From positions 32,001 to 96,000 of the forward strand of contig CAVTRN010000001.1 of NCBI GenBank assembly GCA_963737155.1: a DNA stretch of 64,000 bases, given 5' to 3'. Positions 1 through 64,000 of the stretch are shown in pieces. The DNA is from Nitrospirota bacterium (GTDB lineage Bacteria; Nitrospirota; UBA9217). The position numbers and the translations under genes are program-made. The notes below the pieces were generated by a model. The model worked only from the letters and a program-made list of their open reading frames with translations, searched no databases and was not told where the DNA came from. Within the stretch, counting starts at the first letter, position 1; every line of letters starts with the position of its first letter.

Positions 1-3000
1 CGGTCAATATCCACTCCCACCTCGATAATATTGGAGGCAAGACAGGCGTCAATCGCATCACCATCGTTTGTTCCATTATATGGAGCTGATAGGCGGTCCA
101 TCATACCCACAATTTCAGCTTGTGAAAGGCGACTTGTAAGTTCCTCTACGATCCGAAGATTTCGTCTTCTGTCAGTGAATCCCTCTCTGTTGAACATGAA
201 CTTGAGTCTTGACCGAATATCGGAATCGAAAAGAGTCTTAGCTCCGCTAAGTTCACGGATGCTGTTGTAGAAGGCGAGCAAAGTCCACCAAGGATCTCGA
301 TTTTCAGGAGTGAAGGACCACGGAGCAAACAGTGCTGTTGAGAATGAGCGTACCTGGGTGGTTAGCACTGAGCCGTAGTCGCTTGCATGAATGCCGAGGT
401 ATAGTCTTCCGTCACGCAGTTGCTTTTGCTCATCCCGTGCATATTCACCAAAAAACGAATCGCCCATCAGCAGACCAGGGTTAGGGAACAACTGAGTTTG
501 AGGGCGGGCATAGAGAGTCTTCACCTGATCAGCGGCACCGCGAATAGTCGCGGTTGAAGCAATAATTTTCGGCTTAATCCATGAATCATCCTGCTTAATC
601 GAACACAATCGCTCAAAAACACCCTCATAAAGAGCATACATGGTTCCCAAGGGTCCGGAAATGAGATGCAACTCGTCTTGAATTATAAGACCTGGTGGGT
701 TGCTTACCTGTTGGAGCACGCCCCCAATAAAGCGCCTACCAAATAATGAACTGGCACCAGGATGAGTTGAATCTCCTGGCCGATAGGAGATCATGGCAAG
801 CTTATCAGCAGTAGCAATAACAAGCGATGGCGAGTTCCGGTAGATCCTTTCGTCAATTACTTCAACCGGCAAATATTCAAACTCTGCGCCAAAAAAACAA
901 TCGGGGTCGGGACACTGCAAACGAGGACCTTCTGTCGGATCATCCGTAATCCCCTTCGTCCTGCGCGCATTCCAATCTGCGTCTGACAATCTGGGCCGAA
1001 CCGAAGGCTTCGCTCCATCATACCGCCCAATCTCCGCACGGCACCATGGACACTCAGTCAGCACGAGCGGATTTCCTGCTACAGTACCCCGCCTGAATTC
1101 TGCGATTTCATTTCTGGCTTCTTTGATTTTGTTAGGCGAGCCGTCTCCGCCGATCCATAAGCCAAGTGAAAACAATCTTCCAGGAATATTGCCCATCCCA
1201 TGGTATGCCGGATTACGTCTCAGATATTCCATCGCGCAGATCAAACTAGCAGCTCGCTGAAATTGCTGGGTCGTGAGCATTCTTAAAGTGTAACGCATAA
1301 GTACGTTAGTGCCATCACATCTCGGACCCGTATCTCCATCACCCATCATTAAACGCTCGTGAAACATATAGAAGGCCATTACCGCGAGATAAGCTTCCGT
1401 CTTGCCCCCCCCTGTAGGGAACCAGATCAGATCTACTGTTTCGCGGTCTTCCAGATTATCACAGAGACCATCTAATGACATCAGCAGAAACGCGATCTGA
1501 AATGCGCGCCATGACCCAAGGCGGCTCTCATCTTCGGCTCGATCGTCATAAACGTTCCGCGGGGACCGGTTGCTACCTTGTGGTAGCACAATCCGAAGGC
1601 CCTGATTCCATCCCAATGGTCGCCGGGGCAACTGTTTCGTAGCAATCTGTTGAAGTAGCATGGCTAAATTGGTGAGGCGAAAGGCACGACGGACACCGGC
1701 ATCATTCCTTAGCAGCCTTATTCCTGCGTTGATTCGGTCGAGGCACATCGTACACGCGATAAGATGGCGCTCCGCAACTGCTGCAAGATGCGGTACAAGC
1801 GTACCAGCCTCCTGTAGCTTCAGATTAATCCAAGTGGCGTAACCGGCAGCAAGATCCTCAAGTGACTGCCATGCAGGACCGGCACCTTCATCAGGAAGGG
1901 CTGCTAAATCGCGCATTGAGAGCCTGACCGGATTGCCGTCAACTTTGATCTCAGGCGTCATACTCGGCAATTGAACGGCCGGCAAAACATCTGCGAAGAT
2001 TACTTTAGGCGTCTCCCCGGGTTCGGCGTTCCAACCGGCAGCGCAGCCATGGCCTATGCCCCAAGTAGCTGACTCCCGGTAAAGAAGCGCGAGTGATTGT
2101 TCCTCCGGGTCGAGATGGGCAAACGGTCGCCGGCTTTCGGGATATTTCTCAAACTGACCTCGATGAATATTCACTTCAAAGAATGTTTGGTAAAGAATGA
2201 ATTCACGGGCTTCCTGTTTTCCCGCAGATAATGACGTATTTCGGAGCACGATTGTAAGCAACCAAAGATCATCACGATTCTGAACCTGTCGTGGGAATAA
2301 CTCTACCCGAAGTTTGAGAGGGCAACCTTCAGGCATTGTGACATCCCTCCGGATGACTTTTCCCGAGATGAATTCTGAACGGGCAAAAGTCAATGAAGTA
2401 TCGGGAATCACAGCCGGGAGTCGACGCCATACAGGAGCCTCCATCGCCCTGCCATCCTCCGCCAGCCATCTCCGTTTGCACAATTCATATCGACCGTTTA
2501 AAGCAAAGGGTGTTGACTCTTCATACTGCCATGAAAATCGTCTGCTCTGGGGTAACCTCACAGTAACCTGGCCATCTTCATCTAAATGTACACAGAACGA
2601 GATTCCAATCGTCGAGGGGTGACGAACATCAGGACTGGTGACCTCGAAGTCATCAGCGGTATCGCCCTCATTCTCGGATAAGCCAAAATTGTTGACATTG
2701 TCATTATCGCCGGAATCAACTCCACCAGCATTTTCAGTAAGACCCTCGTCTAATTCTGGTTCGGTACCTACTTTATCCGTAGCCTGCAAGGCAGCCTGAT
2801 CAGGTGGCATGACGGAACCTGCCTGAATGTTGGCTGGATGAAGAAGTCCCGCACCATATTTTCGATGCGGAGATTCACGCTCAAAATAAAGCACCTCCTG
2901 CAAGTCTGTATCAGGTGACGGTCTCCAAGCAATTGGACCCCGTCGCAAAGGGACGCGATCAGTGAAATCACGGTTTACGAACTCAATCGCGGTTGCCTCG

Positions 3001-3068
3001 TTCAGCCGGTATGAAGGTCCTACCAGCTCTCCACGAATCCAGGCAATCATCTCGGATCGTTCTCTCAT
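1..3068 (-). CDS. drmA: DISARM DrmA-like SF2 helicase (3' end runs off window)
   Basis: Absent from the ORF track because it is open at the edge. ATG at 3068 overlaps the TGA of the upstream gene (ATGA). Manual translation gives MRERSEMIAWIRGELVGP, DLIWFPTGGGKTEAYL, MRYTLRMLTTQQFQRA, IIQDELHLISGPLGT, STATIR and NIIEVGVDIDR, which are typical DrmA motifs. Confidence 0.85.
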   Translation of the reverse strand, partial: MRERSEMIAWIRGELVGPSYRLNEATAIEFVNRDFTDRVPLRRGPIAWRPSPDTDLQEVLYFERESPHRKYGAGLLHPANIQAGSVMPPDQAALQATDKVGTEPELDEGLTENAGGVDSGDNDNVNNFGLSENEGDTADDFEVTSPDVRHPSTIGISFCVHLDEDGQVTVRLPQSRRFSWQYEESTPFALNGRYELCKRRWLAEDGRAMEAPVWRRLPAVIPDTSLTFARSEFISGKVIRRDVTMPEGCPLKLRVELFPRQVQNRDDLWLLTIVLRNTSLSAGKQEAREFILYQTFFEVNIHRGQFEKYPESRRPFAHLDPEEQSLALLYRESATWGIGHGCAAGWNAEPGETPKVIFADVLPAVQLPSMTPEIKVDGNPVRLSMRDLAALPDEGAGPAWQSLEDLAAGYATWINLKLQEAGTLVPHLAAVAERHLIACTMCLDRINAGIRLLRNDAGVRRAFRLTNLAMLLQQIATKQLPRRPLGWNQGLRIVLPQGSNRSPRNVYDDRAEDESRLGSWRAFQIAFLLMSLDGLCDNLEDRETVDLIWFPTGGGKTEAYLAVMAFYMFHERLMMGDGDTGPRCDGTNVLMRYTLRMLTTQQFQRAASLICAMEYLRRNPAYHGMGNIPGRLFSLGLWIGGDGSPNKIKEARNEIAEFRRGTVAGNPLVLTECPWCRAEIGRYDGAKPSVRPRLSDADWNARRTKGITDDPTEGPRLQCPDPDCFFGAEFEYLPVEVIDERIYRNSPSLVIATADKLAMISYRPGDSTHPGASSLFGRRFIGGVLQQVSNPPGLIIQDELHLISGPLGTMYALYEGVFERLCSIKQDDSWIKPKIIASTATIRGAADQVKTLYARPQTQLFPNPGLLMGDSFFGEYARDEQKQLRDGRLYLGIHASDYGSVLTTQVRSFSTALFAPWSFTPENRDPWWTLLAFYNSIRELSGAKTLFDSDIRSRLKFMFNREGFTDRRRNLRIVEELTSRLSQAEIVGMMDRLSAPYNGTNDGDAIDACLASNIIEVGVDID

Positions 3069-4792
3069 GCATTTGCCTTTCCGGAAAACCAATTGTAGAG
3101 CATTTCCTGTGAATTCTTGTCACACAGAATTCTAACGGATTCTGTGGCACGAGTCAGGCCGGTATAAAATAAATCTCTGTGAAAATCCTGCTCGTCGAGA
3201 ACAACGTCAGTAAGGATAATAATCTTGTTCTCCATACCCTTAAAAGCATGAACGGTTGCGTAAGAGGTAAAATCTCCATCCTGCCACGCCGCACGGAGTT
3301 TATAACCTCCGGCTATCAGTTGTGAAGCAGCACTCGTATGATCAGCCCGAAACGAGAGGAGCGTAATCTCAGATGCCTTGTAGCCTTGCCTCTTGAACTC
3401 TTTAAGCCACTTCCGAAGCATATCCAACTGCGCCAGCTCACTATTATAGAAAAATATGTCGTAGTTCTGAACACCGCCTCCGCCTCGAAGATAACCGGAA
3501 TAGACAGATCCGCTAAGACCAGCAAGCCGAACTGCACTGTCCCCCACGATTCGATAATTTCGACAGTTCTCGGATAGCTTCCACTGTACCGGCCGGGTTG
3601 AGTTGTTAAGGCTGGCCAGGGTCTGGCACATCTGCTCGCGCTCTGCCAAAACTTGATAGTCGAAGTCTCCAAAAAGTGCAAATGCACCTTTGTCCACTCC
3701 ACCTTGAAGAAATTGTACAAGACATTGCCAAAGCCGGGATCTTGCGAGAATATCCTGAGCTTCGTCGAGGACAAGATATTCAAATGTGGCAACAGCCTTG
3801 AAATCCGGGTCTGTGAGACGACCCTCCAGCTCTTGAGGCAATACAATTTCCCAATAATCTTTGGAAGGCTTATTCGGGATATCAATTCCGGTCATTTCAG
3901 CCATAACCTGGATTGTGCGGCCAACAACAAGATTCGGGAGTCTTGGAGTTGTCTGTTCGATCCTTTGTTTTATCCAATCACCGACGAGCTGATTAAAACA
4001 GAGCAAAGCCACTCTACGTCCTTTTTCGGCCGCTCGACGGGCAATCTCCATTGCGATCAGTGTTTTTCCAGTACCTGCTCCTCCGGAAGCGACAATACGC
4101 TCGTTTAACTGGGCAAGCATCAGAACCGGCTTCTGTTGCTCTCTTAGCAAACGGTCCATCTGCTCCTCACGACGGGCAATCTCCTGCCTAGCTTCCGGAC
4201 GATACTTTTGCACAGGCAAGCAATATTTAACAAGAGTGTCAATTTGTTGCTGGGACAGCCCTTTGTCGAGAGGCTTTAGATTTTCATCTGCCGCGATACT
4301 CTGCTCAATTCTAGACTTCAGATCTTTACAAAATGCATCAGCAGCCTCAAATTTCCGAATTGCTCGCGAATCCATGAGCTCCCATGGTTGAACTGCGAGG
4401 TTAGGCGACAAATCAAATGGGGCTAGCGGAAAAATACAGCAATGAACGACAGGAACTCGCTTGAATTGTGGAGAGAGTTCGGAAAGTCGGCGATAAAAAG
4501 TATACCGACCGTCACACGCCTGCTTGAAGGGAGAACGACTGATTGTTTCAGGGTGCCACCGAAAGCCGTCGAAGGAAATGTTTTCATGGGATTTAACTTC
4601 GATGCAAAGAATGCCTCTATCCGGGATAATAACAATAAAATCAATTTCAGTCCGAAGGCCTCGGTTCCACGGTGAAAGGTCAAGGGAATGCAACGCAACC
4701 CAGTCATTCGGCCCAGCTGAGAGCAGATTGAAGACGTATCGCTCGCCTGGAGGTGTTTGTTCATCCATGAAGGATGGAATCAATCGCGCCAT
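3065..4792 (-). CDS. NERD nuclease domain fused to UvrD-like SF1 helicase
   Basis: N-terminal EIDFIVIIPDRGILCIEVK (NERD), Walker A GGAGTGKT, LDEAQD, LSENCRN, TVHAFKGME, YTGLTRA. Confidence 0.85.
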   Translation of the reverse strand: MARLIPSFMDEQTPPGERYVFNLLSAGPNDWVALHSLDLSPWNRGLRTEIDFIVIIPDRGILCIEVKSHENISFDGFRWHPETISRSPFKQACDGRYTFYRRLSELSPQFKRVPVVHCCIFPLAPFDLSPNLAVQPWELMDSRAIRKFEAADAFCKDLKSRIEQSIAADENLKPLDKGLSQQQIDTLVKYCLPVQKYRPEARQEIARREEQMDRLLREQQKPVLMLAQLNERIVASGGAGTGKTLIAMEIARRAAEKGRRVALLCFNQLVGDWIKQRIEQTTPRLPNLVVGRTIQVMAEMTGIDIPNKPSKDYWEIVLPQELEGRLTDPDFKAVATFEYLVLDEAQDILARSRLWQCLVQFLQGGVDKGAFALFGDFDYQVLAEREQMCQTLASLNNSTRPVQWKLSENCRNYRIVGDSAVRLAGLSGSVYSGYLRGGGGVQNYDIFFYNSELAQLDMLRKWLKEFKRQGYKASEITLLSFRADHTSAASQLIAGGYKLRAAWQDGDFTSYATVHAFKGMENKIIILTDVVLDEQDFHRDLFYTGLTRATESVRILCDKNSQEMLYNWFSGKANA

Positions 4793-6393
4793 TGGTCTAT
4801 CAGATCCAGTTCACGGACGACTTTGAGTTCTGTTCCAGGAGCGCTGAAGCCCTCCTCGATTCCCTGTACCCTAAGAAAAAACAACAAGAAGCCTTTTATG
4901 CCACTGACTGCAGGTATAGCCAAATTGAAACCCACGCTCGCGACAGCTTTCTGCCGAATTTCAGGAAGTAGCGACCTGAGAATCGTCATCAGGTGTTCTT
5001 CAACACTCTCCTGCTCCTGGAAACCTGCATGGATAGCTTCGCCCCTGGACCGGCGTACTTCATTCCATGCAAGCTTATAAAATGGAATTCTGGTATTCTG
5101 CTTATTGTTTTCATCGTGGCCATCGATCCCCAGCACAGCCAGAAGAATCTTGAAGTGCTCTAGTTGCTGCGGAGCATGTATAACAGTGCTGGGTGGTTTA
5201 CACCAATGTCGGATAGCGTAATCCAGATAGACCAAATCGAGGCCGTTATTCCGGAGACGTCCGATTAAACCCGAGGGATCTGCCTTCCATTCAATTTCCA
5301 ATCGTGTCTTCCATATTTTGCTATAATAACCGTGTTCGGCTTGCAGTCCTCCGAGTTCTACATCATCCAGAACGGGGATGATAATAAACATGCCTTCAAA
5401 AAGCTTTTCGCCGGGTATTCTGAGATCGACGGATTCATCTGTTGCCGTATTTGGGTCGAAACTCAAAACCTGAGAATGCGGCGGATAAAGGATCCCGTGT
5501 TCCTCATCGATTTGAATAAGTTTGGCACGTCGTTTCTCTTGCTGGGAATTTACTTCTTTGAAGACCGCTAACTCATCTGACTCTGGAGTATATATTTCAG
5601 CATCATAAGGATCTTCACCCAACCGAGTAGAACGGGTAGTCCAACCAACGGGGCCGCTTTCGCTACCTTGAGCAGCCGCAGGCTGTCCTTCATTAGGCGA
5701 TGAGACCGGATCATATCCGAAACTCGCATCATTACCGCACCCTGACCAGACAATTTGAACGAGCGTACTGAAGCGAGGCGCGGTAAGGAGAGCATCAGGA
5801 GCCGAACCCCAACCGTAAGGACGAAGGGGACCTATCTTTATCAACACGTCGAATGGGGAGGTCTCACGGTAATCCCGCAACGAGTGCAGAAAATCTGTTT
5901 CTGAAAGTGGAGGATTCTCGGGAGGAACGAGGATCGACTCAAAATGTGATTGTGCGCGACGGTGGCAGTAGATTTTGAAAGTACGCCCCTGGGATCGTAG
6001 TTCACGAATGGTTGATCGAAATCTCTGGCGGATAGGATTCTCACTTGATGGAAGATCTTCCAGCGCTCGTAACACTATATCGTATAGTAACCTTATATCG
6101 GCCCCCCAGCGGTTTTGAACGGCATCAGCTTGTCCGAGAAAAGTTGCTACGTTATCAAATATCGAACGATCGAAGGTTACCGGAACGGTGAGCCACTCGG
6201 ACAGTAACGTCCTAAGTCTGTCGGAGACTTCAAGAGCAACCCGGTCGTCTGAATCACGCAACTTTAACACAATTTGACGCAAACCGCGACGCAGTTGCCC
6301 GAAGCTGGCAGAGGCAACCTCACACCGTTCTACTGTATAAATCTCCTGCCTTTCAAGGAAATCGAAAATTTGCGACGCGGCAATCGACATCAA
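4780..6393 (-). CDS. Hypothetical protein in DISARM operon (possible DrmE-like C-terminal part)
   Basis: 537-aa ORF overlapping both neighbours. No catalytic motif recognised; the call is positional. Confidence 0.55.
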   Translation of the reverse strand: MMSIAASQIFDFLERQEIYTVERCEVASASFGQLRRGLRQIVLKLRDSDDRVALEVSDRLRTLLSEWLTVPVTFDRSIFDNVATFLGQADAVQNRWGADIRLLYDIVLRALEDLPSSENPIRQRFRSTIRELRSQGRTFKIYCHRRAQSHFESILVPPENPPLSETDFLHSLRDYRETSPFDVLIKIGPLRPYGWGSAPDALLTAPRFSTLVQIVWSGCGNDASFGYDPVSSPNEGQPAAAQGSESGPVGWTTRSTRLGEDPYDAEIYTPESDELAVFKEVNSQQEKRRAKLIQIDEEHGILYPPHSQVLSFDPNTATDESVDLRIPGEKLFEGMFIIIPVLDDVELGGLQAEHGYYSKIWKTRLEIEWKADPSGLIGRLRNNGLDLVYLDYAIRHWCKPPSTVIHAPQQLEHFKILLAVLGIDGHDENNKQNTRIPFYKLAWNEVRRSRGEAIHAGFQEQESVEEHLMTILRSLLPEIRQKAVASVGFNLAIPAVSGIKGFLLFFLRVQGIEEGFSAPGTELKVVRELDLIDQWRD

Positions 6394-7406
6394 CCTGTTC
6401 TCCTTTTAAGAATCAAAACTTTGACGCTATAAGGCAAAGCGGGAAGGCGGGCAAACATCTCACGATCTTCAATATACCACTGACGCAAACCTGCTATTTT
6501 GTTCCCAAGGGCCTCCAAATCGTTGCGTTCGATAGTCCGGTGAAACACCCCGACGATGTCAGATCGTTGAAATTTTGAATCGCCAATGACCTTCAGGAAT
6601 GATGCATTACCATCAGCGACGACCAAAGCCGGAGCAGATGCACCACGGTCAACCTGTTCTGTCCTCGCATTAAAAAAGGTAATGCGGGAAGCAAGGCTGG
6701 ATTTTGACCATCCATGAATAGTCAGGAGTGACGCGAGGTTATGCTCTCCAAGCGTAGAGCGAAAACGGATTGAGGTGCACACTTCGCGGGTTGCGTTTTC
6801 ACCGGTGGCTCGGCCAGAAAGGCAAAGACCCGAAAATGATCTTCTGAGGTTATCCGGATTTATTTTCGCCATCTCAATAATTTGAGAATATGCGTCCTCC
6901 GGTAAAACACCCTGATCATTACTTAATTGAATTGGAGGCTCTCCGTCTATTTGCCAATCGATCGAATGTCGGGGATCTTGCCACCACGTTCCACCTTGGT
7001 TCGAGTACACGAGGTGTCGCTGCCGCAAATCGGTTTGTTCCGATATTTTATAGCGCCTTCGACCTTGATGCCGCACCCAGCCAGTCGCTTCAGAAGCAAA
7101 GCCACATCCAATTCTCTCCGGATGGCAGCGACTTGAACAGTCCTGACAATAGTTGAGATACTGACGCGCATATCTAAGGAGCGCATCAAAGTGTCCATCT
7201 ATATCATTTGCATCAGGATTCCCTAAATCTCTTATAAGAGCACCAAACGTAACAAGACCGGCCGCAGCCGAGTCGCACGGCATAGAAATAAGAGCAATTC
7301 TCCGCGGTTCTGAAACATGTGCCGGCCAAACATAGCCAAATTGAATCAAAAATCTAACCCATGTTGGAATTGGCCGCCACTGTAGATTGGATTCAACAAA
7401 TAACAT
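6390..7406 (-). CDS. Hypothetical protein, first gene of DISARM-like operon
   Basis: 338-aa ORF with a 4-bp overlap to the next gene and a Cys/His cluster CQDCSSRCHPERIGC. Confidence 0.6.
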   Translation of the reverse strand: MLFVESNLQWRPIPTWVRFLIQFGYVWPAHVSEPRRIALISMPCDSAAAGLVTFGALIRDLGNPDANDIDGHFDALLRYARQYLNYCQDCSSRCHPERIGCGFASEATGWVRHQGRRRYKISEQTDLRQRHLVYSNQGGTWWQDPRHSIDWQIDGEPPIQLSNDQGVLPEDAYSQIIEMAKINPDNLRRSFSGLCLSGRATGENATREVCTSIRFRSTLGEHNLASLLTIHGWSKSSLASRITFFNARTEQVDRGASAPALVVADGNASFLKVIGDSKFQRSDIVGVFHRTIERNDLEALGNKIAGLRQWYIEDREMFARLPALPYSVKVLILKRRTG

Positions 7407-8150
7407 AGGCCTTAAGGACCGATAAAATATTGAAATTCATCAACTGCTCATTTACGATTGCTAGGCCAAGATACAATGATGTTCATTTTAGAAATCCGAG
7501 ATGTTATCTCGCAATTTTTTCTATCATGTGGTGGAACTGCATTCCCTATTTGCCTTTATGCCTCAGTTCTGGCGTGCCCTTCTTTAGCACCCTCAAAATA
7601 ATAGTCATCGGGTATCGTGCTGCTTCCCGAACAGATATTGACCGGTTCTGTTCTACGTCAGTACGGATATAATAATGGCCGGTCTTTAGCGATGTGCGCT
7701 ACTACTGTGTGCGAGTAAGGCATGTCATCGGCGAACACTTCGAATCTGTCGTGGAAAGATTCTCTGTTACTATGCGTTTTCTGTTTCGCGGGAAGGTCAT
7801 TATAGTTAAGACGTTCCACCATGTTATAAGAGGTTGCTTTATCGAGAACTAGTTTAGATAAAAGCACCGATATGAATCGTTGTCAATGTTTCAGAATAGA
7901 ATATTTATATGGTAGAAGCAAATATGTTACATTATATTACATTTGGGAGTAAAAAGACAGGTTCGCCTACTGGGCCTTACTTTAAAGGTTATATATATCC
8001 TCTTCTCCGCTTGATAGTGAGTATGAAGTTTCACAAGATCGTTTGAGGGATAAAGTGCGTATAAAAATCATTATCCGTGGCCTAGCCTCGTCTTTTTTTC
8101 ATATACTCGATTATCTGTTCCTCTAAAAATTTTTTTATTTTACCATCCTG

Positions 8151-9374
8151 TTAAAGTCTGAGTAACCGGATATCGCCGATAAAGCTTTCCAAAGTCTGAA
8201 GATGGGGTTGGATTTTTTTTGAATAGGACTGCGTAAGGGGAGCCGGAATGACAAGCTGGACCCCGGCCTGAGACATCTCTTTGAATTGAGTCTCGGAAAT
8301 GCCCTCCTGCAATGTCAGGAGGTGCTTTTGCTTGATACGGTCCGCTTCGTTGAGTATCTGCCGCCAGCGATCCTTGCAAGTCGTCTTGACGGCAAGCATC
8401 CTTAATTTATCTGCTGAAAATATGGCATTTTTATAAGCCGTGACAGACGGAAAAAGAAAATCCGGCGTCTTTCCGCCTTCCGATTCAGGACCGTGCGAAA
8501 AATCCTCGTCCTCTTTCAGCCCCTCCTCGATGAAAATCTCTTTGGTGTGCAATTCAAGAGACCGGCCTGAACGCGCTTTTCTCCGCTGAAGTATGGTCTG
8601 AGCTTTTGCTATAAACTCATCGATAGTTGTAAATCCCTCTTTTATCCAGGGAAGCTCTATAGCCTCCTCGACGCTAAGGAATATCTCATACTCGCAATTA
8701 CGCCTTTTAATCAGGCGTATGTCGGGATTCAATCCATGAGCCGGCCTGTATTCAACCGTCTTCTTGATGATTTCAATACCGGTCGGAAATTGTTTAAGCC
8801 ATGCCTTGGGTATCTCTTCCAGTCCCAGCCGGCAAGATGTCTTCGTTTTCTCTTTCTCGGAGAACAGGCCCAACAGACCGTCATGCGAAGCCCAGAATCT
8901 GAACTTGCCCGGTTCGATAGGGCCGACCCGGTCCTCTACCAGATCTTCTTCTGTCTCGTGTCGGCAGACCCAGACATGGCATTCAGTCGCTTCGCCGTTC
9001 TTATCAAGGACGAAAGCAAATATGGTCAATGCCCCGGTGCTTTCAGGATCTAACAGAGGAGAGCTTCCACCGCCGAAATTCGTAAGCCTTGTTTCATTTC
9101 TGGTTCCTCCGTGAAATTTATTGTTATACCAGATAGCACGGACATTGCGGACATCTGCGTGAGAATCGACAGACAAGTCGAACCGTATATCGGGGTTTAA
9201 ATTTTTTGGCTTTTTTAATGAGGGGAAAATCTTGAAGAGGAACTCTTTGGGGATATAGGGTCCGGCTTGGTGTGTACCGTTGGCAAGAGTATCGTTCGCG
9301 GACAGCCGTTTTACATACCAGATGAAATCAGGACCTGTGAAATCATCCATCCAATCGGTTAACTCTGTCAGCAA
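8151..9374 (-). CDS. ecoRII: EcoRII-family type II restriction endonuclease (effector and catalytic domains)
   Basis: KRLSANDT...HQAGPYIP effector domain, RRKARSGRSLE, PDFLFP and LAVKTTCKDRWRQIL. TTG start. Confidence 0.88.
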   Translation of the reverse strand: MLTELTDWMDDFTGPDFIWYVKRLSANDTLANGTHQAGPYIPKEFLFKIFPSLKKPKNLNPDIRFDLSVDSHADVRNVRAIWYNNKFHGGTRNETRLTNFGGGSSPLLDPESTGALTIFAFVLDKNGEATECHVWVCRHETEEDLVEDRVGPIEPGKFRFWASHDGLLGLFSEKEKTKTSCRLGLEEIPKAWLKQFPTGIEIIKKTVEYRPAHGLNPDIRLIKRRNCEYEIFLSVEEAIELPWIKEGFTTIDEFIAKAQTILQRRKARSGRSLELHTKEIFIEEGLKEDEDFSHGPESEGGKTPDFLFPSVTAYKNAIFSADKLRMLAVKTTCKDRWRQILNEADRIKQKHLLTLQEGISETQFKEMSQAGVQLVIPAPLTQSYSKKIQPHLQTLESFIGDIRLLRL

Positions 9375-9826
9375 GTAACCCCCCTGATTTGAGACTTGCC
9401 AGAACCTTTTAAAATCCAGATGGACGTTTTATCTATAACTTCATCGAACGGCCTTCTGGCTTTACCTTTTAAAGAGCATTCCCAGATGATCAAAACCCGC
9501 CATCCCAGCTTTTTGAGCTCGGCTAACACCTCAACGTCTTTTTCCTGATTCCTGTTTATTTTAGTTTTCCAGAATTCAGGCCGCGAAGAAGGCCATTTGA
9601 ACAGATGGCAATCATGGCCGTGCCAGAAACATCCGTGGATGAAAACAACAGCGTGATATTTCGGCAAAACTATATCCGGCTTGCCTGGAAGCTTTCTATA
9701 ATGAAGCCTGTACCTGAATCCCTTGGCGTAGAGCCCTTTCCTGACTGTCAATTCCGGCTTCGTATCTTTCCCGCGAATGCCGGACATCATCTCGCTTCGC
9801 TTCTTGGTCGAGACTATATCAGCCAA
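9368..9826 (-). CDS. vsr: Very short patch repair endonuclease
   Basis: [38 protein letters not shown]. Confidence 0.95.
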
Positions 9827-10907
9827 CGGCTAGGCACTCCGCTTTGGGGTACGTCCTAGTTTTCTTGCGTTCGCATATCCAAGGGAGCATATGTCGTGCG
9901 ACAGTCTCCACCACAGGAACGACAACGGCGTTGCCGAACTGCCTGTAGGCCTGATTATCGGAAACCGGAATATTGAACTTGCTCTGGCCCGGCTTATCGA
10001 AGCCCATCAGACGGGAACATTCGCGCGGCGTGAGGCGGCGAGGATTGCGCCTTTTCTGCTTGACAAGGATCTCCGAGCCGTCCTTGTAATACCTAGCCGA
10101 CAAGGTCCTGGCTACATCATCCGGGCCGACAAGGCTGAAACCGAAACCATTTCCCGCTTTCCGGTGTTTCTCGGCATATGCCTGGAGATATTTCCAAAGC
10201 TTATCCGATAACGTATACTTGGGCAGGACTTTTCCTTTTTCGCCGCCGATATACTTCATATTGCGGCCATTGATAAGCTCTGAACCGTCTTCGGGATGCA
10301 AGATGCTTTCAAGCCGAGGACCATCCACTGGATCAGGTAAAACGAAATTATCAAAAGTAAAACCATTCTTCTCTCTGAAGCCGACGATAAAGATCCGCTC
10401 TCTGTGTTGCGGTACCCAAGAACGGGCATCGATGACACGATAGCTGACGTGATAGCCCAAATCTTCGGTGAGCGTCTTATGGATAACCTTGAAAGTTTCC
10501 CCTTGGTCGTGGTTCACCAGATTCTTGACATTTTCCAGAAGAAAGACTTTCGGTCGGTGACAGGCGATAACCCTGGCAACATCGAAGAAAAGAGTGCCTT
10601 GAGATTCGCAGAGGAAGCCATGAGGCCTGTTGAGGGAGTTTTTCTTGGAGACGCCGGCAATGGAAAAAGGCTGGCAGGGGAAACCGGCTAAGAGTACGTC
10701 GTGATTCGGAATGCTCTCAGCCGGGATTTTGGTTATATCCCCCGCTATTTCATGATCACCTTTGAAATTGGCTTTATAGGTTTGTTGGCTAAAAGTGTTC
10801 CATTCACTGGTAAAAACGCATTCGCCGCCCAGAGGTTCGAATCCTAGGCGCAGGCCGCCGATGCCGGCGAACAAGTCAATAAAGGTAAACCTTTCCCGGT
10901 CGGTCAA
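9819..10907 (-). CDS. dcm: DNA (cytosine-5) methyltransferase, Dcm/M.EcoRII-like
   Basis: [46 protein letters not shown] and [17 protein letters not shown] precedes the TTG start. Confidence 0.95.
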
Positions 10908-10934
10908 TTCGTGGACCCTCCTTCTTGGGGCTTG

Positions 10935-11017
10935 ATTTTATGCCAATCGCACCGTTTTGTCAATTCTTTAGACCAATTCTTTAGACCAATTGTACGCTTC
11001 TTTTAACCAAGAGTCAA
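10935..11017 (-). promoter_or_regulatory. Two tandem sigma70 promoters for dcm-vsr-ecoRII
   Basis: TTGACA(10958-10963)-17-TAAAAT(10935-10940) and TTGACT(11012-11017)-17-TACAAT(10989-10994). Confidence 0.65.
10961..10991. repeat. 13-bp tandem direct repeat, candidate operator
   Basis: CAATTCTTTAGAC x2 plus CAATT, overlapping both dcm promoters. Confidence 0.7.
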
Positions 11018-11032
11018 GTATTAAGGATTTAC

Positions 11033-11061
11033 TTGCTTTATGGGAATAAGTATGGTATAAA
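11033..11061 (+). promoter_or_regulatory. sigma70 promoter for LexA-like gene, probably leaderless
   Basis: TTGCTT-17-TATAAA with an extended -10 TG. ATG at 11069 lies 7 nt downstream and there is no RBS. Confidence 0.55.
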
Positions 11062-11068
11062 AGATAGC

Positions 11069-11737
11069 ATGCATCCTATTCAAGAAAAACTCTTCGAACT
11101 GTCGAATAAGAAAAACCTTGCCGAACTGAGTCTCAGGGAGATGGCCGGCGCAATCGGCCTGCCTCACGAATCCCCCCAGAAAATCAAGCACCATCTTCTT
11201 CAGCTCCAGAAGAAAGGGCTTGTTACCATAGATCGCGCCAAGGGTACGATGGAGCGTGCATCATCGACGCCTGGCTGGGCAAAAGGCCTCCTACACACGG
11301 CTTCCCATCTTTTTTCCATCCCTGTCATCGGAACCGCGAATTGTGGGCCGGCCACCATCTTTGCCGAGCAGAATTTCCAAGGGATACTTCGCGTATCGGG
11401 CAAGCTAGTCGGGCGCTCGAAGCCGACGGGACTCTACGCGATCAAAACCGATGGATCGTCCATGAATCGCGCCGAAGTCAATGGAAGGCACATCGAGGAT
11501 GGAGATTATGTCATCATCAATAAAAATGATGTCGATGTGAAGAGCGGGGATGTCGTCTTGGCAATTATCGACAACAAAGCGACCATCAAAAGGTTTATCG
11601 ACGACCGTGCAAACGGGCAGATCGTCTTGATGGCCGATTCCTCGTATGATTACGAACCTATTTACCTCCATCCCGATGATGATTTCAGCATCAGCGGGAA
11701 AATTGTTGCGGTAATTAAAAAACCGGTTCGCGCATAA
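11069..11737 (+). CDS. LexA/S24-family autocleaving transcriptional repressor
   Basis: N-terminal winged HTH (SLREMA...HHLLQLQKKG), cleavage loop IGTANCG, catalytic GSSM and TIKRF. Start placed at MHPIQ. Confidence 0.85.
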   Translation: MHPIQEKLFELSNKKNLAELSLREMAGAIGLPHESPQKIKHHLLQLQKKGLVTIDRAKGTMERASSTPGWAKGLLHTASHLFSIPVIGTANCGPATIFAEQNFQGILRVSGKLVGRSKPTGLYAIKTDGSSMNRAEVNGRHIEDGDYVIINKNDVDVKSGDVVLAIIDNKATIKRFIDDRANGQIVLMADSSYDYEPIYLHPDDDFSISGKIVAVIKKPVRA

Positions 11738-11790
11738 GAGAAGAAACAAATGGTTATCAAACAAAAAGATTATTATTAAGGGATAAAAAT

Positions 11791-12843
11791 ATGGCATACG
11801 AAATAGACTACATTCCCGTTGGAGATGGAGAAAAAGGTGGCGATGCAATAGCATTGCGCTTTGGGAACCTTGCGGGACCGCGTGCGGAACAGGTAGTGGT
11901 TGTTATTGACGGCGGTTTTCAAGATTCCGGCGAAGAGTTGGTAAACCACATAAAGACTTTCTACAAGACGGACTTGGTGGATGTTGCGGTTTCAACTCAT
12001 CCGGATGCAGACCATGCATCGGGGCTTTCTGTTGTTATGGAAAAACTTCGCGTAAGCACGTTAGTCATGCATAGGCCATGGGAACATGCAGCGGATATAA
12101 AAGGGATGTTTAAAAACGGGCGCATTACCGTTGCCGGGCTTGAGGACAGAATAGAGAAATCGCTCCAGTATGCAAGTGATCTGGAAGCACTGGCAACCAA
12201 AAAAGGGGTACGCATAGTGGAGCCGTTTCAGGGGGTGACAGGCTTTAATGGCGCTTTGCATATCCTAGGGCCGTCACAGGAGTATTATGAAAGCCTTTTG
12301 CCTCTTTTCCGCGCTACTCCTGAACCGGTAAAATCTATCGGGATCTTTGCTCCGATAAGAAAAGCAGTGGAAGAAGCTATCAAGTGGGTCCAGGACCAGT
12401 GGGACATCGATCTGCTCGACGATGATGAAGATACGACATCTGCCGAAAACAGTACAAGCGCGATCATGCTCTTTAATCTCGATGGCCATAAGCTATTGTT
12501 CACAGGCGACGCGGGAAAAAACGCTTTACATCTTGCGGCCGATTATGCAGAATCACAGGGAATCCAGCTCACCGATCTCCAGATATTGGATGTGCCTCAC
12601 CATGGCAGCAGAAGAAACCTGAGCAGTGGGGTGCTGAAGAGAATCAAGGCTAAAACTGCGTCTATCTCTGCACCAAAGGCCTCACCGAAACATCCTTCTA
12701 AAAAGATCATCAATGCTTTGAAAAAGCACGGTTCGAAAGTTTATGTTGTAAAAGGCCAGAAGCTTTGTCATCCCTACCAAGCACCGGAGCGTGGCTGGTC
12801 TTCCGCAACCGAAGAACCGTTTCATGATTATGTCGAAGAGTAA
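11791..12843 (+). CDS. MBL-fold metallo-hydrolase (ComEC/Rec2-like)
   Basis: VGDG..GD, IDGG, THPDADHASG, FTGDAG, VPHHGS, HP. Confidence 0.9.
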   Translation: MAYEIDYIPVGDGEKGGDAIALRFGNLAGPRAEQVVVVIDGGFQDSGEELVNHIKTFYKTDLVDVAVSTHPDADHASGLSVVMEKLRVSTLVMHRPWEHAADIKGMFKNGRITVAGLEDRIEKSLQYASDLEALATKKGVRIVEPFQGVTGFNGALHILGPSQEYYESLLPLFRATPEPVKSIGIFAPIRKAVEEAIKWVQDQWDIDLLDDDEDTTSAENSTSAIMLFNLDGHKLLFTGDAGKNALHLAADYAESQGIQLTDLQILDVPHHGSRRNLSSGVLKRIKAKTASISAPKASPKHPSKKIINALKKHGSKVYVVKGQKLCHPYQAPERGWSSATEEPFHDYVEE

Positions 12844-12857
12844 GCGGATAAAGGCTT

Positions 12858-13547
12858 ATGACCGATAACGACAAAAATACTATGGCAAAAAAAGAATCGC
12901 TCAAAGAAAAAAACACTCCGCTTATCGTCATCTTTATCGTCTGGTGCTTGGCTCTCTACGCCGTATTCGTGATTTCACCCTCGGATTTTTGGGATAAGCT
13001 GCAGTCCACGTTCAAGGAGATCAACGCGAAAGACGGTCTCATCTTCATTATCTCGCCGATTCTGACGTTAATCCTTACAGGACTGGTCAGTTCTGATAAC
13101 AAGGCCAAGCTCGTATTCTGGAAATGCAGGTACGCGCTACCGGGGCATCGGGCATTCTCTACGGTGATCCGACATGATGTCAGGATCAATAAAAAGCAGC
13201 TGGCGCAAAAGATGGGATCGTTTCCAAAAGGCCCCAAAGAGCAGAACAGCCGATGGTATTCAATTTACAAGCGATACTCGGTAGCTCCGATGGTCCTCCA
13301 CGCTCATAAGCAATTTCTTCTCTCCCGAGATCTTTGTTCTATTTCTTTTCTTTTTTCATTTATCGGCCCTTGGGGTCTTCTTCTCTTCGGCCACAAGTTA
13401 TCCTGGGTGCTATTCTATGCGTCGGTGATGTTCGCGCATTATCTCCTATTCATGGTAGTATCTCGAAACCATGGCAATCGATTTGTCTGCAATGTTCTGG
13501 CTGAGTTTATGGCAGATAACAATCCAGGTCCTGCTGCAGGTCAGTAG
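12858..13547 (+). CDS. Multi-pass membrane protein (2+2 TM), unknown function
   Basis: Two hydrophobic pairs flank a basic soluble loop (LPGHRAFS...EQNSRWY). Starts 14 bp after the MBL gene. Confidence 0.75.
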   Translation: MTDNDKNTMAKKESLKEKNTPLIVIFIVWCLALYAVFVISPSDFWDKLQSTFKEINAKDGLIFIISPILTLILTGLVSSDNKAKLVFWKCRYALPGHRAFSTVIRHDVRINKKQLAQKMGSFPKGPKEQNSRWYSIYKRYSVAPMVLHAHKQFLLSRDLCSISFLFSFIGPWGLLLFGHKLSWVLFYASVMFAHYLLFMVVSRNHGNRFVCNVLAEFMADNNPGPAAGQ

Positions 13548-13569
13548 ACGAAGAGGGGGGGTCAATATT

Positions 13570-13764
13570 ATGCCGATGCCGGACACCGTTACAGAAATCA
13601 AGGACAAGAAAAATAATTTTACTTTTCGTGTTCGCGCCTATCGGAAAATCACACCCCAAGAAATGACAGAATCTTATGCGGACTGGTATCGGCAAAGAGA
13701 CAAGCGCTGGTCCTATAAGAACAAGATCATCGAGGTTGTCTCGATCATTGGATATGACGAGTAA
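13570..13764 (+). CDS. Small hypothetical protein
   Basis: GAGGGG RBS before ATG 13570; 64 aa. Confidence 0.45.
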   Translation: MPMPDTVTEIKDKKNNFTFRVRAYRKITPQEMTESYADWYRQRDKRWSYKNKIIEVVSIIGYDE

Positions 13765-13796
13765 TGCTGGCTGCTCACATTTCAGGAGATCAAATA

Positions 13797-14009
13797 ATGG
13801 GTATTCCGTATTTCATAAAGGCGACGCGAGCCTGTGCGGTTTGTACTTATTGGAACGGGAATCGCAGCAGATTTAGAGCAGGAATGGCGGTTGATTCAGA
13901 AAGCTCCCTTGGGTTGTGCCAGAACAGGAAATCGAATAAATATGGGGAGAATACGACGGCCGGGAAAAACAATTGTCCTGAATGCGTGACTTTATCAAAT
14001 TTAGAGTAA
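13797..14009 (+). CDS. Small Cys-rich hypothetical protein
   Basis: AGGAG RBS; motif CAVCTYW...C...CPEC. Confidence 0.5.
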   Translation: MGIPYFIKATRACAVCTYWNGNRSRFRAGMAVDSESSLGLCQNRKSNKYGENTTAGKNNCPECVTLSNLE

Positions 14010-14116
14010 TCTCGCTAAAATCTGGCTAAAGAATATCCTCCGGAATCGTCTTTTCCGTGGAAAATTATCCTTTATGTTCCCGTACGGTTGCGATAGAATT
14101 TCCGAGACTTGCAAGT

Positions 14117-14203
14117 AATCAGGTGGTTGGGTTCCGGCAGGCTCAAGGACCAAAATCCTCCGTAGGCAACTCCATATCGGTTCGATTCCGACTGTCGACG
14201 ACC
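14117..14203 (+). pseudogene. Degenerate tRNA-Leu(CAA)-like relic
   Basis: D-region GGTGG..GGCAG, AGGA-cCAAaa-TCCT anticodon arm with a 6-nt loop, long variable arm GTAG-GCAA-CTCC and intact T-arm TCGG-TTCGATT-CCGA. Acceptor stem is decayed. Confidence 0.5.
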
Positions 14204-14215
14204 TTCGGGTCATGA
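14196..14215 (-). repeat. tRNA-fMet fragment (att-like relic)
   Basis: CGACGACCTTCGGGTCATGA is 19/20 identical to 34327-34346, same orientation. Confidence 0.7.
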
Positions 14216-14419
14216 AACCCAATGGTTCTTTTATTTCTTTTATTTCATTGTTCGAAAGCCTACTAATACTCGCATTTTTTAACTGGAAGCAGGATATTCG
14301 TTCGATTCACGAATGTGGCACTCTTCACCTGCGGCGGTGGGAATCATACCTGAGCACATACTTGATATTTTTCAGATTATTTGGCTCAAAGTTACGATCA
14401 CGGTATGATAGAATTAACG

Positions 14420-16165
14420 TTATTCTTCATATTTGATGTCAACTTTTATACCTAGCAGTTTTTCGGAATCAGACTGATCTGTTAAAACCAACACTGTATT
14501 TTGCTCTATTATATTCTCGTATTCATCTTTTTTTAGGTATCTTTTTATTTCTTCAAGTTGGTTCTGATTTATGCTCGCAATGTACTGATGTCCCTGTTTA
14601 TTGTTTGTAAACATCTCGGCAACGATCCTAAAAAGAGCAGTTTTCTGTATTTCGTCAATTCCATCAAACAAACGGCTATCATGAAACACAAAATTCATAT
14701 TATGACCGTAACCTTTAAATAATAAGGTCAAGTCATAGCAAAATATTTTGACGTGATTTATCCCGTCGGACGCATCCGCATCAATTCGTGCGTCAATATT
14801 ATACCGTATTTGGTTTTCTCCCTCATTATTGTAGACTGTAATACCTGATGAAGCTTCTGGATAAAACTGCTTGGCCAGGGATCGGAAAAAATCTCGAACC
14901 CCGTCAATTATAGCCCTCGAATCCTCTAAATAAGAGTCTGTTCTACGAACTGCTTCAAGCATTTCTTCTCGAATTTCGAGATCAGTATTATGATACTCTG
15001 CGATCAACTTGTCATATTTTATAAGGTTATCTTTCTTCATACGTAAATCAGATAGGCGCTGAGTCACTTTTACAAAAACATCTAGCGCCTGATGTGCCCC
15101 TAAGTATTGTAACATTCTATCCAGATCATTACGCAATTGCTTGTGAAGGTCTGTTTTACTCTTTAGCAGCTTCTCAATGCGGCGTTTCTGTTCAGTAAGT
15201 CTTTTCTGCCGGTTCTTTATGAGACTCTCATAAAATAACTTTACTTGTTCAAGACTATAGGTTACTTGATCAGGGAATAGTATTCCAGCCTCTGCATAAA
15301 TTTTTTCAATACCGTCTGTTCCTACCTCTGGTGCCACTTTTAAGCTTTTATCAATATTCTCTATTTGATAGCCAAGCAAAACTACATTATTATTAATCTC
15401 GGTCAAATCTTTTTCAATTCGATCTGCTGTCCACTTAACTTCATAATAATCGTCCGCAACTCGAAAATATTTTATGTCAGTCTCAACCTTCGAAATCTTA
15501 TCGTCGAGATCTTTCGCTGCAAGCTGAGGGTCCGCACTCCCTGCAAAAAAATTCTTCAGCAGCTCATCATTTTTGATATTATCCGTTAATGTTTTTACCC
15601 TGTCCTTTTCTTTTTTATAATTTAGCTTTTCTTGTGCTAAATTAAGATCAAGCCCCAACAAGAAGGCATTATTAAGCATCTTCTGATAATCGGATCCAAC
15701 CTTTAAGGATTGGTCGTAAGATACATATGATTGCATATATGGGCGAATAAAAAAAGGAAGCAATGATCGGAAAGACAAATATTTGATTTCCTCAGGCATA
15801 TCAAAACAGAGCTTCTCGAGTATGTCATTGAACTTCGTAATCCTCAATTCATTGTTATTTAAATAAATGACTCCGGGATTGTTTGTCCCTCGCCGTGCAG
15901 TATAATTTTCAAGTTTCGCTTCAAATTCAAGAAAAAATTCCCAGTCTGGCAATTCTTTACAAAAAGACTTGTAGTGCTTTTCGGAAGCGCCAAGACAAAA
16001 ATGGATAATTGAAATAAGTATAGACTTACCGACACCGTTATAAGTTTTTCCTTTTTCAGTTGAGTCCTGTTTGCTATGTTTCGCCACAACAAAACTCAAA
16101 CCATTATAATTGAACTTAACAGGCCTGAAAGAGGATTTATTGGCATTAATAGAAAGTAATCTCAT
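14420..16165 (-). CDS. lmuB: Lamassu/ABC-3C SMC-like ATPase (DUF2326)
   Basis: Walker A NGVGKS, SFRSLLPFF, long coiled coil, SDGINHVKIFCYD and FHDSRLFDGID. Confidence 0.85.
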   Translation of the reverse strand: MRLLSINANKSSFRPVKFNYNGLSFVVAKHSKQDSTEKGKTYNGVGKSILISIIHFCLGASEKHYKSFCKELPDWEFFLEFEAKLENYTARRGTNNPGVIYLNNNELRITKFNDILEKLCFDMPEEIKYLSFRSLLPFFIRPYMQSYVSYDQSLKVGSDYQKMLNNAFLLGLDLNLAQEKLNYKKEKDRVKTLTDNIKNDELLKNFFAGSADPQLAAKDLDDKISKVETDIKYFRVADDYYEVKWTADRIEKDLTEINNNVVLLGYQIENIDKSLKVAPEVGTDGIEKIYAEAGILFPDQVTYSLEQVKLFYESLIKNRQKRLTEQKRRIEKLLKSKTDLHKQLRNDLDRMLQYLGAHQALDVFVKVTQRLSDLRMKKDNLIKYDKLIAEYHNTDLEIREEMLEAVRRTDSYLEDSRAIIDGVRDFFRSLAKQFYPEASSGITVYNNEGENQIRYNIDARIDADASDGINHVKIFCYDLTLLFKGYGHNMNFVFHDSRLFDGIDEIQKTALFRIVAEMFTNNKQGHQYIASINQNQLEEIKRYLKKDEYENIIEQNTVLVLTDQSDSEKLLGIKVDIKYEE

Positions 16166-16398
16166 TTTTCCAATACCCCATCATTTTCTTTAATTGCGTT
16201 TATGGTATATAGAAAGATGATAGCAAGCACTAATTTATCAAAACTGATTCTCACAGTATAAACACCTTCGTTAAAGTCTTTATTGTATTGTTCCCATATT
16301 TCATCGATACTCTTCGGTTTCGATAGATTGCCCAGAATGTAGCTACCTAAACCGATAATAGATTCTGATAAATTAATATGTTTAGTCGGCAATAGCAT
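16162..16398 (-). CDS. lmuC: Lamassu/ABC-3C middle component
   Basis: 78 aa (MLLPTKHINLSES...FDKLVLAIIFLY), overlapping both neighbours. Confidence 0.8.
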   Translation of the reverse strand: MLLPTKHINLSESIIGLGSYILGNLSKPKSIDEIWEQYNKDFNEGVYTVRISFDKLVLAIIFLYTINAIKENDGVLEK

Positions 16399-17303
16399 TA
16401 GTGTTTGGTAGGCTCTTCAAAAATATCGCAGACCTCAAAATACTTGGCCATTATAACAAGGACAGCATTCTGATACGCTGAACCGGCTTTTGGACTTGCC
16501 TCGGCAAGAATATACATGAATAATTTATCGCCTTTTTTAGTTTTCTTGCCCAAAAGATACAACCTAAGCAGTTTATCCTTGAGTTCCTCAGCAAGAAAAT
16601 CGCCGTTGTTTTTTAAATACTCTTCAAGGCAACCAACTTGAATGTAAGCACTGTTGAGATAACTCGCAATAGTTTTTGATAACTTGTTAAATTTTATTTT
16701 TTTCGACCAGTCAGGGATATTATAAGACGTTCCGCCCTTTGGAATTAGCGAAATACTCATAATATGTGCTACAACTTCATTAAGAACACTATAATCTAGA
16801 ATCTTAATGTTTTGCGGGTCCGGCAAGAATCCGACAACATTCGTAATTTGATCTTCCTCCAATTTAAACAATATATTTTCTAAATGCTTTGTAGTAATGA
16901 ATCCCGCCTTTTTCAACTTATGATTCTTTTTAATCTTCTTGAGGTTTTTCTCGCTGTCTGCATTCACACCCTTGTACTTGTCATTAACTACAAAATAAAA
17001 CTCATTTACTGGGCTCCATTGCTTTTTGAGGCCATCAAAATCCTTTAACAATTTTTTTACAACAGCGGGATAAGATTGCTGTATCTCTTCTGGAGCAAAG
17101 ACCTGATAAAAAATTCCTTTCGATTTGATATACCCATCATTTTTTCTATCTCCGATATTCCCCCACGGTTTAATTTGTTGAAAATCATGCTCCGCATAAT
17201 TCATAATCCTAGTAAACAGATCTTCGAATGCATTGCCATCGGATTGATTTATTCTGTTACGGAATAAAATTCTCGCGAGTGTCTTCTCAACACTGTTCAT
17301 CAC
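16398..17303 (-). CDS. lmuA: Lamassu/ABC-3C effector: restriction-endonuclease-fold N-terminus and CTD
   Basis: GNAFEDLF...GDRKNDG...YQVFAP nuclease-like motif; C-terminal KIKFNKL...YFEVCDIFE. Confidence 0.8.
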   Translation of the reverse strand: MMNSVEKTLARILFRNRINQSDGNAFEDLFTRIMNYAEHDFQQIKPWGNIGDRKNDGYIKSKGIFYQVFAPEEIQQSYPAVVKKLLKDFDGLKKQWSPVNEFYFVVNDKYKGVNADSEKNLKKIKKNHKLKKAGFITTKHLENILFKLEEDQITNVVGFLPDPQNIKILDYSVLNEVVAHIMSISLIPKGGTSYNIPDWSKKIKFNKLSKTIASYLNSAYIQVGCLEEYLKNNGDFLAEELKDKLLRLYLLGKKTKKGDKLFMYILAEASPKAGSAYQNAVLVIMAKYFEVCDIFEEPTKH

Positions 17304-17383
17304 ATACCTTACACTTTAGATATTTTTGAAATATTCACTACAATGTTCGATCTTCTATTTGTAATTTCTCTGAGCCTCTCAAG

Positions 17384-17520
17384 TCATCCATGAACATAAT
17401 GCATGGTACTCCTGATATCCGCGTGGGGCGAAGCAGAGCTTGAGCAGCTTTCGCATCTTCGCAAGTTTCCACGATCTGAGTAGCAAATCAATGCCTTGAC
17501 ACTTCGTAATGTGTGAATTT
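17384..17520 (-). pseudogene. Tyrosine recombinase C-terminal relic
   Basis: Manual translation gives KFTHYEVSRH*FATQIVETCEDAKAAQALLR[fs]HADIRSTMHYVH, matching the box II RH, H and catalytic Tyr region, with one stop and one frameshift. Confidence 0.7.
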
Positions 17521-17617
17521 AATCTCCGGAATGCTACAACGCCCCCAAAGTTTTTGAGATATAGTCAGGGGTAGTATCTTGAAAAGTTAGGTCGCGAACG
17601 AGCAAGAAATCAAATAC

Positions 17618-18994
17618 TTATGGTTTGTATAACGGCACCTCTGATCTTTTATTTATACTATTTCCGAAACTTGACCCAAACGACTGCTGAGCTTCGATAA
17701 CAATGGTGTGGCTAAGTGGTCGGCGAACAGATTCTGGTGTAACACCAGCTTTCAAAGCATGCATGACACCGACCGCTTCAAGATAATTTTCCACAATAAA
17801 GAGTTTGCCCGGTGCAAACGGCAAAGCATCCAATCTGTTCTTCATGCGGTTCTTATTTTCTCTGACTGCTATTATCGGTATCCCCTGCTCCAGAGCAGCT
17901 AAAGTCGGAAGGCCGATGCATCCATCTGGAATAACAAGACAAGATATATCTGTCGAGCTCAAGACCCCCGCGCGTCCAAAATCCGCCGGATTCGTCACTA
18001 GCCTGGGGCTCTTATGAAGCCCCTTGAGGATGCAATGCAAAAAAGTCAACGAGATTGCTTCAGCGGCTTTTCTGGGCTCGACAATTCCTAAGTCGAGATT
18101 CATAATGTCCTTCGATTCCATCATAGGTGAATGGGCCGATGGGGTATTAAACAACATGGAAATTGCATGAGTCAGCATTGCTTCTACCCCACCCCACGGG
18201 TTTATTGTCTCTTCAGAAAAATATTTTAGATGGGTAGTGTTGGTTAAATTTATAAGCGATGATATGGCGACGGCATCATACTGAGAACGGTATTCGGTCA
18301 GAAGTTCACATAACCGCTCAAGATATTCTATCCGCCCGACAGCTCTCCCCGAGCTTGAAACGAGGGCATCCATCTGGATTGTTTCTTCCATCTTTACAAC
18401 TAAGGGACAATCCAATCCCATGGACGCACGTACAGCAGAGACTGAGTTTACCGTGGCCTCACAGAAATACTCGTCTTCATGTTTGTCCATAACAAGCATT
18501 ATCCTGTTTGATCTTACTTTCTGCAGGCCCACTGTTCCCATCAGTATACGTGCTATGATGCTGCCTTCCACGTAGAGCCCATTTTCCGGCAGTTCATTGA
18601 TGTCGGACGCATTAACCACGTTCGGATGAGTTATGAGTGAATCGCATGCCGAGGCCAGGAGCCGCGCCACAGGGCCTCCATCTCCGGAATGGCCGCCAAT
18701 CTCTGCATCTATGCCGGTGGGGATGAGCAAAACAGTATTGAAGTGGTCAGAATTCTCATAGCTTCTCCGGTTAAATTCAAAGATGGAACTCTGCGACGGC
18801 ACAAAGTTGTAATGGACATCGGACATGACTCCGAGCTCACAATGATACCCCGTGTTGTCAGTCTGCGTAACAACAAAGCGAACCGGTATTTTCCCAAGAG
18901 GGATCTGCTTTAATACCTCATTTGAAAGATATGACAATATCCCTTCATGATTGTGGTTATTAGGTATGGCAACTTCCTGCTCATAAAGTAACAT
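17618..18994 (-). CDS. DUF3326 domain protein
   Basis: IPTGIDAEIGGHSGD, LITHPNVVN, NPWGGVEAMLTH, PRKAAEAIS. Likely ATG at 18994 with a GGAGAG RBS inside the end of the upstream gene. Confidence 0.8.
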   Translation of the reverse strand: MLLYEQEVAIPNNHNHEGILSYLSNEVLKQIPLGKIPVRFVVTQTDNTGYHCELGVMSDVHYNFVPSQSSIFEFNRRSYENSDHFNTVLLIPTGIDAEIGGHSGDGGPVARLLASACDSLITHPNVVNASDINELPENGLYVEGSIIARILMGTVGLQKVRSNRIMLVMDKHEDEYFCEATVNSVSAVRASMGLDCPLVVKMEETIQMDALVSSSGRAVGRIEYLERLCELLTEYRSQYDAVAISSLINLTNTTHLKYFSEETINPWGGVEAMLTHAISMLFNTPSAHSPMMESKDIMNLDLGIVEPRKAAEAISLTFLHCILKGLHKSPRLVTNPADFGRAGVLSSTDISCLVIPDGCIGLPTLAALEQGIPIIAVRENKNRMKNRLDALPFAPGKLFIVENYLEAVGVMHALKAGVTPESVRRPLSHTIVIEAQQSFGSSFGNSINKRSEVPLYKP

Positions 18995-20171
18995 TTTTAA
19001 TCTCTCCGCATCGTGAAATGAAATCCTCGTAACCAAATTCCTTTTTTAATTCCAAATGCCCGTCCTGCGTATACGCATAGATCGAGGGCAAATTGACACC
19101 GTTGAACATGTGCGCCTTTACCATAGTATAGGCCCCCATATATTGAAAGACAATCCGGGAACCTAATTCGAGCGGTTCCGCAAATCTATATGTGCCGAAG
19201 ACATCACCTGCAAGGCATGTGCAACCCGCAAGGATATACTCGTGTGGTCCATCGGATGATTCCTGCATGATTTCGGGCCGATACTGATACTCGAATATCT
19301 CCGGCATATGGTTAACAGTAGTATCGAGAACGGCTACTTTTTTTCCATCGCTCTCGAAAATATCGATAACGCTCGATACAATATATCCCGCCTCTTCAAC
19401 TACACCTTGGCCGGGCTCGATAAAAACATCGAGTTTGTATTTATCCTTTATGAGCCCTATGGCCGCGTAAAAGTCGGCCGGATCGGCCTCGTTGAACAGA
19501 TATCCTCCCCCCAGATTGATCCAGGAGATGTCAGACAAAAGACGGGGGATTTGGCGATCCAAATACTTCACGGTTGCGAGCAACGGCCCATAGGTTTCGG
19601 AGTTGCTATTCGTGTGGAAGTGAATACCTTGTATTTCGCTGCAAAGCCGCTTATTCTTTTCAAGAGCTTTTTGGAGTTGTGTTAGCGGAACTCCAAGCTT
19701 GGAATGTTTTCTGCAAGGGTTATATCGTTTGTCTTCAACAAAAGACAGTTGAGGATTGATTCTTAATCCACAGCTTGCTTGCACAGATGCCTGCCTCGAA
19801 AACCGTTCCCACTGGGAGAGCGAGTTGAAACTGATGTTGTCGGCTACTCCAGTAATATCCTCTATTTCGCAAGGCTTATATCCGGGTGTTACCATGTGAA
19901 CAGTTCCGGAAGAACCAAGAACCTCTCTTGCTAGTTTTGCCTCAAACAGGGAGCTTACCGAAAAACCATTTAAGTGAGGAACCATCAAGGGCAGCGCATC
20001 ATAGACAGCAAAGGACTTTAATGAAAAAAACACCTTGCAGCCAGCTTTCAGATTATCCGCTTTTAGCATCTCTAGTGATTGAATGATAGTTTGTTCATGA
20101 TATATGAATGCCGGCGTCTGTTTGATGCCCGAATATATTGAAATGTTTTTTTTCGTTATTCCGTTGTACAT
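18981..20171 (-). CDS. nspC: Carboxynorspermidine decarboxylase-like PLP enzyme (fold type III)
   Basis: FSLKSF, YNPC..SKLG, IHFH, INLGGG, IEPG, TCLAGDVFG, YTMVK..FNGVNLP. Confidence 0.85.
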   Translation of the reverse strand: MYNGITKKNISIYSGIKQTPAFIYHEQTIIQSLEMLKADNLKAGCKVFFSLKSFAVYDALPLMVPHLNGFSVSSLFEAKLAREVLGSSGTVHMVTPGYKPCEIEDITGVADNISFNSLSQWERFSRQASVQASCGLRINPQLSFVEDKRYNPCRKHSKLGVPLTQLQKALEKNKRLCSEIQGIHFHTNSNSETYGPLLATVKYLDRQIPRLLSDISWINLGGGYLFNEADPADFYAAIGLIKDKYKLDVFIEPGQGVVEEAGYIVSSVIDIFESDGKKVAVLDTTVNHMPEIFEYQYRPEIMQESSDGPHEYILAGCTCLAGDVFGTYRFAEPLELGSRIVFQYMGAYTMVKAHMFNGVNLPSIYAYTQDGHLELKKEFGYEDFISRCGEIKNVTL

Positions 20172-20906
20172 TTAGGCACCCTTCGGTATAGATATGTTAA
20201 AAGGAGGCCCATCCAACTTCTTAAATCTGCAAAAAGCTCTCGCGACTGCAGCAAATTCGTGATTTGCAGCCATGAGCGTGCTAAATATGTTTTTCTTATT
20301 TGTTAAGATACCTTGTTGCGCATTATGATATGCATGCAATAAAGCAAAATATTCTGAAAGAAGCTCTTCAACGATAAAAGTTCTGTGCCTTTTTGTATAG
20401 AACGGTGCATGCAATTTAACAATATCAATTGTAAGTCGCCCCATTTTACTGCTATTCTTCGCTTTAGGAATACCTAGCTCCTCGAAATTTGACTCATCCA
20501 CAATAAAGTCAATGTGGTCTTCTGGATCTATTTTAGGATCACTTGGATCAATTAAAAGAGTTTTCCCCCTCTTAGAAGAGCTTTTTTTTAAATAAACAAC
20601 TTTGGGATTATTGCTATCATTTGTCAGTTCAACTGGAAATTTGTCGGATTTACTTCCATTACACTGAGCACATGCTAACAAAAGATTCTTCCAATCGTTC
20701 TTTAAAAATTTAAAAATAGACTTCGGCTGAAAATGCTCGACTGCTTTTGAATGGCCCTCGTCTGGGATTAACTGTTCACAATAACAGCACTTCCCTTTCT
20801 GCATTTGCCAAAGGGTTTTTACAACTTTTTGCTTGTTGTAATGAGTCCCCTTCTGCGGAGAATTTTTCAAAATATCAGGCGCCAGAGCCCGGTTAACTTT
20901 TATCAT
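20172..20906 (-). CDS. ptuB: Septu PtuB-like HNH endonuclease
   Basis: KCCYCE, VEHFQPKS, WKNLLLACAQCNGSK, LIDP...DPEDHI. Confidence 0.85.
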   Translation of the reverse strand: MIKVNRALAPDILKNSPQKGTHYNKQKVVKTLWQMQKGKCCYCEQLIPDEGHSKAVEHFQPKSIFKFLKNDWKNLLLACAQCNGSKSDKFPVELTNDSNNPKVVYLKKSSSKRGKTLLIDPSDPKIDPEDHIDFIVDESNFEELGIPKAKNSSKMGRLTIDIVKLHAPFYTKRHRTFIVEELLSEYFALLHAYHNAQQGILTNKKNIFSTLMAANHEFAAVARAFCRFKKLDGPPFNISIPKGA

Positions 20907-22203
20907 TGAATATTTTTTGTTCTAATGTTTTGATGTTTTCCCGCATTGCTGTATATATATCTGCCTGCACATCTCTTACGAATTCCGTATCGCCAGTCGG
21001 CTGTATTGCGTTCCTTAAATATTCTTTTATCTCGTTATATTTTCTATTTTCTTTTGCCGTACGCTTTTTCCCTTTGCCAGCCAATTCCGATATTTCTTTC
21101 AATACATTTTCCAACTCCTCATCAGTTTTTACCAAATGCCCAAATGGTTTAGAAGCCAGTAGTTGATCATATTGTAATCCTTTGAACCCGATAATTTCTT
21201 TTTCACTAAAAATATAGTCTTGAATTTTGCTCTGTTCTGGTACAAAAGAGAAATGTATAACCTTTGATCCACTAAATTTGGATCCCTTGGGCTTGACTAA
21301 TTGGCCAATACTGCCTACGATCAATGGCGAGTGAGAAGTTGTAATGAATTGCACATTGGGGAAAGCCTCTCGTAACCTATGAACAATATTTCTCTGCAAT
21401 TTAGGATGTAAATGCAATTCGACTTCATCAAGCAAAATAATTCCACTAATATTCTTCGGATTGCTTTCTTTCTGACGCCGCCCTGCGTGGTAGATTTGCC
21501 AGCCGATGAAATCCAATAGCCATGTGAATGTTGTGCGGTATCCATCCCCGAAGTCTTCAAGAAAAACGTCTCCCTTGGGGGTTTTGACAACAATGCCATT
21601 AGGTGAGCTGTCTAAAATAATATTTTGTTTCGATGTATTAAAGATGTCAAGCATTAAAATGCTTTCGATTAATTTCAGCAATTGATGCTGTCGTTTCTTA
21701 TTCTGTCTATTTAATATTAATTCAGGATTCTGCAAGGATGACGCATAATTGAACATGGTATATACAGCTTCTAATATAGAATAATCGCTAAAGCTGTTAT
21801 CACCCGGGATCGATCTCTGAATTCCATACCCACAAACAAAAACTTTACGTCTGAGATCTTTCCCCCTTATCACATTCTGATAGATTGTTTCAAAACCTTT
21901 TTTACTTTCCAAAACAGTTTCTATGATTAGTGATTTTTTTGTTTTAGGATCGAAAAGAGTGATTTTGATTATTCCTCTTCTCGATAAGTCTCTAATGAAG
22001 CTGCCATATAATTCTTTCATGAGCGCTGCACCGCTCAACTCGTCGCAAAGACCTATTGCAATACAGCGCAAGAAACATGTCTTTCCAGATGCATTGTCGC
22101 CAAGAATAGTATTCCACCGCGCGGGAATGCCACCATTTTCGAATGAAATCTTTATCTCATCGAAACATCTAATATTCTTTATGTAGACTTTGGAAATATA
22201 CAT
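20893..22203 (-). CDS. ptuA: Septu PtuA-like ABC ATPase
   Basis: MYISKVYIKNIRCF, GDNASGKT, signature-like FGDGY, LLDEVELHLHPKLQ and TSHSP. ATG at 22203. Confidence 0.85.
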   Translation of the reverse strand: MYISKVYIKNIRCFDEIKISFENGGIPARWNTILGDNASGKTCFLRCIAIGLCDELSGAALMKELYGSFIRDLSRRGIIKITLFDPKTKKSLIIETVLESKKGFETIYQNVIRGKDLRRKVFVCGYGIQRSIPGDNSFSDYSILEAVYTMFNYASSLQNPELILNRQNKKRQHQLLKLIESILMLDIFNTSKQNIILDSSPNGIVVKTPKGDVFLEDFGDGYRTTFTWLLDFIGWQIYHAGRRQKESNPKNISGIILLDEVELHLHPKLQRNIVHRLREAFPNVQFITTSHSPLIVGSIGQLVKPKGSKFSGSKVIHFSFVPEQSKIQDYIFSEKEIIGFKGLQYDQLLASKPFGHLVKTDEELENVLKEISELAGKGKKRTAKENRKYNEIKEYLRNAIQPTGDTEFVRDVQADIYTAMRENIKTLEQKIFNDKS

Positions 22204-22434
22204 ATTTAAAAAATTGTTGTTATTTAATCTACTAACTTCGCTTAGCACTCTAAGCTAAGCAGATTTATAAGGTAAGTTAACGCATTTTCTGATATTATTG
22301 TTGTAAAAAAATGAGCGAAGAAGTACTAATAGAAAAAGACTATATCATGGTTGAAGAAGAAAATGCAAGCGGATTTGCTCCTGCACATTGCGGTATCCTG
22401 GCTTATTAATGTCTTTACTCAATGAGGTGCGAGA

Positions 22435-23619
22435 ATGCCGAAGAAGGTCAGCATCGTCACAGGGCCAATAGTTGGCCTTCGCTCTACAAAATTTATTGAA
22501 GAAACTACTGCGTTTGCGAAGACTGCCGGCGAAAAAGTCGTTCATTTCAACTTATTCAGCGAAATACTCGATCATTGTGGCATCGTAGCCCGTAATGCTT
22601 ATGAAGAGATTCTGCATATTGGCAATCTGTTCAACGGCTATGAATATCAATTCAGGTGCATGCGCGAAAAAGCTTATCTGTCTCTTGCCAGAAAGATTGA
22701 TCGCCTGGGGAAGGACGTCAGTGTCATTATCAGGACTCCCGCGTCGATAGAATGGCGGGGATACAACTTGATTCTGAAGGACCACCGGATTATTGCGGAA
22801 GCAATAATGCCGGACCTGATTGTAACCCTTATAAACGCCGAATGGAAAATAAAAGATCATTTAGCAGGGAATTATGGCAAGCATGTTTTAAAAGTGATTG
22901 CACAGCAAAAGGAACTGACAGTCCCCAAAATACTGGAGTGGCTGGCTTCTGAAGTATCGGCCAGCGAAGACTGGGCTGAGTGGGCAAGTCACCTGACGAA
23001 AAAGAAAGTGAAACACATCGTTTTCGGAATGGAAACGCCAGGCTACAAGGACAGAAAGAAATATGTTCGCGATGTTGAAGGCCTCGCGAAGCTGGTAACG
23101 CAGAAAGATGTTCCCACTTTTTACACATCGTATTCCATGACCGTAGCGACTGAACCTGTAAGAAAGAAAATAAACGACGTTATCTGGAAGCTGCGAGCAT
23201 ACGGCGTAGTCATTGATCCTGCATCGATAGAACTCGGGACCAATGTCGACAAAGAACACGAGAATATAGTTTTCGCCTATACCATTTGCAGAGACCTGCG
23301 ATGGGATGTGCAAAAGGTTGACGCAGTGGTTGCCATCCACCCTTATGATGAAATGCCGCCACTCAGTACGGGCATGATGGACGAACTCGGTCATGCCCGC
23401 GCGTATGGGAAAGACAGATATTTAATACTTCCAAAAGGTGGAGGTAGCCCATTCACGCGAGATAATTACGTGCCTGCCAACCATGTCTTTAAGACAGAGG
23501 CAGAGTTCTTTAATTTTGCGGAAAATAAACGGAGACCTACGCTCAAACCCAAGTACGAAAAGTTCCAGAAAGCATTTGCGACCTGGCAGACAAAACATGC
23601 GAAAAAAGATCAAAAATAA
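22435..23619 (+). CDS. Archaeal adenylate-kinase-like domain fused to nucleoside deoxyribosyltransferase-like domain
   Basis: N-terminal IVTG with a degenerate P-loop, PDLIVTL and ILEW..SE. C-terminal YTSYSMT, DP, RDL..D.VVA and STGMMDELGHA...GK. GAGG RBS. Confidence 0.6.
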   Translation: MPKKVSIVTGPIVGLRSTKFIEETTAFAKTAGEKVVHFNLFSEILDHCGIVARNAYEEILHIGNLFNGYEYQFRCMREKAYLSLARKIDRLGKDVSVIIRTPASIEWRGYNLILKDHRIIAEAIMPDLIVTLINAEWKIKDHLAGNYGKHVLKVIAQQKELTVPKILEWLASEVSASEDWAEWASHLTKKKVKHIVFGMETPGYKDRKKYVRDVEGLAKLVTQKDVPTFYTSYSMTVATEPVRKKINDVIWKLRAYGVVIDPASIELGTNVDKEHENIVFAYTICRDLRWDVQKVDAVVAIHPYDEMPPLSTGMMDELGHARAYGKDRYLILPKGGGSPFTRDNYVPANHVFKTEAEFFNFAENKRRPTLKPKYEKFQKAFATWQTKHAKKDQK

Positions 23620-23633
23620 TTACGGGAGGCATC

Positions 23634-24359
23634 ATGCAGAGATTACTTGTAAGCGTTCGGGGACCGCAGGAAGCAATTGCAGCTATTAAAGGGGGGGCTC
23701 ACATAGCTGATGTCGAATATCCTGCTTCTGCTCTTGGGACCCCATATCCGCTCAATATCCTCACTGTTCGCAATAGGCTGAACAAGGCCGGATATAAGAG
23801 GATACCGGTGTCAACCAATATTGGTGAGGTACCGGGTGTGCGTGCTTCATCTTGCCAGGCGGCCTTGGGCGTAGCAACTGCGGGGGCTGATATCATCAAG
23901 TGCGGCATGGCCGAACTACCGTATGATGCTGCGGTTTATCTCGGCAATCTTATGGTCCGGACCATCAAGAAATTCTATCCGAGAAAAAAAGTTGTGACTG
24001 CCGTGTTCGTCGATGACGACATGAGAAGATACTTTGACCCCTTTGCCGAAGGGATAGCGTTGGTGAAAGAGATCAATGCAGATGGCATCCTTATCGATAC
24101 TTTCAATAAATCGATCGAGAAAGGACTTCTGGATTACTGTATAAAGAAGGATTTGAGAACACTTGCTAAAAAGTGTCACAGGGCTGGGAAGGAAGCCTGG
24201 ATTGCGGGCTCCATTACAAGGGAAGATTTACCGGACCTATGGGCTACGGGCGTTGATGTAATTTGCGTCAGAGGCGCTGCTTGTGAGAAGACAGGAAAAG
24301 GGCGATTTGGCGAAGTTAAGGCAAAAATCGTTAAGGATCTTGTTTCGACCTGTCTATAA
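23634..24359 (+). CDS. MfnB / 4-HFC-P synthase family TIM barrel (variant active site)
   Basis: LLVSV..EA..A..GGA.I.DV.YP..LG, GADIIKCG, LIDT..K, AGS and VRGAAC. GGGAGG RBS. Confidence 0.8.
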   Translation: MQRLLVSVRGPQEAIAAIKGGAHIADVEYPASALGTPYPLNILTVRNRLNKAGYKRIPVSTNIGEVPGVRASSCQAALGVATAGADIIKCGMAELPYDAAVYLGNLMVRTIKKFYPRKKVVTAVFVDDDMRRYFDPFAEGIALVKEINADGILIDTFNKSIEKGLLDYCIKKDLRTLAKKCHRAGKEAWIAGSITREDLPDLWATGVDVICVRGAACEKTGKGRFGEVKAKIVKDLVSTCL

Positions 24360-24446
24360 CCATAGCGGGATTGGGAAGATTGCCTGATAAGATAAATTGC
24401 AATGTTTATCCCTTTATTCTCTCATCACGATTGGCTTTTCGGGCTC

Positions 24447-25481
24447 CTAAAGACCAAAGGCCCGTAAATCATTCTTCACTGCTTCGACACCACTCCAGTC
24501 CGAGATTCGTCGGCGAAACATATAATAGCATGGGGAATCAGGCCATGAAAGCTGCATTGCAGCCTTGAGTGCATCTGCTGGTCGCGCCTGAAGTAGAAGT
24601 TGCTCTGAGGCAGGCGGGATTTCTCTTGGAATTGTGTCCCAAATCGCTGAATCTTTAGAGGTGAGCCCGGCACGTACGCATGCACAAAGCTGTTTCGGAT
24701 GGCTGTAGCTACGCCTTCCGCGCGCCACTGTCGCAGGAAATAGATCGCCTAAAACACTAACGACAGATATATAAGAGCGAAGGACTGAATCGGCAATTAC
24801 ACTGGCCGAGGGACGGATGTCCCGTAGCGTACACCAGTGCTCCCATGACTTCCCCCCGTTTCTCTGACTATCTATAGGTTGATCGAACTGCTGGCGTTGC
24901 CATCCGTTGAACCGGTAGGCGTCGTCATTGGCTCCGCGTGCTGATATATGGCCTATCGAAGTTCCTTCAACAAACCCAAGCAATTTCGATCCCTGAAGAA
25001 GCACCCGTGCCGCTGGTGAGGCTAGAGGATGCGTCGAGGCCTGTCCTTCGGATTCTACTGTCAGAGATGAAAAATATTGGTCAAGAGTGGGGTTATAAGA
25101 GATTTCAATCCATAACAGACGACCATCGGTCGCTTGCCGAACTCCACCGGCTGCAACTACGTGGCATGAAATGTGCCAAGCTCCATTGTCACCTGAGGCA
25201 CCAGGGCCCAAATCCGCCCCATTAATAATTGTCCGATCAAGCCACATACGCCGAATTGCTTCGAGGTTCTCATCGCTATCGGATAAACTTCCTCCCTCTT
25301 CAATTTGAAAGCCGAAAATGCCGCGTTGCATAGTCGCCTCCTGGCGAACCTCAGAAAACAAGGCATTTCGAGTTGTTTCTTTGTCCTTCTTGCGCTGCCA
25401 ATAAATGCGCCCTACGACTACGGCTGTCCCAATCAAAGCGGCAATGAGCACTGCATTTATAATTAGCTGCAGGACTGTCAT
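24447..25481 (-). CDS. Hypothetical protein with N-terminal TM anchor
   Basis: 344-aa ORF with an AAGGA RBS, hydrophobic N-terminus then RKKDK. Confidence 0.65.
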   Translation of the reverse strand: MTVLQLIINAVLIAALIGTAVVVGRIYWQRKKDKETTRNALFSEVRQEATMQRGIFGFQIEEGGSLSDSDENLEAIRRMWLDRTIINGADLGPGASGDNGAWHISCHVVAAGGVRQATDGRLLWIEISYNPTLDQYFSSLTVESEGQASTHPLASPAARVLLQGSKLLGFVEGTSIGHISARGANDDAYRFNGWQRQQFDQPIDSQRNGGKSWEHWCTLRDIRPSASVIADSVLRSYISVVSVLGDLFPATVARGRRSYSHPKQLCACVRAGLTSKDSAIWDTIPREIPPASEQLLLQARPADALKAAMQLSWPDSPCYYMFRRRISDWSGVEAVKNDLRAFGL

Positions 25482-25933
25482 ACATCCTTTCTACGTGATG
25501 ATTCGTGCTTCTCCCGATGAGGCGTGAATCCCGGATTTTGAATAAAACGACAAGGAAAATATATTAATTGTCAAGGCGGATTTCGGATTAACGAGCGCCC
25601 CTATGAGACCGCTCAATAGATTAGATTAATAAAGAGGATTGAGTTGTTTCATCTGGTGGCACAAGATTACCTTCCTAAATTGTTTTAAATATGCTCGAAT
25701 TCATGGCATATTTCAGCAACGCTCCTACGCACGATTTCTACTTGTACCATGCATTCAATTAACCAATACAAAGATTTGTAGTTCAGTAAGATCGTTTGGT
25801 TGAAATTATCAACCAGTAGTTCAGTATTCTTTTCTCCGGCCGGTATCGCGGCCACCTACTAATGCACAATCACACCAAGGAAAAAAAACATGTCAAATAT
25901 CAATCGAAACATGTTGAACATTCGCGGGAGATA

Positions 25934-28039
25934 TCATTTTTTCCGTTTTTGTCTGTATCGCGGTGAATGAGTAAGACTCAAATGAGAACGTACAATGACA
26001 TCCATGTGGTTGCTCATGGTAAAGTCTGTATAATCGTATTTTTTAGGAGTTCGTAATTTACGAATGCATAGAGCAAATATAGGAGCAGGGACTATCATCA
26101 AAAGTCGTTTATGTTCAAAAAAAAGAGCCTTAGTTCTATCCTTCTCGTTATCTGTTAAAGCTTCGCTTTTCCCACGTCTAACCGCTATAGCGAAACTGCC
26201 ATATTCGCCGCTTGTATAATCTAATATTTGTCTGAAGTCGTCAGGTGTTAGTTCTTCGTAGTTCTTGCATTCAAAAACAATTTGCCTGCTGCGGTAGTCC
26301 TCGTAAATTCTTTGCCAGAATGTTGTTTTAGTAATGTTAGTTGCTACAACATCTCTTTGATTCAAAGCTGCTGTCGGATTTGGTTTAAGTTCAATGTTCG
26401 TTAAAGATCCAGCGAACAATAATCTGACTGCCCTCGCTACCCACGTTTCAAAGGCACTACTGCCATCATGTCCCGTGGGGATGCCCGATAGTTCCTCAGG
26501 AAGCCTTCCGAGTCGCTTCAGGCGTAAATTGAACGTATCACTTTTTGGCGGGGCAGTATATTCATCGTTTACCTTGATTAACATTTCTGATGGCTCAGAT
26601 GTCACCGATATGTCAAGCGCCTTCCAGTAACAAGGGTGAATAAGGGTTTCACGATTCGGGTCCGCGGTTAGAAGTTCAGACATGGCACCATCATGACAAA
26701 ACAAATAATTACCAGAGCTAGCATCTTTAAGTCCTATAAACCCGACACTGTAAAGGGCCGAAAACATCTCGCTACCGGTTTCAAAAAGAATTAAATCTCG
26801 AGCGGCACTATCTGCATAGTCGTTATGATCTGCGATATATTGCAAATGATCTGATACTGCTCGAAAAGGTTGCAACGCAGGCAGACCGTGAAAGCTTGTC
26901 ACAAAAAGACGAAGTCCCGGTAAAACTTTATCGTACTCTTTACACAAGTCCTCGAGCCTGTACTGTGAAATACTAATCGCGCTCTTTTCTATATCGTTCT
27001 CAATAAGAACATTGCGTCCTTCGCGAGTTGCGTTTACATATGATTCGTTGAGTAGTACCAGAATATCCCTAGGTCGAAATAGTGTAAATCTCAAGCACTT
27101 ATTAAAACCTTCGCGATTCTGAAGTTCGCGCTGAGCGAATCTGTTCCAGACCTTCACTTCATTTTCTACGCTATCTAGTTTAAGTACAATGCGCAACCGG
27201 GCAGCAATAAAATGGAAGAGCGACTCTTCATTCCACTGTAAGCGGAGTGTATGCCCTTCAATATGGCGTGTAAAATCATCGTCGAGTTGTGCAAGAGCTC
27301 GAATCATGTTATCTCTGATAAACAAAATTGGATAAAAAGGAAATCGTCTTTCTCGATATTCTGATGCTGTTCTAGCAAGACCACCAAGAATGGATACGGA
27401 AGGGACATCTGGAACCCATGCTTCATCGAGACGGTCGTAAAGAGCTACGATCCGAAGCTCCGTTTTTTCGAGCGCCTCATGAAGGGAATCAGTAACTTGT
27501 CTAACCTGGTAGTTTGTCGCAATTATTCGTGCAATTTCTTCCTTCGAAGGAGAACCAGATAATGTTCTTTTCAAAATTGCCATGCAATTTGTAATGCCAC
27601 TTCCGGTGCAATAATCTTGGTGTCTTTTAATATACTCATTTAGAAATACTGCATTTTCTGACTTATTAAACAAATAATGTGTAGAAACAGCACTTGTTGA
27701 CCTGAGCAGAAAATGCACTGTCCAGAGTAAACGTGATATAGGACGTAGAAGGCGATATTCTTTGGATATAGATGCGAGAAGCGATTGCATCTCTAGCATT
27801 TCATAATCTTGCGGCTCTTCAGTAATTAATATCGTACCAGTATCAGATGACAAAACATCTTTTAGCCGTTGATATATTGCACTCTTCCCAGTTCCTCGAC
27901 GCCCAACAACATAGCTAAAATCCGTGGTGTGAAGCAAAGCTTGGTAGTCAGCTGTTTCAATAAAACCCTGGCTCAACATTTGCCGATCTGCTTCGGCTTG
28001 TGCTGATCCAAGTAGGTTTCCAATCTTTTTATTTTGCAT
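25934..28039 (-). CDS. Sll1717-family P-loop ATPase with C-terminal restriction-endonuclease-like domain
   Basis: LGSAQAEAD, VVGRRGTGKS, YDRLDE, FIRDNM, RPRD and LYSVGFIG. C-terminal AFE...RDVV...FECKNY. Confidence 0.8.
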   Translation of the reverse strand: MQNKKIGNLLGSAQAEADRQMLSQGFIETADYQALLHTTDFSYVVGRRGTGKSAIYQRLKDVLSSDTGTILITEEPQDYEMLEMQSLLASISKEYRLLRPISRLLWTVHFLLRSTSAVSTHYLFNKSENAVFLNEYIKRHQDYCTGSGITNCMAILKRTLSGSPSKEEIARIIATNYQVRQVTDSLHEALEKTELRIVALYDRLDEAWVPDVPSVSILGGLARTASEYRERRFPFYPILFIRDNMIRALAQLDDDFTRHIEGHTLRLQWNEESLFHFIAARLRIVLKLDSVENEVKVWNRFAQRELQNREGFNKCLRFTLFRPRDILVLLNESYVNATREGRNVLIENDIEKSAISISQYRLEDLCKEYDKVLPGLRLFVTSFHGLPALQPFRAVSDHLQYIADHNDYADSAARDLILFETGSEMFSALYSVGFIGLKDASSGNYLFCHDGAMSELLTADPNRETLIHPCYWKALDISVTSEPSEMLIKVNDEYTAPPKSDTFNLRLKRLGRLPEELSGIPTGHDGSSAFETWVARAVRLLFAGSLTNIELKPNPTAALNQRDVVATNITKTTFWQRIYEDYRSRQIVFECKNYEELTPDDFRQILDYTSGEYGSFAIAVRRGKSEALTDNEKDRTKALFFEHKRLLMIVPAPIFALCIRKLRTPKKYDYTDFTMSNHMDVIVRSHLSLTHSPRYRQKRKK

Positions 28040-28294
28040 GGTGTTCCTTTTTATTTCATATGTGGGAAGTCAAATGCAAGAGTGGCGCACAATCTGCTGT
28101 TGTTGCCATTATTTATCGGTCTTACGATAGAATGGACTTCCTCTGTAACGGATTCCTATCCCCACAAATATATGCTTGATTCGGTGACATGTCAACAACG
28201 CTGAACGGTGATGTCAATTGGAGGGGTGTCGTAGCGATAATTAATGGGCAGAACGCTCACGAATACAGCTTGAAAATTACATTATGGCCATCAA

Positions 28295-28320
28295 ACGACC
28301 TTCGGGTTGTAGACCCGATG
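28295..28320 (-). repeat. tRNA-fMet fragment (att-like relic)
   Basis: 14 exact bp and 21/26 overall versus 34329-34354. Anticodon stem TCGGG/CCCGA is retained. Confidence 0.55.
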
Positions 28321-28536
28321 GACTTTTTTGTGCTCCGTTTTTAAGATGGACAGCATATCAACACTCGATACTTTCAACTTGAAGCAAAGTATTCGTCCAA
28401 TTTCCGAACGTTGCACTCCACACCTACTTATGTATAATGCCAATATTATGACAGCGGTATGAAATCCGGTTTGATTCTTGCAATGAGCGTTTCGGCCTTC
28501 GCGGCAGTAGCCAGATTGGCGGCGTAAGTTCATAGA

Positions 28537-29184
28537 TCAAAATGACGTAAATATCTCAGGCCCTTTATTAAACTCGTATTCCATTACATCAGATAAATTA
28601 TCCCATAGATTATGCTCGGACGGATAAAAACGATCAAAAATATCTTTTTTCGTAGCTAGTATTTCGACACTGAGTGGAACCTCATTGACTCGTGTTTTCA
28701 TTGGTTGCGGATTGAAATTTACGGCACCGGGGCAGATGAATTCCCACACATTTGAATATAATTGGTGAATAATTCGGTTCACGGACTTATGATGTGGATG
28801 ATCATACTCTCCTTTTGTATTATGTGTGAAAACTAACGATGGAGCGAAACATTTTTCTTGAATAGCGTTTTTCCAGGCCAGAAATTCATTATCGGATAGA
28901 TTCTTCATGCCTGTATCTTTTTGGCCAAGTGTAAGATATGCCACAATACCAACACCAAGACTCTTTAAGTATTCCATTGCTTTTTTAAACTGTCTGAATC
29001 TTTCTTCGTTTTCAGGCCCTGTAAAAGTGACAACCGTCCAATGCCAATTCGGGTAATACAGCATTGTGCCACCAGAAAAGATTATTTCATCATCAGGATG
29101 CGCAACTGCTATTAGGGCATTCACGCTCTTATCTGTCGGTATATTCCAATTCATGACTGAATTCTCCGCTTTACTTACCATCAC
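28537..29184 (-). CDS. PIG-L/LmbE family deacetylase
   Basis: AHPDDE and GEYDHPHH. Confidence 0.85.
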   Translation of the reverse strand: MMVSKAENSVMNWNIPTDKSVNALIAVAHPDDEIIFSGGTMLYYPNWHWTVVTFTGPENEERFRQFKKAMEYLKSLGVGIVAYLTLGQKDTGMKNLSDNEFLAWKNAIQEKCFAPSLVFTHNTKGEYDHPHHKSVNRIIHQLYSNVWEFICPGAVNFNPQPMKTRVNEVPLSVEILATKKDIFDRFYPSEHNLWDNLSDVMEYEFNKGPEIFTSF

Positions 29185-29253
29185 AATAGCCTCACCAGCC
29201 TATGTAAATACAGTCAATAACGTTGCCACAATCTTGCCTGACGCTCGTTTGGG

Positions 29254-30000
29254 TCAGTCCGCGATATTGACGTAGGTGATTGGATTCTGTGCTCCTTGAG
29301 TGAAAAGGTGCCCCACATAGGAATTGATATAATGTTGGCGAAGGGAGTCTTCTGCCAGTGTACCAACAAATTCCCAACGCCCACGGCGGGGGAAACCTTT
29401 TCCATTATATCTGACATTGAACGTGGATCCCGAAGATACCCAACTTGTGATTCGGTAAACCTCACGGACAACTCCCTCGAAAACCGCAAATGCGTATTCC
29501 GCTTTGTCGCGTTTGTTAGCAACTTTCCACGCAGAGCGAGTAGCATCATAGAGTTCGATAGGAGTCATGCCGTAGTGGTATAGCTTGTTGATCCTAATGA
29601 GGATGGAGGGTTCTGTAATCCTGGCTTTACGATGGGTATAGTGTGCGATTAGTTCTTGGAGAGGCATTCGACCATATTTAGCGCCGCGACCGCGGACTGC
29701 ATTGGCAAGGTTATGAATTCCCATCAAGTCAATTACGGCTGCTTCAATTGCAAGAGCAGTCTTTTCGTTCGGAAGACCGTGAGCGAGAATATCTATTTGG
29801 GGCTCGACTCCAGACGAGCGCATCTCCTTGATGATTTTGGCAACGTCGCGCTCCTCCTCAGCGTTAAGATGCGCAAGGGCGCGTCCACCTCGACCTTTTC
29901 CAACATAGAAAACCGTGTCATCGAGCGGGTTAACGTAGAGGTAGACGTAAAACCCAAGCGTACGCGCGACAGACTGAGGAATCTTTGGAGAGAGAGCCAT
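29254..30000 (-). CDS. LEM-3-like GIY-YIG endonuclease
   Basis: FYVY...FYVGKG..R..H, EAAVID, LAN; C-terminal LYDATR.AW domain. Confidence 0.85.
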   Translation of the reverse strand: MALSPKIPQSVARTLGFYVYLYVNPLDDTVFYVGKGRGGRALAHLNAEEERDVAKIIKEMRSSGVEPQIDILAHGLPNEKTALAIEAAVIDLMGIHNLANAVRGRGAKYGRMPLQELIAHYTHRKARITEPSILIRINKLYHYGMTPIELYDATRSAWKVANKRDKAEYAFAVFEGVVREVYRITSWVSSGSTFNVRYNGKGFPRRGRWEFVGTLAEDSLRQHYINSYVGHLFTQGAQNPITYVNIAD

Positions 30001-30237
30001 TCGATACCTCCTAGTGCATAACGCTGCAGCTGATAAAAAACTTTAACAAAAAACGCAATAATACAAAATGAATTTTGTACATTCACTAATATTATATGAA
30101 ACTCGACTTCACTTATAATCTTGCGGCCCGAAGCTGTATCTAATACCTCAACTTCCAGTTGAAATGTTGAACTACTGGAGACGAACATCGCGGTGCCCCT
30201 CCCAAGCTTTTCTCCTGTGGTATCAAGCCATCTGATA

Positions 30238-32253
30238 TTATCGGGAGGGATTTGTTTTCGGCCGCGGATTGAAGTCTCCGGGGACCACATTCGGTATGCC
30301 GTTGGCGATGTCCACCGGCGTTACGCCAATATCCTTCAAGCCGTAACCGCTTTTTTGTGGCAGCTCGTTCACGATACGTTCTGGAATCACGGCATAGGAT
30401 CGGGGAAGGGCTCGGACAGAACCCTGAAGACGAGCCTGATCAAAGGCCGAGAGCAAATCGCTCACGTCGCTCGTCATCGAATCGTCCGGTCCCCAATTGC
30501 TCCGGCCGAATTCCCGCTGACCCCGCACGCGTCCCTCGGCCTCTGCGGGTAACTCCGCTAGGGGTTTGAGCCCAAAGAGGACGTCTACGAACTTTACAAC
30601 CGACCCATGATCACCTGAATCGTGCGAGACGACGTGAACGCGGGCATAGGGCGAAATCAGAATTAACGGGACGCGTGGACCATCGGTCACAACGCTCCCG
30701 TCCGGTCCGTAGGATCGGATCGGCGGAGGAACATGATCGTAATCGCCCTCCGAATCATCCCAGGTGATGATGATCACGCAGTTCGGCCAGTATTTGCTTT
30801 GCGCGACGGCATTGACGACTTTGGCCACCAGCGCCTCGCTGATCTGCGCATCGGAATAGGCCGCATGGTCGTCGTCGCCCAGAAAGTTTTTCTGCACATC
30901 GGGATCGGGATCGGCGGGCTTCATTCCGAAGATGTTCCGGTATCCCCCTTTGACAAAAAAGACTCCGCCTTCGTCGGGAAGCCTGGAGTTCATGACATCA
31001 TCAAAGAAATCCTGGAGCCCGTGCAGATTCCGGGTGAGTTCGAGATTATTGGCGATGTAGCCGAAGTACTGCGGCCCGTTATGGTGAGTGATGTAAGAAG
31101 CATGCATTCCGCCGGCGTCGACTGGTCCCTCATCGTCGTCGGTTGGCTCTTTGTCGTAGCCTTCTTCGTACCAGCCCCATGGTATCGCTCTTCCGCCGTT
31201 TTGCCTGAGAAACGCAACATCATCCTTTACATCGGCAAGGTCGTTGTCCGGGTCGCGGTCATGCGAGGTCACTTCAGCCGCGTCTTTTCCTGACATCGAA
31301 AGCGGCAAGGTCGCATACGTCTGATTGAGCTGGATACCGTACGGATGGGGACCGGTGAAGTCACGAGGATTGACCGGCTGCTTGCCACCCGAGGGTGTCG
31401 TGTCCGCTGGAGATCCCCAAAACGGATCCCAGTCATTCAAGACCGGCTCTCCTGCCGTGCTGTCCCCATTGTCCGCATACCGCTCGTCCGGATGCAGTGC
31501 CGCCTGCGTTTGTCCGGTTTGAGCGGCAATAATGGCGAGGTTTCCGGGCGTCGAAGGACCGGTCATCAACTGGAAGACGTGATCGAAGAGCACGAATCGG
31601 TTTGCATAGCGCCACAGGAACGGAATCATATCCCCGTCCATATAGGCCATGGTAAGCTCGCCCATCTGCTTGGCCTGAAGGCTGGGAGCAGCGCCCATCT
31701 TCGGATATTTGTCTTCTTCAACTTGAGCGAACTTATCCATTTTCGCCGCGCCGTCAACGATGTCCATCTTTGCTACGATCCGAGAATGGGAGTGATCGAC
31801 GTCATCGGTGTCCGCCGCGTATTCGCGGGGTCCGATGCGGAACGGTTGGATCGTGGAGACCGTTCCGTCGGTGCCGATGAGCTGCTGATGGAATCCCGGG
31901 GTTTTTTCCGGAGGCTGCGAAAAGATCCCATCTGCCCCTGGAAACGTGCCGAAATAAGAATCAAACGAGCGGTTTTCCTGGTAGATGACGAAGACGTACT
32001 TGACGTGCTTGCGCAACAATTCGATCATCTGATCTCTTGTAAGGGCTGGCTCGTCGGTTTCGGGCACAATGTACTTCTGGACGTCTGGATCATCGGAGTA
32101 TCGCGCGATCTCACGGGACTTCCGGCTATCCCGATGATCGCTATAAGCGTTGCTCTCAGGGCGAGGCAGGGCGCAGCTCGTCAAGATGACGGGGAATTGC
32201 AGGATCAAGGCCGCCATTGTCACTGCAGAACAGAATATCTTAACATGTTTCAT
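30238..32253 (-). CDS. Phosphoesterase / phospholipase C (AcpA-like) lipoprotein
   Basis: Lipobox LTSC, QENRSFDSYFG, GPSTPG, WDDSEGDYDHV, GPRVPLILISPYA. Confidence 0.88.
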   Translation of the reverse strand: MKHVKIFCSAVTMAALILQFPVILTSCALPRPESNAYSDHRDSRKSREIARYSDDPDVQKYIVPETDEPALTRDQMIELLRKHVKYVFVIYQENRSFDSYFGTFPGADGIFSQPPEKTPGFHQQLIGTDGTVSTIQPFRIGPREYAADTDDVDHSHSRIVAKMDIVDGAAKMDKFAQVEEDKYPKMGAAPSLQAKQMGELTMAYMDGDMIPFLWRYANRFVLFDHVFQLMTGPSTPGNLAIIAAQTGQTQAALHPDERYADNGDSTAGEPVLNDWDPFWGSPADTTPSGGKQPVNPRDFTGPHPYGIQLNQTYATLPLSMSGKDAAEVTSHDRDPDNDLADVKDDVAFLRQNGGRAIPWGWYEEGYDKEPTDDDEGPVDAGGMHASYITHHNGPQYFGYIANNLELTRNLHGLQDFFDDVMNSRLPDEGGVFFVKGGYRNIFGMKPADPDPDVQKNFLGDDDHAAYSDAQISEALVAKVVNAVAQSKYWPNCVIIITWDDSEGDYDHVPPPIRSYGPDGSVVTDGPRVPLILISPYARVHVVSHDSGDHGSVVKFVDVLFGLKPLAELPAEAEGRVRGQREFGRSNWGPDDSMTSDVSDLLSAFDQARLQGSVRALPRSYAVIPERIVNELPQKSGYGLKDIGVTPVDIANGIPNVVPGDFNPRPKTNPSR

Positions 32254-32552
32254 CGAACGTCTCCTTTCGTCAATCCGCGCTTCAGGAAGCGCAGATGAAG
32301 AAAACTTTCTTCATGGGCCTCATCTAGTACGCGCTGGGACTATTAAATTATTATGACGGCGCGGTTAGCTGGCGTTTTAACCTCGATTGTGACAATCTCA
32401 TTGGTTAATGTATTCACTGGATATGCTATTTACCGAATCCTTATTTCATAACAGCAAGTTGATCTTTCGCTCTAAATTTGTACCACCCCGGGAGTTAGAC
32501 TTATAATAGCTGAGGATTAAACGAAAAAAATACTGCAGCAACTCTTTGCCTG

Positions 32553-33116
32553 TCAGTCACCGCCGATATCAACAGTCACAAAGTACTTATTAATGGCTTC
32601 CTTCGTGAATGGAAGATTATCGGTTATTCTGAGGCCGCCGTTCGCCTTACGAACCATGAAGGCTATGTCGCAATCGGCCTTTTTTAGCACTCTGCCATAC
32701 AACTCTTGGTCCAAGACATGCGCCAACAATTTCATTTTTGCAGCCGGTTCGACTGTAAATATCATAGATTCTAAGGGCGTATCTTTCATATTATGGAATT
32801 CATACTTTCCAATTACGTGTTCAGCGCCCGGCCCAGGGAGCCAGAGAAGAAAATCTCCGCGTGTTACAACGGAAATTGGGTTCTTGCTGCTATTTGTGAT
32901 CTCAACAACGATAGGCGGGACTCTCAGCGGAGCCGTTAGGTGTTTCTGTATCGTCTCCATGTTCCCCAGCAATGCCGCAGCGGCAGCAATTACTGCAAGA
33001 ATTGAGGCCAACGTGATCCTCGCTTTTGTAGATATCGCATTCCAGCGTTGCCTCCATGTGATGCGGGACGGGAGTGGCGTTCCATTGGGACCAAGTATTT
33101 TCTTTCCTTGAGTCAT
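32553..33116 (-). CDS. Hypothetical membrane-anchored protein
   Basis: 187 aa with one hydrophobic helix near the N-terminus. Confidence 0.55.
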   Translation of the reverse strand: MTQGKKILGPNGTPLPSRITWRQRWNAISTKARITLASILAVIAAAAALLGNMETIQKHLTAPLRVPPIVVEITNSSKNPISVVTRGDFLLWLPGPGAEHVIGKYEFHNMKDTPLESMIFTVEPAAKMKLLAHVLDQELYGRVLKKADCDIAFMVRKANGGLRITDNLPFTKEAINKYFVTVDIGGD

Positions 33117-33574
33117 ATTAGAGTCAGTGTTCTATCTGCTTCGGACATGTCTATTCTGCTTTGAAATTCAAGTTCTTTATATATCATGCGGCAGCGGCTG
33201 CCCCATTCTCACGGCGCGAAGCGCCGGGAAAACCAATTATTGAGTAGACTCCTACTGAACAACGCAGAATAAGTGCATAGTTAGGTAGTCTTCTTGGTCA
33301 GTTAATTAACGCTATATTATGCAAAAAATATATTCCTGATTCACGGTTCTGTCAACAAAATCGAAGAGTATGGCGAATGGATATGTGCTTTAAATGTATG
33401 CGGTAATAAATTCTAAATGAAGTATTGACTGTTGCTAAGATTGAAAACTCCAATGGTTCAGGAAGATGTTTTAATTTCAAAAAGATGCAACTTTAGCGGA
33501 CTACAGGATGTAGTCCATTCTCGGCAATTAGTCACAATGTAACTATTTCAAACTGGAACAATTAATCACAATAA

Positions 33575-34036
33575 TTATTTCGGCGGAACCATGACATCTC
33601 CTACACGCTTCCACGTGGCCGAAGTGACCTTCCATGTGCCGTCCTCCCTGGACAGGTCTACCTCAAAATTGTACACGCCAGATTCTTCCGGGAGAATGTT
33701 GCCACTCGTGTCGCGCCCGGTCATGACAGGCTGGAACATGGCCTGCGCGGTTGAACCGCTTACGACAACATCGACGCGCGGGATGTAAACCCCGATCTTC
33801 TGGTGCTGAAAGAAATTGTATGCCAGGATGTCCTTGACGGCGTTATAGTCGTTGCCCTGCGGGTCGTGGTAGCTTTTCGAGAGGTGGTCCAGCACCGCGC
33901 CGATCTTCTTCTCCTCGGCGGCATGCTGGACACTGGTAACGACCTTGATCACCTTTTCCTCTTCCGTGTCCTTCAAGCAGGAGCAAAACAGCGGTATGAG
34001 GAAGAGAATTATAAGCAGCGGCCTACGCGTTATCAT
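33575..34036 (-). CDS. NTF2-like lipoprotein
   Basis: Lipobox FCSC, LSKSYHD, EDGTWKVTSATW. Confidence 0.7.
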   Translation of the reverse strand: MITRRPLLIILFLIPLFCSCLKDTEEEKVIKVVTSVQHAAEEKKIGAVLDHLSKSYHDPQGNDYNAVKDILAYNFFQHQKIGVYIPRVDVVVSGSTAQAMFQPVMTGRDTSGNILPEESGVYNFEVDLSREDGTWKVTSATWKRVGDVMVPPK

Positions 34037-34266
34037 GGCAGTTTCCCAGTCCAGTCATCAAAATGATTTATCACAAAATAATTCCGAGCCATCCCCTATC
34101 GATCTCCCTCATTTATTGTAACAGACAGAGAAATGATTTGCGGGCAGTTATTTTCAGAGAACCCGAGGTTAATACAAGGTGAGAGGAATTTGCAAGCAGG
34201 CGGGCCGAACCGTGAGGGTTTCGAACTGTCCGGCAACGTGAAAAAACTGTCCTGATAAAAAGAATT

Positions 34267-34292
34267 GGGGTTACAGCGTACGCTGTAACCCC
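34267..34292 (-). terminator. Intrinsic terminator after tRNA
   Basis: Perfect palindrome GGGGTTACAGCGT/ACGCTGTAACCCC followed by AATTCTTTTT on the minus strand. Confidence 0.8.
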
Positions 34293-34302
34293 TTGATAAG
34301 TT

Positions 34303-34379
<77 letters not shown>

Positions 34380-34997
34380 ATGTGAGATGTGCATATTAAG
34401 GTACTATGGCGGCATTGTCAAGAAAATTCATTTCCCGGCATGCCGGTAACGGCGGCACCGATTCCGGGGATCATTGCGGCGATGCCGCTGCCGGCGCAGA
34501 GCCTGCCTTTTTACCTGCCTTCCCTCGATTCATCCCGGCCCTGTCTCCGGGTCAAAATCATTCCCCGGGAAGACGCCGGAGAACAGAGGGAGCAATCATG
34601 ATGATTGCGGGAGAGAGCAGTTGTCCGTGCTCCGGCAGCATATCCGTGCCGGACAGCGCCATGCTTGAAACGTCCGGCGAAACCCTGAGCATTCCCCGGG
34701 CGAAACCACGAAACGCAAATAGTTCATCAGTATCCGCTTGCTACTTTTGTCCCCGCCCATAACCTTTCCAAACCCTCTTGTGCTATATTGGAAAGAGAGT
34801 CCGAAAAAGTTCTCTCTTATGCCGACAAAAGCATGCGCCGCAAAACGTGCGGCTCCTGGCGGCATTTTTTTTAAGAGCGGAAAATTACGCAGAAGATGAG
34901 CGGCAAGGCCCTTCCGGAAGTGCGGGCAAATAAATTCCAGGCTTCTTCCGGCGGGCCTTCGGGGAATAATATTCACCTCACGAAGGAGGTAGCGCAA

Positions 34998-35887
34998 ATG
35001 AGACATTCAAGGGTAAGGACGCTGGCGCTGGCCGGCATGCTCTTTTTGGCCGCGGGATGCGCATCGACCCGGCCTGTGGCGCCGGCCGCCGACGAAACTC
35101 CTGCCGCGCATATCCAGGGACGGTGGGTTTGGGCGGAACTGTACGCCGACAATGTCGACACGGAGAAAGCCTTCTACCAGGAGGTCTTCGGCTGGCAGTT
35201 CGAAAGCCGCGGGAGGGGCACGGACACCCATACCCTCGTCCTCGCGGACGGCAAGCCGATCGCCGCCATCATCCAGCATGCGAAGCCGGCCGATGCCGAA
35301 CGCGCAGCGAGGTGGCTGCCGTTCATGTCCGTTCCTGACGCGGTCCGCGCCGCCGAACAGGCGGTCTCCTCCGGCGGCAAGCTCGTCGTCCCCGTCAGAT
35401 CCTCCCGGGGGTGCGTGAGTCCGCGGTCCTCGCAGACCCCGAAGGCGCGTTCTTCGGCGTGGTCCACAACAACGCTGGCGATGCACCGGACGTGTTCCCG
35501 CCCTACGATACCTGGCTATGGTTCGAGCTTTGGGCCAATGACCCGTCGGCGATGGCGGAGTTCTACCGGCCCATCGGCGCCTATACGGTGACGCGCCAGG
35601 AAGGGCCTGACGACCGGACCGAACTGCACCTGGAGGCGGGCGGGTTCCCGCGGGCCGGCATCCTGGAGCTTAAGCACAAGGACCGTCCCTCGACCTGGCT
35701 GCCCTATGTGCGTGTGCAGGACCTGCAGAAGACGGTGGCCAGCGTAACCCGCGCGGGCGGCAGCGTCGTTGTCGAGCCGAGCCCGGAGGTCCGGCACGGA
35801 ACGGTAGCCGTGTTCCTCGACCCGCTGGGCGCGGCGGTGGCGGCTGCAGAGTGGCAGGATGAGACCGGAGAGGAGGGCAAACCATGA
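34998..35887 (+). pseudogene. Double VOC/glyoxalase lipoprotein, frameshifted
   Basis: Lipobox AAGC, FYQEVFGW and WLPFMSV, then a frame change near 35397 into ADPEGAFFG...WLPYVRV...DPLGA. Confidence 0.75.
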
Positions 35888-36180
35888 AACCCTGGGCCAT
35901 CAAGAACGTTATTGCCCGTTTGCTCCTGCTGATGGCGATAGCCATGCTCCTGGCGGGCTGCTATTGGGCCGGCCCCCCGCCGGACGGGGACGGATATTAC
36001 GGAGGATACGCTCCTGCATACTACGGGGGCGACGTGATCATCGGCGTCGGCGGGCACCGGGACGGGGGACGGGGTGACAGGCGGCCTGATGTGTCTCATA
36101 TGCCGGCGCGGCGCCTCCCGGCCCCGGCGCCCCGATCCCAGTCCAGACCGGCTGGGCATCCGCAGCCTGGAAGAAGATGA
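35884..36180 (+). CDS. Small Gly/Pro-rich lipoprotein
   Basis: ATGA overlap with the upstream gene; lipobox LAGC. Confidence 0.55.
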   Translation: MKPWAIKNVIARLLLLMAIAMLLAGCYWAGPPPDGDGYYGGYAPAYYGGDVIIGVGGHRDGGRGDRRPDVSHMPARRLPAPAPRSQSRPAGHPQPGRR

Positions 36181-36564
36181 GTCTGTGAGGGAGACTTCCC
36201 CGGACATTTGAGAGAGGAAACCCCGAAAGGCTGACGCCTTGAAATGCTGAAGGTGGGTCTCCATGTACAAAAAAAATTGCATCCTGACCGGGCGGGGTTC
36301 CTTCAGAAATAGCGGGGCCGGATGCGCCGGAATGAGCAGGGAGAGATCCGGATCGGCAAGAACGCGGTGGACAAGTTCCGGTTCTTCGTTCCGGTCCCGT
36401 TAAATTTTTTGTTCCAAATTTATTTGTGGCTATGAGCCCGACGAATTCCCCGCCCGTAAGGGCGAGGCAGGTCACTGGTTGGTTTCGTCCGGGATCCCCG
36501 CGTTCGCGATTATCCCGATTATGGTTGAGGGCCGGTAAAAAACCCTCACCGTCGGCCATCGTTT

Positions 36565-36684
36565 TTACCTCAAAAGCCTGCTTTGGAGGATGTCCCGCAG
36601 ATCTCTTCTGCCGTCCAACACGCAGTGAATGAAAACCGGCTCTCCTGCCACTTCATAAATGATACGATAGGGCTTATAATAAAT
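36565..36684 (-). pseudogene. C-terminal half of ParE/RelE toxin split by ISL3
   Basis: Manual translation IYYKPYRIIYEVAGEPVFIHCVLDGRRDLRDILQSRLLR* continues the ORF at 38862-39079. Confidence 0.85.
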
Positions 36685-36695
36685 GGCTATTCGGA

Positions 36696-37997
36696 TTATC
36701 CGGTTGTTGAGGCCTGAAAGTCCTCGATGTGGAAATCCTGTGTAAAGGTTGTTATGTCGATTCCAAAGTTCTTTTGAGTGGCGAATGTCATGACTCCTCT
36801 TAGCACCGATGGGGCTATTTCAATGCGAGTTTTAAATTGCTTTGAGTTGAACAGTATTTTTGCTCTTAGAACATCGAAAGAGTACCCGCGGCCATTTCGA
36901 TTTATGTTTTTGATCACGCCATTCTTGGCTTCGGTAAGGGCGTTTGTGATGGGGAAATCGAAGAAGGCGAATATCTCAGTTTCCCAGTGAGTCATAGATA
37001 TGACGAGGGGCTCAAATATGGACTCAATTTCCAACGGGATACTGGCTTTCCAGACTTTGTACGCTTCCTTGGCCTCAATGGCTGTCTGGCAGTTCCAGAT
37101 GTCGAAAAAGGACTCCTTGAGTGTGTATGCCTGCCCCAATTCGGGGAAGTTTTTGGTCCAGATATCGAGTTTCAGCAGCTCTTTCTCATCCAAGTTTTTT
37201 TTGCGTCTAAGCAGGGTGAAGCGGTCCTTCATAAGTGCTCTTCTCCCGTGGCGAGTCTGGTTTTCCCTGGTACGCTTGCGAACGGCTTCAAGTGCATAGT
37301 TCGCCATTTTGACGATGTGAAACTTGTCAATGATGATCCTCGCGTCCGGGATGGCAGCTCGCACGGCATCCCGGTATGGCCGCCACATATCCATGGCAAC
37401 CAGCTCCACAGTCTTACGGTCTGGCATGTTCATCAGGTATTGGTACACGACGTTCTTACTGCGGGTTTCAAGCATGTCGAAGATGGTGGCTTCTTCGATG
37501 TTCGTTAGAACGCAGCGTATGCTTTTAAGCAGGTGAACCTCATCAATACCGAGTATTCGGGGCGTCTCGAACTTGAACCTTTGCTCCAGATCGGCTACGT
37601 GGCCAGAAAAGACGTTGCGCACGGTTTTTTCATCGACGCCAATCTCCTCCGCCATGCTGGTAAAAGTCCTCCTGAGAGATTGCTCCTGGATGTATTTGAT
37701 CAGGCGGTTCGTCATTGCCCGCTTGTCATCGATGTCAGGGGTTGCTTCCAGGAAGGTGCCATTGCACTTTTTACAGCGGTATCTCTGCCGGCCGATGAGG
37801 ATCTCGACCTTCTTCCCATGGATGGATAGGTCGAGGTATGACTGCTCTCTTACGCCATGCTTGATGACAGTATCTTGGCTGAGGCACGTCTCACAGAAGA
37901 CCATCCTCCAAGGGATAGTTTCGGCAGTAAAAACGTAGTGATCTGGATGCTCGTCTTCGGAAATGACTTTTAAATACGGTAAGTTAAGGATGTCCAT
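36696..37997 (-). CDS. ISL3 family transposase
   Basis: Zn-finger, LGIDE, AMDMW, IDKFHIV and TNALTEAKN. Confidence 0.95.
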   Translation of the reverse strand: MDILNLPYLKVISEDEHPDHYVFTAETIPWRMVFCETCLSQDTVIKHGVREQSYLDLSIHGKKVEILIGRQRYRCKKCNGTFLEATPDIDDKRAMTNRLIKYIQEQSLRRTFTSMAEEIGVDEKTVRNVFSGHVADLEQRFKFETPRILGIDEVHLLKSIRCVLTNIEEATIFDMLETRSKNVVYQYLMNMPDRKTVELVAMDMWRPYRDAVRAAIPDARIIIDKFHIVKMANYALEAVRKRTRENQTRHGRRALMKDRFTLLRRKKNLDEKELLKLDIWTKNFPELGQAYTLKESFFDIWNCQTAIEAKEAYKVWKASIPLEIESIFEPLVISMTHWETEIFAFFDFPITNALTEAKNGVIKNINRNGRGYSFDVLRAKILFNSKQFKTRIEIAPSVLRGVMTFATQKNFGIDITTFTQDFHIEDFQASTTG

Positions 37998-38117
37998 ACA
38001 GGAGGTTACTATATAATGTCAACCAAAGCAAAGCAAAAACACCCGTGCAAATTTATTATTGCAATGACCTAAATAATGACCTATAATTGTATCATAATTA
38101 TTTGAAAGGAGATCATC

Positions 38118-38363
38118 ATGCAACGAATTCATGCGCGTTCTTCGGTAAGCATTAGCGATTTGAAGAAAAATCCCTCAGGCATCATAACTCAGGCACAAGG
38201 TGAAGCCGTAGCCATCCTCAATCACAACCGGGCCACTGCCTATCTTGTGCCCGCCGCGTCTTTTGAAGCGATGCTAGAGCGGCTTGACGATATTAAACTT
38301 CGCCGTTTGGTGAAGGCGCGACGGAACGAGGCTTCTGTCAAGGTAGCGCTTGATGAGCTATAG
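38118..38363 (+). CDS. Phd/YefM (StbD-like) antitoxin
   Basis: SISDLKKNP...VAILNHN...AYLVP. Confidence 0.9.
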   Translation: MQRIHARSSVSISDLKKNPSGIITQAQGEAVAILNHNRATAYLVPAASFEAMLERLDDIKLRRLVKARRNEASVKVALDEL

Positions 38364-38637
38364 TCTTGAATTCAAGGAATCAGCCTTGAAAGAGTGGCGT
38401 AAACTCGACGAGAGCATCAAAGTGCAGTTCAAAAAACGACTTGCTGGGCGTATTATTTCGCCCCATGTAGCTTCTGCTCGATTGTCCGGAATGCAGAACT
38501 GCTACAAGATCAAACTCAGGGATGCCGGTTACCGGCTTGTATATGAGGTTAACGACAACCGGTTGGTGATTATTGTCATCGCAGTAGGCCGTCGCGACCA
38601 TGATCTTGTTTACAAGCGTGCAGAAAACCGTATGTAA
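38350..38637 (+). CDS. relE: RelE/StbE toxin
   Basis: ALKEWRKLD, YKIKLR..GYRLVY, AVGRR. Confidence 0.9.
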   Translation: MMSYSLEFKESALKEWRKLDESIKVQFKKRLAGRIISPHVASARLSGMQNCYKIKLRDAGYRLVYEVNDNRLVIIVIAVGRRDHDLVYKRAENRM

Positions 38638-38861
38638 AAAATCAACCAGCTACTTGGATACACAACTAGATTTCCCCGGCATCAACCGCAAAATCAGAAT
38701 ACCCTTAATATATTTTGCATGGTTCCAATCTTCGTGACGCCGCAGATATCACGTAGAAAGCGCTACAAGAGGGATAGTGTAAAAAAGATGAAAACAACCA
38801 AATAATCCGATTTGGGATGTCATGACAGAAAATGGAAAACAACCATAAAATCCGAATACCC

Positions 38862-39079
38862 TAATAAATTTCCCGATATTCCCGAATGCCAAGCCGCTCC
38901 AGTTCCGGTGGATAATGCCCCCTTACGGGCGACGTTTGCAGGCTGAGTATGGTTTGTTCGATGTCCAGAAAAAGCCGTTCAGCCTTCTCTTCGGAATCAT
39001 TGCGTTTGACATAGACATACACATCATCTATGTCCCTTTCCGCGTTTTCGAGGATATAAACCGAAAAGAGCTTTGTCAT
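38862..39079 (-). pseudogene. N-terminal half of ParE/RelE toxin interrupted by ISL3
   Basis: AERDIDD...RGHYPPELERLGIREYREIY, then a stop created at the IS end. Confidence 0.85.
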
Positions 39080-39288
39080 TTGCCTGCTGCCCGTTTTTTC
39101 CGCAAATCCCTGAAAGCCTTTGTAGCCGGTTTGTATCTCCCCGCCTCAAGGCTTTTTTTGCTCTGGGCAAGAATTTTTAACATGGCGAGGCTCTCTTGCA
39201 GCTCCTCATACTCATTGATGCCCTGAATAACCGCCTTTGCCTCTCCATTGAGCGTAATAATAACAGGACTTCGGCTTTCTCCGACCAC
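39076..39288 (-). pseudogene. Phd/YefM antitoxin, probably 5'-truncated
   Basis: PVIITLNGEAKAVIQ...ESLAMLKILA; the usual N-terminal ~20 residues are missing. Confidence 0.65.
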
Positions 39289-39327
39289 CCGTCGCGATCG
39301 CCCCTAACAGCGCCCGGACTGACTGCA

Positions 39328-39361
39328 AGCCCGACGCGCTACCGGTCTGCTCCGGCCCGCG
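39328..39361 (-). pseudogene. Degenerate 5' half of tRNA-fMet
   Basis: 30/34 identical to 34346-34379. Confidence 0.75.
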
Positions 39362-39588
39362 GCGGATGGTTTAAGGGACATCTTCGGGATGTGCCTGCCG
39401 TCATCATCTCTCCATAACCTCTCCGCTCTATTCTGATCAGTAAGCACGGCTTTCGCGCGCTGCCCGCAGAACGGATAGCCGACATTCGCTCTATTTCAAG
39501 AGACAGGAACATCCACTGCGGTAAATGACGTGGAAACCAGTTTACCGCAAGGACCGTTCTTAAGCCTCCGTGAGCAAGCCTGAATGTA

Positions 39589-39738
39589 AGTGAATTACCC
39601 CGCAGCAAGCTGCGGGGCATCGGAACTTGAAACCTTAAAAAAGCACAACAAAGAAGCTGAAGACTTATCCTAGCTTCGCCAGGATGTCCTTTTCATCCCA
39701 GCAGCAAGCTGCTGGGTATTTCAGGACTGTTTTATAAA
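39589..39738. mobile_element. Palindromic miniature element (IS200/IS605-derived, PATE-like), copy 1
   Basis: 149/150 identical to 56773-56922. Hairpins CCCCGCAGC-AA-GCTGCGGGG and CCCAGCAGC-AA-GCTGCTGGG near the ends; no transposase. Confidence 0.75.
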
Positions 39739-39819
39739 AAATGCCGCTCAAAATTGCTTATCGTGACGGGATATACTTATTATAAGGAAGTCGAAAACTG
39801 GCGGTCAGGAGGGAGAACC

Positions 39820-40908
39820 ATGAAGATTAAATCCGGCCCTATAGCAGCCTTGATGACGGCGCTGTTTTTGATTACAGTAACCGGATGTGGCAACAATAAT
39901 ACCAACAATTTTTTCTATTACGGCGGTGAGAACGATTATATTATGACAGACCCGTCAGGACTTACCTGGATGAAGTTTACCCGTGATCAGAACGGGAACC
40001 TTTCAGGTTACGTGGATGATATTGAAGGTTACACCTATAATTTTACCGGCACGGTGGCTTCAGATGGCACTTTTACACTATCGGGGACGGGTTATGCCGC
40101 GACCGGAACGATATCGACCGATGGAACAGTAAGCATTCCCAGTGAACAGTTGTCGCTCCCCGGAGGCATCTCGTCGACTAATGCATATGGTTTTTTGGTG
40201 CAGCCGGCACTTACGCAGGTCGCCGGTTCCTATTATTCCGCCATAACCGGCACGAGTACTTCGGCATATGGGATTACCATTCATGGCGATGGCACCGTCG
40301 CCGGAGAAAGCCTGGACATTTTCGGGAACAAGTTTACTATTTGTAATGGTTACATAAGCACTTCAGGAAGCACTTCGGGACAGTTCATCGGGCAGGTGAA
40401 GAATCCCAGCCTCTTTTTAGCGCCAATTCCGGTTACGGGTACGACGGATGGAACCAATTTTACGCCGGGCCTCCTGACTTACATCGACCTGACCAGCCGA
40501 ATGAGCAGTACTCTCCAGTGGATGGCGGGGGTACTGTCCATGAATATCAACGCCGGACTGTATTACGGAACAATGGAGTTCGGAGGTGTTACGAGCCCGG
40601 GCAGACTCATCATTAATTCCGATAATGTTATCCTGGGTAATATAAAAACAGATCCTTTGGGCGGACTATATGGCGGATTCTTGTCGGGGAACGCTTACCA
40701 GCCTGATCCTGCAACGAGTCCTTCGCAATGGGCATTTAATTTGGACTATTCCATCAATACCTACTCCGCTGCAACCGGATACGGCTCTCTCCCGGGCGGA
40801 ACCTTCAGCGGCAGTTTTTCAGGCTACACTTTAAGCGGGGATGGTACAAGCAATTCTACTCCCCCGCAGACCGGGATGATCAGTTTCTCACTGATCAACA
40901 GCTTCTAG
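39820..40908 (+). CDS. Gly/Thr-rich beta-strand lipoprotein
   Basis: AGGAGG RBS; lipobox VTGC. Confidence 0.7.
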   Translation: MKIKSGPIAALMTALFLITVTGCGNNNTNNFFYYGGENDYIMTDPSGLTWMKFTRDQNGNLSGYVDDIEGYTYNFTGTVASDGTFTLSGTGYAATGTISTDGTVSIPSEQLSLPGGISSTNAYGFLVQPALTQVAGSYYSAITGTSTSAYGITIHGDGTVAGESLDIFGNKFTICNGYISTSGSTSGQFIGQVKNPSLFLAPIPVTGTTDGTNFTPGLLTYIDLTSRMSSTLQWMAGVLSMNINAGLYYGTMEFGGVTSPGRLIINSDNVILGNIKTDPLGGLYGGFLSGNAYQPDPATSPSQWAFNLDYSINTYSAATGYGSLPGGTFSGSFSGYTLSGDGTSNSTPPQTGMISFSLINSF

Positions 40909-41071
40909 GGGTCAAGACAGATAATGAGGAAGACTATTATCGTTTGAGCAACCTGCGGTTTCTCAAGCACTTCCCTCAATAAGTGTCAATGGTCATCTAA
41001 AAGTGTACCTCCCTCATGCATTCCTCTGGTTTATTTGTTTGATCAGTTCTTGGTATTTCGGAGTGGAAGTT

Positions 41072-42598
41072 TCACTCCAGACTGTATAGATATGCTGAAG
41101 CTTTGTCCGCTTTTATTTCATCTAACTTCATACCTATCTTATTCAGCATAAAGATAAAATATTTCTCTTCATCAATAAGGGGGGCAGAAATTACTTTTCC
41201 CTGGTTGCCCTTATGTGAAAATATGAACCATACTCTACTGTTGCCTTTGAGCTGTTGCAAATCAGCTGCATAATCATTAGGATTACTTCCTGAAGCGATT
41301 CCCTCGACTATTTTGACGGTTTGTAAATTGAACTTTGGTAAATAGTATCTGAAAGCAGGAATAGAGCTATACGATACATATATTACATCGCTACTTACTT
41401 TGTGATGTGCAACATACTCCAATACCGACCTTATATCTTCATGGTTGTCTGGATGTTTTAAATTCTCAATTGCTTGGCTCGCCGGACTGTGTAATATTAA
41501 TATGGCTATGGATAAGCTAATACAAAAGGCAACAAACGAATGTTTTTTCGCAATAAAAATTCGTATCTGTTCGATCCCCTCCGCTATATACAAAAAAATA
41601 AATGGCACTGCAAATAATAAGAGCCTGCCATAGAATGGATATTTTTTTAAGCCTGAAGCCAATATTGTAAATAATAACGGCGTAATTATTATTATGGCTG
41701 TTCGCCTTTTTCTGATTGAGTATGTTGCACATCCTACTAAAATCAAAAGAGAACTGACAGACTTAATAGAAGACCTACTAGAAAGTCCGAGAAGATAATG
41801 GTACATTTCGCTGTATGCATGTCGAAACCAAATGGGGTTTTTCCATGGAGGCATAGGCATAAAGTATTCATTCCAATATGATACCAGGTATGAATTCGAT
41901 GCCAATTGACTAAATGATATTGAATAAAGTACTACAAAATTAACTATCCATATAAGCAGCGTCAGTACAAACAATTTACGGGTTCCCTGATCTTTCATTG
42001 TGAAAATATCAAAAATGAAACACAAGCTTATACCAGAGATAATAAAGAAAGCTGGATGAGACAGCCACATAGAAATACAGCCAACCAATATCAAAGTAAT
42101 TATATTTTTAGGCCTTGAGTCTGGGCCAATGCATTTATCGGCGCATAGCAATAACAATAGAGTCACCATTACATCACTAGAATACTGTTTACACTCAGAT
42201 GCATAATATATCATTGAGCTATTTATAGAGAATAGAGTAATGGCCACTATTTTACCTATTCCTTTTGTATAGGCATTAGCAACATAATAAATTAATATTA
42301 AAGAAAGCAACCCAGCTATAAAAGGGAAAGCTCGCAACACATAATCCGTATTACCAAAAGCAGAAATAAAAAGCTTTTGTATAAATAGAAACCCTATTGG
42401 TGCGCCTTGGTCATAGGAGAGTGGTTGAGTGAGTTCAAAAAATGAACTATTGACTATATTAAGGGCTAGAGTCGCTTCGTCAAACCACAATGACCGATTA
42501 AATACATATTGATAAGATCGTAAAATCAAGCCACAAACCAATATTAAATATATTGCAATATTGTATAAATTGTCATGTCGGCTTTTATCGTTATTCAT
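41072..42598 (-). CDS. GT-C (ArnT/PMT-like) membrane glycosyltransferase
   Basis: SLWFDEA, LRAFPFIAG, YYASECKQYS, YPFYGRL and many TM helices; AT-rich. Confidence 0.8.
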   Translation of the reverse strand: MNNDKSRHDNLYNIAIYLILVCGLILRSYQYVFNRSLWFDEATLALNIVNSSFFELTQPLSYDQGAPIGFLFIQKLFISAFGNTDYVLRAFPFIAGLLSLILIYYVANAYTKGIGKIVAITLFSINSSMIYYASECKQYSSDVMVTLLLLLCADKCIGPDSRPKNIITLILVGCISMWLSHPAFFIISGISLCFIFDIFTMKDQGTRKLFVLTLLIWIVNFVVLYSISFSQLASNSYLVSYWNEYFMPMPPWKNPIWFRHAYSEMYHYLLGLSSRSSIKSVSSLLILVGCATYSIRKRRTAIIIITPLLFTILASGLKKYPFYGRLLLFAVPFIFLYIAEGIEQIRIFIAKKHSFVAFCISLSIAILILHSPASQAIENLKHPDNHEDIRSVLEYVAHHKVSSDVIYVSYSSIPAFRYYLPKFNLQTVKIVEGIASGSNPNDYAADLQQLKGNSRVWFIFSHKGNQGKVISAPLIDEEKYFIFMLNKIGMKLDEIKADKASAYLYSLE

Positions 42599-42841
42599 AA
42601 TATATACGCCATTTTTCTTTTGAAGATGTCTCGTTGCCAAAATGGTTAGGCAGCCTTAAGCAAATAAAACGGCCTCCTTCACCGAATCCGGGGTGCTGTT
42701 GGAACGACAAGTATAAAAGAAGAGCATAGCTAACCAAGTCAGTGTAAGATGTTTCCGCGACGAAATATCAGAACACAGACAGGAAATGCCTATTCCGCTA
42801 TAAACACAACATTGGCAGTATGCTGACAATAATTCAATCAC

Positions 42842-43622
42842 CTATTTTTTTATTTGTGGCCCAAAGGTGATATCAGCAACCCAGACCTGATTGACACCGG
42901 TCACGTTCAGGCCTTTGATCGGGTTCGGGTATACGGGATAAAGGTGGTTGCTGTCCGTGGTCTTAACGAACCGTCGGGTCTTCTTCGCAAAAAGACCCTT
43001 TTCTCGCATGATCCGCTGGACTTTCTTGCAGTTTACCACCATGCCATCACGGCGGAGCTGAGCCGATATTTTTCGGTAGCCGTACGTAGCAAAGTCTTCA
43101 GCAATCTCTTCGATCCGGGCGATAATGGCTTGGTCCTCAGGAGAAATCTCCCGGGGCTTCAGCTTGTAGTAATAACTGGTTCGAGGGAGGTTCATGAGTT
43201 CGCACCCCCTCGTGATGGTTTTGATAAGGTCTCGGTAATGAACTGCCTTTTTCCCGGGACTGTTCGAAGCTCTGATGCAGAGCTTTTTTTAAAAACGCAT
43301 TCTCCAGATGGGCGTTTCCGAGTGCCTGCTCTAATTGGCAAATCCGTTCTTCTCGGGCAGCTTCCCGGGCTGAACCGGCCTCAAAGCTGTTTTTAAGACA
43401 TTGCCTTCTCCAATGATACAAAAGTCCGGAAGAAATACTATGTTTCCGGCAGAGCTGAGCCGCGGTACCGTCACCGCTGAGATATTCTTCAACAACTTGA
43501 CGTTTGAATTCGATGCTGAAACTTCTCTGTTTTCTCATGACAAGATCCTTTCTGCCCGTCCCGGGCCGGGGATCCTGCCTGATAGTCTAACATATTTTGT
43601 CTAAACGGAGGGGGGCAGTTCA
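42842..43622 (-). mobile_element. Truncated IS3-family element (orfA and partial orfB)
   Basis: Left IR TGAACTGCCCCCCTCCGTTTAGACA (43598-43622), orfA HTH FSIEFK, and orfB YGYRKI...NQVWVADIT ending at the first DDE Asp. Confidence 0.85.
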
Positions 43623-43623
43623 C

Positions 43624-43652
43624 TTGACAAACCGACGGCATATGGTTATACT
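43624..43652 (+). promoter_or_regulatory. sigma70 promoter of vapBC
   Basis: TTGACA-17-TATACT. Confidence 0.65.
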
Positions 43653-43690
43653 TTATATAATTTGTAAGTCTAACTAATAGGAGTAAGCCT

Positions 43691-43978
43691 ATGTCCATAG
43701 CTGTTGTTTCTTCTAAAGGGCAACTTGTGATACCAAAAGAATTGCGGGACGCATTGTCCATTCAAGCCGGACAAAAGGTACTTGTAAAATTGGTCAAAGA
43801 CCACGTTGAGGTTGTTCCGCTGCCCAAGGACCCCGCCAAGGCCTACTGCGGGGCATTTGAGAAAGGCTCCTCACTGACTGCGGCGCTCTTGCGAGATCGA
43901 AAGGAGGACTTGGAGCATGAAGAAAATAAGACTGCTCGATTCATTCGCCATACTCGCCTATCTCAAAAAGGAAAATAA
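43691..43978 (+). CDS. vapB: AbrB/MazE/SpoVT-type antitoxin
   Basis: VSSKGQLVIPKELRDAL; AGGAG RBS. Confidence 0.85.
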   Translation: MSIAVVSSKGQLVIPKELRDALSIQAGQKVLVKLVKDHVEVVPLPKDPAKAYCGAFEKGSSLTAALLRDRKEDLEHEENKTARFIRHTRLSQKGK

Positions 43979-44312
43979 TTATCTTCGCGTCAAAGAACTT
44001 CTATCCACCCCAGACATCCCTGTACTCATGAACGATATTAATGTAGGAGAAACATACTACATTCTGGCCAAAAATAGAGGGAAGGAACAAGCTGATATTT
44101 TTCTTACTGTAATGCTTCCTAGCCTTCCAATTATCGTTCGTTCCAATTTGTTTGAGCATGTTATTGAGGCATCGAGGATTAAGGCAAATCATACGCTTTC
44201 TTTTGCCAACTGTTTCGCTGTAGCAACTGCCTTGCGAGAAAGCGCAATTATTGTCACCGGTGACCCCGAATTCAAGGCCGTGCTGAAGCTCGTCGAAATA
44301 GAGTGGTTATAG
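43917..44312 (+). CDS. vapC: PIN-domain toxin
   Basis: LLDSFA, NVGE, LSFAN (D to N substitution), TGDPEF. Confidence 0.85.
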   Translation: MKKIRLLDSFAILAYLKKENNYLRVKELLSTPDIPVLMNDINVGETYYILAKNRGKEQADIFLTVMLPSLPIIVRSNLFEHVIEASRIKANHTLSFANCFAVATALRESAIIVTGDPEFKAVLKLVEIEWL

Positions 44313-44984
44313 TTCTCCCTCCATAAATAAACTGTTTCATGCCTACTTTACAAGTTAGTAAATAAACAGCATACGCCATAAGACACTATTTGCTTTGTCA
44401 AACATATAATTCCGATTTTTTATTCAGAGATGGTCCAGAATCTCATGGACCCGGGTTATACTGAATCTGCGAGAGTTCACCGCCCTCTCTCGCGAGAATC
44501 CCTTTCGGCATCTCAAGCCCTGAAATCTGACAATTCACCGGTAAATTAAACATAGACAAAAAGCTGTGTTCTGGTATAATCCAACCTGCCAATGGCGAAT
44601 CGAAACCGGCATCTAGACAAAGAGCCTCGATCACGTCGGGATGGTGGGACGGGTTAATTTGACCACGCGGATTTAGCACCTCTTCTCTGACCTCGTTTTC
44701 CTCATCTTTTGCTTTAAAATACAGGCGATACAGTCAAAAGTTTTATGAAAACTCAAGAGGCATGTATGAAACCACAGAGGGAGCGGAGGGAAACCACCTA
44801 AATGGCGTGCCACTGTGCTCGCGTGGTTGATAGGTCAAGAAAGGTCCAGAAGCGCTGGTAATAAGGGGGCATAGAGAGGGAGAAATGACAATAACGGATT
44901 TTCTCTCTGAATTCAATATGTACTCTGTTTTTTATGCTTAATAGAGAGTTTGACAATACGCCATATTTATCGAGGAGAAATATT

Positions 44985-47708
44985 GTGAAAAAATTGCTGA
45001 GAATATCTTTGGTTGGTCTAATGTTGGCGGCTACGCTGGCCGCCTGTGCCGGAGGAGGTGGGGGTACAGACCCAAATACCACATATACCGTAACCTATAA
45101 TGGCAACGGCAGTATCAGCGGCATTGTCCCTGTTGACTCAACTAACTACGCACACGGACAAACTGCCACGGTGCCGGGGAATACAGGCAACCTTGTAAAT
45201 ACAGGATATTCCTTTGTGGGCTGGAACACGCTGGCTAACGGGACCGGCACGACTTATACGCCGGGGCAGACATTCACGATGGGTACGGCAAATGTTATTC
45301 TGTATGCGATGTGGACCACAAAACCCACGTACACTGTAACGTATAACGGCAACGGCAATACCGGCGGCACAGCCCCTGTTGTTTCAACCAACTACGAGCA
45401 GGGCCAGACCGTTTCGGTAGTCGCCAATCCTGGCAATCTCGTGGATACTGACTACACCTTCGCGGGCTGGAATACGTTGGCTAATGGATCCGGAACGACC
45501 TATACGCAGGGGCAGACATTCCTGATGGGGACGGCGAATGTTACCCTGTACGCGAAGTGGACCGCAAATCCCACCTATACCGTAACGTATAACGGCAATG
45601 TCAACACCGGCGGCAGTGTCCCGATTGATTCAACCAACTACGAGCAGGGACAAACCGTCACGGTGCTCGGCAATACCGGCAATCTCGTGAATGCCAACTA
45701 TACCTTCAAGGGTTGGAACACGCTGTCTAGCGGAACCGGAACGACTTATACGCAGGGGCAGACATTCACGATGGGGACGGCAAATGTTATCCTGTACGCA
45801 ACGTGGACTGCAAATCCCACCTATACCGTAACGTATAACGGCAATGTCAACACCGGCGGCAGTGTCCCTGTTGATTCAACCAACTACGAGCAGGGGCAAA
45901 CCGTCACAGTGCTCGGCAATACCGGCAATCTCGTGAATACCAACTATACCTTCGAGGGCTGGAACACGCTGTCTAACGGAACCGGAACGACTTATACGCA
46001 GGGGCAGACATTCACGATGGGGACGGCAAATGTTATCCTGTACGCAACGTGGATTGCTGCTCCTTCGACCGGCTTGCAGATTGTATCATTAGGTTCCACA
46101 TCCGTCTCGTCCATGTCTACGCTGACCATTACCGGCAGTGGTTTAGACGCGGCGAACAGCGAGGTGTCTGTCAGGTTTACGCCGGAGGATGGTTCCGCCG
46201 CAATGACGATTCCAGCCATCTCCGTTTCAGCGACCACGATCGCCGTACCGACGCCCGTGTTTTTCGACCCGACCACCTGCCTGTCGATTCCCGAAACGGT
46301 GGATGTGGACGTGATCGAGTACACGAACGGAACGATCAACGTGTCCAATACCCTGACCGGCCTGCAGGTGTCCGCTTTGCCGGCCATGCCGGCCGGAACC
46401 ACTCCGGGAGCCCTGACCACCCTGTTCCTCGAGACGGCTGCCAACGTGTCCACCGCAACACAGAGCAGTATCGCCTCCCAGGCAAGCCTGTCAATACTCG
46501 CGAGGGCCCTGAACACGCAGAACACCGACCTGAATCTGGTTATTTCGGCACTGAACGGCGTGATTCAGAGTTCCGGCTCCAGCACCACCATCACCTTGAG
46601 CGCCGGAACAGAGATCACCCTGAGTCCCGGCGTATTGGCTGCTTCGGACGAGATCATACAAGCCTACCTTGCGAACGCCGCGGCCGCGATCAACTCCGTC
46701 CCAACCTCGACGGAAGAGACGAAAGCGACCGTCAATAAGTATCTGGTGTCTGAGAAAACGATATCAGTCCCGCCGCCTTCGACTGCCGAAGTGGGCAGCA
46801 ATAACAGCGCCTATCTTACCCAGGTCTCCAATTTCTACAACAATCTTTCCGGGGCCAATCCGGCAATCAGCGCCCTGGAGGAAAAGTTATTGATCAACAT
46901 TACCGCGGAAGCGGCCGGCGGCGAGTTCATCGGCGAACTGGGGAACGCCTACAACGCTGCGGGCGCAATGTCGCTCACGTGGGACGCCTTCGTGGCCATG
47001 GCTTCCTCGCGGATCGTCAACGGTGAGGCTCCGGAGGGGAGCGAATTGTTTACCGGCGCCGGCGGCTCGCTCTACGAACAGTTGATCCAGAACCTGGCCC
47101 AAACCGATACTCACGGGGCGGTCGGCATCGGTGTCGATGCCATCGAAATCATGCACCTCGCGGCAACCACCCTTCCGACGACAAATCCCTCCATTGGCCA
47201 GCTCATCCAGAACGGCGGGCTCTATTCCGCGCCACAAGGCGATACGCTGATCGTGATCGTAAGCGGCAATCAGACACTGCAGATTCCACAGACGCCCGGG
47301 TCTTTCAGCAGTACGGACCTCGTCATCCCCTCCTGTATCGGCGACACATCACTCAGCTCCGGCTCCACCTGCAGCAGCGGATCATCCAGCAGCAGCTCGT
47401 CAAGCAGCAGTTCATCGAGCAGCAGTTCGTCCAGCAGCAGTTCGTCGAGCAGCAGCTCGTCAAGCAGCAGTTCGTCAAGCAGCAGTGGCTCCGGCACTTC
47501 GTATTATACTTATTGTGTCGAAACCCTGACCTGGACTTATCCTCCGGGTGTTTGGAATAGTGGTACTTTCGCAGGAAGTAATTCACCCGGTAATGATCCA
47601 AATGGCTGTGGCGGAAGTGGTCTTGGCTCCTGCTCCTATACGACAACGTGGTATTGTGACAGCGGTACTTATCCGGACCCTTGCGCGACTGCTTGTATTA
47701 TTCAATAA
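44985..47708 (+). CDS. Surface lipoprotein with four InlB-B/Listeria-Bacteroides repeats, poly-Ser linker and Cys-rich C-terminus
   Basis: GAGGAG RBS and GTG start; lipobox LAAC; YTVTYNGN...GWNT...LYA.W x4 (~246-bp units). Confidence 0.85.
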   Translation: MKKLLRISLVGLMLAATLAACAGGGGGTDPNTTYTVTYNGNGSISGIVPVDSTNYAHGQTATVPGNTGNLVNTGYSFVGWNTLANGTGTTYTPGQTFTMGTANVILYAMWTTKPTYTVTYNGNGNTGGTAPVVSTNYEQGQTVSVVANPGNLVDTDYTFAGWNTLANGSGTTYTQGQTFLMGTANVTLYAKWTANPTYTVTYNGNVNTGGSVPIDSTNYEQGQTVTVLGNTGNLVNANYTFKGWNTLSSGTGTTYTQGQTFTMGTANVILYATWTANPTYTVTYNGNVNTGGSVPVDSTNYEQGQTVTVLGNTGNLVNTNYTFEGWNTLSNGTGTTYTQGQTFTMGTANVILYATWIAAPSTGLQIVSLGSTSVSSMSTLTITGSGLDAANSEVSVRFTPEDGSAAMTIPAISVSATTIAVPTPVFFDPTTCLSIPETVDVDVIEYTNGTINVSNTLTGLQVSALPAMPAGTTPGALTTLFLETAANVSTATQSSIASQASLSILARALNTQNTDLNLVISALNGVIQSSGSSTTITLSAGTEITLSPGVLAASDEIIQAYLANAAAAINSVPTSTEETKATVNKYLVSEKTISVPPPSTAEVGSNNSAYLTQVSNFYNNLSGANPAISALEEKLLINITAEAAGGEFIGELGNAYNAAGAMSLTWDAFVAMASSRIVNGEAPEGSELFTGAGGSLYEQLIQNLAQTDTHGAVGIGVDAIEIMHLAATTLPTTNPSIGQLIQNGGLYSAPQGDTLIVIVSGNQTLQIPQTPGSFSSTDLVIPSCIGDTSLSSGSTCSSGSSSSSSSSSSSSSSSSSSSSSSSSSSSSSSSSSSSGSGTSYYTYCVETLTWTYPPGVWNSGTFAGSNSPGNDPNGCGGSGLGSCSYTTTWYCDSGTYPDPCATACIIQ
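47373..47486 (+). repeat. 15-bp coding tandem repeat (poly-Ser)
   Basis: Consensus AGCAGCAGYTCRTCN, about 7.6 units (first unit degenerate). Confidence 0.9.
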
Positions 47709-47756
47709 CTCCTGTCAGACGCCCGCAGGCAGACTGAGAATCCTGTTTATCTTACA

Positions 47757-49727
47757 GTGTCAGGAATCAGTGATGAAACTGTTGGACAAGGGCTGATGGC
47801 AGACGACATTGCCGGATGTCCGGCCACTTCGAGAAGATGGTCCGGGCGAAGCACCGGCAATTTCAGCAAGGAGTTGAAGGAACGCGCGTTGCCTGTCCAC
47901 ACATACTTTCTGCAGGCAATTTTCTTTAAGAGCAGATCCTTGCGAATAACGTTTACCGCTATTTCTTTTTTGCTTTCTCTCATAGTCAGCCCCGCTTTCG
48001 GGGCTGACTATGGTTTTTCGCTGGACCTCTCCAGCATCGACAATCACGTCACGGTCACGGCAAGAAATAATTCAACCTCCGAAGCCGTCATAAAGAGCAT
48101 CGAAGTCGAACTTGCGGGCAATACGTACCTTTTGGTCGGCACCGATACGCCCTTGCCCCCCCGTTCCGGCCTCACGCGCGACGCTTTCGTAAAACTGCCC
48201 GCCCTGCCAGGCACCTATCCGCTCATCGTCACGCTCTCCTATTACAATGACAAGCAAGTAGCCACGCTCCGGCACGTCGGCCTGTTCTATTACCGCCAGC
48301 AGGCCCCGCTGCCGGAAACCTGCAAGCTTGACGACGTGACCATTGCCCGCACCGGCACGATCATTATACAGTGCCCCAGGCCCGAATTATGGCGCCTGGT
48401 GTTGCCTTCCGAGATAAAAATCTTGTCGGAAAAGACCGAACCGGGCCGGAAAATCATCAGGGTAACCAGCACCCTTAACGGGCTGAACAATGTTTATCCG
48501 TACTTTGCGGTTGCCGAGGACGTAAAGGGCGGCGTCCACCGGACGGCCCTCGAGAGAGCAACAATCAGGGTGCTAGCGACTTCCATGACCCCAAGGGTCA
48601 TGGGGAGAATGCCGAACGCGGCGCTTCTTGCCCTGCTCGGCGTCTTCATCGCCGCCTGCTGCCTGGCAGGAGGAAGGGAGGGGAGGACTGCCCTGTCACT
48701 GCACAAATATGCGAGCAGGATGGTCCTGGTCACGGCGTCCTACCTGCTGCTGAAAAATGCCGGCGGGCTCGCTGCCTGCACCCTGGACTGGCTCCACTCC
48801 CCCTTTTACGGGAGAATCGCAACCGGCATCATCGGCCATTTTAGCGGGTCAAACTACCAGTATTTTTTCAGATATTTCATCGATTCCTATTACCTGGCCT
48901 GCCTTTTCGTCCTCTATCCCTATCTCTATTACCGGGAACAGGAGTGCCCGCTTGTAGACGACAAATACTCGAGCCTGATGATGAGTGTATTCTCCCTGAA
49001 GGACGTGATGAAAGGCGGGCGGCTGTACTGGAATTACGTGAGCAGGCTTGGCTTCCTGACCTTTTGCGTCAAGATATTTTTCATTCCGTACCTCGTCTCG
49101 TGGGTCATCAACAATACCTTTTATCAGTACGGCATTTCAAAATCCTTCGTCTTCGACCTTGCCGCGATAAATGCCTGGCTGGTTGCGCTGTTCATCTATA
49201 TCGACACGACCATATACTGCTTCGGATATCTATTCGAGTTTGATTTTCTCAAGAACAAAATCAAGTCCGTGGAGCCCACACTGTTCGGGTGGCTGGTCTG
49301 TTTATGGTGCTATCCACCTTTCAACACGTTTTCCTTCAGAATGTTCGATCATAAACTGATCGATATCGGCCATACCTATCCCCGATGGGTTCTGGCGATC
49401 ATGACTTGCCTGATAACGGTTCTCTGGGGTATTTTTGCCTGGGCTTCCGTTGCCCTGGGCTGGAAAGCTTCCAACCTGACAAGCAGGGGCATTGTTAAAA
49501 CAGGGCCATACCGCTACGTAAGGCACCCGGCGTATTCCGCCAAACTGCTTCTTTTCTGTGTCCAGGGAATTTTTTTAGGATATTACTTCATAGGCCTTCT
49601 GATCGGATTCATCATCATTTACGTACTTCGTGCCTGGACGGAAGAGCGGCACCTGTCAAAAAGCGATCCGGATTACCCTGCATACAAGGGGCTGGTCAGA
49701 TGGCGGTTCATTCCCGGCCTGATCTGA
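47757..49727 (+). CDS. Membrane protein with extracellular N-terminal domain and C-terminal ICMT/PEMT-like methyltransferase domain
   Basis: IVKTGPYRYVRHPAYS...RAWTEERHL..DY..Y...VRWRFIP. The true start is probably downstream of 47757. Confidence 0.75.
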   Translation: MSGISDETVGQGLMADDIAGCPATSRRWSGRSTGNFSKELKERALPVHTYFLQAIFFKSRSLRITFTAISFLLSLIVSPAFGADYGFSLDLSSIDNHVTVTARNNSTSEAVIKSIEVELAGNTYLLVGTDTPLPPRSGLTRDAFVKLPALPGTYPLIVTLSYYNDKQVATLRHVGLFYYRQQAPLPETCKLDDVTIARTGTIIIQCPRPELWRLVLPSEIKILSEKTEPGRKIIRVTSTLNGLNNVYPYFAVAEDVKGGVHRTALERATIRVLATSMTPRVMGRMPNAALLALLGVFIAACCLAGGREGRTALSLHKYASRMVLVTASYLLLKNAGGLAACTLDWLHSPFYGRIATGIIGHFSGSNYQYFFRYFIDSYYLACLFVLYPYLYYREQECPLVDDKYSSLMMSVFSLKDVMKGGRLYWNYVSRLGFLTFCVKIFFIPYLVSWVINNTFYQYGISKSFVFDLAAINAWLVALFIYIDTTIYCFGYLFEFDFLKNKIKSVEPTLFGWLVCLWCYPPFNTFSFRMFDHKLIDIGHTYPRWVLAIMTCLITVLWGIFAWASVALGWKASNLTSRGIVKTGPYRYVRHPAYSAKLLLFCVQGIFLGYYFIGLLIGFIIIYVLRAWTEERHLSKSDPDYPAYKGLVRWRFIPGLI

Positions 49728-49905
49728 AAGAATCTCGATGAACGATGCGGCTTTATAATAATACCTCCGGAAAAACTCCCATCCCCGTTCGTCATAATAA
49801 TCGCCTGTTCATCCGGAATGAGAGCGCCGGCGCCGGACCACCGGGAGCCGCTCCTGTCGGCGCGATCTTTTAAAAGAGTGCCATAGGTCCCTCAGACGAC
49901 CGGCG

Positions 49906-52620
49906 TTAATGAATACCTACGGTAGTGATGGAGCGGGGTTCCGTCCCCGCCGCGACCGGCGTGGACAGGGGTGTGAGCGCCCCGCCCGTGCCAATCGTGT
50001 ACTGTGAGATGGTGCCGTCAACTTCGTTCGCCACGTAGACGTACTGGCCCGTCTGGTCGACCGCGATGGCGTCGGGAAACGTCCCGGCGGGAACGGCAGA
50101 GGGGGTCATGGCCGAGAGCAACCCGCCGGACACGATATTGTACTCTGAGACGGTGCCGCCCTCGTTCGCCGCGTAGACGTACTGGCCCGAGGCAGTGAGG
50201 GCGGCGGGAGCTGCCCCCGCTCCTACCGTGGATGGGGTCAGGAAGGTGAGAATCCCGGCCGTGCCGATCGTGTACTCCGAGACATTGTCGCTGATCAAGT
50301 TGGCCGCATAGACGTACTGGCCCGTTGGGTCAACCGCGATGGCGTCGGGTTCCGACCCGGCAGCGATGTTCGGCGATGCAACGGAGGGCAATGTCAGCGC
50401 CCCGCCCGCGCCGATCCCGTACATCCAGACGGAGCCATCGAGGTTCGCCACGTAGACGTACGGGGCCGTGGGGTCGGCCGCGATGGCGGCGGGCTGCACC
50501 CCGGTTTCAACCGTAGAGGGGGTCATGGCCGAGAGCACTCCACCCGTGCCGATACTGTACTGCGAGATCGAATTGTTGCCGTTGTTCGCCACATAGACAT
50601 ACTTGCCCGAGGGATCGACGACGATGGCATCGGAAGCAGACACCGCGGTGACAGTGGACGGCGTCATGGCCGAGAGCGTCCCGCCCGTGCCGATCGTGTA
50701 CTGATAGACGATGCCGGAGCAAGAGTCAGTCGCGTAAGCATACTGGCCCGAGGGATCGGCCGTGACGGCGGAGGGACACGGAGACCCTGATGGCCCCGCC
50801 GCGACTGTGGGCGGGCTCATGGGGATGAGCGTCCCGGCCGGTGCGATCGTATACTGCGAGATGTTGCCGCTTTCCAGGTTCGCCACATAAGCATAGCCCA
50901 GGGCGGCGCTTGAAGACCATACCGCGTATAGAGTAACGTTGGCCGCAGGCATCGGGAAAGTCTGCCCCGGAGTATAGGTCGATCCGGTCCCGCCGGACAG
51001 CGTGTTCCAGCCCACGAAGGAGTAGCCGGTATTTACGAGGCTGCCCGTGTTGCCAAGCACCGTGACGGTCTGCCCCTCCTGGTAACTGTTTGGGTCAACC
51101 GGGGAAGTACCGCCGGTATTGCCGTTGCCGTTATAGATTACTGAATAGGTGAGTTTGGATGTCCACACTGCATACAGAGTAACATTGGCCGTACCCATGA
51201 TGAATTGCTGGCCCGGCGTATAGGTCGTTCCGGACCCATTCGCCTCCGTATTCCACCCCGCGAAGATGTAGCCGGCATTCACCAGGCTGCCGGTGTTCCC
51301 TAGCACCGTGACGGTCTGCCCCTCCTGGTACCTGTTCGCATCAACCGGGACGCTGCCGCCGGTATTGCCGTTGCCGCTGTAAGTCACGGAATATGCGGCA
51401 GGCGCTCCGAACGCGCCAATCGGGCATACTTGCGTAAGATCGAACCCGCTTTGGTATGTCTCTGACTGGCCGTTGGTGGTGACGGTGATGGACCCGTCGG
51501 AATTGTACGTGATCGTAGTCGCGCCATTGACCGTGAGTTCGCCCCCCGTTGTGTAGCCCAGGGCATCGTCGAACACGATCGGGGCGAGGGTCGCAAAGGC
51601 GAACTGGCCGTTCTTGCAAATTTCCGGGGTGAAGGTTATGCCGAGCGAGCCGCTCACGCTCATTTCCTGCTCCGATGCGGCGCCCGCGGTCACCGCCAGC
51701 TGAAAGTTGGAAAACGTCGCGGTCATGGAATTGCTGCCCGACGAAGAAAGCCAGGATTCGCCGAAGGTGCCGTTCGTCGTGTAGGTAGTCGTCGTCCCGG
51801 TAGCCGAAGTCGACAGAGCATAGGCGTCGGACAGGTTTGTGAGGATCACGGAATAAGTCTGGTCCGTGACAAGGTCATTTATGATCATGCCACCCCCGCC
51901 GATAAAAGCGGTCATCGAGGTCACTGCTGAACCGGAGACCGTCACGGAGACGGACATCGGAAGGCCGGTCATGGTGGTCTCGGAAAGCAGGGTTGAATAT
52001 CCGGGCCCGTAGTCCTTGAGCGTAAAGGCCGTCGATGTCAATGCGCTTCCCAGCGACACGTTCATGACGAAGCCTGACGGCGTGGATCCGAACGTCAAAA
52101 TATCATATTCGCCGTCTGCCTGCACGTCGTTTTCCCGGCATCCTGAGAAGTAGAGGGCGGCGAGGCCCCTGTCGGTGCTTTCGCCCACCGCATAGGATCC
52201 ACCGTCAGCGCAGGTTACGCTCGCGAGTGACGAGAGTTGCCGGATCGTCGCCCCCGCGACGCCGCTTGCGGCGGTGCCAGCCAGGTTTGCCGCGGCAAAC
52301 CTGGCCGTAACATTCACCAGCGTGCTCATCGCCGGACTCCGTTCAAAATTGCCGAAGGTGCCCGGCTGCGGCGCCTGGAGTCCTTGTTCGGCAAAAAGGC
52401 CGATATTCCCGAGATTGCTGAATGCCTGAGTCGTGCCCAGGGCCATATCGATCCCCTGGCTGATGCTTGAAGCCGCCTGAGCGCCCTGCGTGTTATTTTG
52501 TATTGATGTATTCCCGCCGCTGCTGCCGGATGAACTGCTGCTGCTGTGGCAGGCGCCAAGGAATATGACAACTCCCAGAACCAGAACCGCCGTCAATGCA
52601 AAAGAAGCATGCCTTTTCAT
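49906..52620 (-). CDS. Lipoprotein with InlB-B repeats and lactonase-type beta-propeller (paralog 1)
   Basis: GGAGG RBS, lipobox LGAC, two GWNT repeats and seven DP.G.YVYVAN-type blades. Confidence 0.85.
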   Translation of the reverse strand: MKRHASFALTAVLVLGVVIFLGACHSSSSSSGSSGGNTSIQNNTQGAQAASSISQGIDMALGTTQAFSNLGNIGLFAEQGLQAPQPGTFGNFERSPAMSTLVNVTARFAAANLAGTAASGVAGATIRQLSSLASVTCADGGSYAVGESTDRGLAALYFSGCRENDVQADGEYDILTFGSTPSGFVMNVSLGSALTSTAFTLKDYGPGYSTLLSETTMTGLPMSVSVTVSGSAVTSMTAFIGGGGMIINDLVTDQTYSVILTNLSDAYALSTSATGTTTTYTTNGTFGESWLSSSGSNSMTATFSNFQLAVTAGAASEQEMSVSGSLGITFTPEICKNGQFAFATLAPIVFDDALGYTTGGELTVNGATTITYNSDGSITVTTNGQSETYQSGFDLTQVCPIGAFGAPAAYSVTYSGNGNTGGSVPVDANRYQEGQTVTVLGNTGSLVNAGYIFAGWNTEANGSGTTYTPGQQFIMGTANVTLYAVWTSKLTYSVIYNGNGNTGGTSPVDPNSYQEGQTVTVLGNTGSLVNTGYSFVGWNTLSGGTGSTYTPGQTFPMPAANVTLYAVWSSSAALGYAYVANLESGNISQYTIAPAGTLIPMSPPTVAAGPSGSPCPSAVTADPSGQYAYATDSCSGIVYQYTIGTGGTLSAMTPSTVTAVSASDAIVVDPSGKYVYVANNGNNSISQYSIGTGGVLSAMTPSTVETGVQPAAIAADPTAPYVYVANLDGSVWMYGIGAGGALTLPSVASPNIAAGSEPDAIAVDPTGQYVYAANLISDNVSEYTIGTAGILTFLTPSTVGAGAAPAALTASGQYVYAANEGGTVSEYNIVSGGLLSAMTPSAVPAGTFPDAIAVDQTGQYVYVANEVDGTISQYTIGTGGALTPLSTPVAAGTEPRSITTVGIH

Positions 52621-53396
52621 GGAGGCCTCCAATGTTCAATAAAGTACCAACAAATGCTTTGGACCGCAGGCGACGGGCGGCTGAAGTTCTGATTGCCCCG
52701 CCTTTCAGCAATTTACGATGTGCACATTGCTTTTCCCTGATCCCGCAAATAACGCAGGGGGAAAGATACCACAAAAATTCAGAATATTATATATTTTCTC
52801 GGGCGGTTTGTATATCAGTACTTCATCTGTGATGGGCCTGCTGCGCAAGCGGCTTTTTGAGTTCTTCTCCGCGATAGAAGCATCATGAAATCGTGGGGCG
52901 ATTCAGGGCAAAACTGATTCGTGCGGCAAGCTCTGACGGGTAAATTAAACAGGGCGAAAAACACCGCAAGAAATCAGTATTTTATATTTTTTATCGGAGG
53001 CATTGTATTCCAAAATAGCAGCGCAGGTTAAATTCATCAGAGAGCCGGATAAAAGTGCATTCAAGGTCCCGCGGGTCCGTTGTCCTGTGGATCTGTCCCC
53101 GAAAATCGTGCGATAACCGGTCAGAGTGCGAGATAATAGGGCACTCAAAAAAGAGGGCATAAAAGAATGAGGGCAAATGCCTAAAGAGGTAGATGGTCAG
53201 GATGCTGAAGAGGCCGCTTCGGGGTGTAAGATCACGGGTTTTTGCCAGCCGGCGTGCGCAATTTCGTCCCGGGCTGAAAAAGCCATGAACGGCAGAGAAA
53301 AGTAAGGCGATAAGCGGGCAACGGTCGATCATGAATTCCGCCCCGCTTTCCCCTCTTGTCAGCCGCCTGAGGCGGCTTCGATCCAATTAACAAAGA

Positions 53397-53423
53397 GCCC
53401 CGGCGTCCTCCGGACGCCGGGGC
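53397..53423 (-). terminator. Intrinsic terminator
   Basis: GCCCCGGCGTCC-3-GGACGCCGGGGC followed by TCTTTGTT on the minus strand. Confidence 0.7.
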
Positions 53424-53435
53424 ATTCCGCTGTTA

Positions 53436-56141
53436 TTAATGAATGCCTACGGTCACGATGGAGCGGGGACCATACCCTGCCGGGACCGTGGGTGTGGTCA
53501 TGGACGTGAGCGTCCCGTCCAGGCCGATCGCGTACTGCGAAACGGTGCCGTCACCATAGTTCGTCACGTAGACGTACTGGCCCGTGGGGTCGGCCGCGAC
53601 ACCGGTGGGGTCCGTCCCCGCCGCGACCGTAAACGGGCTCAAGGCTGAGAGCGTCCCACCCGAGACGATCGCGTACTGCGTGATTTCGTTTTCGCCGGAG
53701 TCTGCCACGTAGACGTACTTGCCCGAGACCGCGATGATGTCCTCGGCAGCTGCCCCCGTATTGTATGTGGATGGTGTCAGGAATGAGAGAACCCCACCCC
53801 CGCCGATCGCGTACTGATAGATGGCGCCGCTGTAAGCAGTAAAGCTTGGCTCGTAGACGTACTGGCCCGAGACTGCGATGGCTTCCGAGAACGCCCCGGC
53901 TACGATCGGCGCGCCGGTCGCGGATAATGACAGCGCCCCGCCCGCGCCGATGTCGTACAGCGAGATGGTGCCATTGGCTGCGTCATTCGCCACATAGAGG
54001 TACGAGCCCGTAGGATCGGTCGCGAGGGCTGCGGGAGCAGAAACTGCCGCGACCGTGGGCGTGGTCAGGGACGCGAGCGTCCCATCCAGGCCGATCGCGT
54101 ACTGCGAGATGCTTTTGCCGCCTTCATTGGCCACGTAGACATGCTGGCCCGAGGGGTCGACAATGACCGATGTCGGAAAGGCCCCCGCTGCGAACGAGCC
54201 CGGGGTCATGGGTGTGAGCAGCCCACCCGCGCCTATCGTGTATTGGTAGACTTTGTAGTTGTCGCAAACGTCAGTCGAGTAGACGTACTTGCCCGAGGGG
54301 TCGGCGGTGATGGAGTAGGTACACGACCCCGCCGCAACCGTGGGCGTGGTCATGGACGTGAGCGCCCCGTCCAGGCCGATCGTGTACTGCGATATGCTGC
54401 CAAGGTTGGCGGCATTGTTCGCCACGTAGACATAGCCCAGGACGGTGCTTGAGGTCCACTGCGCGACCAGGACGACATCGGACGCCGGCATCGAGAAGGT
54501 CTGCCCCGGCTGATAGGTCGTGCTGATCCCGTTCAACGCCAATTGCCAGCCCGCGAAGGAGTAGCCGGTCTTAACGAGGCCGCCGGTATTGCTGAGCACC
54601 GTGACGGTAGCTCCCTGCAGGTAATTGTTTGAGTCAACCGGAACGCTGCCGGTGGTAGCGGCGCCGCCGTTATACGTCACGGTGTATGTGGGGCTGGTGG
54701 TCCACACCGCGTACAGGGCGACATTTGCCGTGCCCATCGCGAAGGTCTGCCCCGGCGTATAGGTCGTGCCGGACCCGTCGGCCGCTGTGTTCCAGCCCGC
54801 GAAGGAATAGCCTGTATTCACAAGGTCACCGGTATTGCTGAGCACCGTGACGGTCTGCCCCTCCTGGTACATGTTTGAATCAATAGGGACGCTGCCACTG
54901 GTACTGCCGTTGCCGTTATAGGTTACGGTATAGGTGGCGGGCTCGCCGAACGTGGCGGTCGGACAAACCTGTGCAAGATTGTACAGACTGGGATATGTCT
55001 GCGATTGGTTGCCCGTTGCCACGGTGACGGTCCCATCGGAATTGTACGTGATCGTCGTCGCACCATTGACCGTGAGTTTGCCTGCTGTCGTGGTACCCAG
55101 GGAATCATACACGATCGGCGTATTCGTCAGAAATGTGAATGTGCCGTTCTGGCAAAATGCCGGAGTGAAGGCTATGGAAAGCGTACCGCTGACGCTCAAA
55201 GCCTCCGATGCACTACCCGGAGTTATAGCCAGCTGAAAGTTGGTGAACGTTGCGGTCACGGAGTCGCTGCCCGTTGAAGTGGTCCAGGATTCAGCGAAGG
55301 TGCCGTTCATGGTGAGGGAAGTTGTGCCTGAAGTCGAAATAGCGAAGGAATCGGACAGTCTCGTGAGGGATACGGAATAAGTTTGCGCGCTGGCATAATC
55401 ATTGATGCTCATGCTGCCAGCATTGACATAAGTGTTCGCCGCGGCCACTGTTGAACCGGCAAGTGTCAAGGTGAGGCTCATCGGAAAACCGGTCATCGTG
55501 GTCTTCGAAATCAAGGTTGTATATCCAGGTCCATAGTCCTGGAGCGTAAAAGCTGTCGGCGTCAATGCGCTTCCCAGCGTCACGCTCATGCTGTAACCCG
55601 ATGTCACGGGCGCAAATATCTGGATATCGTATTCGCCGTCGACCTGCACATCGTCTTCGCGGCAGCCCGAGAAGAAGAGGGCGGCAAGACCGCCGTCAGT
55701 GCTCTGGCCCAACGTATACGTTCCGCCGTCAGTACAGGTTCCGCTCCCCAAAGACAAAAGATGCGGGGACGTGACGCCGCTTGCTGCGGTGGCAGCCAAA
55801 TGTGCCATGGCGAATTTACTCGTAACGCCGACCAGCCTGCTTATCGCCGGACTCTGTTCATAATTTCCGAAGGCGCCCGGCGATGGCGCTGTGATCCCTT
55901 CCTCGGCGAACCCGATACTGCCGAGATTGCCGAAGGCCTCCGTCATGCCCAGGGCCATATTGATCCCATGGCTGGCGCTTGAAGCCGCCTGGGAACCCTG
56001 GGTGTTATTCTGGATTGTCGTATTCCCGCCGCTGCTGGCAGGTGTACTGCTGCTGCTTCCGCCGCTGCTGCAGGCACCAAGAATTATCACCATGCCAAGA
56101 ACCAGTACCGCAATCAATGCTAATGAAGCATACCTTTTCAT
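53436..56141 (-). CDS. Lipoprotein with InlB-B repeats and lactonase-type beta-propeller (paralog 2)
   Basis: Colinear with 49906-52620 and shares the SI.TVGIH C-terminus. Confidence 0.85.
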   Translation of the reverse strand: MKRYASLALIAVLVLGMVIILGACSSGGSSSSTPASSGGNTTIQNNTQGSQAASSASHGINMALGMTEAFGNLGSIGFAEEGITAPSPGAFGNYEQSPAISRLVGVTSKFAMAHLAATAASGVTSPHLLSLGSGTCTDGGTYTLGQSTDGGLAALFFSGCREDDVQVDGEYDIQIFAPVTSGYSMSVTLGSALTPTAFTLQDYGPGYTTLISKTTMTGFPMSLTLTLAGSTVAAANTYVNAGSMSINDYASAQTYSVSLTRLSDSFAISTSGTTSLTMNGTFAESWTTSTGSDSVTATFTNFQLAITPGSASEALSVSGTLSIAFTPAFCQNGTFTFLTNTPIVYDSLGTTTAGKLTVNGATTITYNSDGTVTVATGNQSQTYPSLYNLAQVCPTATFGEPATYTVTYNGNGSTSGSVPIDSNMYQEGQTVTVLSNTGDLVNTGYSFAGWNTAADGSGTTYTPGQTFAMGTANVALYAVWTTSPTYTVTYNGGAATTGSVPVDSNNYLQGATVTVLSNTGGLVKTGYSFAGWQLALNGISTTYQPGQTFSMPASDVVLVAQWTSSTVLGYVYVANNAANLGSISQYTIGLDGALTSMTTPTVAAGSCTYSITADPSGKYVYSTDVCDNYKVYQYTIGAGGLLTPMTPGSFAAGAFPTSVIVDPSGQHVYVANEGGKSISQYAIGLDGTLASLTTPTVAAVSAPAALATDPTGSYLYVANDAANGTISLYDIGAGGALSLSATGAPIVAGAFSEAIAVSGQYVYEPSFTAYSGAIYQYAIGGGGVLSFLTPSTYNTGAAAEDIIAVSGKYVYVADSGENEITQYAIVSGGTLSALSPFTVAAGTDPTGVAADPTGQYVYVTNYGDGTVSQYAIGLDGTLTSMTTPTVPAGYGPRSIVTVGIH

Positions 56142-56772
56142 AGACTCCTCCATTTCTCAGTTAGTAATAATGCCAAAATACAGTAAAACGAAGAAAACGG
56201 AAAGATGTATTTTTGATTACTATTGTTTGCCAAACTGCCATTACACATTGCTTTTGATTGATCTTGTGAATAACGCAGTGAGAAAGATACTATAAAAATT
56301 TAACATATCAGATATTTAATCAAGTGGTTTGTATTGCGGTACTTCAGATATGACAGGTTGAATAGAGCTAGATGAAAAATACTCTAAGAAATGCAGACTT
56401 AATATTTTTTTAAGGAGCGAACCGAATTCAAAAACAAAAAAATTCAGGCTCAATTAATTATATACCCGCATGAGAGCGTATTCAAGGTCCCTGTCGGAAT
56501 TCCGGGAAGGGAGTTCTCCGCTGTGAGCTGCGGGGAGAGCCCCACAAAGGCAACGACACATAACCGGCGTCATTCGTCACCGCGAGAAAATTGGGGGATT
56601 CGTAATACAGCGTGGATTTATATTATTACTCGTCAATATATCGATGGTGATACAGTATTCCAAATAAACCATCGATGGAGGACATAATGAAAGCCGTAAC
56701 CGTTTGACCCAAAATAGCTCCGCGCGATGTTCGAGAAATGCCGAGCATGAGACCGGGTGAAAAAATGCAGGT

Positions 56773-56922
56773 AGTGAATTACCCCGCAGCAAGCTGCGGG
56801 GCATCGGAACTTGAAACCTTAAAAAAGCACAACAAAGAAGCTGAAGACTTATCCTGGCTTCGCCAGGATGTCCTTTTCATCCCAGCAGCAAGCTGCTGGG
56901 TATTTCAGGACTGTTTTATAAA
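56773..56922. mobile_element. Palindromic miniature element (PATE-like), copy 2
   Basis: Direct repeat of 39589-39738 with one mismatch. Confidence 0.75.
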
Positions 56923-57500
56923 CACATTTAGACTTATTGAATCAGTTTTTAAGTAACTTTGGTATTAGATTATTCCTAATAAAAAGCTGTAATTGTATCT
57001 GATATAATAAATCTAAAGTAGATTGAAATAGTTGAGTGTGCCACCCAGTTCACTCGTCGGTTTTAATGCTCAATAAAATAAATTGCAACGAGAAATAATA
57101 TTTATACTGTTATTACACGATAAGTTTCTTTCATATCAAACTATGCAGTTTCTTGGATTGCAGTAATCTTTTCTTTACTTCACAGAGAAATCGTAATTGC
57201 AAGCAAAGGTAGTGCTCAGAAGGGCTTTCTCGTTCACCTAAAGTGCTTCGTGGTCATACTATCGCAGCATTTTTTCCCGTTAGCCTGTAATCCTGTAGCC
57301 CTATTCCTTATAAGAAGGGACAGTACGATTATTCGAATGCATATGCCCCTGCCCCGGGCGCGTACAACTACAATTATTGGAACAACTGAGTCACAGGTCA
57401 GTGAGCGTAGCGTTTTGATCCTTCCGAGGGCGTCCGCTGCAGAGCCGACATGAAGAAAGCCACTCGCTGCATGTGATGTGAGTGGAGATCAACGAGGGGT

Positions 57501-60500
57501 ATGAGGAAACGATTTATTATACTTATGGTGCTGCAGGCAGCAGTCATGCTGCTTTCGACGTGCGGCCAGAAGGGGCCGCTTCCGGCGGCCCCTATAACGC
57601 CGCCCACCGTGACCTCCATCACGCCCACCGATGGGGCGCTGAATGTCTCCGTAACCATAAACAACGGTATCGTGATAACATTCAGCAACGAAATGGATGC
57701 TTCGACCATCAATAACAAAACGATTACGCTTTGCTATAACGGCGAGCAGAGTTCGGTTCCCTCATCGGTTATCTACAGCAACGCGAACGGCAAGTTCACC
57801 GCCGTTCTTTTGCCATCAGTCGTATTGAATCCGAGTACCCTCTACACGGTAACAGTCGCCAATACCGTCATGGACACGACCGGAATCGCCATGTCCGCGG
57901 CATTCACCAGCTCTTTCATTACCGGGGTGACCATGCCGCTCAGGGTCATCGATGTCCAGCCCGAAGACCGGTCACAAAATGTCAGCACGACGACCGCTAT
58001 TTCAATCATGTTCAGTCAGCCTGTCGACCCGTCTACGGTTTCCTCGGACACGATAATACTCAGTACGCCGACTGGAAACGTTCCGGGCAATGTTTACTAT
58101 AATGCGGCGACGGCCTCGGCCACGTTCGAACCCCTGAGTCCTCTTCCTCCCAATTCTATCTACATCGTCAACGTTACAACCGGGGTGCAAACCGTGTCGG
58201 GCACTCCCATGACAGACGCCTTCGTAGCGAGTTTTGTGACCGGAGCAGGACCTGACATTGCAGCTCCCATGGTCATGTCGGCGCTCACCATCCCGTCCAC
58301 CACCGCCTCGGCGGCCGATGTGAACACGCCGATCAGTGTTACCTTCAGCGAACCGATGCTCCTGACGGGCCTCACGCCCTCGTCGATCATCGTCAGTAAC
58401 GGCACGACCGGGATTCCCGGCACGATCATGTATGTCGACAATACGGTCATTTTCATGCCAAGCACGTCCCTTGCACCGTCGACCCTCTATACGGTCAGCA
58501 TCCCCGAAGCGGTCAGCGATCTGTCCCTGAATTCATTGTCGTCCGAATATACCTGGAGCTTTACTACAGAACCAGAGGCCTCGGACAGCGTCCCGCCTGC
58601 CGTCCTTTCCACCTTCCCGACCAGCTCTGCGGTCAATGTGCCAATCTACAACGACGTGGTCGCGCTCTGCAGTGAAGCCGTGCTTACGAGCTCGATCACG
58701 CCGACCACTACCTTTACGCTTGTCGACGGGAACGGAACAAGCATCCCCGGGTGGGTCACTTCCAGCGGCGCCACGCTTGTATTTACGCCTACGCAGCCCC
58801 TGGCATACAGTACAAACTACGTTGCCGAAATTACCTCGCATGCCACCAACCTTGCGGGAAACCCGCTTGTCAGCAATACGTCCGGGGGGTATGCCTGGTC
58901 CTTTACTACCGAGGCCATTGCTACGTTCATCATCACGGCATCGACAGCGGGGGGGAACGGCAGTATCACGCCGTCCGGAGCAGTGATGCTGGTCTCGGGT
59001 GCGACCCAGACGTTCAGTATCACGCCGAATGCCGGCTACCAAATTGCGGACGTGCTGGTAGACGGCGTTTCGGTCGGCGCGGTGGCCTCCTACGCGTTCA
59101 CGAACGTAACGGCGAACCATACGATCAGCGCCAGCTTCTCAATCATCACCAACACCATAACGGCGACGGTATCCAGCGGGAGCGGTTCCATCAGCCCATC
59201 GGGCTCCATGACGGTGAATTATGGTGCAAGCCAGACCTTCACGTTCACCCCGGCTACGGGGTACTCTGTTGCCGGCGTGCTGGTGGATGGCGTTTCGGTC
59301 GGTGTGGTGACCTCCTATGCGTTCAATAATGTAACAACGAGCCACACCATATCGGTAAGTTTCTCGATTGACGCGTTTACGGTGACGTCGTCGGTCACCG
59401 GCAGTAATGGGACCATCAGCCCGTCGACCGCCCAGACGGTTACCTACAATGCGACGACGGCATTCACTGTAACGCCGTCCACGGGATACACCGCCTCCGT
59501 GGGTGGTACCTGCGGCGGCACGCTTAACGGCACCACGTACACGACGAACGCGATCACGGCGAACTGCACGGTTGTGGCGAGCTTCTCGATCAACGGCAAC
59601 ACCATAACGGCGACGGTTTCCAGCGGAAGCGGGTCCATCAGCCCATCGGGCTCCGTGTCGGTGAATTATGGTGCAAGCCAGACATTCACGATCACCCCGG
59701 CTACGGGGTACTCTGTTGCCAGCGTGCTGGTGGATGGCGTTTCGGCTGGCGCGGTGACCTCCTACACATTCACGGATGTTATAGCGAATCACACGATAAG
59801 CGCAAGCTTCTCGATCAAAACGTTTACCGTGACGCCGTCGGTCAGCGGCAGTAATGGGACCATCAGCCCGTCGGCCGCCCAGACGGTTAGCTATAACACG
59901 ACGACGGCATTCACCGTAACGCCGGCCACGGGATACACCGGCACGGTGGGCGGCACCTGCGGCGGCACGCTTAATGGCACCACGTACACGACGAACGCAA
60001 TCACGGCGAACTGCACGGTTGTGGCGAGCTTCTCGATCAACACCAACACCATAACGGCGACGGTTTCCAGCGGAAGCGGGTCCATCAGTCCATCGGGCTC
60101 CGTGGCGGTGAATTATGGTGCAAGCCAGGCATTCACGATCACGCCGGCTACGGGGTACTCTGTTGCCGGCGTGCTGGTGGATGGCGTTTCGGTTGGCGCG
60201 TTGACTTCCTACACATTCACGGATGTCATAACGAACCACACGATCAGCGCAAGCTTCTCGATCAAGACGTATACCGTAACGCCGTCGGTCAGCGGCAGTA
60301 ATGGGACCATCAGCCCGTCGACTGCCCAGACGGTCAGCTACGATTTAGCAACAACATTCACGGTAACGCCGGCCACGGGATACACTGCCGTCATGGGCGG
60401 CACCTGCGGCGGCACGCTGAACGGCAACACGTATACGACGAACGCGATCACGGCGAACTGCACGGTTGTGGCGAGCTTCTCGATCAAGACTCTTACCGTG

Positions 60501-61154
60501 ACGCCGTCTGTCAGTGGCAGTAATGGGACTATCAGCCCGTCAACCGCCCAGACGGTTAGCTACAACACGACGACGGCATTCACCGTAGCGCCGGCCGCGG
60601 GATACACCGCCTCCGTGGGTGGTACCTGCGGCGGCACGCTGAACGGCACCACATACACAACAGCCGCGATCACGGCGAACTGCACGGTTGTGGCGAGCTT
60701 CACGATCAAAACGTTTACCGTGACGCCGTCGGTCAGCGGCAGTAATGGGACCATCAGCCCGTCGACCGCCCAGACGGTTAGCTACGATTTAGCAACAACG
60801 TTCACCGTAACGCCGGCCACGGGATACACCGCCTCGGTAGGCGGCACCTGCGGCGGCACGCTGAACGGCAACACGTATACGACGGCCGCGATCACGGCGA
60901 ACTGCACGGTTGTGGCGAGCTTCTCGATCAAAACGTTTACCGTGACGCCATCGGTCAGCGGGAGTAATGGGACCATCAGCCCGCCAACTGTCCAGACGGT
61001 CAACTACAACACGACGATGGCATTCACCGTAACGCCGGCCGCGGGATACACCGCCTCGGTAGGTGGTACCTGCGGCGGGACGCTGTCGGGAAATAAATAT
61101 ACGACGGACGCCATCACGGCGAACTGCACTGTTGTGGCGAGCTTCTCGAAATAG
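57501..61154 (+). CDS. Large surface lipoprotein: four Big_5-type Ig domains and tandem InlB-like repeats
   Basis: Lipobox LSTC, P.V....P...FSE.M...WSFTT domains, and 447-bp and 222-bp internal repeats with GGTCGG...NCTV. Confidence 0.85.
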   Translation: MRKRFIILMVLQAAVMLLSTCGQKGPLPAAPITPPTVTSITPTDGALNVSVTINNGIVITFSNEMDASTINNKTITLCYNGEQSSVPSSVIYSNANGKFTAVLLPSVVLNPSTLYTVTVANTVMDTTGIAMSAAFTSSFITGVTMPLRVIDVQPEDRSQNVSTTTAISIMFSQPVDPSTVSSDTIILSTPTGNVPGNVYYNAATASATFEPLSPLPPNSIYIVNVTTGVQTVSGTPMTDAFVASFVTGAGPDIAAPMVMSALTIPSTTASAADVNTPISVTFSEPMLLTGLTPSSIIVSNGTTGIPGTIMYVDNTVIFMPSTSLAPSTLYTVSIPEAVSDLSLNSLSSEYTWSFTTEPEASDSVPPAVLSTFPTSSAVNVPIYNDVVALCSEAVLTSSITPTTTFTLVDGNGTSIPGWVTSSGATLVFTPTQPLAYSTNYVAEITSHATNLAGNPLVSNTSGGYAWSFTTEAIATFIITASTAGGNGSITPSGAVMLVSGATQTFSITPNAGYQIADVLVDGVSVGAVASYAFTNVTANHTISASFSIITNTITATVSSGSGSISPSGSMTVNYGASQTFTFTPATGYSVAGVLVDGVSVGVVTSYAFNNVTTSHTISVSFSIDAFTVTSSVTGSNGTISPSTAQTVTYNATTAFTVTPSTGYTASVGGTCGGTLNGTTYTTNAITANCTVVASFSINGNTITATVSSGSGSISPSGSVSVNYGASQTFTITPATGYSVASVLVDGVSAGAVTSYTFTDVIANHTISASFSIKTFTVTPSVSGSNGTISPSAAQTVSYNTTTAFTVTPATGYTGTVGGTCGGTLNGTTYTTNAITANCTVVASFSINTNTITATVSSGSGSISPSGSVAVNYGASQAFTITPATGYSVAGVLVDGVSVGALTSYTFTDVITNHTISASFSIKTYTVTPSVSGSNGTISPSTAQTVSYDLATTFTVTPATGYTAVMGGTCGGTLNGNTYTTNAITANCTVVASFSIKTLTVTPSVSGSNGTISPSTAQTVSYNTTTAFTVAPAAGYTASVGGTCGGTLNGTTYTTAAITANCTVVASFTIKTFTVTPSVSGSNGTISPSTAQTVSYDLATTFTVTPATGYTASVGGTCGGTLNGNTYTTAAITANCTVVASFSIKTFTVTPSVSGSNGTISPPTVQTVNYNTTMAFTVTPAAGYTASVGGTCGGTLSGNKYTTDAITANCTVVASFSK

Positions 61155-61764
61155 CCTGCTCGACATCGGCATGCCCGGGCAAACCAGAGAGCATACCACC
61201 CAGCCATACTGCATGCGTGAATCACTTATCACTACTCAACGATTACCGATTCGTTCGACGCAGCATTAAACTACATTCCCCGCCCGTTCGAAATCGTGAG
61301 AATTACGGAAAGTTACATCGCATCCACACGCGCCGGTGCACGTTTGAAAGTGGAGCCCGGGGAACTCGTATCACCAAGAATATGAAGATTCCTGTTTGAA
61401 GCTTTTAGTCAAACCTGTATACTGAAACGTTGGAGTTTCCATTCCTGGCAACAGGAAACACTTCATTCCGTTCCATACATACAACGACACTTAAATTAAC
61501 CCCATCCCTCTTCTTGATTTCTTCTTTCATGTTAATCTCCGCCCATAGGACAAAACCCGATAGATAAAATCAGACGAACACCGATGTTCTTTTCATGGTT
61601 ATTACAGTATGTTTAGATGGGTTTCCTTATCACCGTCGGTAATGACCAAAGTTCATGAGAAGACTGATTTCCCGATACAGTGGCGTCGGTCCGTACGCGC
61701 CGCTTTCGCGGGCAACAAACCCTGCCACTTTCAAATATTAATTCCTTAAGAGGAGGAAATCACC

Positions 61765-63579
61765 ATGCCTTGGACACAAATAGCTGACCCATTAGGGAAT
61801 CTCGCACTGTCGGCTCTCATGGCCGCGGTTCCCATCATCTATCTTTTCTGGGCCCTCGCTTATAAGCGCATGAGGGGCCATTGGGCTGCCATCAGCGCTG
61901 TCGCAATAGCACTGGCCATCGCAATTGCGGGATACGGAATGCCGGTCAAATATGCGGTGCTTTCGACGCTCTACGGCTGTTTGTTCGGCTTGTGGCCGGT
62001 TTGCTGGATTGTCATCACCGCACTTTTCATCTACAACCTTTCTGTGAAGACCGGTCAATTCGAGGTCATCAAGAATTCTCTTGCCGCGATTTCGGACGAT
62101 CGCCGCATGCAGGCCCTTTTGATCGCCTTTTCTTTCGGAGCGTTCATGGAAGGCGCAGCGGGTTTCGGCACCCCTGTGGCTATTACCGCCGCGATGCTGG
62201 CGGGGCTCGGCTTCAACCCGCTCTATGCAGCGGGCGTGTGCCTCATCGCGAACACGGCTCCGGTTGCCTACGGTGCAATCGGGATACCGATCATTGTCGG
62301 CGCGCAAATATCCGGGGTGAACGAACTGGCGTTGAGCCAGATGGTAGGCCGCACCCTGCCGTTCCTGAGCGTCCTGATCCCGCTCTATCTCACGATTCTC
62401 ATGGCTGGATGGAGGAAGGGCCTCGAAGTATGGCCGGCTTGCCTCGTGAGCGGCGGGTCCTTTGCGCTCGTGCAGTTTTTAGCTTCCAACTATCTCGGCC
62501 CGATGCTCCCCGATATCCTGGCGGCCCTCGTCTCCATTATCTGCCTGACCGCCTTCCTCAGGTTCTGGCACCCGAAGGAGAGCTGGACCTTCGATCATGA
62601 AGCTGCCGCAACGGGCAAGGAGAAGCTGAGATATTCCGGTGGACAGATATTCAGGGCATGGGCACCGTTCATTATTCTGTCGGTCTTTGTCGCTGCCTGG
62701 GGTGTTAAGCCCATCAAGGACGCCCTCGACTATCTCTTTATCATCAAGTTCCCGATACCCGGACTCCACAATATGGTGATAAGGGAAGTTAAACCGATGG
62801 CCGCGGTTTACGTCTTCAATGTCCTGAGTGCGGCAGGCACCGCCATCCTCTTTGCGGGGCTCTTCTCGGTTCCGGTGATGGGTGCGTCCTTTTCGACCGC
62901 ACTCACGGTCGCGGCAGATACCCTGAAGAAGCTACGCTGGCCGATCTTTACGATCTCGTCAATCCTCGGCTTTGCGTATATCATGAATTTCTCGGGGATG
63001 GCCGTAACTCTCGGCAATGCTTTTGCCTTGACCGGTCCGCTCTTCCCCTTCTTTGCCGCGTTCCTCGGATGGCTCGGCGTGTTCATGACGGGCTCGGACA
63101 CCTCTTCGAACGCCCTCTTTGGAAAACTCCAGGCGATCACGGCTGATAGGATAGGCATTGACCCCGTCGTAACGGTGGGTGCCAATTCCGCGGGCGGCGT
63201 TTGCGGAAAGATGATCTCTCCCCAGTCCCTGTCCGTGGCGACCGCAGCTGTAGGGCTCGTGGGGCATGAATCGGACATCTTCCGCTTCACGCTTAAACAC
63301 TCGATCATCCTGACCGCCGTCATCGGCATCATGGCGTATCTCCAGGCCTATGTAATTAAGTGGATTGTTCCAATCTACACAAAGGCGTCAACGGCCGTAT
63401 CTGCCGCGGCACCCGCTGCCGCAGCGGTTGCGGCGGCGGTTCCGAAACCGGCAACATTGCCGGCAGCAGTGGTGTTTCCTCTAGAAGGGTTGAGCTATCT
63501 GGCAATGACCGCCACGGCAGTTATCATTGTCGTGGTCATGGCAAGAATCTTCGGTAAAGACAGGACCGCAACATCATAA
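61765..63579 (+). CDS. lctP: L-lactate permease
   Basis: EGAAGFGTP, ANTAPVAYG, GSDTSSNALFG and GKMISPQS; GAGGAGG RBS. Confidence 0.93.
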   Translation: MPWTQIADPLGNLALSALMAAVPIIYLFWALAYKRMRGHWAAISAVAIALAIAIAGYGMPVKYAVLSTLYGCLFGLWPVCWIVITALFIYNLSVKTGQFEVIKNSLAAISDDRRMQALLIAFSFGAFMEGAAGFGTPVAITAAMLAGLGFNPLYAAGVCLIANTAPVAYGAIGIPIIVGAQISGVNELALSQMVGRTLPFLSVLIPLYLTILMAGWRKGLEVWPACLVSGGSFALVQFLASNYLGPMLPDILAALVSIICLTAFLRFWHPKESWTFDHEAAATGKEKLRYSGGQIFRAWAPFIILSVFVAAWGVKPIKDALDYLFIIKFPIPGLHNMVIREVKPMAAVYVFNVLSAAGTAILFAGLFSVPVMGASFSTALTVAADTLKKLRWPIFTISSILGFAYIMNFSGMAVTLGNAFALTGPLFPFFAAFLGWLGVFMTGSDTSSNALFGKLQAITADRIGIDPVVTVGANSAGGVCGKMISPQSLSVATAAVGLVGHESDIFRFTLKHSIILTAVIGIMAYLQAYVIKWIVPIYTKASTAVSAAAPAAAAVAAAVPKPATLPAAVVFPLEGLSYLAMTATAVIIVVVMARIFGKDRTATS

Positions 63580-63589
63580 ATAATCGCCG

Positions 63590-63632
63590 ATGAGGGGCAG
63601 AAGGGAAGAACTCCCTCTGCCCCTCATTTTTT
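63590..63632 (+). terminator. Intrinsic terminator
   Basis: ATGAGGGGCAGA...TCTGCCCCTCAT followed by a T run. Confidence 0.85.
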
Positions 63633-63786
63633 GGACCATGTGCCATAAGGGCTAAGAAAGCTTTGCATGAATCACCTCCGTGATACTATTACCTTCATCC
63701 GGACTTTTCCAAGTGTATTCGAGTCCTGCCGTTGCTAGAGGGTTGTCTTTGGTGCCGCAATGGATGCGATACAGAGGAGACCAGTA

Positions 63787-64000
63787 ATGTTTGATATATT
63801 TAAAGCGGGAGCCGAAGCTGCAGGCAACACCGATGTCCGGCGGTTTTCCACGAAAGCCGAGGCGCTAAACTTTATCCAAGGGTATTTCGAGAAGGAAGAC
63901 ATAAAGGATGCGGCCGGTTCCTATGCGGTCTGGGCCGACTGCCCGTTCCTCAAAGGTGTCGACACAAAAGCCCTTGCAGCCAGGATTCCCGGCCTGCAAT
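63787..64000 (+). CDS. LutC/YkgG-like lactate utilisation protein (partial)
   Basis: GAGGAG RBS; MFDIFKAGAEAA...; open to the window edge and adjacent to lctP. Confidence 0.55.
   Translation, partial: MFDIFKAGAEAAGNTDVRRFSTKAEALNFIQGYFEKEDIKDAAGSYAVWADCPFLKGVDTKALAARIPGLQ

Follow-up and report, generated by a model that had tools for sequence, protein, structure and literature searches.

Why would a Septu-type nuclease pair be embedded among four enzymes of small-molecule metabolism? In the window, by which we mean the whole 64,000-nucleotide stretch of DNA that was analysed, what appears to be a horizontally mobile cassette places a PtuA ATPase and a PtuB HNH nuclease between two two-enzyme modules (Table 1): module P, a decarboxylase and a DUF3326 protein, and module F, a kinase-NDT fusion (X394) and an MfnB-like barrel, often accompanied by u344. 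We tentatively favour, with a probability of roughly 0.4, the reading that the cassette is a new Septu variant in which the nuclease is set by small molecules that the cassette itself makes. The analysis shows directly the gene families, the folds, the syntenic order, the modularity and the exchange of PtuAB; the chemistry of both modules, the gating and its direction, and an anti-phage function are what we infer here. The cassette looks like an undescribed way for an anti-phage nuclease to be coupled to a metabolite made on the spot.

Table 1 Features of the cassette and its flank (window coordinates).
Feature	Coordinates	Strand	Basis and remarks
DUF3326	17618-18994	-	PF11805, E 8.9e-90; likely start Met15 of the ORF
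nspC-like decarboxylase	18981-20171	-	TIGR01047 at 327 bits, cut-off 409
ptuB, HNH nuclease	20172-20906	-	PADLOC PtuB PDLC00339, E 3.4e-26; Pfam HNH, E 3.6e-6
ptuA, ABC-type ATPase	ORF 20893-22248, likely 20893-22203	-	PADLOC PtuA PDLC00304, E 2.8e-55, residues 15-422
Divergent intergenic spacer	22204-22434	.	231 bp, 33% GC
X394 (394 aa), kinase-NDT fusion	22435-23619	+	AF2 model and Foldseek
MfnB-like TIM barrel, class-I-aldolase-type	23634-24359	+	PF04476, E 3.3e-39
u344 (344 aa), family-less, hydrophobic N-terminus	24447-25481	-	Synteny in sister loci

Family profiles, and for X394 the fold, place all six genes where the first-pass annotation had them, and its AT-rich spacer of about 230 bp is also confirmed. 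The leftward genes are tightly packed: ptuA and ptuB overlap by 14 nt, as do the nspC-like and DUF3326 genes, and the nspC-like ATG abuts the ptuB stop. On the other strand, the MfnB-like gene starts 14 nt past the end of X394. The likely start of ptuA is the ATG at 22203 and not the GTG at 22248, because the alignment with every sister PtuA protein begins there (residue 16); the spacer measures 231 bp from this ATG and would measure 186 bp if the ORF began at its first GTG. Both promoters presumably lie in the spacer. The count of promoter-like sites in it is not above shuffle expectation, and no Rfam match was found over 17000-26000 at E <= 1.

The PADLOC PtuA and PtuB models cover nearly the full length of the cassette proteins. 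PtuA also matches Pfam AAA_15, AAA_21 and AAA_23, and its translation contains GDNASGKT and ILLDEVE, which we take to be Walker A and Walker B. As is the case with stand-alone Septu, an ABC-type ATPase and an HNH nuclease are encoded by overlapping, co-directional genes in a defence island. Unlike stand-alone Septu, however, ptuAB shares an operon with the decarboxylase and DUF3326 genes and faces the X394/MfnB-like operon, and both proteins fall under the NCBIfam PtuA and PtuB equivalog cut-offs (57.7 bits for PtuB, cut-off 150). The accessible parts of the Septu literature yielded no stand-alone Septu with such enzymes. The GC content of ptuAB is 37%, compared with 44-48% in the enzyme genes; we rejected this as a sign of recent insertion, as in all sister loci ptuAB is AT-richer than the genes for X394 and the MfnB-like protein.

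The nspC-like protein of module P is, judged by sequence, a PLP-dependent decarboxylase of the carboxynorspermidine-decarboxylase type, though not an equivalog, and the closest solved structure is a carboxynorspermidine decarboxylase (PDB code 9eaf, E 4e-84). The AF2 model of DUF3326 (pLDDT 82) matches only generic Rossmann-like structures (Z about 10) and gives no functional clue. DUF3326 is an obligate decarboxylase partner: the two genes adjoin in 5/5 clade-A loci, L092, L093 and 61 of the 68 viral-contig loci. The identity of that partner varies, being AdoMet_dc-like or PS-decarboxylase-like in relatives, and in L003 the nspC slot holds a non-homologous 126-aa AdoMet_dc gene (PF02675); the decarboxylase slot is kept although the fold changes. 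In L092, AdoMet_dc and DUF3326 lie behind a 577-aa protein, and in L093 behind a 400-aa protein with multiple hydrophobic segments, beside a ThsA/Dsr2-like SIR2 gene. DUF3326 was found in 5/300 and 3/401 genomes of two phyla, and the description of the enzymes as orphans was apt: DUF3326, the nspC-like gene and PF04476 are represented by one gene each genome-wide, all in the cassette.

The combination of a DUF3326 protein with a carboxynorspermidine-decarboxylase-like enzyme has a precedent in pavettamine biosynthesis, next to the canonical carboxynorspermidine pathway: the accessible portion of a preprint reports that a triamine needs PavB, a DUF3326 protein, and the carboxynorspermidine-decarboxylase-like PavA (bioRxiv 10.64898/2026.06.12.731819). 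PavA differs in having an extra Rieske domain, and PavC has no counterpart in the cassette. The cassette pair also differs from PavA/PavB in the interchangeable decarboxylase seen in relatives and in sharing an operon with a nuclease. Unlike the canonical pathway, no clear carboxynorspermidine dehydrogenase is encoded in the genome, whose sole saccharopine-dehydrogenase-type match is weak and partial (27 bits).

In module F, X394 returned no matches in Pfam (NDT and kinase families included), NCBIfam, PADLOC or PHROG. The initial guess of a kinase/NDT protein was nevertheless correct, as shown by Foldseek searches with an AF2 model (pLDDT 83): the N-terminal half resembles archaeal adenylate kinases (6pjw, E 1e-7) and the C-terminal half 2′-deoxyribosyltransferase and DNPH1 (7o62 and 8rpt, E 3e-4). 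The X394 alignment contains an invariant D-E-L-G stretch, which presumably coincides with the catalytic Glu position of the NDT family. The modelled pairing of an NDT/DNPH1 fold with a P-loop nucleotide-kinase fold would resemble kinase-NDT fusions and NDT-like defence effectors (e.g. the retron-Eco1 effector), and similar architectures occur among Atlas phage and bacterial clusters, as leads only. X394 differs from known fusions in its lack of Pfam NDT or kinase matches, in the archaeal adenylate-kinase type of its kinase half and in its linkage to an MfnB-like domain, seen in 17 of the 21 non-PVC loci. The homologues of X394 number 299, the best 120 of which are 58-91% identical, with named sources in several phyla including archaea. 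Solitary homologues (~40% identical) occur in housekeeping contexts across Verrucomicrobia and Lentisphaerae, one in Verrucomicrobia adjoining a DeoC-family aldolase.

As in methanofuran biosynthesis, with its 4-HFC-P synthase MfnB and its adenylate-kinase-like kinase MfnE, a PF04476 TIM barrel here adjoins an archaeal adenylate-kinase fold. Unlike in that system, the kinase carries a fused NDT-like domain and the cassette gene is the only PF04476 match genome-wide. The original "mfnB" label claimed too much: aligned with MJ1099 (4rc1), the cassette protein keeps D25, K85 and D151, but K27, the Schiff-base residue of MfnB (PMC6604932), is Glu in the cassette clade, and the score of 117 bits is far below the NCBIfam equivalog cut-off of 341. 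Lacking this Lys, the protein is not a canonical 4-HFC-P synthase.

The gene for u344, which has no Pfam or Atlas match, had been taken for the boundary of the block. In L002 and L083 its homologues (42-51% identity) instead come right behind the MfnB-like gene, on the strand that carries it; in L006 and L008 they immediately precede the kinase-NDT gene, and in L005 and L011 they are nearby. Convergent at the window locus and co-directional in sister loci, u344 is probably an optional seventh cassette member.

We then compared loci to see whether the six genes form one unit, as the first-pass annotation had proposed. In the closest clade they travel together: of 8 evaluable loci, 7 have PtuA(B) divergent from the X394 and MfnB-like genes (the window, L002, L003, L012, L082, L083 and L084, in a clade whose records are named Thermodesulfovibrionia, Nitrospirae and delta proteobacterium, plus metagenome contigs), and the decarboxylase and DUF3326 genes are downstream of PtuB in all five loci reaching that far. 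In L015 a different gene lies upstream of X394, and L012 has both its X394 and its nspC-like gene in pieces, which could be assembly error or decay. The neighbours in L003 and L012 are housekeeping genes, with no obvious defence island. Each enzyme pair, however, also occurs without the other: the kinase-NDT and MfnB-like pair without DUF3326 or an nspC-like gene in 10 loci, and DUF3326 without X394 or MfnB-like genes in L092, L093 and the viral loci (n=68). At family level the two pairs are therefore partly independent in distribution, an outcome that the first-pass annotation had named as counting against its proposal. Two modules have thus fused around PtuAB to form the block, which is not an indivisible six-gene unit, and modules so separable may be two adjacent systems and not one pathway.

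X394 and the MfnB-like domain also lie beside other partners: EEP proteins (L004, L010, L011, L014), PLD proteins (L005, L006, L018), proteins that PADLOC calls "trypsin-like" (L008, L011, L017) and a PtuA-PtuB fusion (L018). The EEP partners (332-382 aa, 56-66% identical) are conserved as much as X394 and so may be pathway enzymes and not effectors; they offer little room for a ligand-binding domain, and no common ligand-binding domain is detectable among the partner nucleases.

Sequence identities indicate that PtuAB has been exchanged independently of the enzymes while its slot was retained. Between L002 and L012, the MfnB-like and DUF3326 proteins are both 95% identical, whereas PtuA is 30% and PtuB 32% identical; between L002 and L083, PtuA is 97% and X394 77% identical. 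The enzymes co-diverge, with 62-68% identity for DUF3326 and 64-88% for MfnB-like proteins in the other pairs. Such exchange speaks for a generic link through small molecules more than for protein contacts that have co-evolved.

In the metabolite-set Septu variant that we favour, module P would most likely be the amine maker, attaching an amino-acid-derived unit to an acceptor before the carboxylate is removed. The divergently transcribed module F would most likely make or remodel a phosphorylated (deoxy)nucleotide or sugar-phosphate compound. The products, separate or joined, would be the ligands that set PtuAB activity, acting through the conserved nucleotide-binding ATPase and not through specific protein contacts. 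PtuAB would stay quiet while synthesis continues, and phage takeover would shift the supply and free the nuclease. According to the accessible part of PMC12819146, DNA nicking by stand-alone PtuAB falls as ATP rises, and the retron Ec78/Eco7 co-opts PtuAB and sequesters it until infection. As in this type I-A retron, PtuAB here would stand under a separate conserved accessory module, but four enzymes make up that module, neither a reverse transcriptase nor an Rfam-detectable ncRNA is present, PtuA gives no hint of contacts co-evolved with a partner, and control would be by metabolite, not msDNA. In favour of this reading we count the synteny kept across lineages that are named as different phyla, the displaced decarboxylase of L003, the PtuAB exchange within a retained slot, the co-divergence of the enzymes, the pairing of each module with other effector-like genes elsewhere, the accessory and defence context, and the PtuAB and PavA/PavB precedents. 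Against it we count the separability of the modules, the lack of a detectable shared ligand-binding domain, the strong conservation of the EEP partners, the uninformative fold of DUF3326, the housekeeping settings of L003 and L012, the L015 gene and the split genes of L012. The conservation of X394 across phyla and its solitary housekeeping homologues also suit a metabolic enzyme better than a typical immune sensor.

The enzymes could alternatively put an amine-bearing non-canonical deoxynucleotide or mark on host DNA, with the nucleases (PtuAB; elsewhere EEP, PLD and NucS-like) cutting unmarked DNA. We regard this as unlikely, although known modification-dependent systems likewise join a conserved "modifier" core to variable nucleases, and phages and bacteria repeatedly use kinase and NDT fusions to handle deoxynucleotides (Atlas thymidylate-kinase/NDT and dNK/NDT clusters, scores 0.81-0.86, leads only). 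The decarboxylase-DUF3326 pair of the viral contigs moreover keeps company with bona fide phage genes (portal, capsid, RNR), and in L157 a 5-hmdU DNA kinase gene lies ~3 kb off, the sole such locus of 11 viral ones (62 of 123 listed neighbour ORFs scanned). However, a search of the cassette found neither an enzyme that would insert the mark into DNA nor a DNA-binding or reader domain, the L093 partner with its several hydrophobic segments cannot restrict DNA, and a PtuA that is only 30% identical beside 95%-identical enzymes is hard to square with a specific mark reader.

Module F might also defend on its own through the nucleotide pool, which we consider quite unlikely: the NDT/DNPH1-like domain of X394 would cleave or exchange bases of (deoxy)nucleotides, e.g. 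phage-specific ones, the kinase domain and MfnB-like barrel would process the products, and PtuAB with module P would be a separate neighbour system. The C-terminal fold, the invariant D-E-L-G stretch, the 10 stand-alone loci and the DeoC-family neighbour are consistent with this, and NDT-like effectors are already known from retron defence, as far as the accessible sources describe it. Against it, PtuA neighbours the pair in nearly all evaluable closest-clade loci, the solitary housekeeping homologues suggest that X394 is not intrinsically toxic, and the strictly retained decarboxylase-DUF3326 pair is left without a role. It is very improbable that two ordinary metabolic pairs (polyamine-type and sugar-phosphate-type) merely hitch-hike beside an independent Septu on a mobile island, as the separable modules, the lower GC and incongruent history of ptuAB and the housekeeping neighbours of L003 and L012 might suggest, because order and orientation are constant though the enzymes are only 62-80% and PtuA 30-44% identical, PtuAB is replaced in situ and not lost, the decarboxylase fold is swapped with its slot kept, the abutment and 14-nt overlaps tie ptuB, nspC-like and DUF3326 into one operon, and a search of 40 relatives (14 of the same genus) did not turn up the cassette DNA.

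The integrase relic reported at 17304-17617 was not recovered: its three longest frames have no Pfam match, a PF00589 search within the window returned nothing at E <= 1, and the DNA has neither a similar sequence among the collected plasmids nor another copy in the genome. The proposed defence-island setting does hold, with known defence genes beside the window copy and several sister loci; in the window these are EcoRII-Vsr-Dcm, a PDC-M48B MBL protein, an ABC-3C/PDC-M68 system, a Sll1717-family ATPase and a GIY-YIG protein.

The six large ORFs that the first-pass annotation had placed across 17618-24359 are present exactly as it gave them, with families assigned by Pfam, NCBIfam and PADLOC. 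Four run leftward, with 14-nt overlaps between the first two and between the last two and the middle pair abutting stop to ATG, and two run rightward, the first of them encoding a 394-aa kinase-NDT fusion that we call X394. The divergent spacer, described as AT-rich and ~230 bp long, measures 231 bp at 33% GC, and Rfam returned no riboswitch or ncRNA match in it at E ≤ 1. Our searches gave no support for an integrase relic at 17304-17617, and the convergent gene, which encodes a 344-aa protein of no known family (u344), does not mark the other limit of the block: it has homologues that adjoin cassette genes in sister loci (L numbers denote loci from other genomes, metagenomes or viral contigs). 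These homologues are co-directional with the MfnB-like gene and directly 3′ of it in L002 and L083, and lie directly 5′ of X394 in L006 and L008. u344 itself had no Pfam match at E ≤ 1 and no usable Atlas match.

Features of the cassette and its surroundings, in window coordinates
Feature	Position	Orientation or place	Details
EcoRII-like endonuclease, Vsr, Dcm-type C5 methylase	8151-10907		
LexA-like S24 protein, PDC-M48B MBL-fold protein	11033-13547	follows the methylase group	
Complete ABC-3C/PDC-M68 trio	14420-17303	directly left of cassette	581-aa DUF2326 ATPase, 78-aa MC6, 301-aa CTD10
DUF3326 protein	17618-18994	leftward operon	
nspC-like PLP decarboxylase	18981-20171	leftward operon	
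ptuB	20172-20906	leftward operon	
ptuA	20893-22248	leftward operon	likely start 22203
X394	22435-23619	rightward operon	394 aa, without family match
MfnB-like PF04476 protein	23634-24359	rightward operon	
u344	24447-25481	convergent gene	
Sll1717-family P-loop ATPase	25934-28039	just right of u344	701 aa; NF047389, E 1.4e-67
tRNA-Met	34303-34379	defence island ends near here	

We class the cassette as Septu-type (PtuAB) with a putative enzymatic accessory module. PtuA matches PADLOC PDLC00304 (E 2.8e-55, residues 15-422 of 451) and Pfam AAA_15, AAA_21 and AAA_23, as expected of an ABC-type ATPase, and PtuB, encoded directly downstream with a 14-nt overlap, matches PADLOC PtuB (E 3.4e-26) and Pfam HNH (E 3.6e-6). 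Both score below the corresponding NCBIfam cut-offs (104.5 against 500 for equivalog NF041760, and 57.7 against 150 for PtuB). The parts of a type I-A (Ec78-like) retron were not detected: none of 13 scanned proteins has an RT domain, and over 17000-26000 Rfam had no match of any kind at E ≤ 1, msr/msd ncRNA included. The arrangement is conceptually parallel to retron-Septu, with enzymes here as the accessory module.

The MfnB-like protein has the PF04476 fold (E 3.3e-39, residues 4-236), with MJ1099 as a solved relative (4rc1, E 5e-24), and falls below equivalog NF002573 (117 bits against a cut-off of 341). According to PMC6604932, Lys27 is the Schiff-base residue of MfnB, and Asp25, Lys27, Lys85 and Asp151 are all essential. 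The equivalents of Asp25, Lys85 and Asp151 are retained, and the Lys27 position is occupied by Glu in the window, in 6/6 aligned sister sequences of the closest clade (loci whose X394 is at least 69% identical to the window copy) and in L004. The nspC-like protein is clearly in the decarboxylase fold family (9eaf, E 4e-84) and scores 327 against the cut-off of 409 for equivalog TIGR01047; no clear carboxynorspermidine dehydrogenase partner was found in the genome, where the sole PF03435 match is a 27-bit hit to positions 1-69 of 129, located elsewhere. Canonical methanofuran or norspermidine biosynthesis was rejected on the absent Lys27, the scores below cut-off and the absent partners.

The DUF3326 protein (PF11805, E 8.9e-90) has no relative among PDB sequences and no Foldseek match of its model to the PDB at E ≤ 0.001; all VIA-align rows were of generic kinds (Rossmann-like, GT-B and lumazine-synthase-like) and, at Z 8-10, near the stated background. 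The one functional lead is genetic: a preprint (bioRxiv 10.64898/2026.06.12.731819) describes PavB, a DUF3326 protein, and the carboxynorspermidine-decarboxylase-like PavA as both required for N-(5-aminopentyl)pentane-1,5-diamine.

The label of X394 as a kinase-NDT protein is borne out at the level of predicted fold. Its AF2 model (pLDDT 83, pTM 0.87) has two halves, the N-terminal one resembling archaeal adenylate kinases (Foldseek 6pjw, E 1e-7, TM 0.69 on target) and the C-terminal one 2′-deoxyribosyltransferase/DNPH1 (7o62 and 8rpt, E 3e-4, TM about 0.63 on target). The N-terminus has an invariant T-G-P-x-V-G-L-x-S stretch, a candidate P-loop, in a predicted kinase half without any sequence-family match, and an invariant D-E-L-G stretch in the alignment may hold the catalytic Glu of the G-x-x-E-x-G type loop in the NDT/DNPH1 superfamily. 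X394 had no match to Pfam NDT at E ≤ 1, and its profile hit only small chaperones among PDB sequences, at chance level. It has 299 homologues, the best 120 of which are 58-91% identical and come from sources named Thermodesulfovibrionales, Syntrophales, Thorarchaeota, Phycisphaerales, Ignavibacteria and Chromatiales; about 56 X394 clusters reach 69% identity. PLSDB plasmids contained no match, and viral contigs a single locus of the ~40%-identity type.

With X394 as query, a search of one genome per species gave 139 loci; the top 80 were retained, and a metagenome scan with the single X394 protein added 3. ORFs in all loci are longest-ORF picks. None of 40 relatives, 14 of them in the same genus, yielded the cassette DNA. 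The closest clade is sampled by 8 loci, and several of these are on MAG contigs that are short or frameshifted. In this clade PtuA diverges from X394 and the MfnB-like gene in 7/8 loci with upstream sequence (the window, L002, L003, L012, L082, L083 and L084). The exception, L015, is a 2.2-kb contig with another ORF upstream of X394, one that by eye resembles a transposase. All 5 loci that extend far enough carry a decarboxylase and DUF3326 beyond PtuB, the decarboxylase of L003 being a 126-aa AdoMet_dc protein in place of the nspC-like enzyme, and the PtuAB pair is never solitary in this clade. In this clade the loci therefore support co-occurrence of the six families.

The occupant of the PtuAB slot, by comparison, changes. 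Between L002 and L012 the MfnB-like and DUF3326 proteins are each 95% identical, so the enzymes co-diverge; PtuA and PtuB of the same two loci are 30% and 32% identical. Between L002 and L083, PtuA is 97% and X394 77% identical. At the sequence level these values support repeated replacement of ptuAB in situ. That the slot is kept while its sequence is replaced is our strongest argument for functional coupling, and the swapping argues against specific protein contacts. A GC dip had suggested that ptuAB was recently inserted into a metabolic divergon. This was rejected as stated, since every sister locus has ptuAB richer in AT than X394 and the MfnB-like gene. An AT-rich stretch of 20 nt, TGCAAATAATATAATATTTT, is common to the divergent spacers of L002 (4930-5050), L082 (1290-1525) and L083 (1715-1845), where it precedes the X394 start by about 40-60 nt; it may be a promoter or operator and is not clearly found in the window spacer. 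In L012 the nspC-like gene and X394 are each split in two ORFs (6638-7881 and 9995-11133), which could reflect assembly error, or enzyme decay with ptuAB intact.

Beyond the closest clade the decarboxylase-DUF3326 pair and the X394/MfnB-like pair also occur apart. An HMM of the MfnB-like core matched ORFs in 17/86 loci searched, all within the non-PVC X394 clade, where they make up 17/21; L007 and L009 had no match, and the contigs of L010 and L015 stop at or within X394. In the clade at 48-65% identity, the MfnB-like domain resides within 476-804-aa proteins adjoining X394, and tblastn found neither DUF3326 nor an nspC-like gene, absences by tblastn and HMM being valid within the fetched flanks. 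Other partners occur there: EEP proteins (L004, L010, L011 and L014; that of L004 has no solved relative by sequence at E ≤ 0.01), PLD proteins (L005, L006 and L018), PADLOC ‘trypsin-like’ proteins of 722-776 aa (L008, L011 and L017), a NucS-like protein (L013), u344-like proteins (L005, L006, L008 and L011) and, in L018, a full-length PtuA-PtuB fusion of 726 aa (PADLOC PDLC00292, E 2e-214). In this Solirubrobacteraceae MAG, the fusion and a 703-aa PLD protein (3566-5746 and 6626-8737) are encoded just 5′ of the X394 homologue and MfnB-like gene, with a HEPN RiboL-PSP gene nearby. None of the 63 Verrucomicrobia/Lentisphaerae-type loci matched the HMM, and their ~40%-identical X394 homologue is solitary. 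Solitary homologues (~37-46% identity, ~350 aa; L020-L081 and L096) are widespread in records named Verrucomicrobia, Methylacidiphilales and Lentisphaerae; in 9 annotated loci the neighbourhood is housekeeping, with ThiF-rhodanese adjoining twice and DeoC once.

Conversely, L092 (after an unrelated 577-aa protein) and L093 (after a 400-aa protein with several hydrophobic segments) carry an AdoMet_dc-DUF3326 pair. Neither has X394 or an MfnB-like gene, and these two remaining loci of the HMM search gave no match. DUF3326 is a large family (6558 matches among 8000 scored candidates), rare and patchy in two sampled phyla (5/300 and 3/401 genomes). A decarboxylase adjoins it in the window, L002, L003, L012, L084, L092, L093 and 61/68 of the viral-contig loci that encode it (L101-L168). 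In 53/68 viral loci the neighbour is an AdoMet_dc-like gene co-directional with DUF3326, in 46/53 no more than about 130 bp upstream of it; in 8/68 the neighbour comes from a BLAST cluster that is PS_Dcarbxylase-like by two Pfam-scanned members, and in 7/68 no decarboxylase was detected. These contigs bear portal, capsid, RNR, ligase and similar genes. No DUF3326 match was found in 50,697 GenBank phage records or among PHROG families. A homing-endonuclease gene (HNH_3, GIY-YIG) separates the decarboxylase and DUF3326 genes in L116 and L143.

We favour control of PtuAB by small molecules via its ATPase, as restraint or activation, and give this a probability of roughly 40%. It is favoured by the behaviour of PtuAB described in PMC12819146: rising ATP lowers DNA nicking by stand-alone PtuAB, and the pair is co-opted and sequestered by retron Ec78. 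The decarboxylase-DUF3326 pair would most likely join an amino-acid-derived unit to an acceptor and then decarboxylate the product to an amine, a reading that the interchangeable decarboxylase folds fit. In the X394/MfnB-like pair a one-lysine aldolase-type barrel accompanies a kinase fold and an N-glycosyl-transfer fold, and the pair most likely acts on a sugar phosphate or a phosphorylated (deoxy)nucleotide. Several observations speak against small-molecule control. The two modules can occur apart; X394 is unusually conserved, with relatives in housekeeping settings; no sensor domain common to the partner nucleases was detected; EEP partners match X394 in conservation; and two sister loci have housekeeping surroundings.

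Modification-restriction is an unlikely alternative. The decarboxylase-DUF3326 pair of the viral contigs may be counter-defence or shared chemistry for nucleic-acid modification, and in L157, a Pam3-like phage contig, a 5-hmdU DNA kinase (3235-4155; HMUDK_hel, E 2.6e-50) ~3 kb upstream of AdoMet_dc-DUF3326 points to a possible connection with thymidine hypermodification. Defence by the X394/MfnB-like pair itself, acting chemically or on the nucleotide pool, seems more doubtful still; the predicted C-terminal fold of X394 would suit such a role, against which stands a PtuA neighbour in 7/8 evaluable loci of the closest clade. Equally doubtful is metabolite-guarded immunity from interchangeable parts: the two enzyme pairs would continuously make an amine-bearing or nucleotide-like ‘all is well’ ligand that keeps PtuAB, PLD, trypsin-like and membrane proteins off, and the decarboxylase-DUF3326 pair of uncultivated phages would go on supplying the ligand and thereby disarm the system. 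Mere neighbourhood of enzymes and PtuAB, compatible with the modules' separability, is very improbable beside a slot kept through replacement of its contents.

PtuAB is known to act alone or as the effector of a retron, and embedding in a conserved small-molecule pathway would be a third mode. Small-molecule control, if true, would mean that one nuclease can be placed under chemical control, and would give functions to orphan families (DUF3326, the kinase-NDT fusion and the MfnB-like barrels without Lys27). The two enzyme modules may each be a new candidate family. PADLOC v2 has no model for X394, MfnB-like, DUF3326, nspC-like or u344 proteins, and our literature search found no link between these enzyme families and phage defence. 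The papers searched never combined carboxynorspermidine decarboxylase with anti-phage, or S-adenosylmethionine decarboxylase with bacteriophage and hypermodification; DUF3326 was mentioned in 3 of them, MfnB with phage gave nothing relevant, and methanofuran with defence terms gave defence papers only among the matches listed (top 12). The decarboxylases at 61/68 viral DUF3326 loci make a direct, testable link between the host cassette and a phage enzyme pair, and the cassette, self-contained at ~8 kb, is open to ordinary cloning and phage challenge.

The cassette lies in a defence island that also includes a NERD-helicase and a GIY-YIG protein. The PDC-M48B protein is accompanied by an unannotated 229-aa partner, an ABC-3C CTD10 gene likewise lies near the X394 locus of L016, and the C-terminal region of the Sll1717-family ATPase matches PADLOC PDC-M36A. 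The tRNA-Met marks the right edge of the window's low-GC half (45% against 53% GC), and 6-8 kb to the left of the window start are two intact tyrosine-integrase genes (G000:C1:23886-25798), a combination suggestive of one ~42-kb genomic island. An ISL3 transposase is encoded at 36696-37997.

Follow-up and report, generated by a model that had tools for sequence, protein, structure and literature searches.

This locus raises the question of what a fusion of a kinase-like and an N-glycosidase domain (ORF1) does beside an altered MfnB-like TIM barrel (ORF2) outside a methanofuran pathway. We analysed the window, a 64-kb stretch of Nitrospirota DNA, and related loci from other genomes (denoted by L numbers). 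Re-reading the sequence returned both genes and the 14 bp gap between them as claimed in an earlier note on this DNA (Table 1). Searches found 299 homologues of ORF1 and 1149 of ORF2, and the comparison of L001 with L008 showed purifying selection (dN/dS ~0.10 for ORF2 and ~0.02 for the NDT domain of ORF1); both ORFs are therefore real genes and not chance reading frames. The top-ranked titles of a literature search held no description of such an AdkA-NDT and MfnB-like pair.

Table 1. Features of the ORF1-ORF2 locus (positions in the window).
Feature	Coordinates	Strand	Description
DUF3326 protein	17618..19036	-	PF11805 E 9e-90; last gene of the divergent operon
PLP-dependent decarboxylase, carboxynorspermidine-decarboxylase-like	18981..20171	-	TIGR01047 327 bits, below cut-off 409
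Septu PtuB-like HNH nuclease	20172..20906	-	PADLOC PtuB E 3e-26
Septu PtuA-like ABC ATPase	20893..22248	-	PADLOC PtuA E 3e-55; divergent from ORF1, 186 bp gap
ORF1	22435..23619	+	394 aa; fusion of an AdkA-like domain, probably a pseudokinase, with an NDT-superfamily N-glycosidase domain
ORF1 residues 1-225	22435..23109	+	archaeal adenylate-kinase fold; P-loop insertion, Ser17 at Lys position, DTH to RTP (100-102)
ORF1 residues 224-371	23104..23547	+	NDT/DNPH1/MilB fold; Tyr230, Arg286-Asp287, Ser311-x-Gly313, Glu317, Ser338-Pro-Phe
ORF2	23634..24359	+	241 aa; MfnB-like TIM barrel
Accessory protein C3	24447..25328	-	conserved 293-aa core; alternative ORF start 25481; convergent with ORF2, 87 bp gap

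Profile and structure matches supported the AdkA plus NDT-fold architecture that the earlier note had proposed for ORF1. Searches with the single ORF1 sequence gave no match in Pfam, PADLOC, NCBIfam or PDB (resolvase matches had E > 0.1 and were set aside). A profile search matched AdkA at E 6e-15, and the AF2 model (pLDDT 94) showed the fold of AdkA (PDB 6LN3, 1KI9) across residues 1-225, with Z 17.2 and rmsd 2.6 over 194 aligned residues for 6ln3. No NCBIfam AdkA match was obtained for ORF1, and its distant relatives reached at most 58 bits against a cut-off of 155. The AdkA P-loop pattern GxxGxG[KG][ST] was not found, as residues 9-18 (TGPIVGLRST) read GPIVGLRST with one residue extra. The missing GK(S/T) noted earlier was borne out, but by itself it is no sign of a dead kinase, since the P-loop Lys is likewise missing from methanococcal AdkAs, which read GVPGVGGT where aligned. 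Stronger signs of kinase inactivity are the one-residue P-loop insertion and the change of the AdkA DTH motif to RTP. R100 was present in 76/76 near relatives; the His position of DTH was His in 45/47 distant relatives and Pro in ORF1 and 67/76 near relatives. From these eroded catalytic motifs, the N-terminal domain is probably a pseudokinase.

The second domain of the ORF1 model matched NDT 7o62 (Z 13.1, rmsd 2.3, 129 aligned) and MilB 4ohr (Z 9.9, rmsd 3.0, 130 aligned), and Foldseek matched ORF1 to DNPH1 (E 1.5e-4). Profile searches gave DNPH1 at E 0.002 and CMP N-glycosidase at E 0.004, while a narrow profile of the NDT domain found no match in PDB; because of this and the modest DNPH1 match, the base, and even the sugar, is not fixed. 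The S.G...E motif reported earlier was present as S311-T-G313-M-M-D-E317. Y230, G313 and E317 were each invariant in aligned relatives (129/129) and D287 was present in 128/129, giving Y230, D287 and E317 as a Tyr-Asp/Asn-Glu catalytic triad assigned by motif position in the fold. S232, S234, S311, G313 and S338 were conserved, in agreement with the small, uncharged 5'-phosphate pocket in the available part of its description, a comparison made at the level of sequence conservation. In the available parts of PMC11204291 and PMC12884076, 2'-deoxy specificity in NDT and DNPH1 is marked by a Tyr that bonds with the catalytic Glu. ORF1 shares the fold, the triad pattern and S-x-G-x-x-x-E, and perhaps the small residues at the presumed 5'-phosphate site, with DNPH1/Rcl, MilB and phage DmtZ, NDT-superfamily enzymes that act on monophosphates (residues matched by motif order). 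Unlike these enzymes, it is fused to an AdkA fold and shares an operon with a rewired MfnB. Taken together, the sequence and the model make it quite probable that ORF1 is a dNMP glycosidase.

ORF2 is homologous to the TIM barrel MfnB over its full length (PF04476, E 3e-39, 135 bits against a cut-off of 22.4; M. jannaschii MJ1099, PDB 4RC1, E 5e-24). Alignment to MJ1099 confirmed the altered active site that had been read as DVEYP in place of DVKNP: D26-V-E28-Y-P aligned to DVKNP, with Lys27 replaced by Glu28 (codon GAA at 23715-23717) and ATVGD by TNIGE. Asp26, Lys89, Asp155 and Lys159 were kept at the positions of MfnB Asp25, Lys85, Asp151 and Lys155, as were the phosphate loops; the roles of D25, K85 and D151 in MfnB are those we presume them to have. 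The remodelled site itself (D26, E28, N62, K89, D155 and the phosphate loops) was invariant. Lys27 is given as the Schiff-base residue of MfnB in the available part of PMC6604932. E28 was present in all 120 closest homologues, where motif counts were 0 for DxK[NED]P and 120 for D[VAI]E[YF]P, against DxK in 4/4 canonical controls; by this replacement of Lys27, ORF2 falls outside MfnB proper.

That ORF2 is an ordinary 4-HFC-P synthase for a methanofuran pathway encoded elsewhere is very improbable, given this loss and NCBIfam equivalog scores far under their cut-offs (117 bits against 341; 114 against 304). In the tree, the 4 canonical MfnB sequences stood apart from all DxE forms (support 94.7/96). 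As stated earlier, other mfn or C1 genes are missing nearby: Pfam recognised none among the 65/65 window ORFs of at least 120 aa, and none was recognised among the scanned ORFs of the 18 related loci, while mfn or H4MPT C1 genes lay beside the canonical controls L021 and L022. The points in favour of an ordinary synthase are the Pfam score, the automatic annotation of many homologues as 4-HFC-P synthase, one homologue from Methanoregula and the confinement of the analysis to a 64-kb window of the genome. These data define an MfnB-like clade that databases label 4-HFC-P synthase despite the lost catalytic Lys, which makes it unsafe as a methanofuran marker in MAGs.

We searched 185,579 GTDB species genomes with two peptide patterns and found at least 18 loci, a lower bound, in unrelated phyla. 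An MfnB-like partner without Lys27 lay within 5 kb of ORF1 in 13 of the 18 (13/16 where the contig continues beyond ORF1), in bacteria and archaea and in four architectures. Among the closest ORF1 clusters, 26/56 were matched to an ORF2 homologue by an equal-sized longest contig; in 100 offset controls the number averaged 0.37 and never exceeded 2. ORF1 and its MfnB-like partner are a real mobile unit, and the pairing outside methanofuran clusters that had been pointed out is that of a conserved unit. The tblastn search with ORF1 found no match in the phage and plasmid collections. Plasmid searches with the type D partner, DUF3326 and C3 were also negative, as was a phage search with the distant relative P0256. 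It is very probable that the two enzymes are functionally coupled.

The earlier note had suggested a toxin-antidote pair, which these loci did not support. At the protein level, the glycosidase ORF1 would be the toxin and ORF2, as a barrel without catalysis, would inhibit it by binding. The close spacing of the operon at most loci, the broad parallel between partner type and the ORF1 tree and the loss of the known catalytic Lys would suit this. The invariant remodelled active site of ORF2 speaks against a dead barrel, ORF1 occurs alone in L009, L010 and L017 and a type C partner alone in L023, and other genes intervene between ORF1 and partner in L003 and L018, so that we hold this explanation to be improbable. 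The predicted complex of ORF1 and ORF2 scored 0.00 with ORF2 entered without an alignment, which weighs neither for nor against contact. In L023, a 299-aa protein has NDT-like motifs at a score reached by 7/500 shuffles and is therefore a lead only.

A point absent from the earlier note is that larger cassettes are built around the pair, and that their nucleases (PtuAB, EEP, PLD and trypsin-S1/P1) are exchangeable. A nuclease or phosphoesterase was found within 5 kb in 13/18 loci and was missing in 5/18; such a gene nearly always flanked the 13 partner-bearing loci, and L009, L010 and L017, which truly lack the TIM barrel, also lacked it. The unit extends beyond the pair, in that the divergent operon of Septu-like ATPase/HNH, decarboxylase and DUF3326 genes recurs. 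The PtuA-like ATPase occupied the same place in L001, L002 and L008 at only 30-44% identity, the PtuB-like HNH showed 25-40% identity across these loci and the window, and the DUF3326 protein was 63-64% identical to those of the three loci. In L002, an AdoMet-decarboxylase-like gene replaced the carboxynorspermidine-decarboxylase-like one. Between L001 and L008 the ATPase/HNH was swapped within flanks of 91-94% identity, and the GC content of the ATPase/HNH was 36-37% against 44-48% in flanking genes; the PtuAB-like pair is an exchangeable part of the cassette. The layout is kept even though synonymous sites are saturated among the window, L001 and L002. Scanning the divergent gap for promoters and terminators gave results no better than chance.

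The adjacent ATPase and HNH beside the core in four type A loci and L016 were matched by PADLOC as Septu (PtuAB), but scored below the NCBIfam PtuA/PtuB cut-offs. Unlike in Septu and Retron-Eco7, their operon also includes decarboxylase and DUF3326 genes and diverges from ORF1-ORF2, and the cassette lacks the reverse transcriptase of Retron-Eco7; scans of ORFs from the window and from the 18 loci found no reverse transcriptase family. An Rfam scan of the window returned a tRNA only, and scanned neighbours gave no TIR match in Pfam or PADLOC.

A defence setting, in keeping with the role inferred earlier, holds here, where defence genes form an island at ~3-30 kb of the window. It also holds for some of the related loci: by raw count, 6/18 had a recognisable defence gene (PtuAB, HamB, Ppl-like, CBASS cyclase). 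It did not extend to the rest, where by raw PADLOC counts 4 loci had generic TPR/trypsin-like matches only, L018 weak matches only and 7 none. The usual position of ORF1-ORF2 beside DNA-cutting enzymes suggests a candidate anti-virus system of a kind not described before, and on balance we lean towards a defence role for the pair. Known defence systems use NDT-fold enzymes, namely type VIII Thoeris (ThsI), whose CMP-hydrolase domain is a proposed nucleotide-pool effector, and the type II retron RcaT. ORF1 has AdkA in place of the TPR of type VIII Thoeris and its unit has no TIR, nor does the unit have the reverse transcriptase or ncRNA of the retron. The parallel with RcaT drawn earlier stands for an NDT-fold defence effector but is a weak analogue, as the available part of its description links RcaT to ADP-ribosylation and the hydrolysis of NAD+, and the nearest solved sequences to ORF1 are the dNMP/CMP hydrolases DNPH1 and MilB. 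The available parts of the Thoeris and RcaT descriptions have no aldolase-fold partner.

A non-defence housekeeping role, sanitising damaged or modified dNMPs as DNPH1 does or breaking DNA down as a carbon source, with ORF2 in the role of DeoC and the island incidental, is unlikely. Contexts of this kind, named beforehand as counting against defence, were found in part: the neighbours of L010, carboxylase and thiolase genes among them, and those of L017 are metabolic or housekeeping genes; L012, with metal transporters, and L009 would also suit this role. In L017, the ORF1 relative (40% identity) is directly followed by deoC (TIGR00126, 219 bits, above the cut-off of 117) in the company of genes such as those for tRNA ligase and PriA; this also supports the sugar-phosphate link proposed earlier, and the ORF2 profile showed no sequence similarity to this DeoC. 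High cross-domain conservation (80% identity between a bathyarchaeon and a bacterium) and the NUDIX domain in 3/16 distant ORF1 relatives scanned (0/30 further ones) would also fit housekeeping. The NUDIX domains, like the deoC of L017, equally speak for the dismantling of nucleotides in defence. Against it, the loci are very sparse for so many genomes and spread over unrelated phyla, PtuAB, Hachiman, CBASS or restriction genes are repeated company, and the swapping of effectors is no housekeeping trait.

Our preferred reading, to which we give a probability of about 45%, is a two-step nucleotide-dismantling core in anti-phage defence, a proposal built on sequence and models. On infection, the exchangeable nucleases would free dNMPs from DNA. 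ORF1 would use Glu317 to hydrolyse a 2'-deoxynucleoside 5'-monophosphate, which may carry a modification, to base and 2-deoxyribose 5-phosphate (dR5P), with Tyr230 shutting out ribonucleotides; the AdkA-like domain, which has probably lost phosphorylation, may bind nucleotide and either gate the glycosidase or oligomerise it. With Lys27 gone, ORF2 may have dropped the joining of two trioses and take a ready-made C5 sugar phosphate, acting on dR5P either by DeoC-like cleavage via Lys89 or by dehydration via Asp26/Glu28/Asp155. As the core destroys dNMPs, the phage would be unable to recycle them.

The large insertions in partner types B-D (MfnB-like clade relatives of 373-804 aa) and the nearby redox genes (AhpD-like, flavin monooxygenase, GMC oxidase and 2-hydroxyacid dehydrogenase) suit biosynthesis better than simple disposal. 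It is possible, though doubtful, that the cassette makes a small molecule for signalling or chemical defence, with ORF1 either transferring dR5P, as phage DmtZ does, or supplying it. By analogy, the rewired MfnB might keep its ring-dehydration half and turn dR5P into a furfuryl-phosphate-type or other sugar-derived molecule, the furan being suggested by the MfnB steps in the available part of their description. Tailoring by the decarboxylase and DUF3326, or by AhpD-like proteins, oxidoreductases and phosphoesterases, could then give a non-canonical nucleotide or furan-type metabolite. This would either poison phage replication or act as a signal or guard that turns interchangeable effectors on or off (Septu-like PtuAB, PLD and EEP phosphoesterases, trypsin-S1/P1 fusions, C3). 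The conserved enzymes beside which effectors of lower GC are swapped, and the persistent layout, speak for such a product. In the available parts of the sources, DmtZ is an NDT able to transfer dR5P onto a non-canonical base (PMC12884076), DUF3326 occurs with a decarboxylase in a polyamine biosynthetic cluster, and a separate module controls PtuAB in Retron-Eco7. In Streptomyces, canonical MfnB occurs alongside aldehyde and alcohol dehydrogenases in non-methanofuran clusters. However, the tailoring genes vary by clade, the effectors have no common receptor domain, ORF1 stands alone in L009 and L010 without effector or tailoring genes, and L014 (type A, upstream sequence present) has IS200 where the divergent operon would be.

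If the dismantling core acts in defence, the sequence of nuclease, glycosidase and sugar-phosphate lyase would join nucleotide-pool immunity, in archaea as well as bacteria; if a signal is made, it would be a new immune messenger chemistry with retron-free control of Septu-like effectors. In either case, the MfnB-like clade may offer new TIM-barrel chemistry open to direct assay.

The accessory protein C3 (307 homologues) also lay near ORF1 in L001, L004, L005 and L006. Its AF2 model (pLDDT 95.8) had a best structure match of Z 3.4, and the searches found neither a family nor a fold match, which is not proof of a new fold. By equal-sized longest contig, C3 was linked to 3/120 ORF1 clusters, and we therefore regard it as a loose associate of the pair.

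The earlier note had placed a two-gene operon here, and its coordinates and 14-bp gap were confirmed, with both ORFs on the plus strand. ORF1 is an AdkA-like kinase fold fused to an NDT-superfamily N-glycosidase domain, and ORF2 is an MfnB-like TIM barrel. All three motifs cited from the two proteins were present in the sequence. A Pfam scan of every window ORF of 120 aa or longer (65 in total) found no further methanofuran or C1 gene, in agreement with what had been claimed for the neighbourhood. In a comparison of L001 with L008, two of the related loci, ORF2 had a dN/dS of 0.026/0.248 and the NDT domain one of 0.006/0.258. Synonymous sites were saturated in comparisons with the window, while the proteins were still 70–85% identical. 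Both ORF1 and ORF2 are under purifying selection.

Features of the window and related loci (L numbers), with partner types
Feature	Position	Strand	Details
ORF1	window 22435-23619	+	394 aa
ORF2	window 23634-24359	+	241 aa
C3, convergent with ORF2	window 24447-25328	-	conserved family of ~295 aa, 307 homologues
Septu-like ATPase/HNH, decarboxylase and DUF3326 operon	window 17618-22248	-	
Helicase crossing window edge; NERD-helicase	window 1-7406	-	weak DEAD match; two unannotated ORFs (537 and 338 aa)
AAA ATPase, PIG-L deacetylase, PD-T4-3 GIY-YIG nuclease	window 25934-30000	-	ATPase 701 aa, PDC-M36A-like C-terminal domain
tRNA-Met	window 34303-34379	-	near island end
Two Phd/ParE toxin-antitoxin pairs	window 38118-39288		
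Match to part of tRNA-Met	window 39328-39353		26 nt, 92% match
Partner type A			241-249 aa
Partner type B			373-479 aa; AhpD-like genes alongside
Partner type C			476-607 aa
Partner type D			about 800 aa
Tandem or fused AhpD/peroxidase-related domains	L003 6811-8928; L018 9725-11326		with type B partner
Frameshifted ORF1	L008 9995-11133		~14 codons gone; decay or assembly error
Split MfnB-like gene	L015 487-1602; L004 11441-13544		decay or assembly error
deoC	L017 11061-11792		immediately downstream of ORF1 relative
C3 homologues	L001 6967-7932; L004 15783-16665; L005 7047-7970; L006 9102-9989		
Plasmid locus with type C partner	L023 10496-20257		Microvirga lotononidis, NZ_CP141049.1

Single-sequence searches with ORF1 (Pfam, PADLOC, NCBIfam and PDB) returned no named family. 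There were 299 homologues at E ≤ 0.001 (120 among the matches listed) and 162 representatives at the 50% level (150 among the matches listed). A 129-row profile matched the first half to archaeal adenylate kinases (E 6e-15) and the second half to DNPH1/Rcl and CMP N-glycosidase (E 0.002–0.004). In the AF2 model (pLDDT 94), residues 1-225 superposed on AdkA 6ln3 (Z 17.2, rmsd 2.6, 194 aligned), and residues 224-371 on NDT 7o62 (Z 13.1, rmsd 2.3, 129 aligned) and MilB 4ohr (Z 9.9). Y230, G313 and E317 occurred in 129/129 rows of the family alignment and D287 in 128/129; their match to the NDT/DNPH1 catalytic residues follows motif order within the fold, not pairwise alignment. Because a Tyr bonded to the catalytic Glu is described as accompanying 2'-deoxy specificity in NDT and DNPH1 (PMC11204291; PMC12884076), the predicted substrate of ORF1 is a dNMP.

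The missing P-loop Lys of the kinase domain is not decisive, since methanococcal AdkAs read GVPGVGGT in the profile-search alignments. However, in the near clade of ORF1 the P-loop is one residue longer and RTP replaces DTH; the Arg (R100) was found in 76/76 near relatives and the His was retained in 45/47 distant ones. Only 14 of 114 full-length representatives had a GK-type loop. Together these features make non-catalytic nucleotide binding the likely role of this domain. A NUDIX domain was present in 3 of 16 relatives in one scan and 0 of 30 in a second; in the distant AdkA-NDT relatives P0324, P0373 and P0389 it lies at the C-terminus. Such fusions connect the broader family with nucleotide pools.

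ORF2 is homologous to MfnB (MJ1099) over its full length, but its NCBIfam score was 117 bits, where the cut-off is 341. D25, K85 and D151 of MfnB presumably have roles in its activity. Lys27 is described as the Schiff-base residue (PMC6604932) and K155 as catalytic or substrate-binding (PMC11365854). The Lys27 position is Glu in ORF2 and in 120/120 homologues among the matches listed. DxK was kept in 4/4 canonical plasmid controls, two from C1 clusters and two from Streptomyces dehydrogenase clusters. D26, N62, K89, D155, K159 and the phosphate loops were invariant in a 69-row alignment. On this residue pattern the active site is remodelled, not decayed, and we regard a true MfnB as extremely improbable. 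The two Streptomyces controls (L019, L020) have their DxK MfnB beside aldehyde dehydrogenase, alcohol dehydrogenase and methyltransferase genes, probably a furan natural-product cluster that does not serve methanofuran synthesis.

A GTDB scan gave 18 loci with ORF1 relatives, a lower bound because two peptide patterns were used. They came from Nitrospirota, a deltaproteobacterium, Bacteroidota, Ignavibacteria, Actinomycetota, Bacillota, WOR-3, Verrucomicrobiota, Bathyarchaeia and Thorarchaeota. An MfnB-like gene lay within 5 kb of ORF1 in 13 of the 18; it was absent from L009, L010 and L017, and the L007 and L014 contigs stop within ORF1. None of 12 partners tested had the canonical DxK. DxE was found in 11/12 (L016 failed the strict pattern and reads DAE by eye), its placement in types C and D coming from spacing since MAFFT left it unaligned there. 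TN[IV][GS] was found in 11/12, the beta-4 Lys in 12/12 and AG in 12/12. Canonical MfnB (n = 4) split from all DxE forms with support 94.7/96 in a tree of 129 columns with archaeal MfnB left out. Partner type roughly tracked the ORF1 tree, with two exceptions: type B was paired with two distant ORF1s, and the ORF1s of type C did not form one clade. For 26 of the 56 closest ORF1 clusters the longest contig equalled in size that of an ORF2 homologue (offset controls: mean 0.37). The other 64 clusters gave 0/64, as expected if their partners are types B-D.

Four loci (the window, L001, L002 and L008) share an operon placed head to head with the pair. It encodes a PtuA-like ATPase, a PtuB-like HNH, a decarboxylase (NspC-like; AdoMet-decarboxylase-like in L002) and DUF3326, and may form a polyamine-linked defence system of its own. 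The fifth type A locus whose contig extends upstream, L014, carries an IS200 there instead. The flanking DNA of L001 and L008 was 94% identical on one side and 91% on the other, but their ATPases were only 30% and their HNHs 32% identical, a pattern indicating replacement of the effector in place. GC content in the window was 36–37% for the ATPase/HNH genes and 44–48% for flanking genes.

A nuclease or phosphoesterase was present within 5 kb in 13/18 loci; in other clades these include EEP (L003, L007, L011, L012, L018), PLD (L004, L005, L016) and trypsin-S1/P1-PLC fusions (L004, L006, L013). None was found in that range in L009, L010, L017 or the two shortest contigs (L015: unassigned 400-aa candidate). 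The plasmid locus L023, from a cultured host, carries an EEP, a GMC oxidase, a caspase-like gene and a type C partner without ORF1. Its 299-aa protein has NDT-like motifs, with similarity below significance; a Bradyrhizobium homologue follows a split S1/P1 nuclease (L024).

From the folds, residue patterns, linkage and effector swapping we infer, with a probability of roughly 45%, a nucleotide-denial defence. Nucleases would supply dNMPs, ORF1 would hydrolyse them, and the 2-deoxyribose 5-phosphate (dR5P) left would then be disposed of. This accounts for an active site of 2'-deoxy type, for the neighbouring nucleases and for the substitution by deoC; nucleotide denial is also the action proposed for a type VIII Thoeris CMP-hydrolase effector (bioRxiv 10.64898/2025.12.03.692087). 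It covers less well the insertions, redox neighbours and decarboxylase-DUF3326 operon. These favour synthesis of a signal, for which DmtZ is described as a precedent for dR5P transfer (PMC12884076) and DUF3326 is reported from a polyamine cluster (bioRxiv 10.64898/2026.06.12.731819); we consider such a signal somewhat unlikely, although it would be categorically new. The earlier note had also offered a toxin-antidote pair, and had named RcaT as an example of an NDT-fold anti-phage effector. Type II retron RcaT fits ORF1 poorly as a model (bioRxiv 10.64898/2026.10.13.758329), and a protein toxin-antitoxin pair is very unlikely.

Between ~3 and 30 kb the window carries NERD-helicase, EcoRII with methylase and Vsr, PDC-M48B, PDC-M68A/B, the Septu-like pair and PD-T4-3. 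The helicase at the window edge may be DISARM DrmA-like. The tRNA-Met and the partial match to it flank the Phd/ParE pairs and an ISL3. PADLOC, run on 55 + 72 selected proteins of the 18 loci, found recognisable defence genes in six (L001, L002, L007, L008, L011, L016), generic matches only in four, weak ones in L018 and none in seven. As raw counts, these associations are only suggestive. The earlier note had set its defence claim against housekeeping contexts: the six loci lend it suggestive support, while the metabolic or housekeeping surroundings of L010 and L017 (the latter in a Verrucomicrobiaceae MAG) count against it. These two favour nucleotide housekeeping, which we judge unlikely.

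PADLOC models matched neither ORF1 nor ORF2, and the pair was undescribed among top-ranked open-access results, though candidate tables in defence-screen supplements could name it. Nucleotide denial, if correct, would extend nucleotide-pool immunity by a new form based on a neofunctionalised MfnB clade.

The accessory protein C3 was found in 4/18 loci. Its confident AF2 model had no match in Pfam, PDB or BFVD (best Z 3.4). Its invariant residues (W51-H52, E121, E163, C166, R203-G-R205 and H210) suggest an enzyme.
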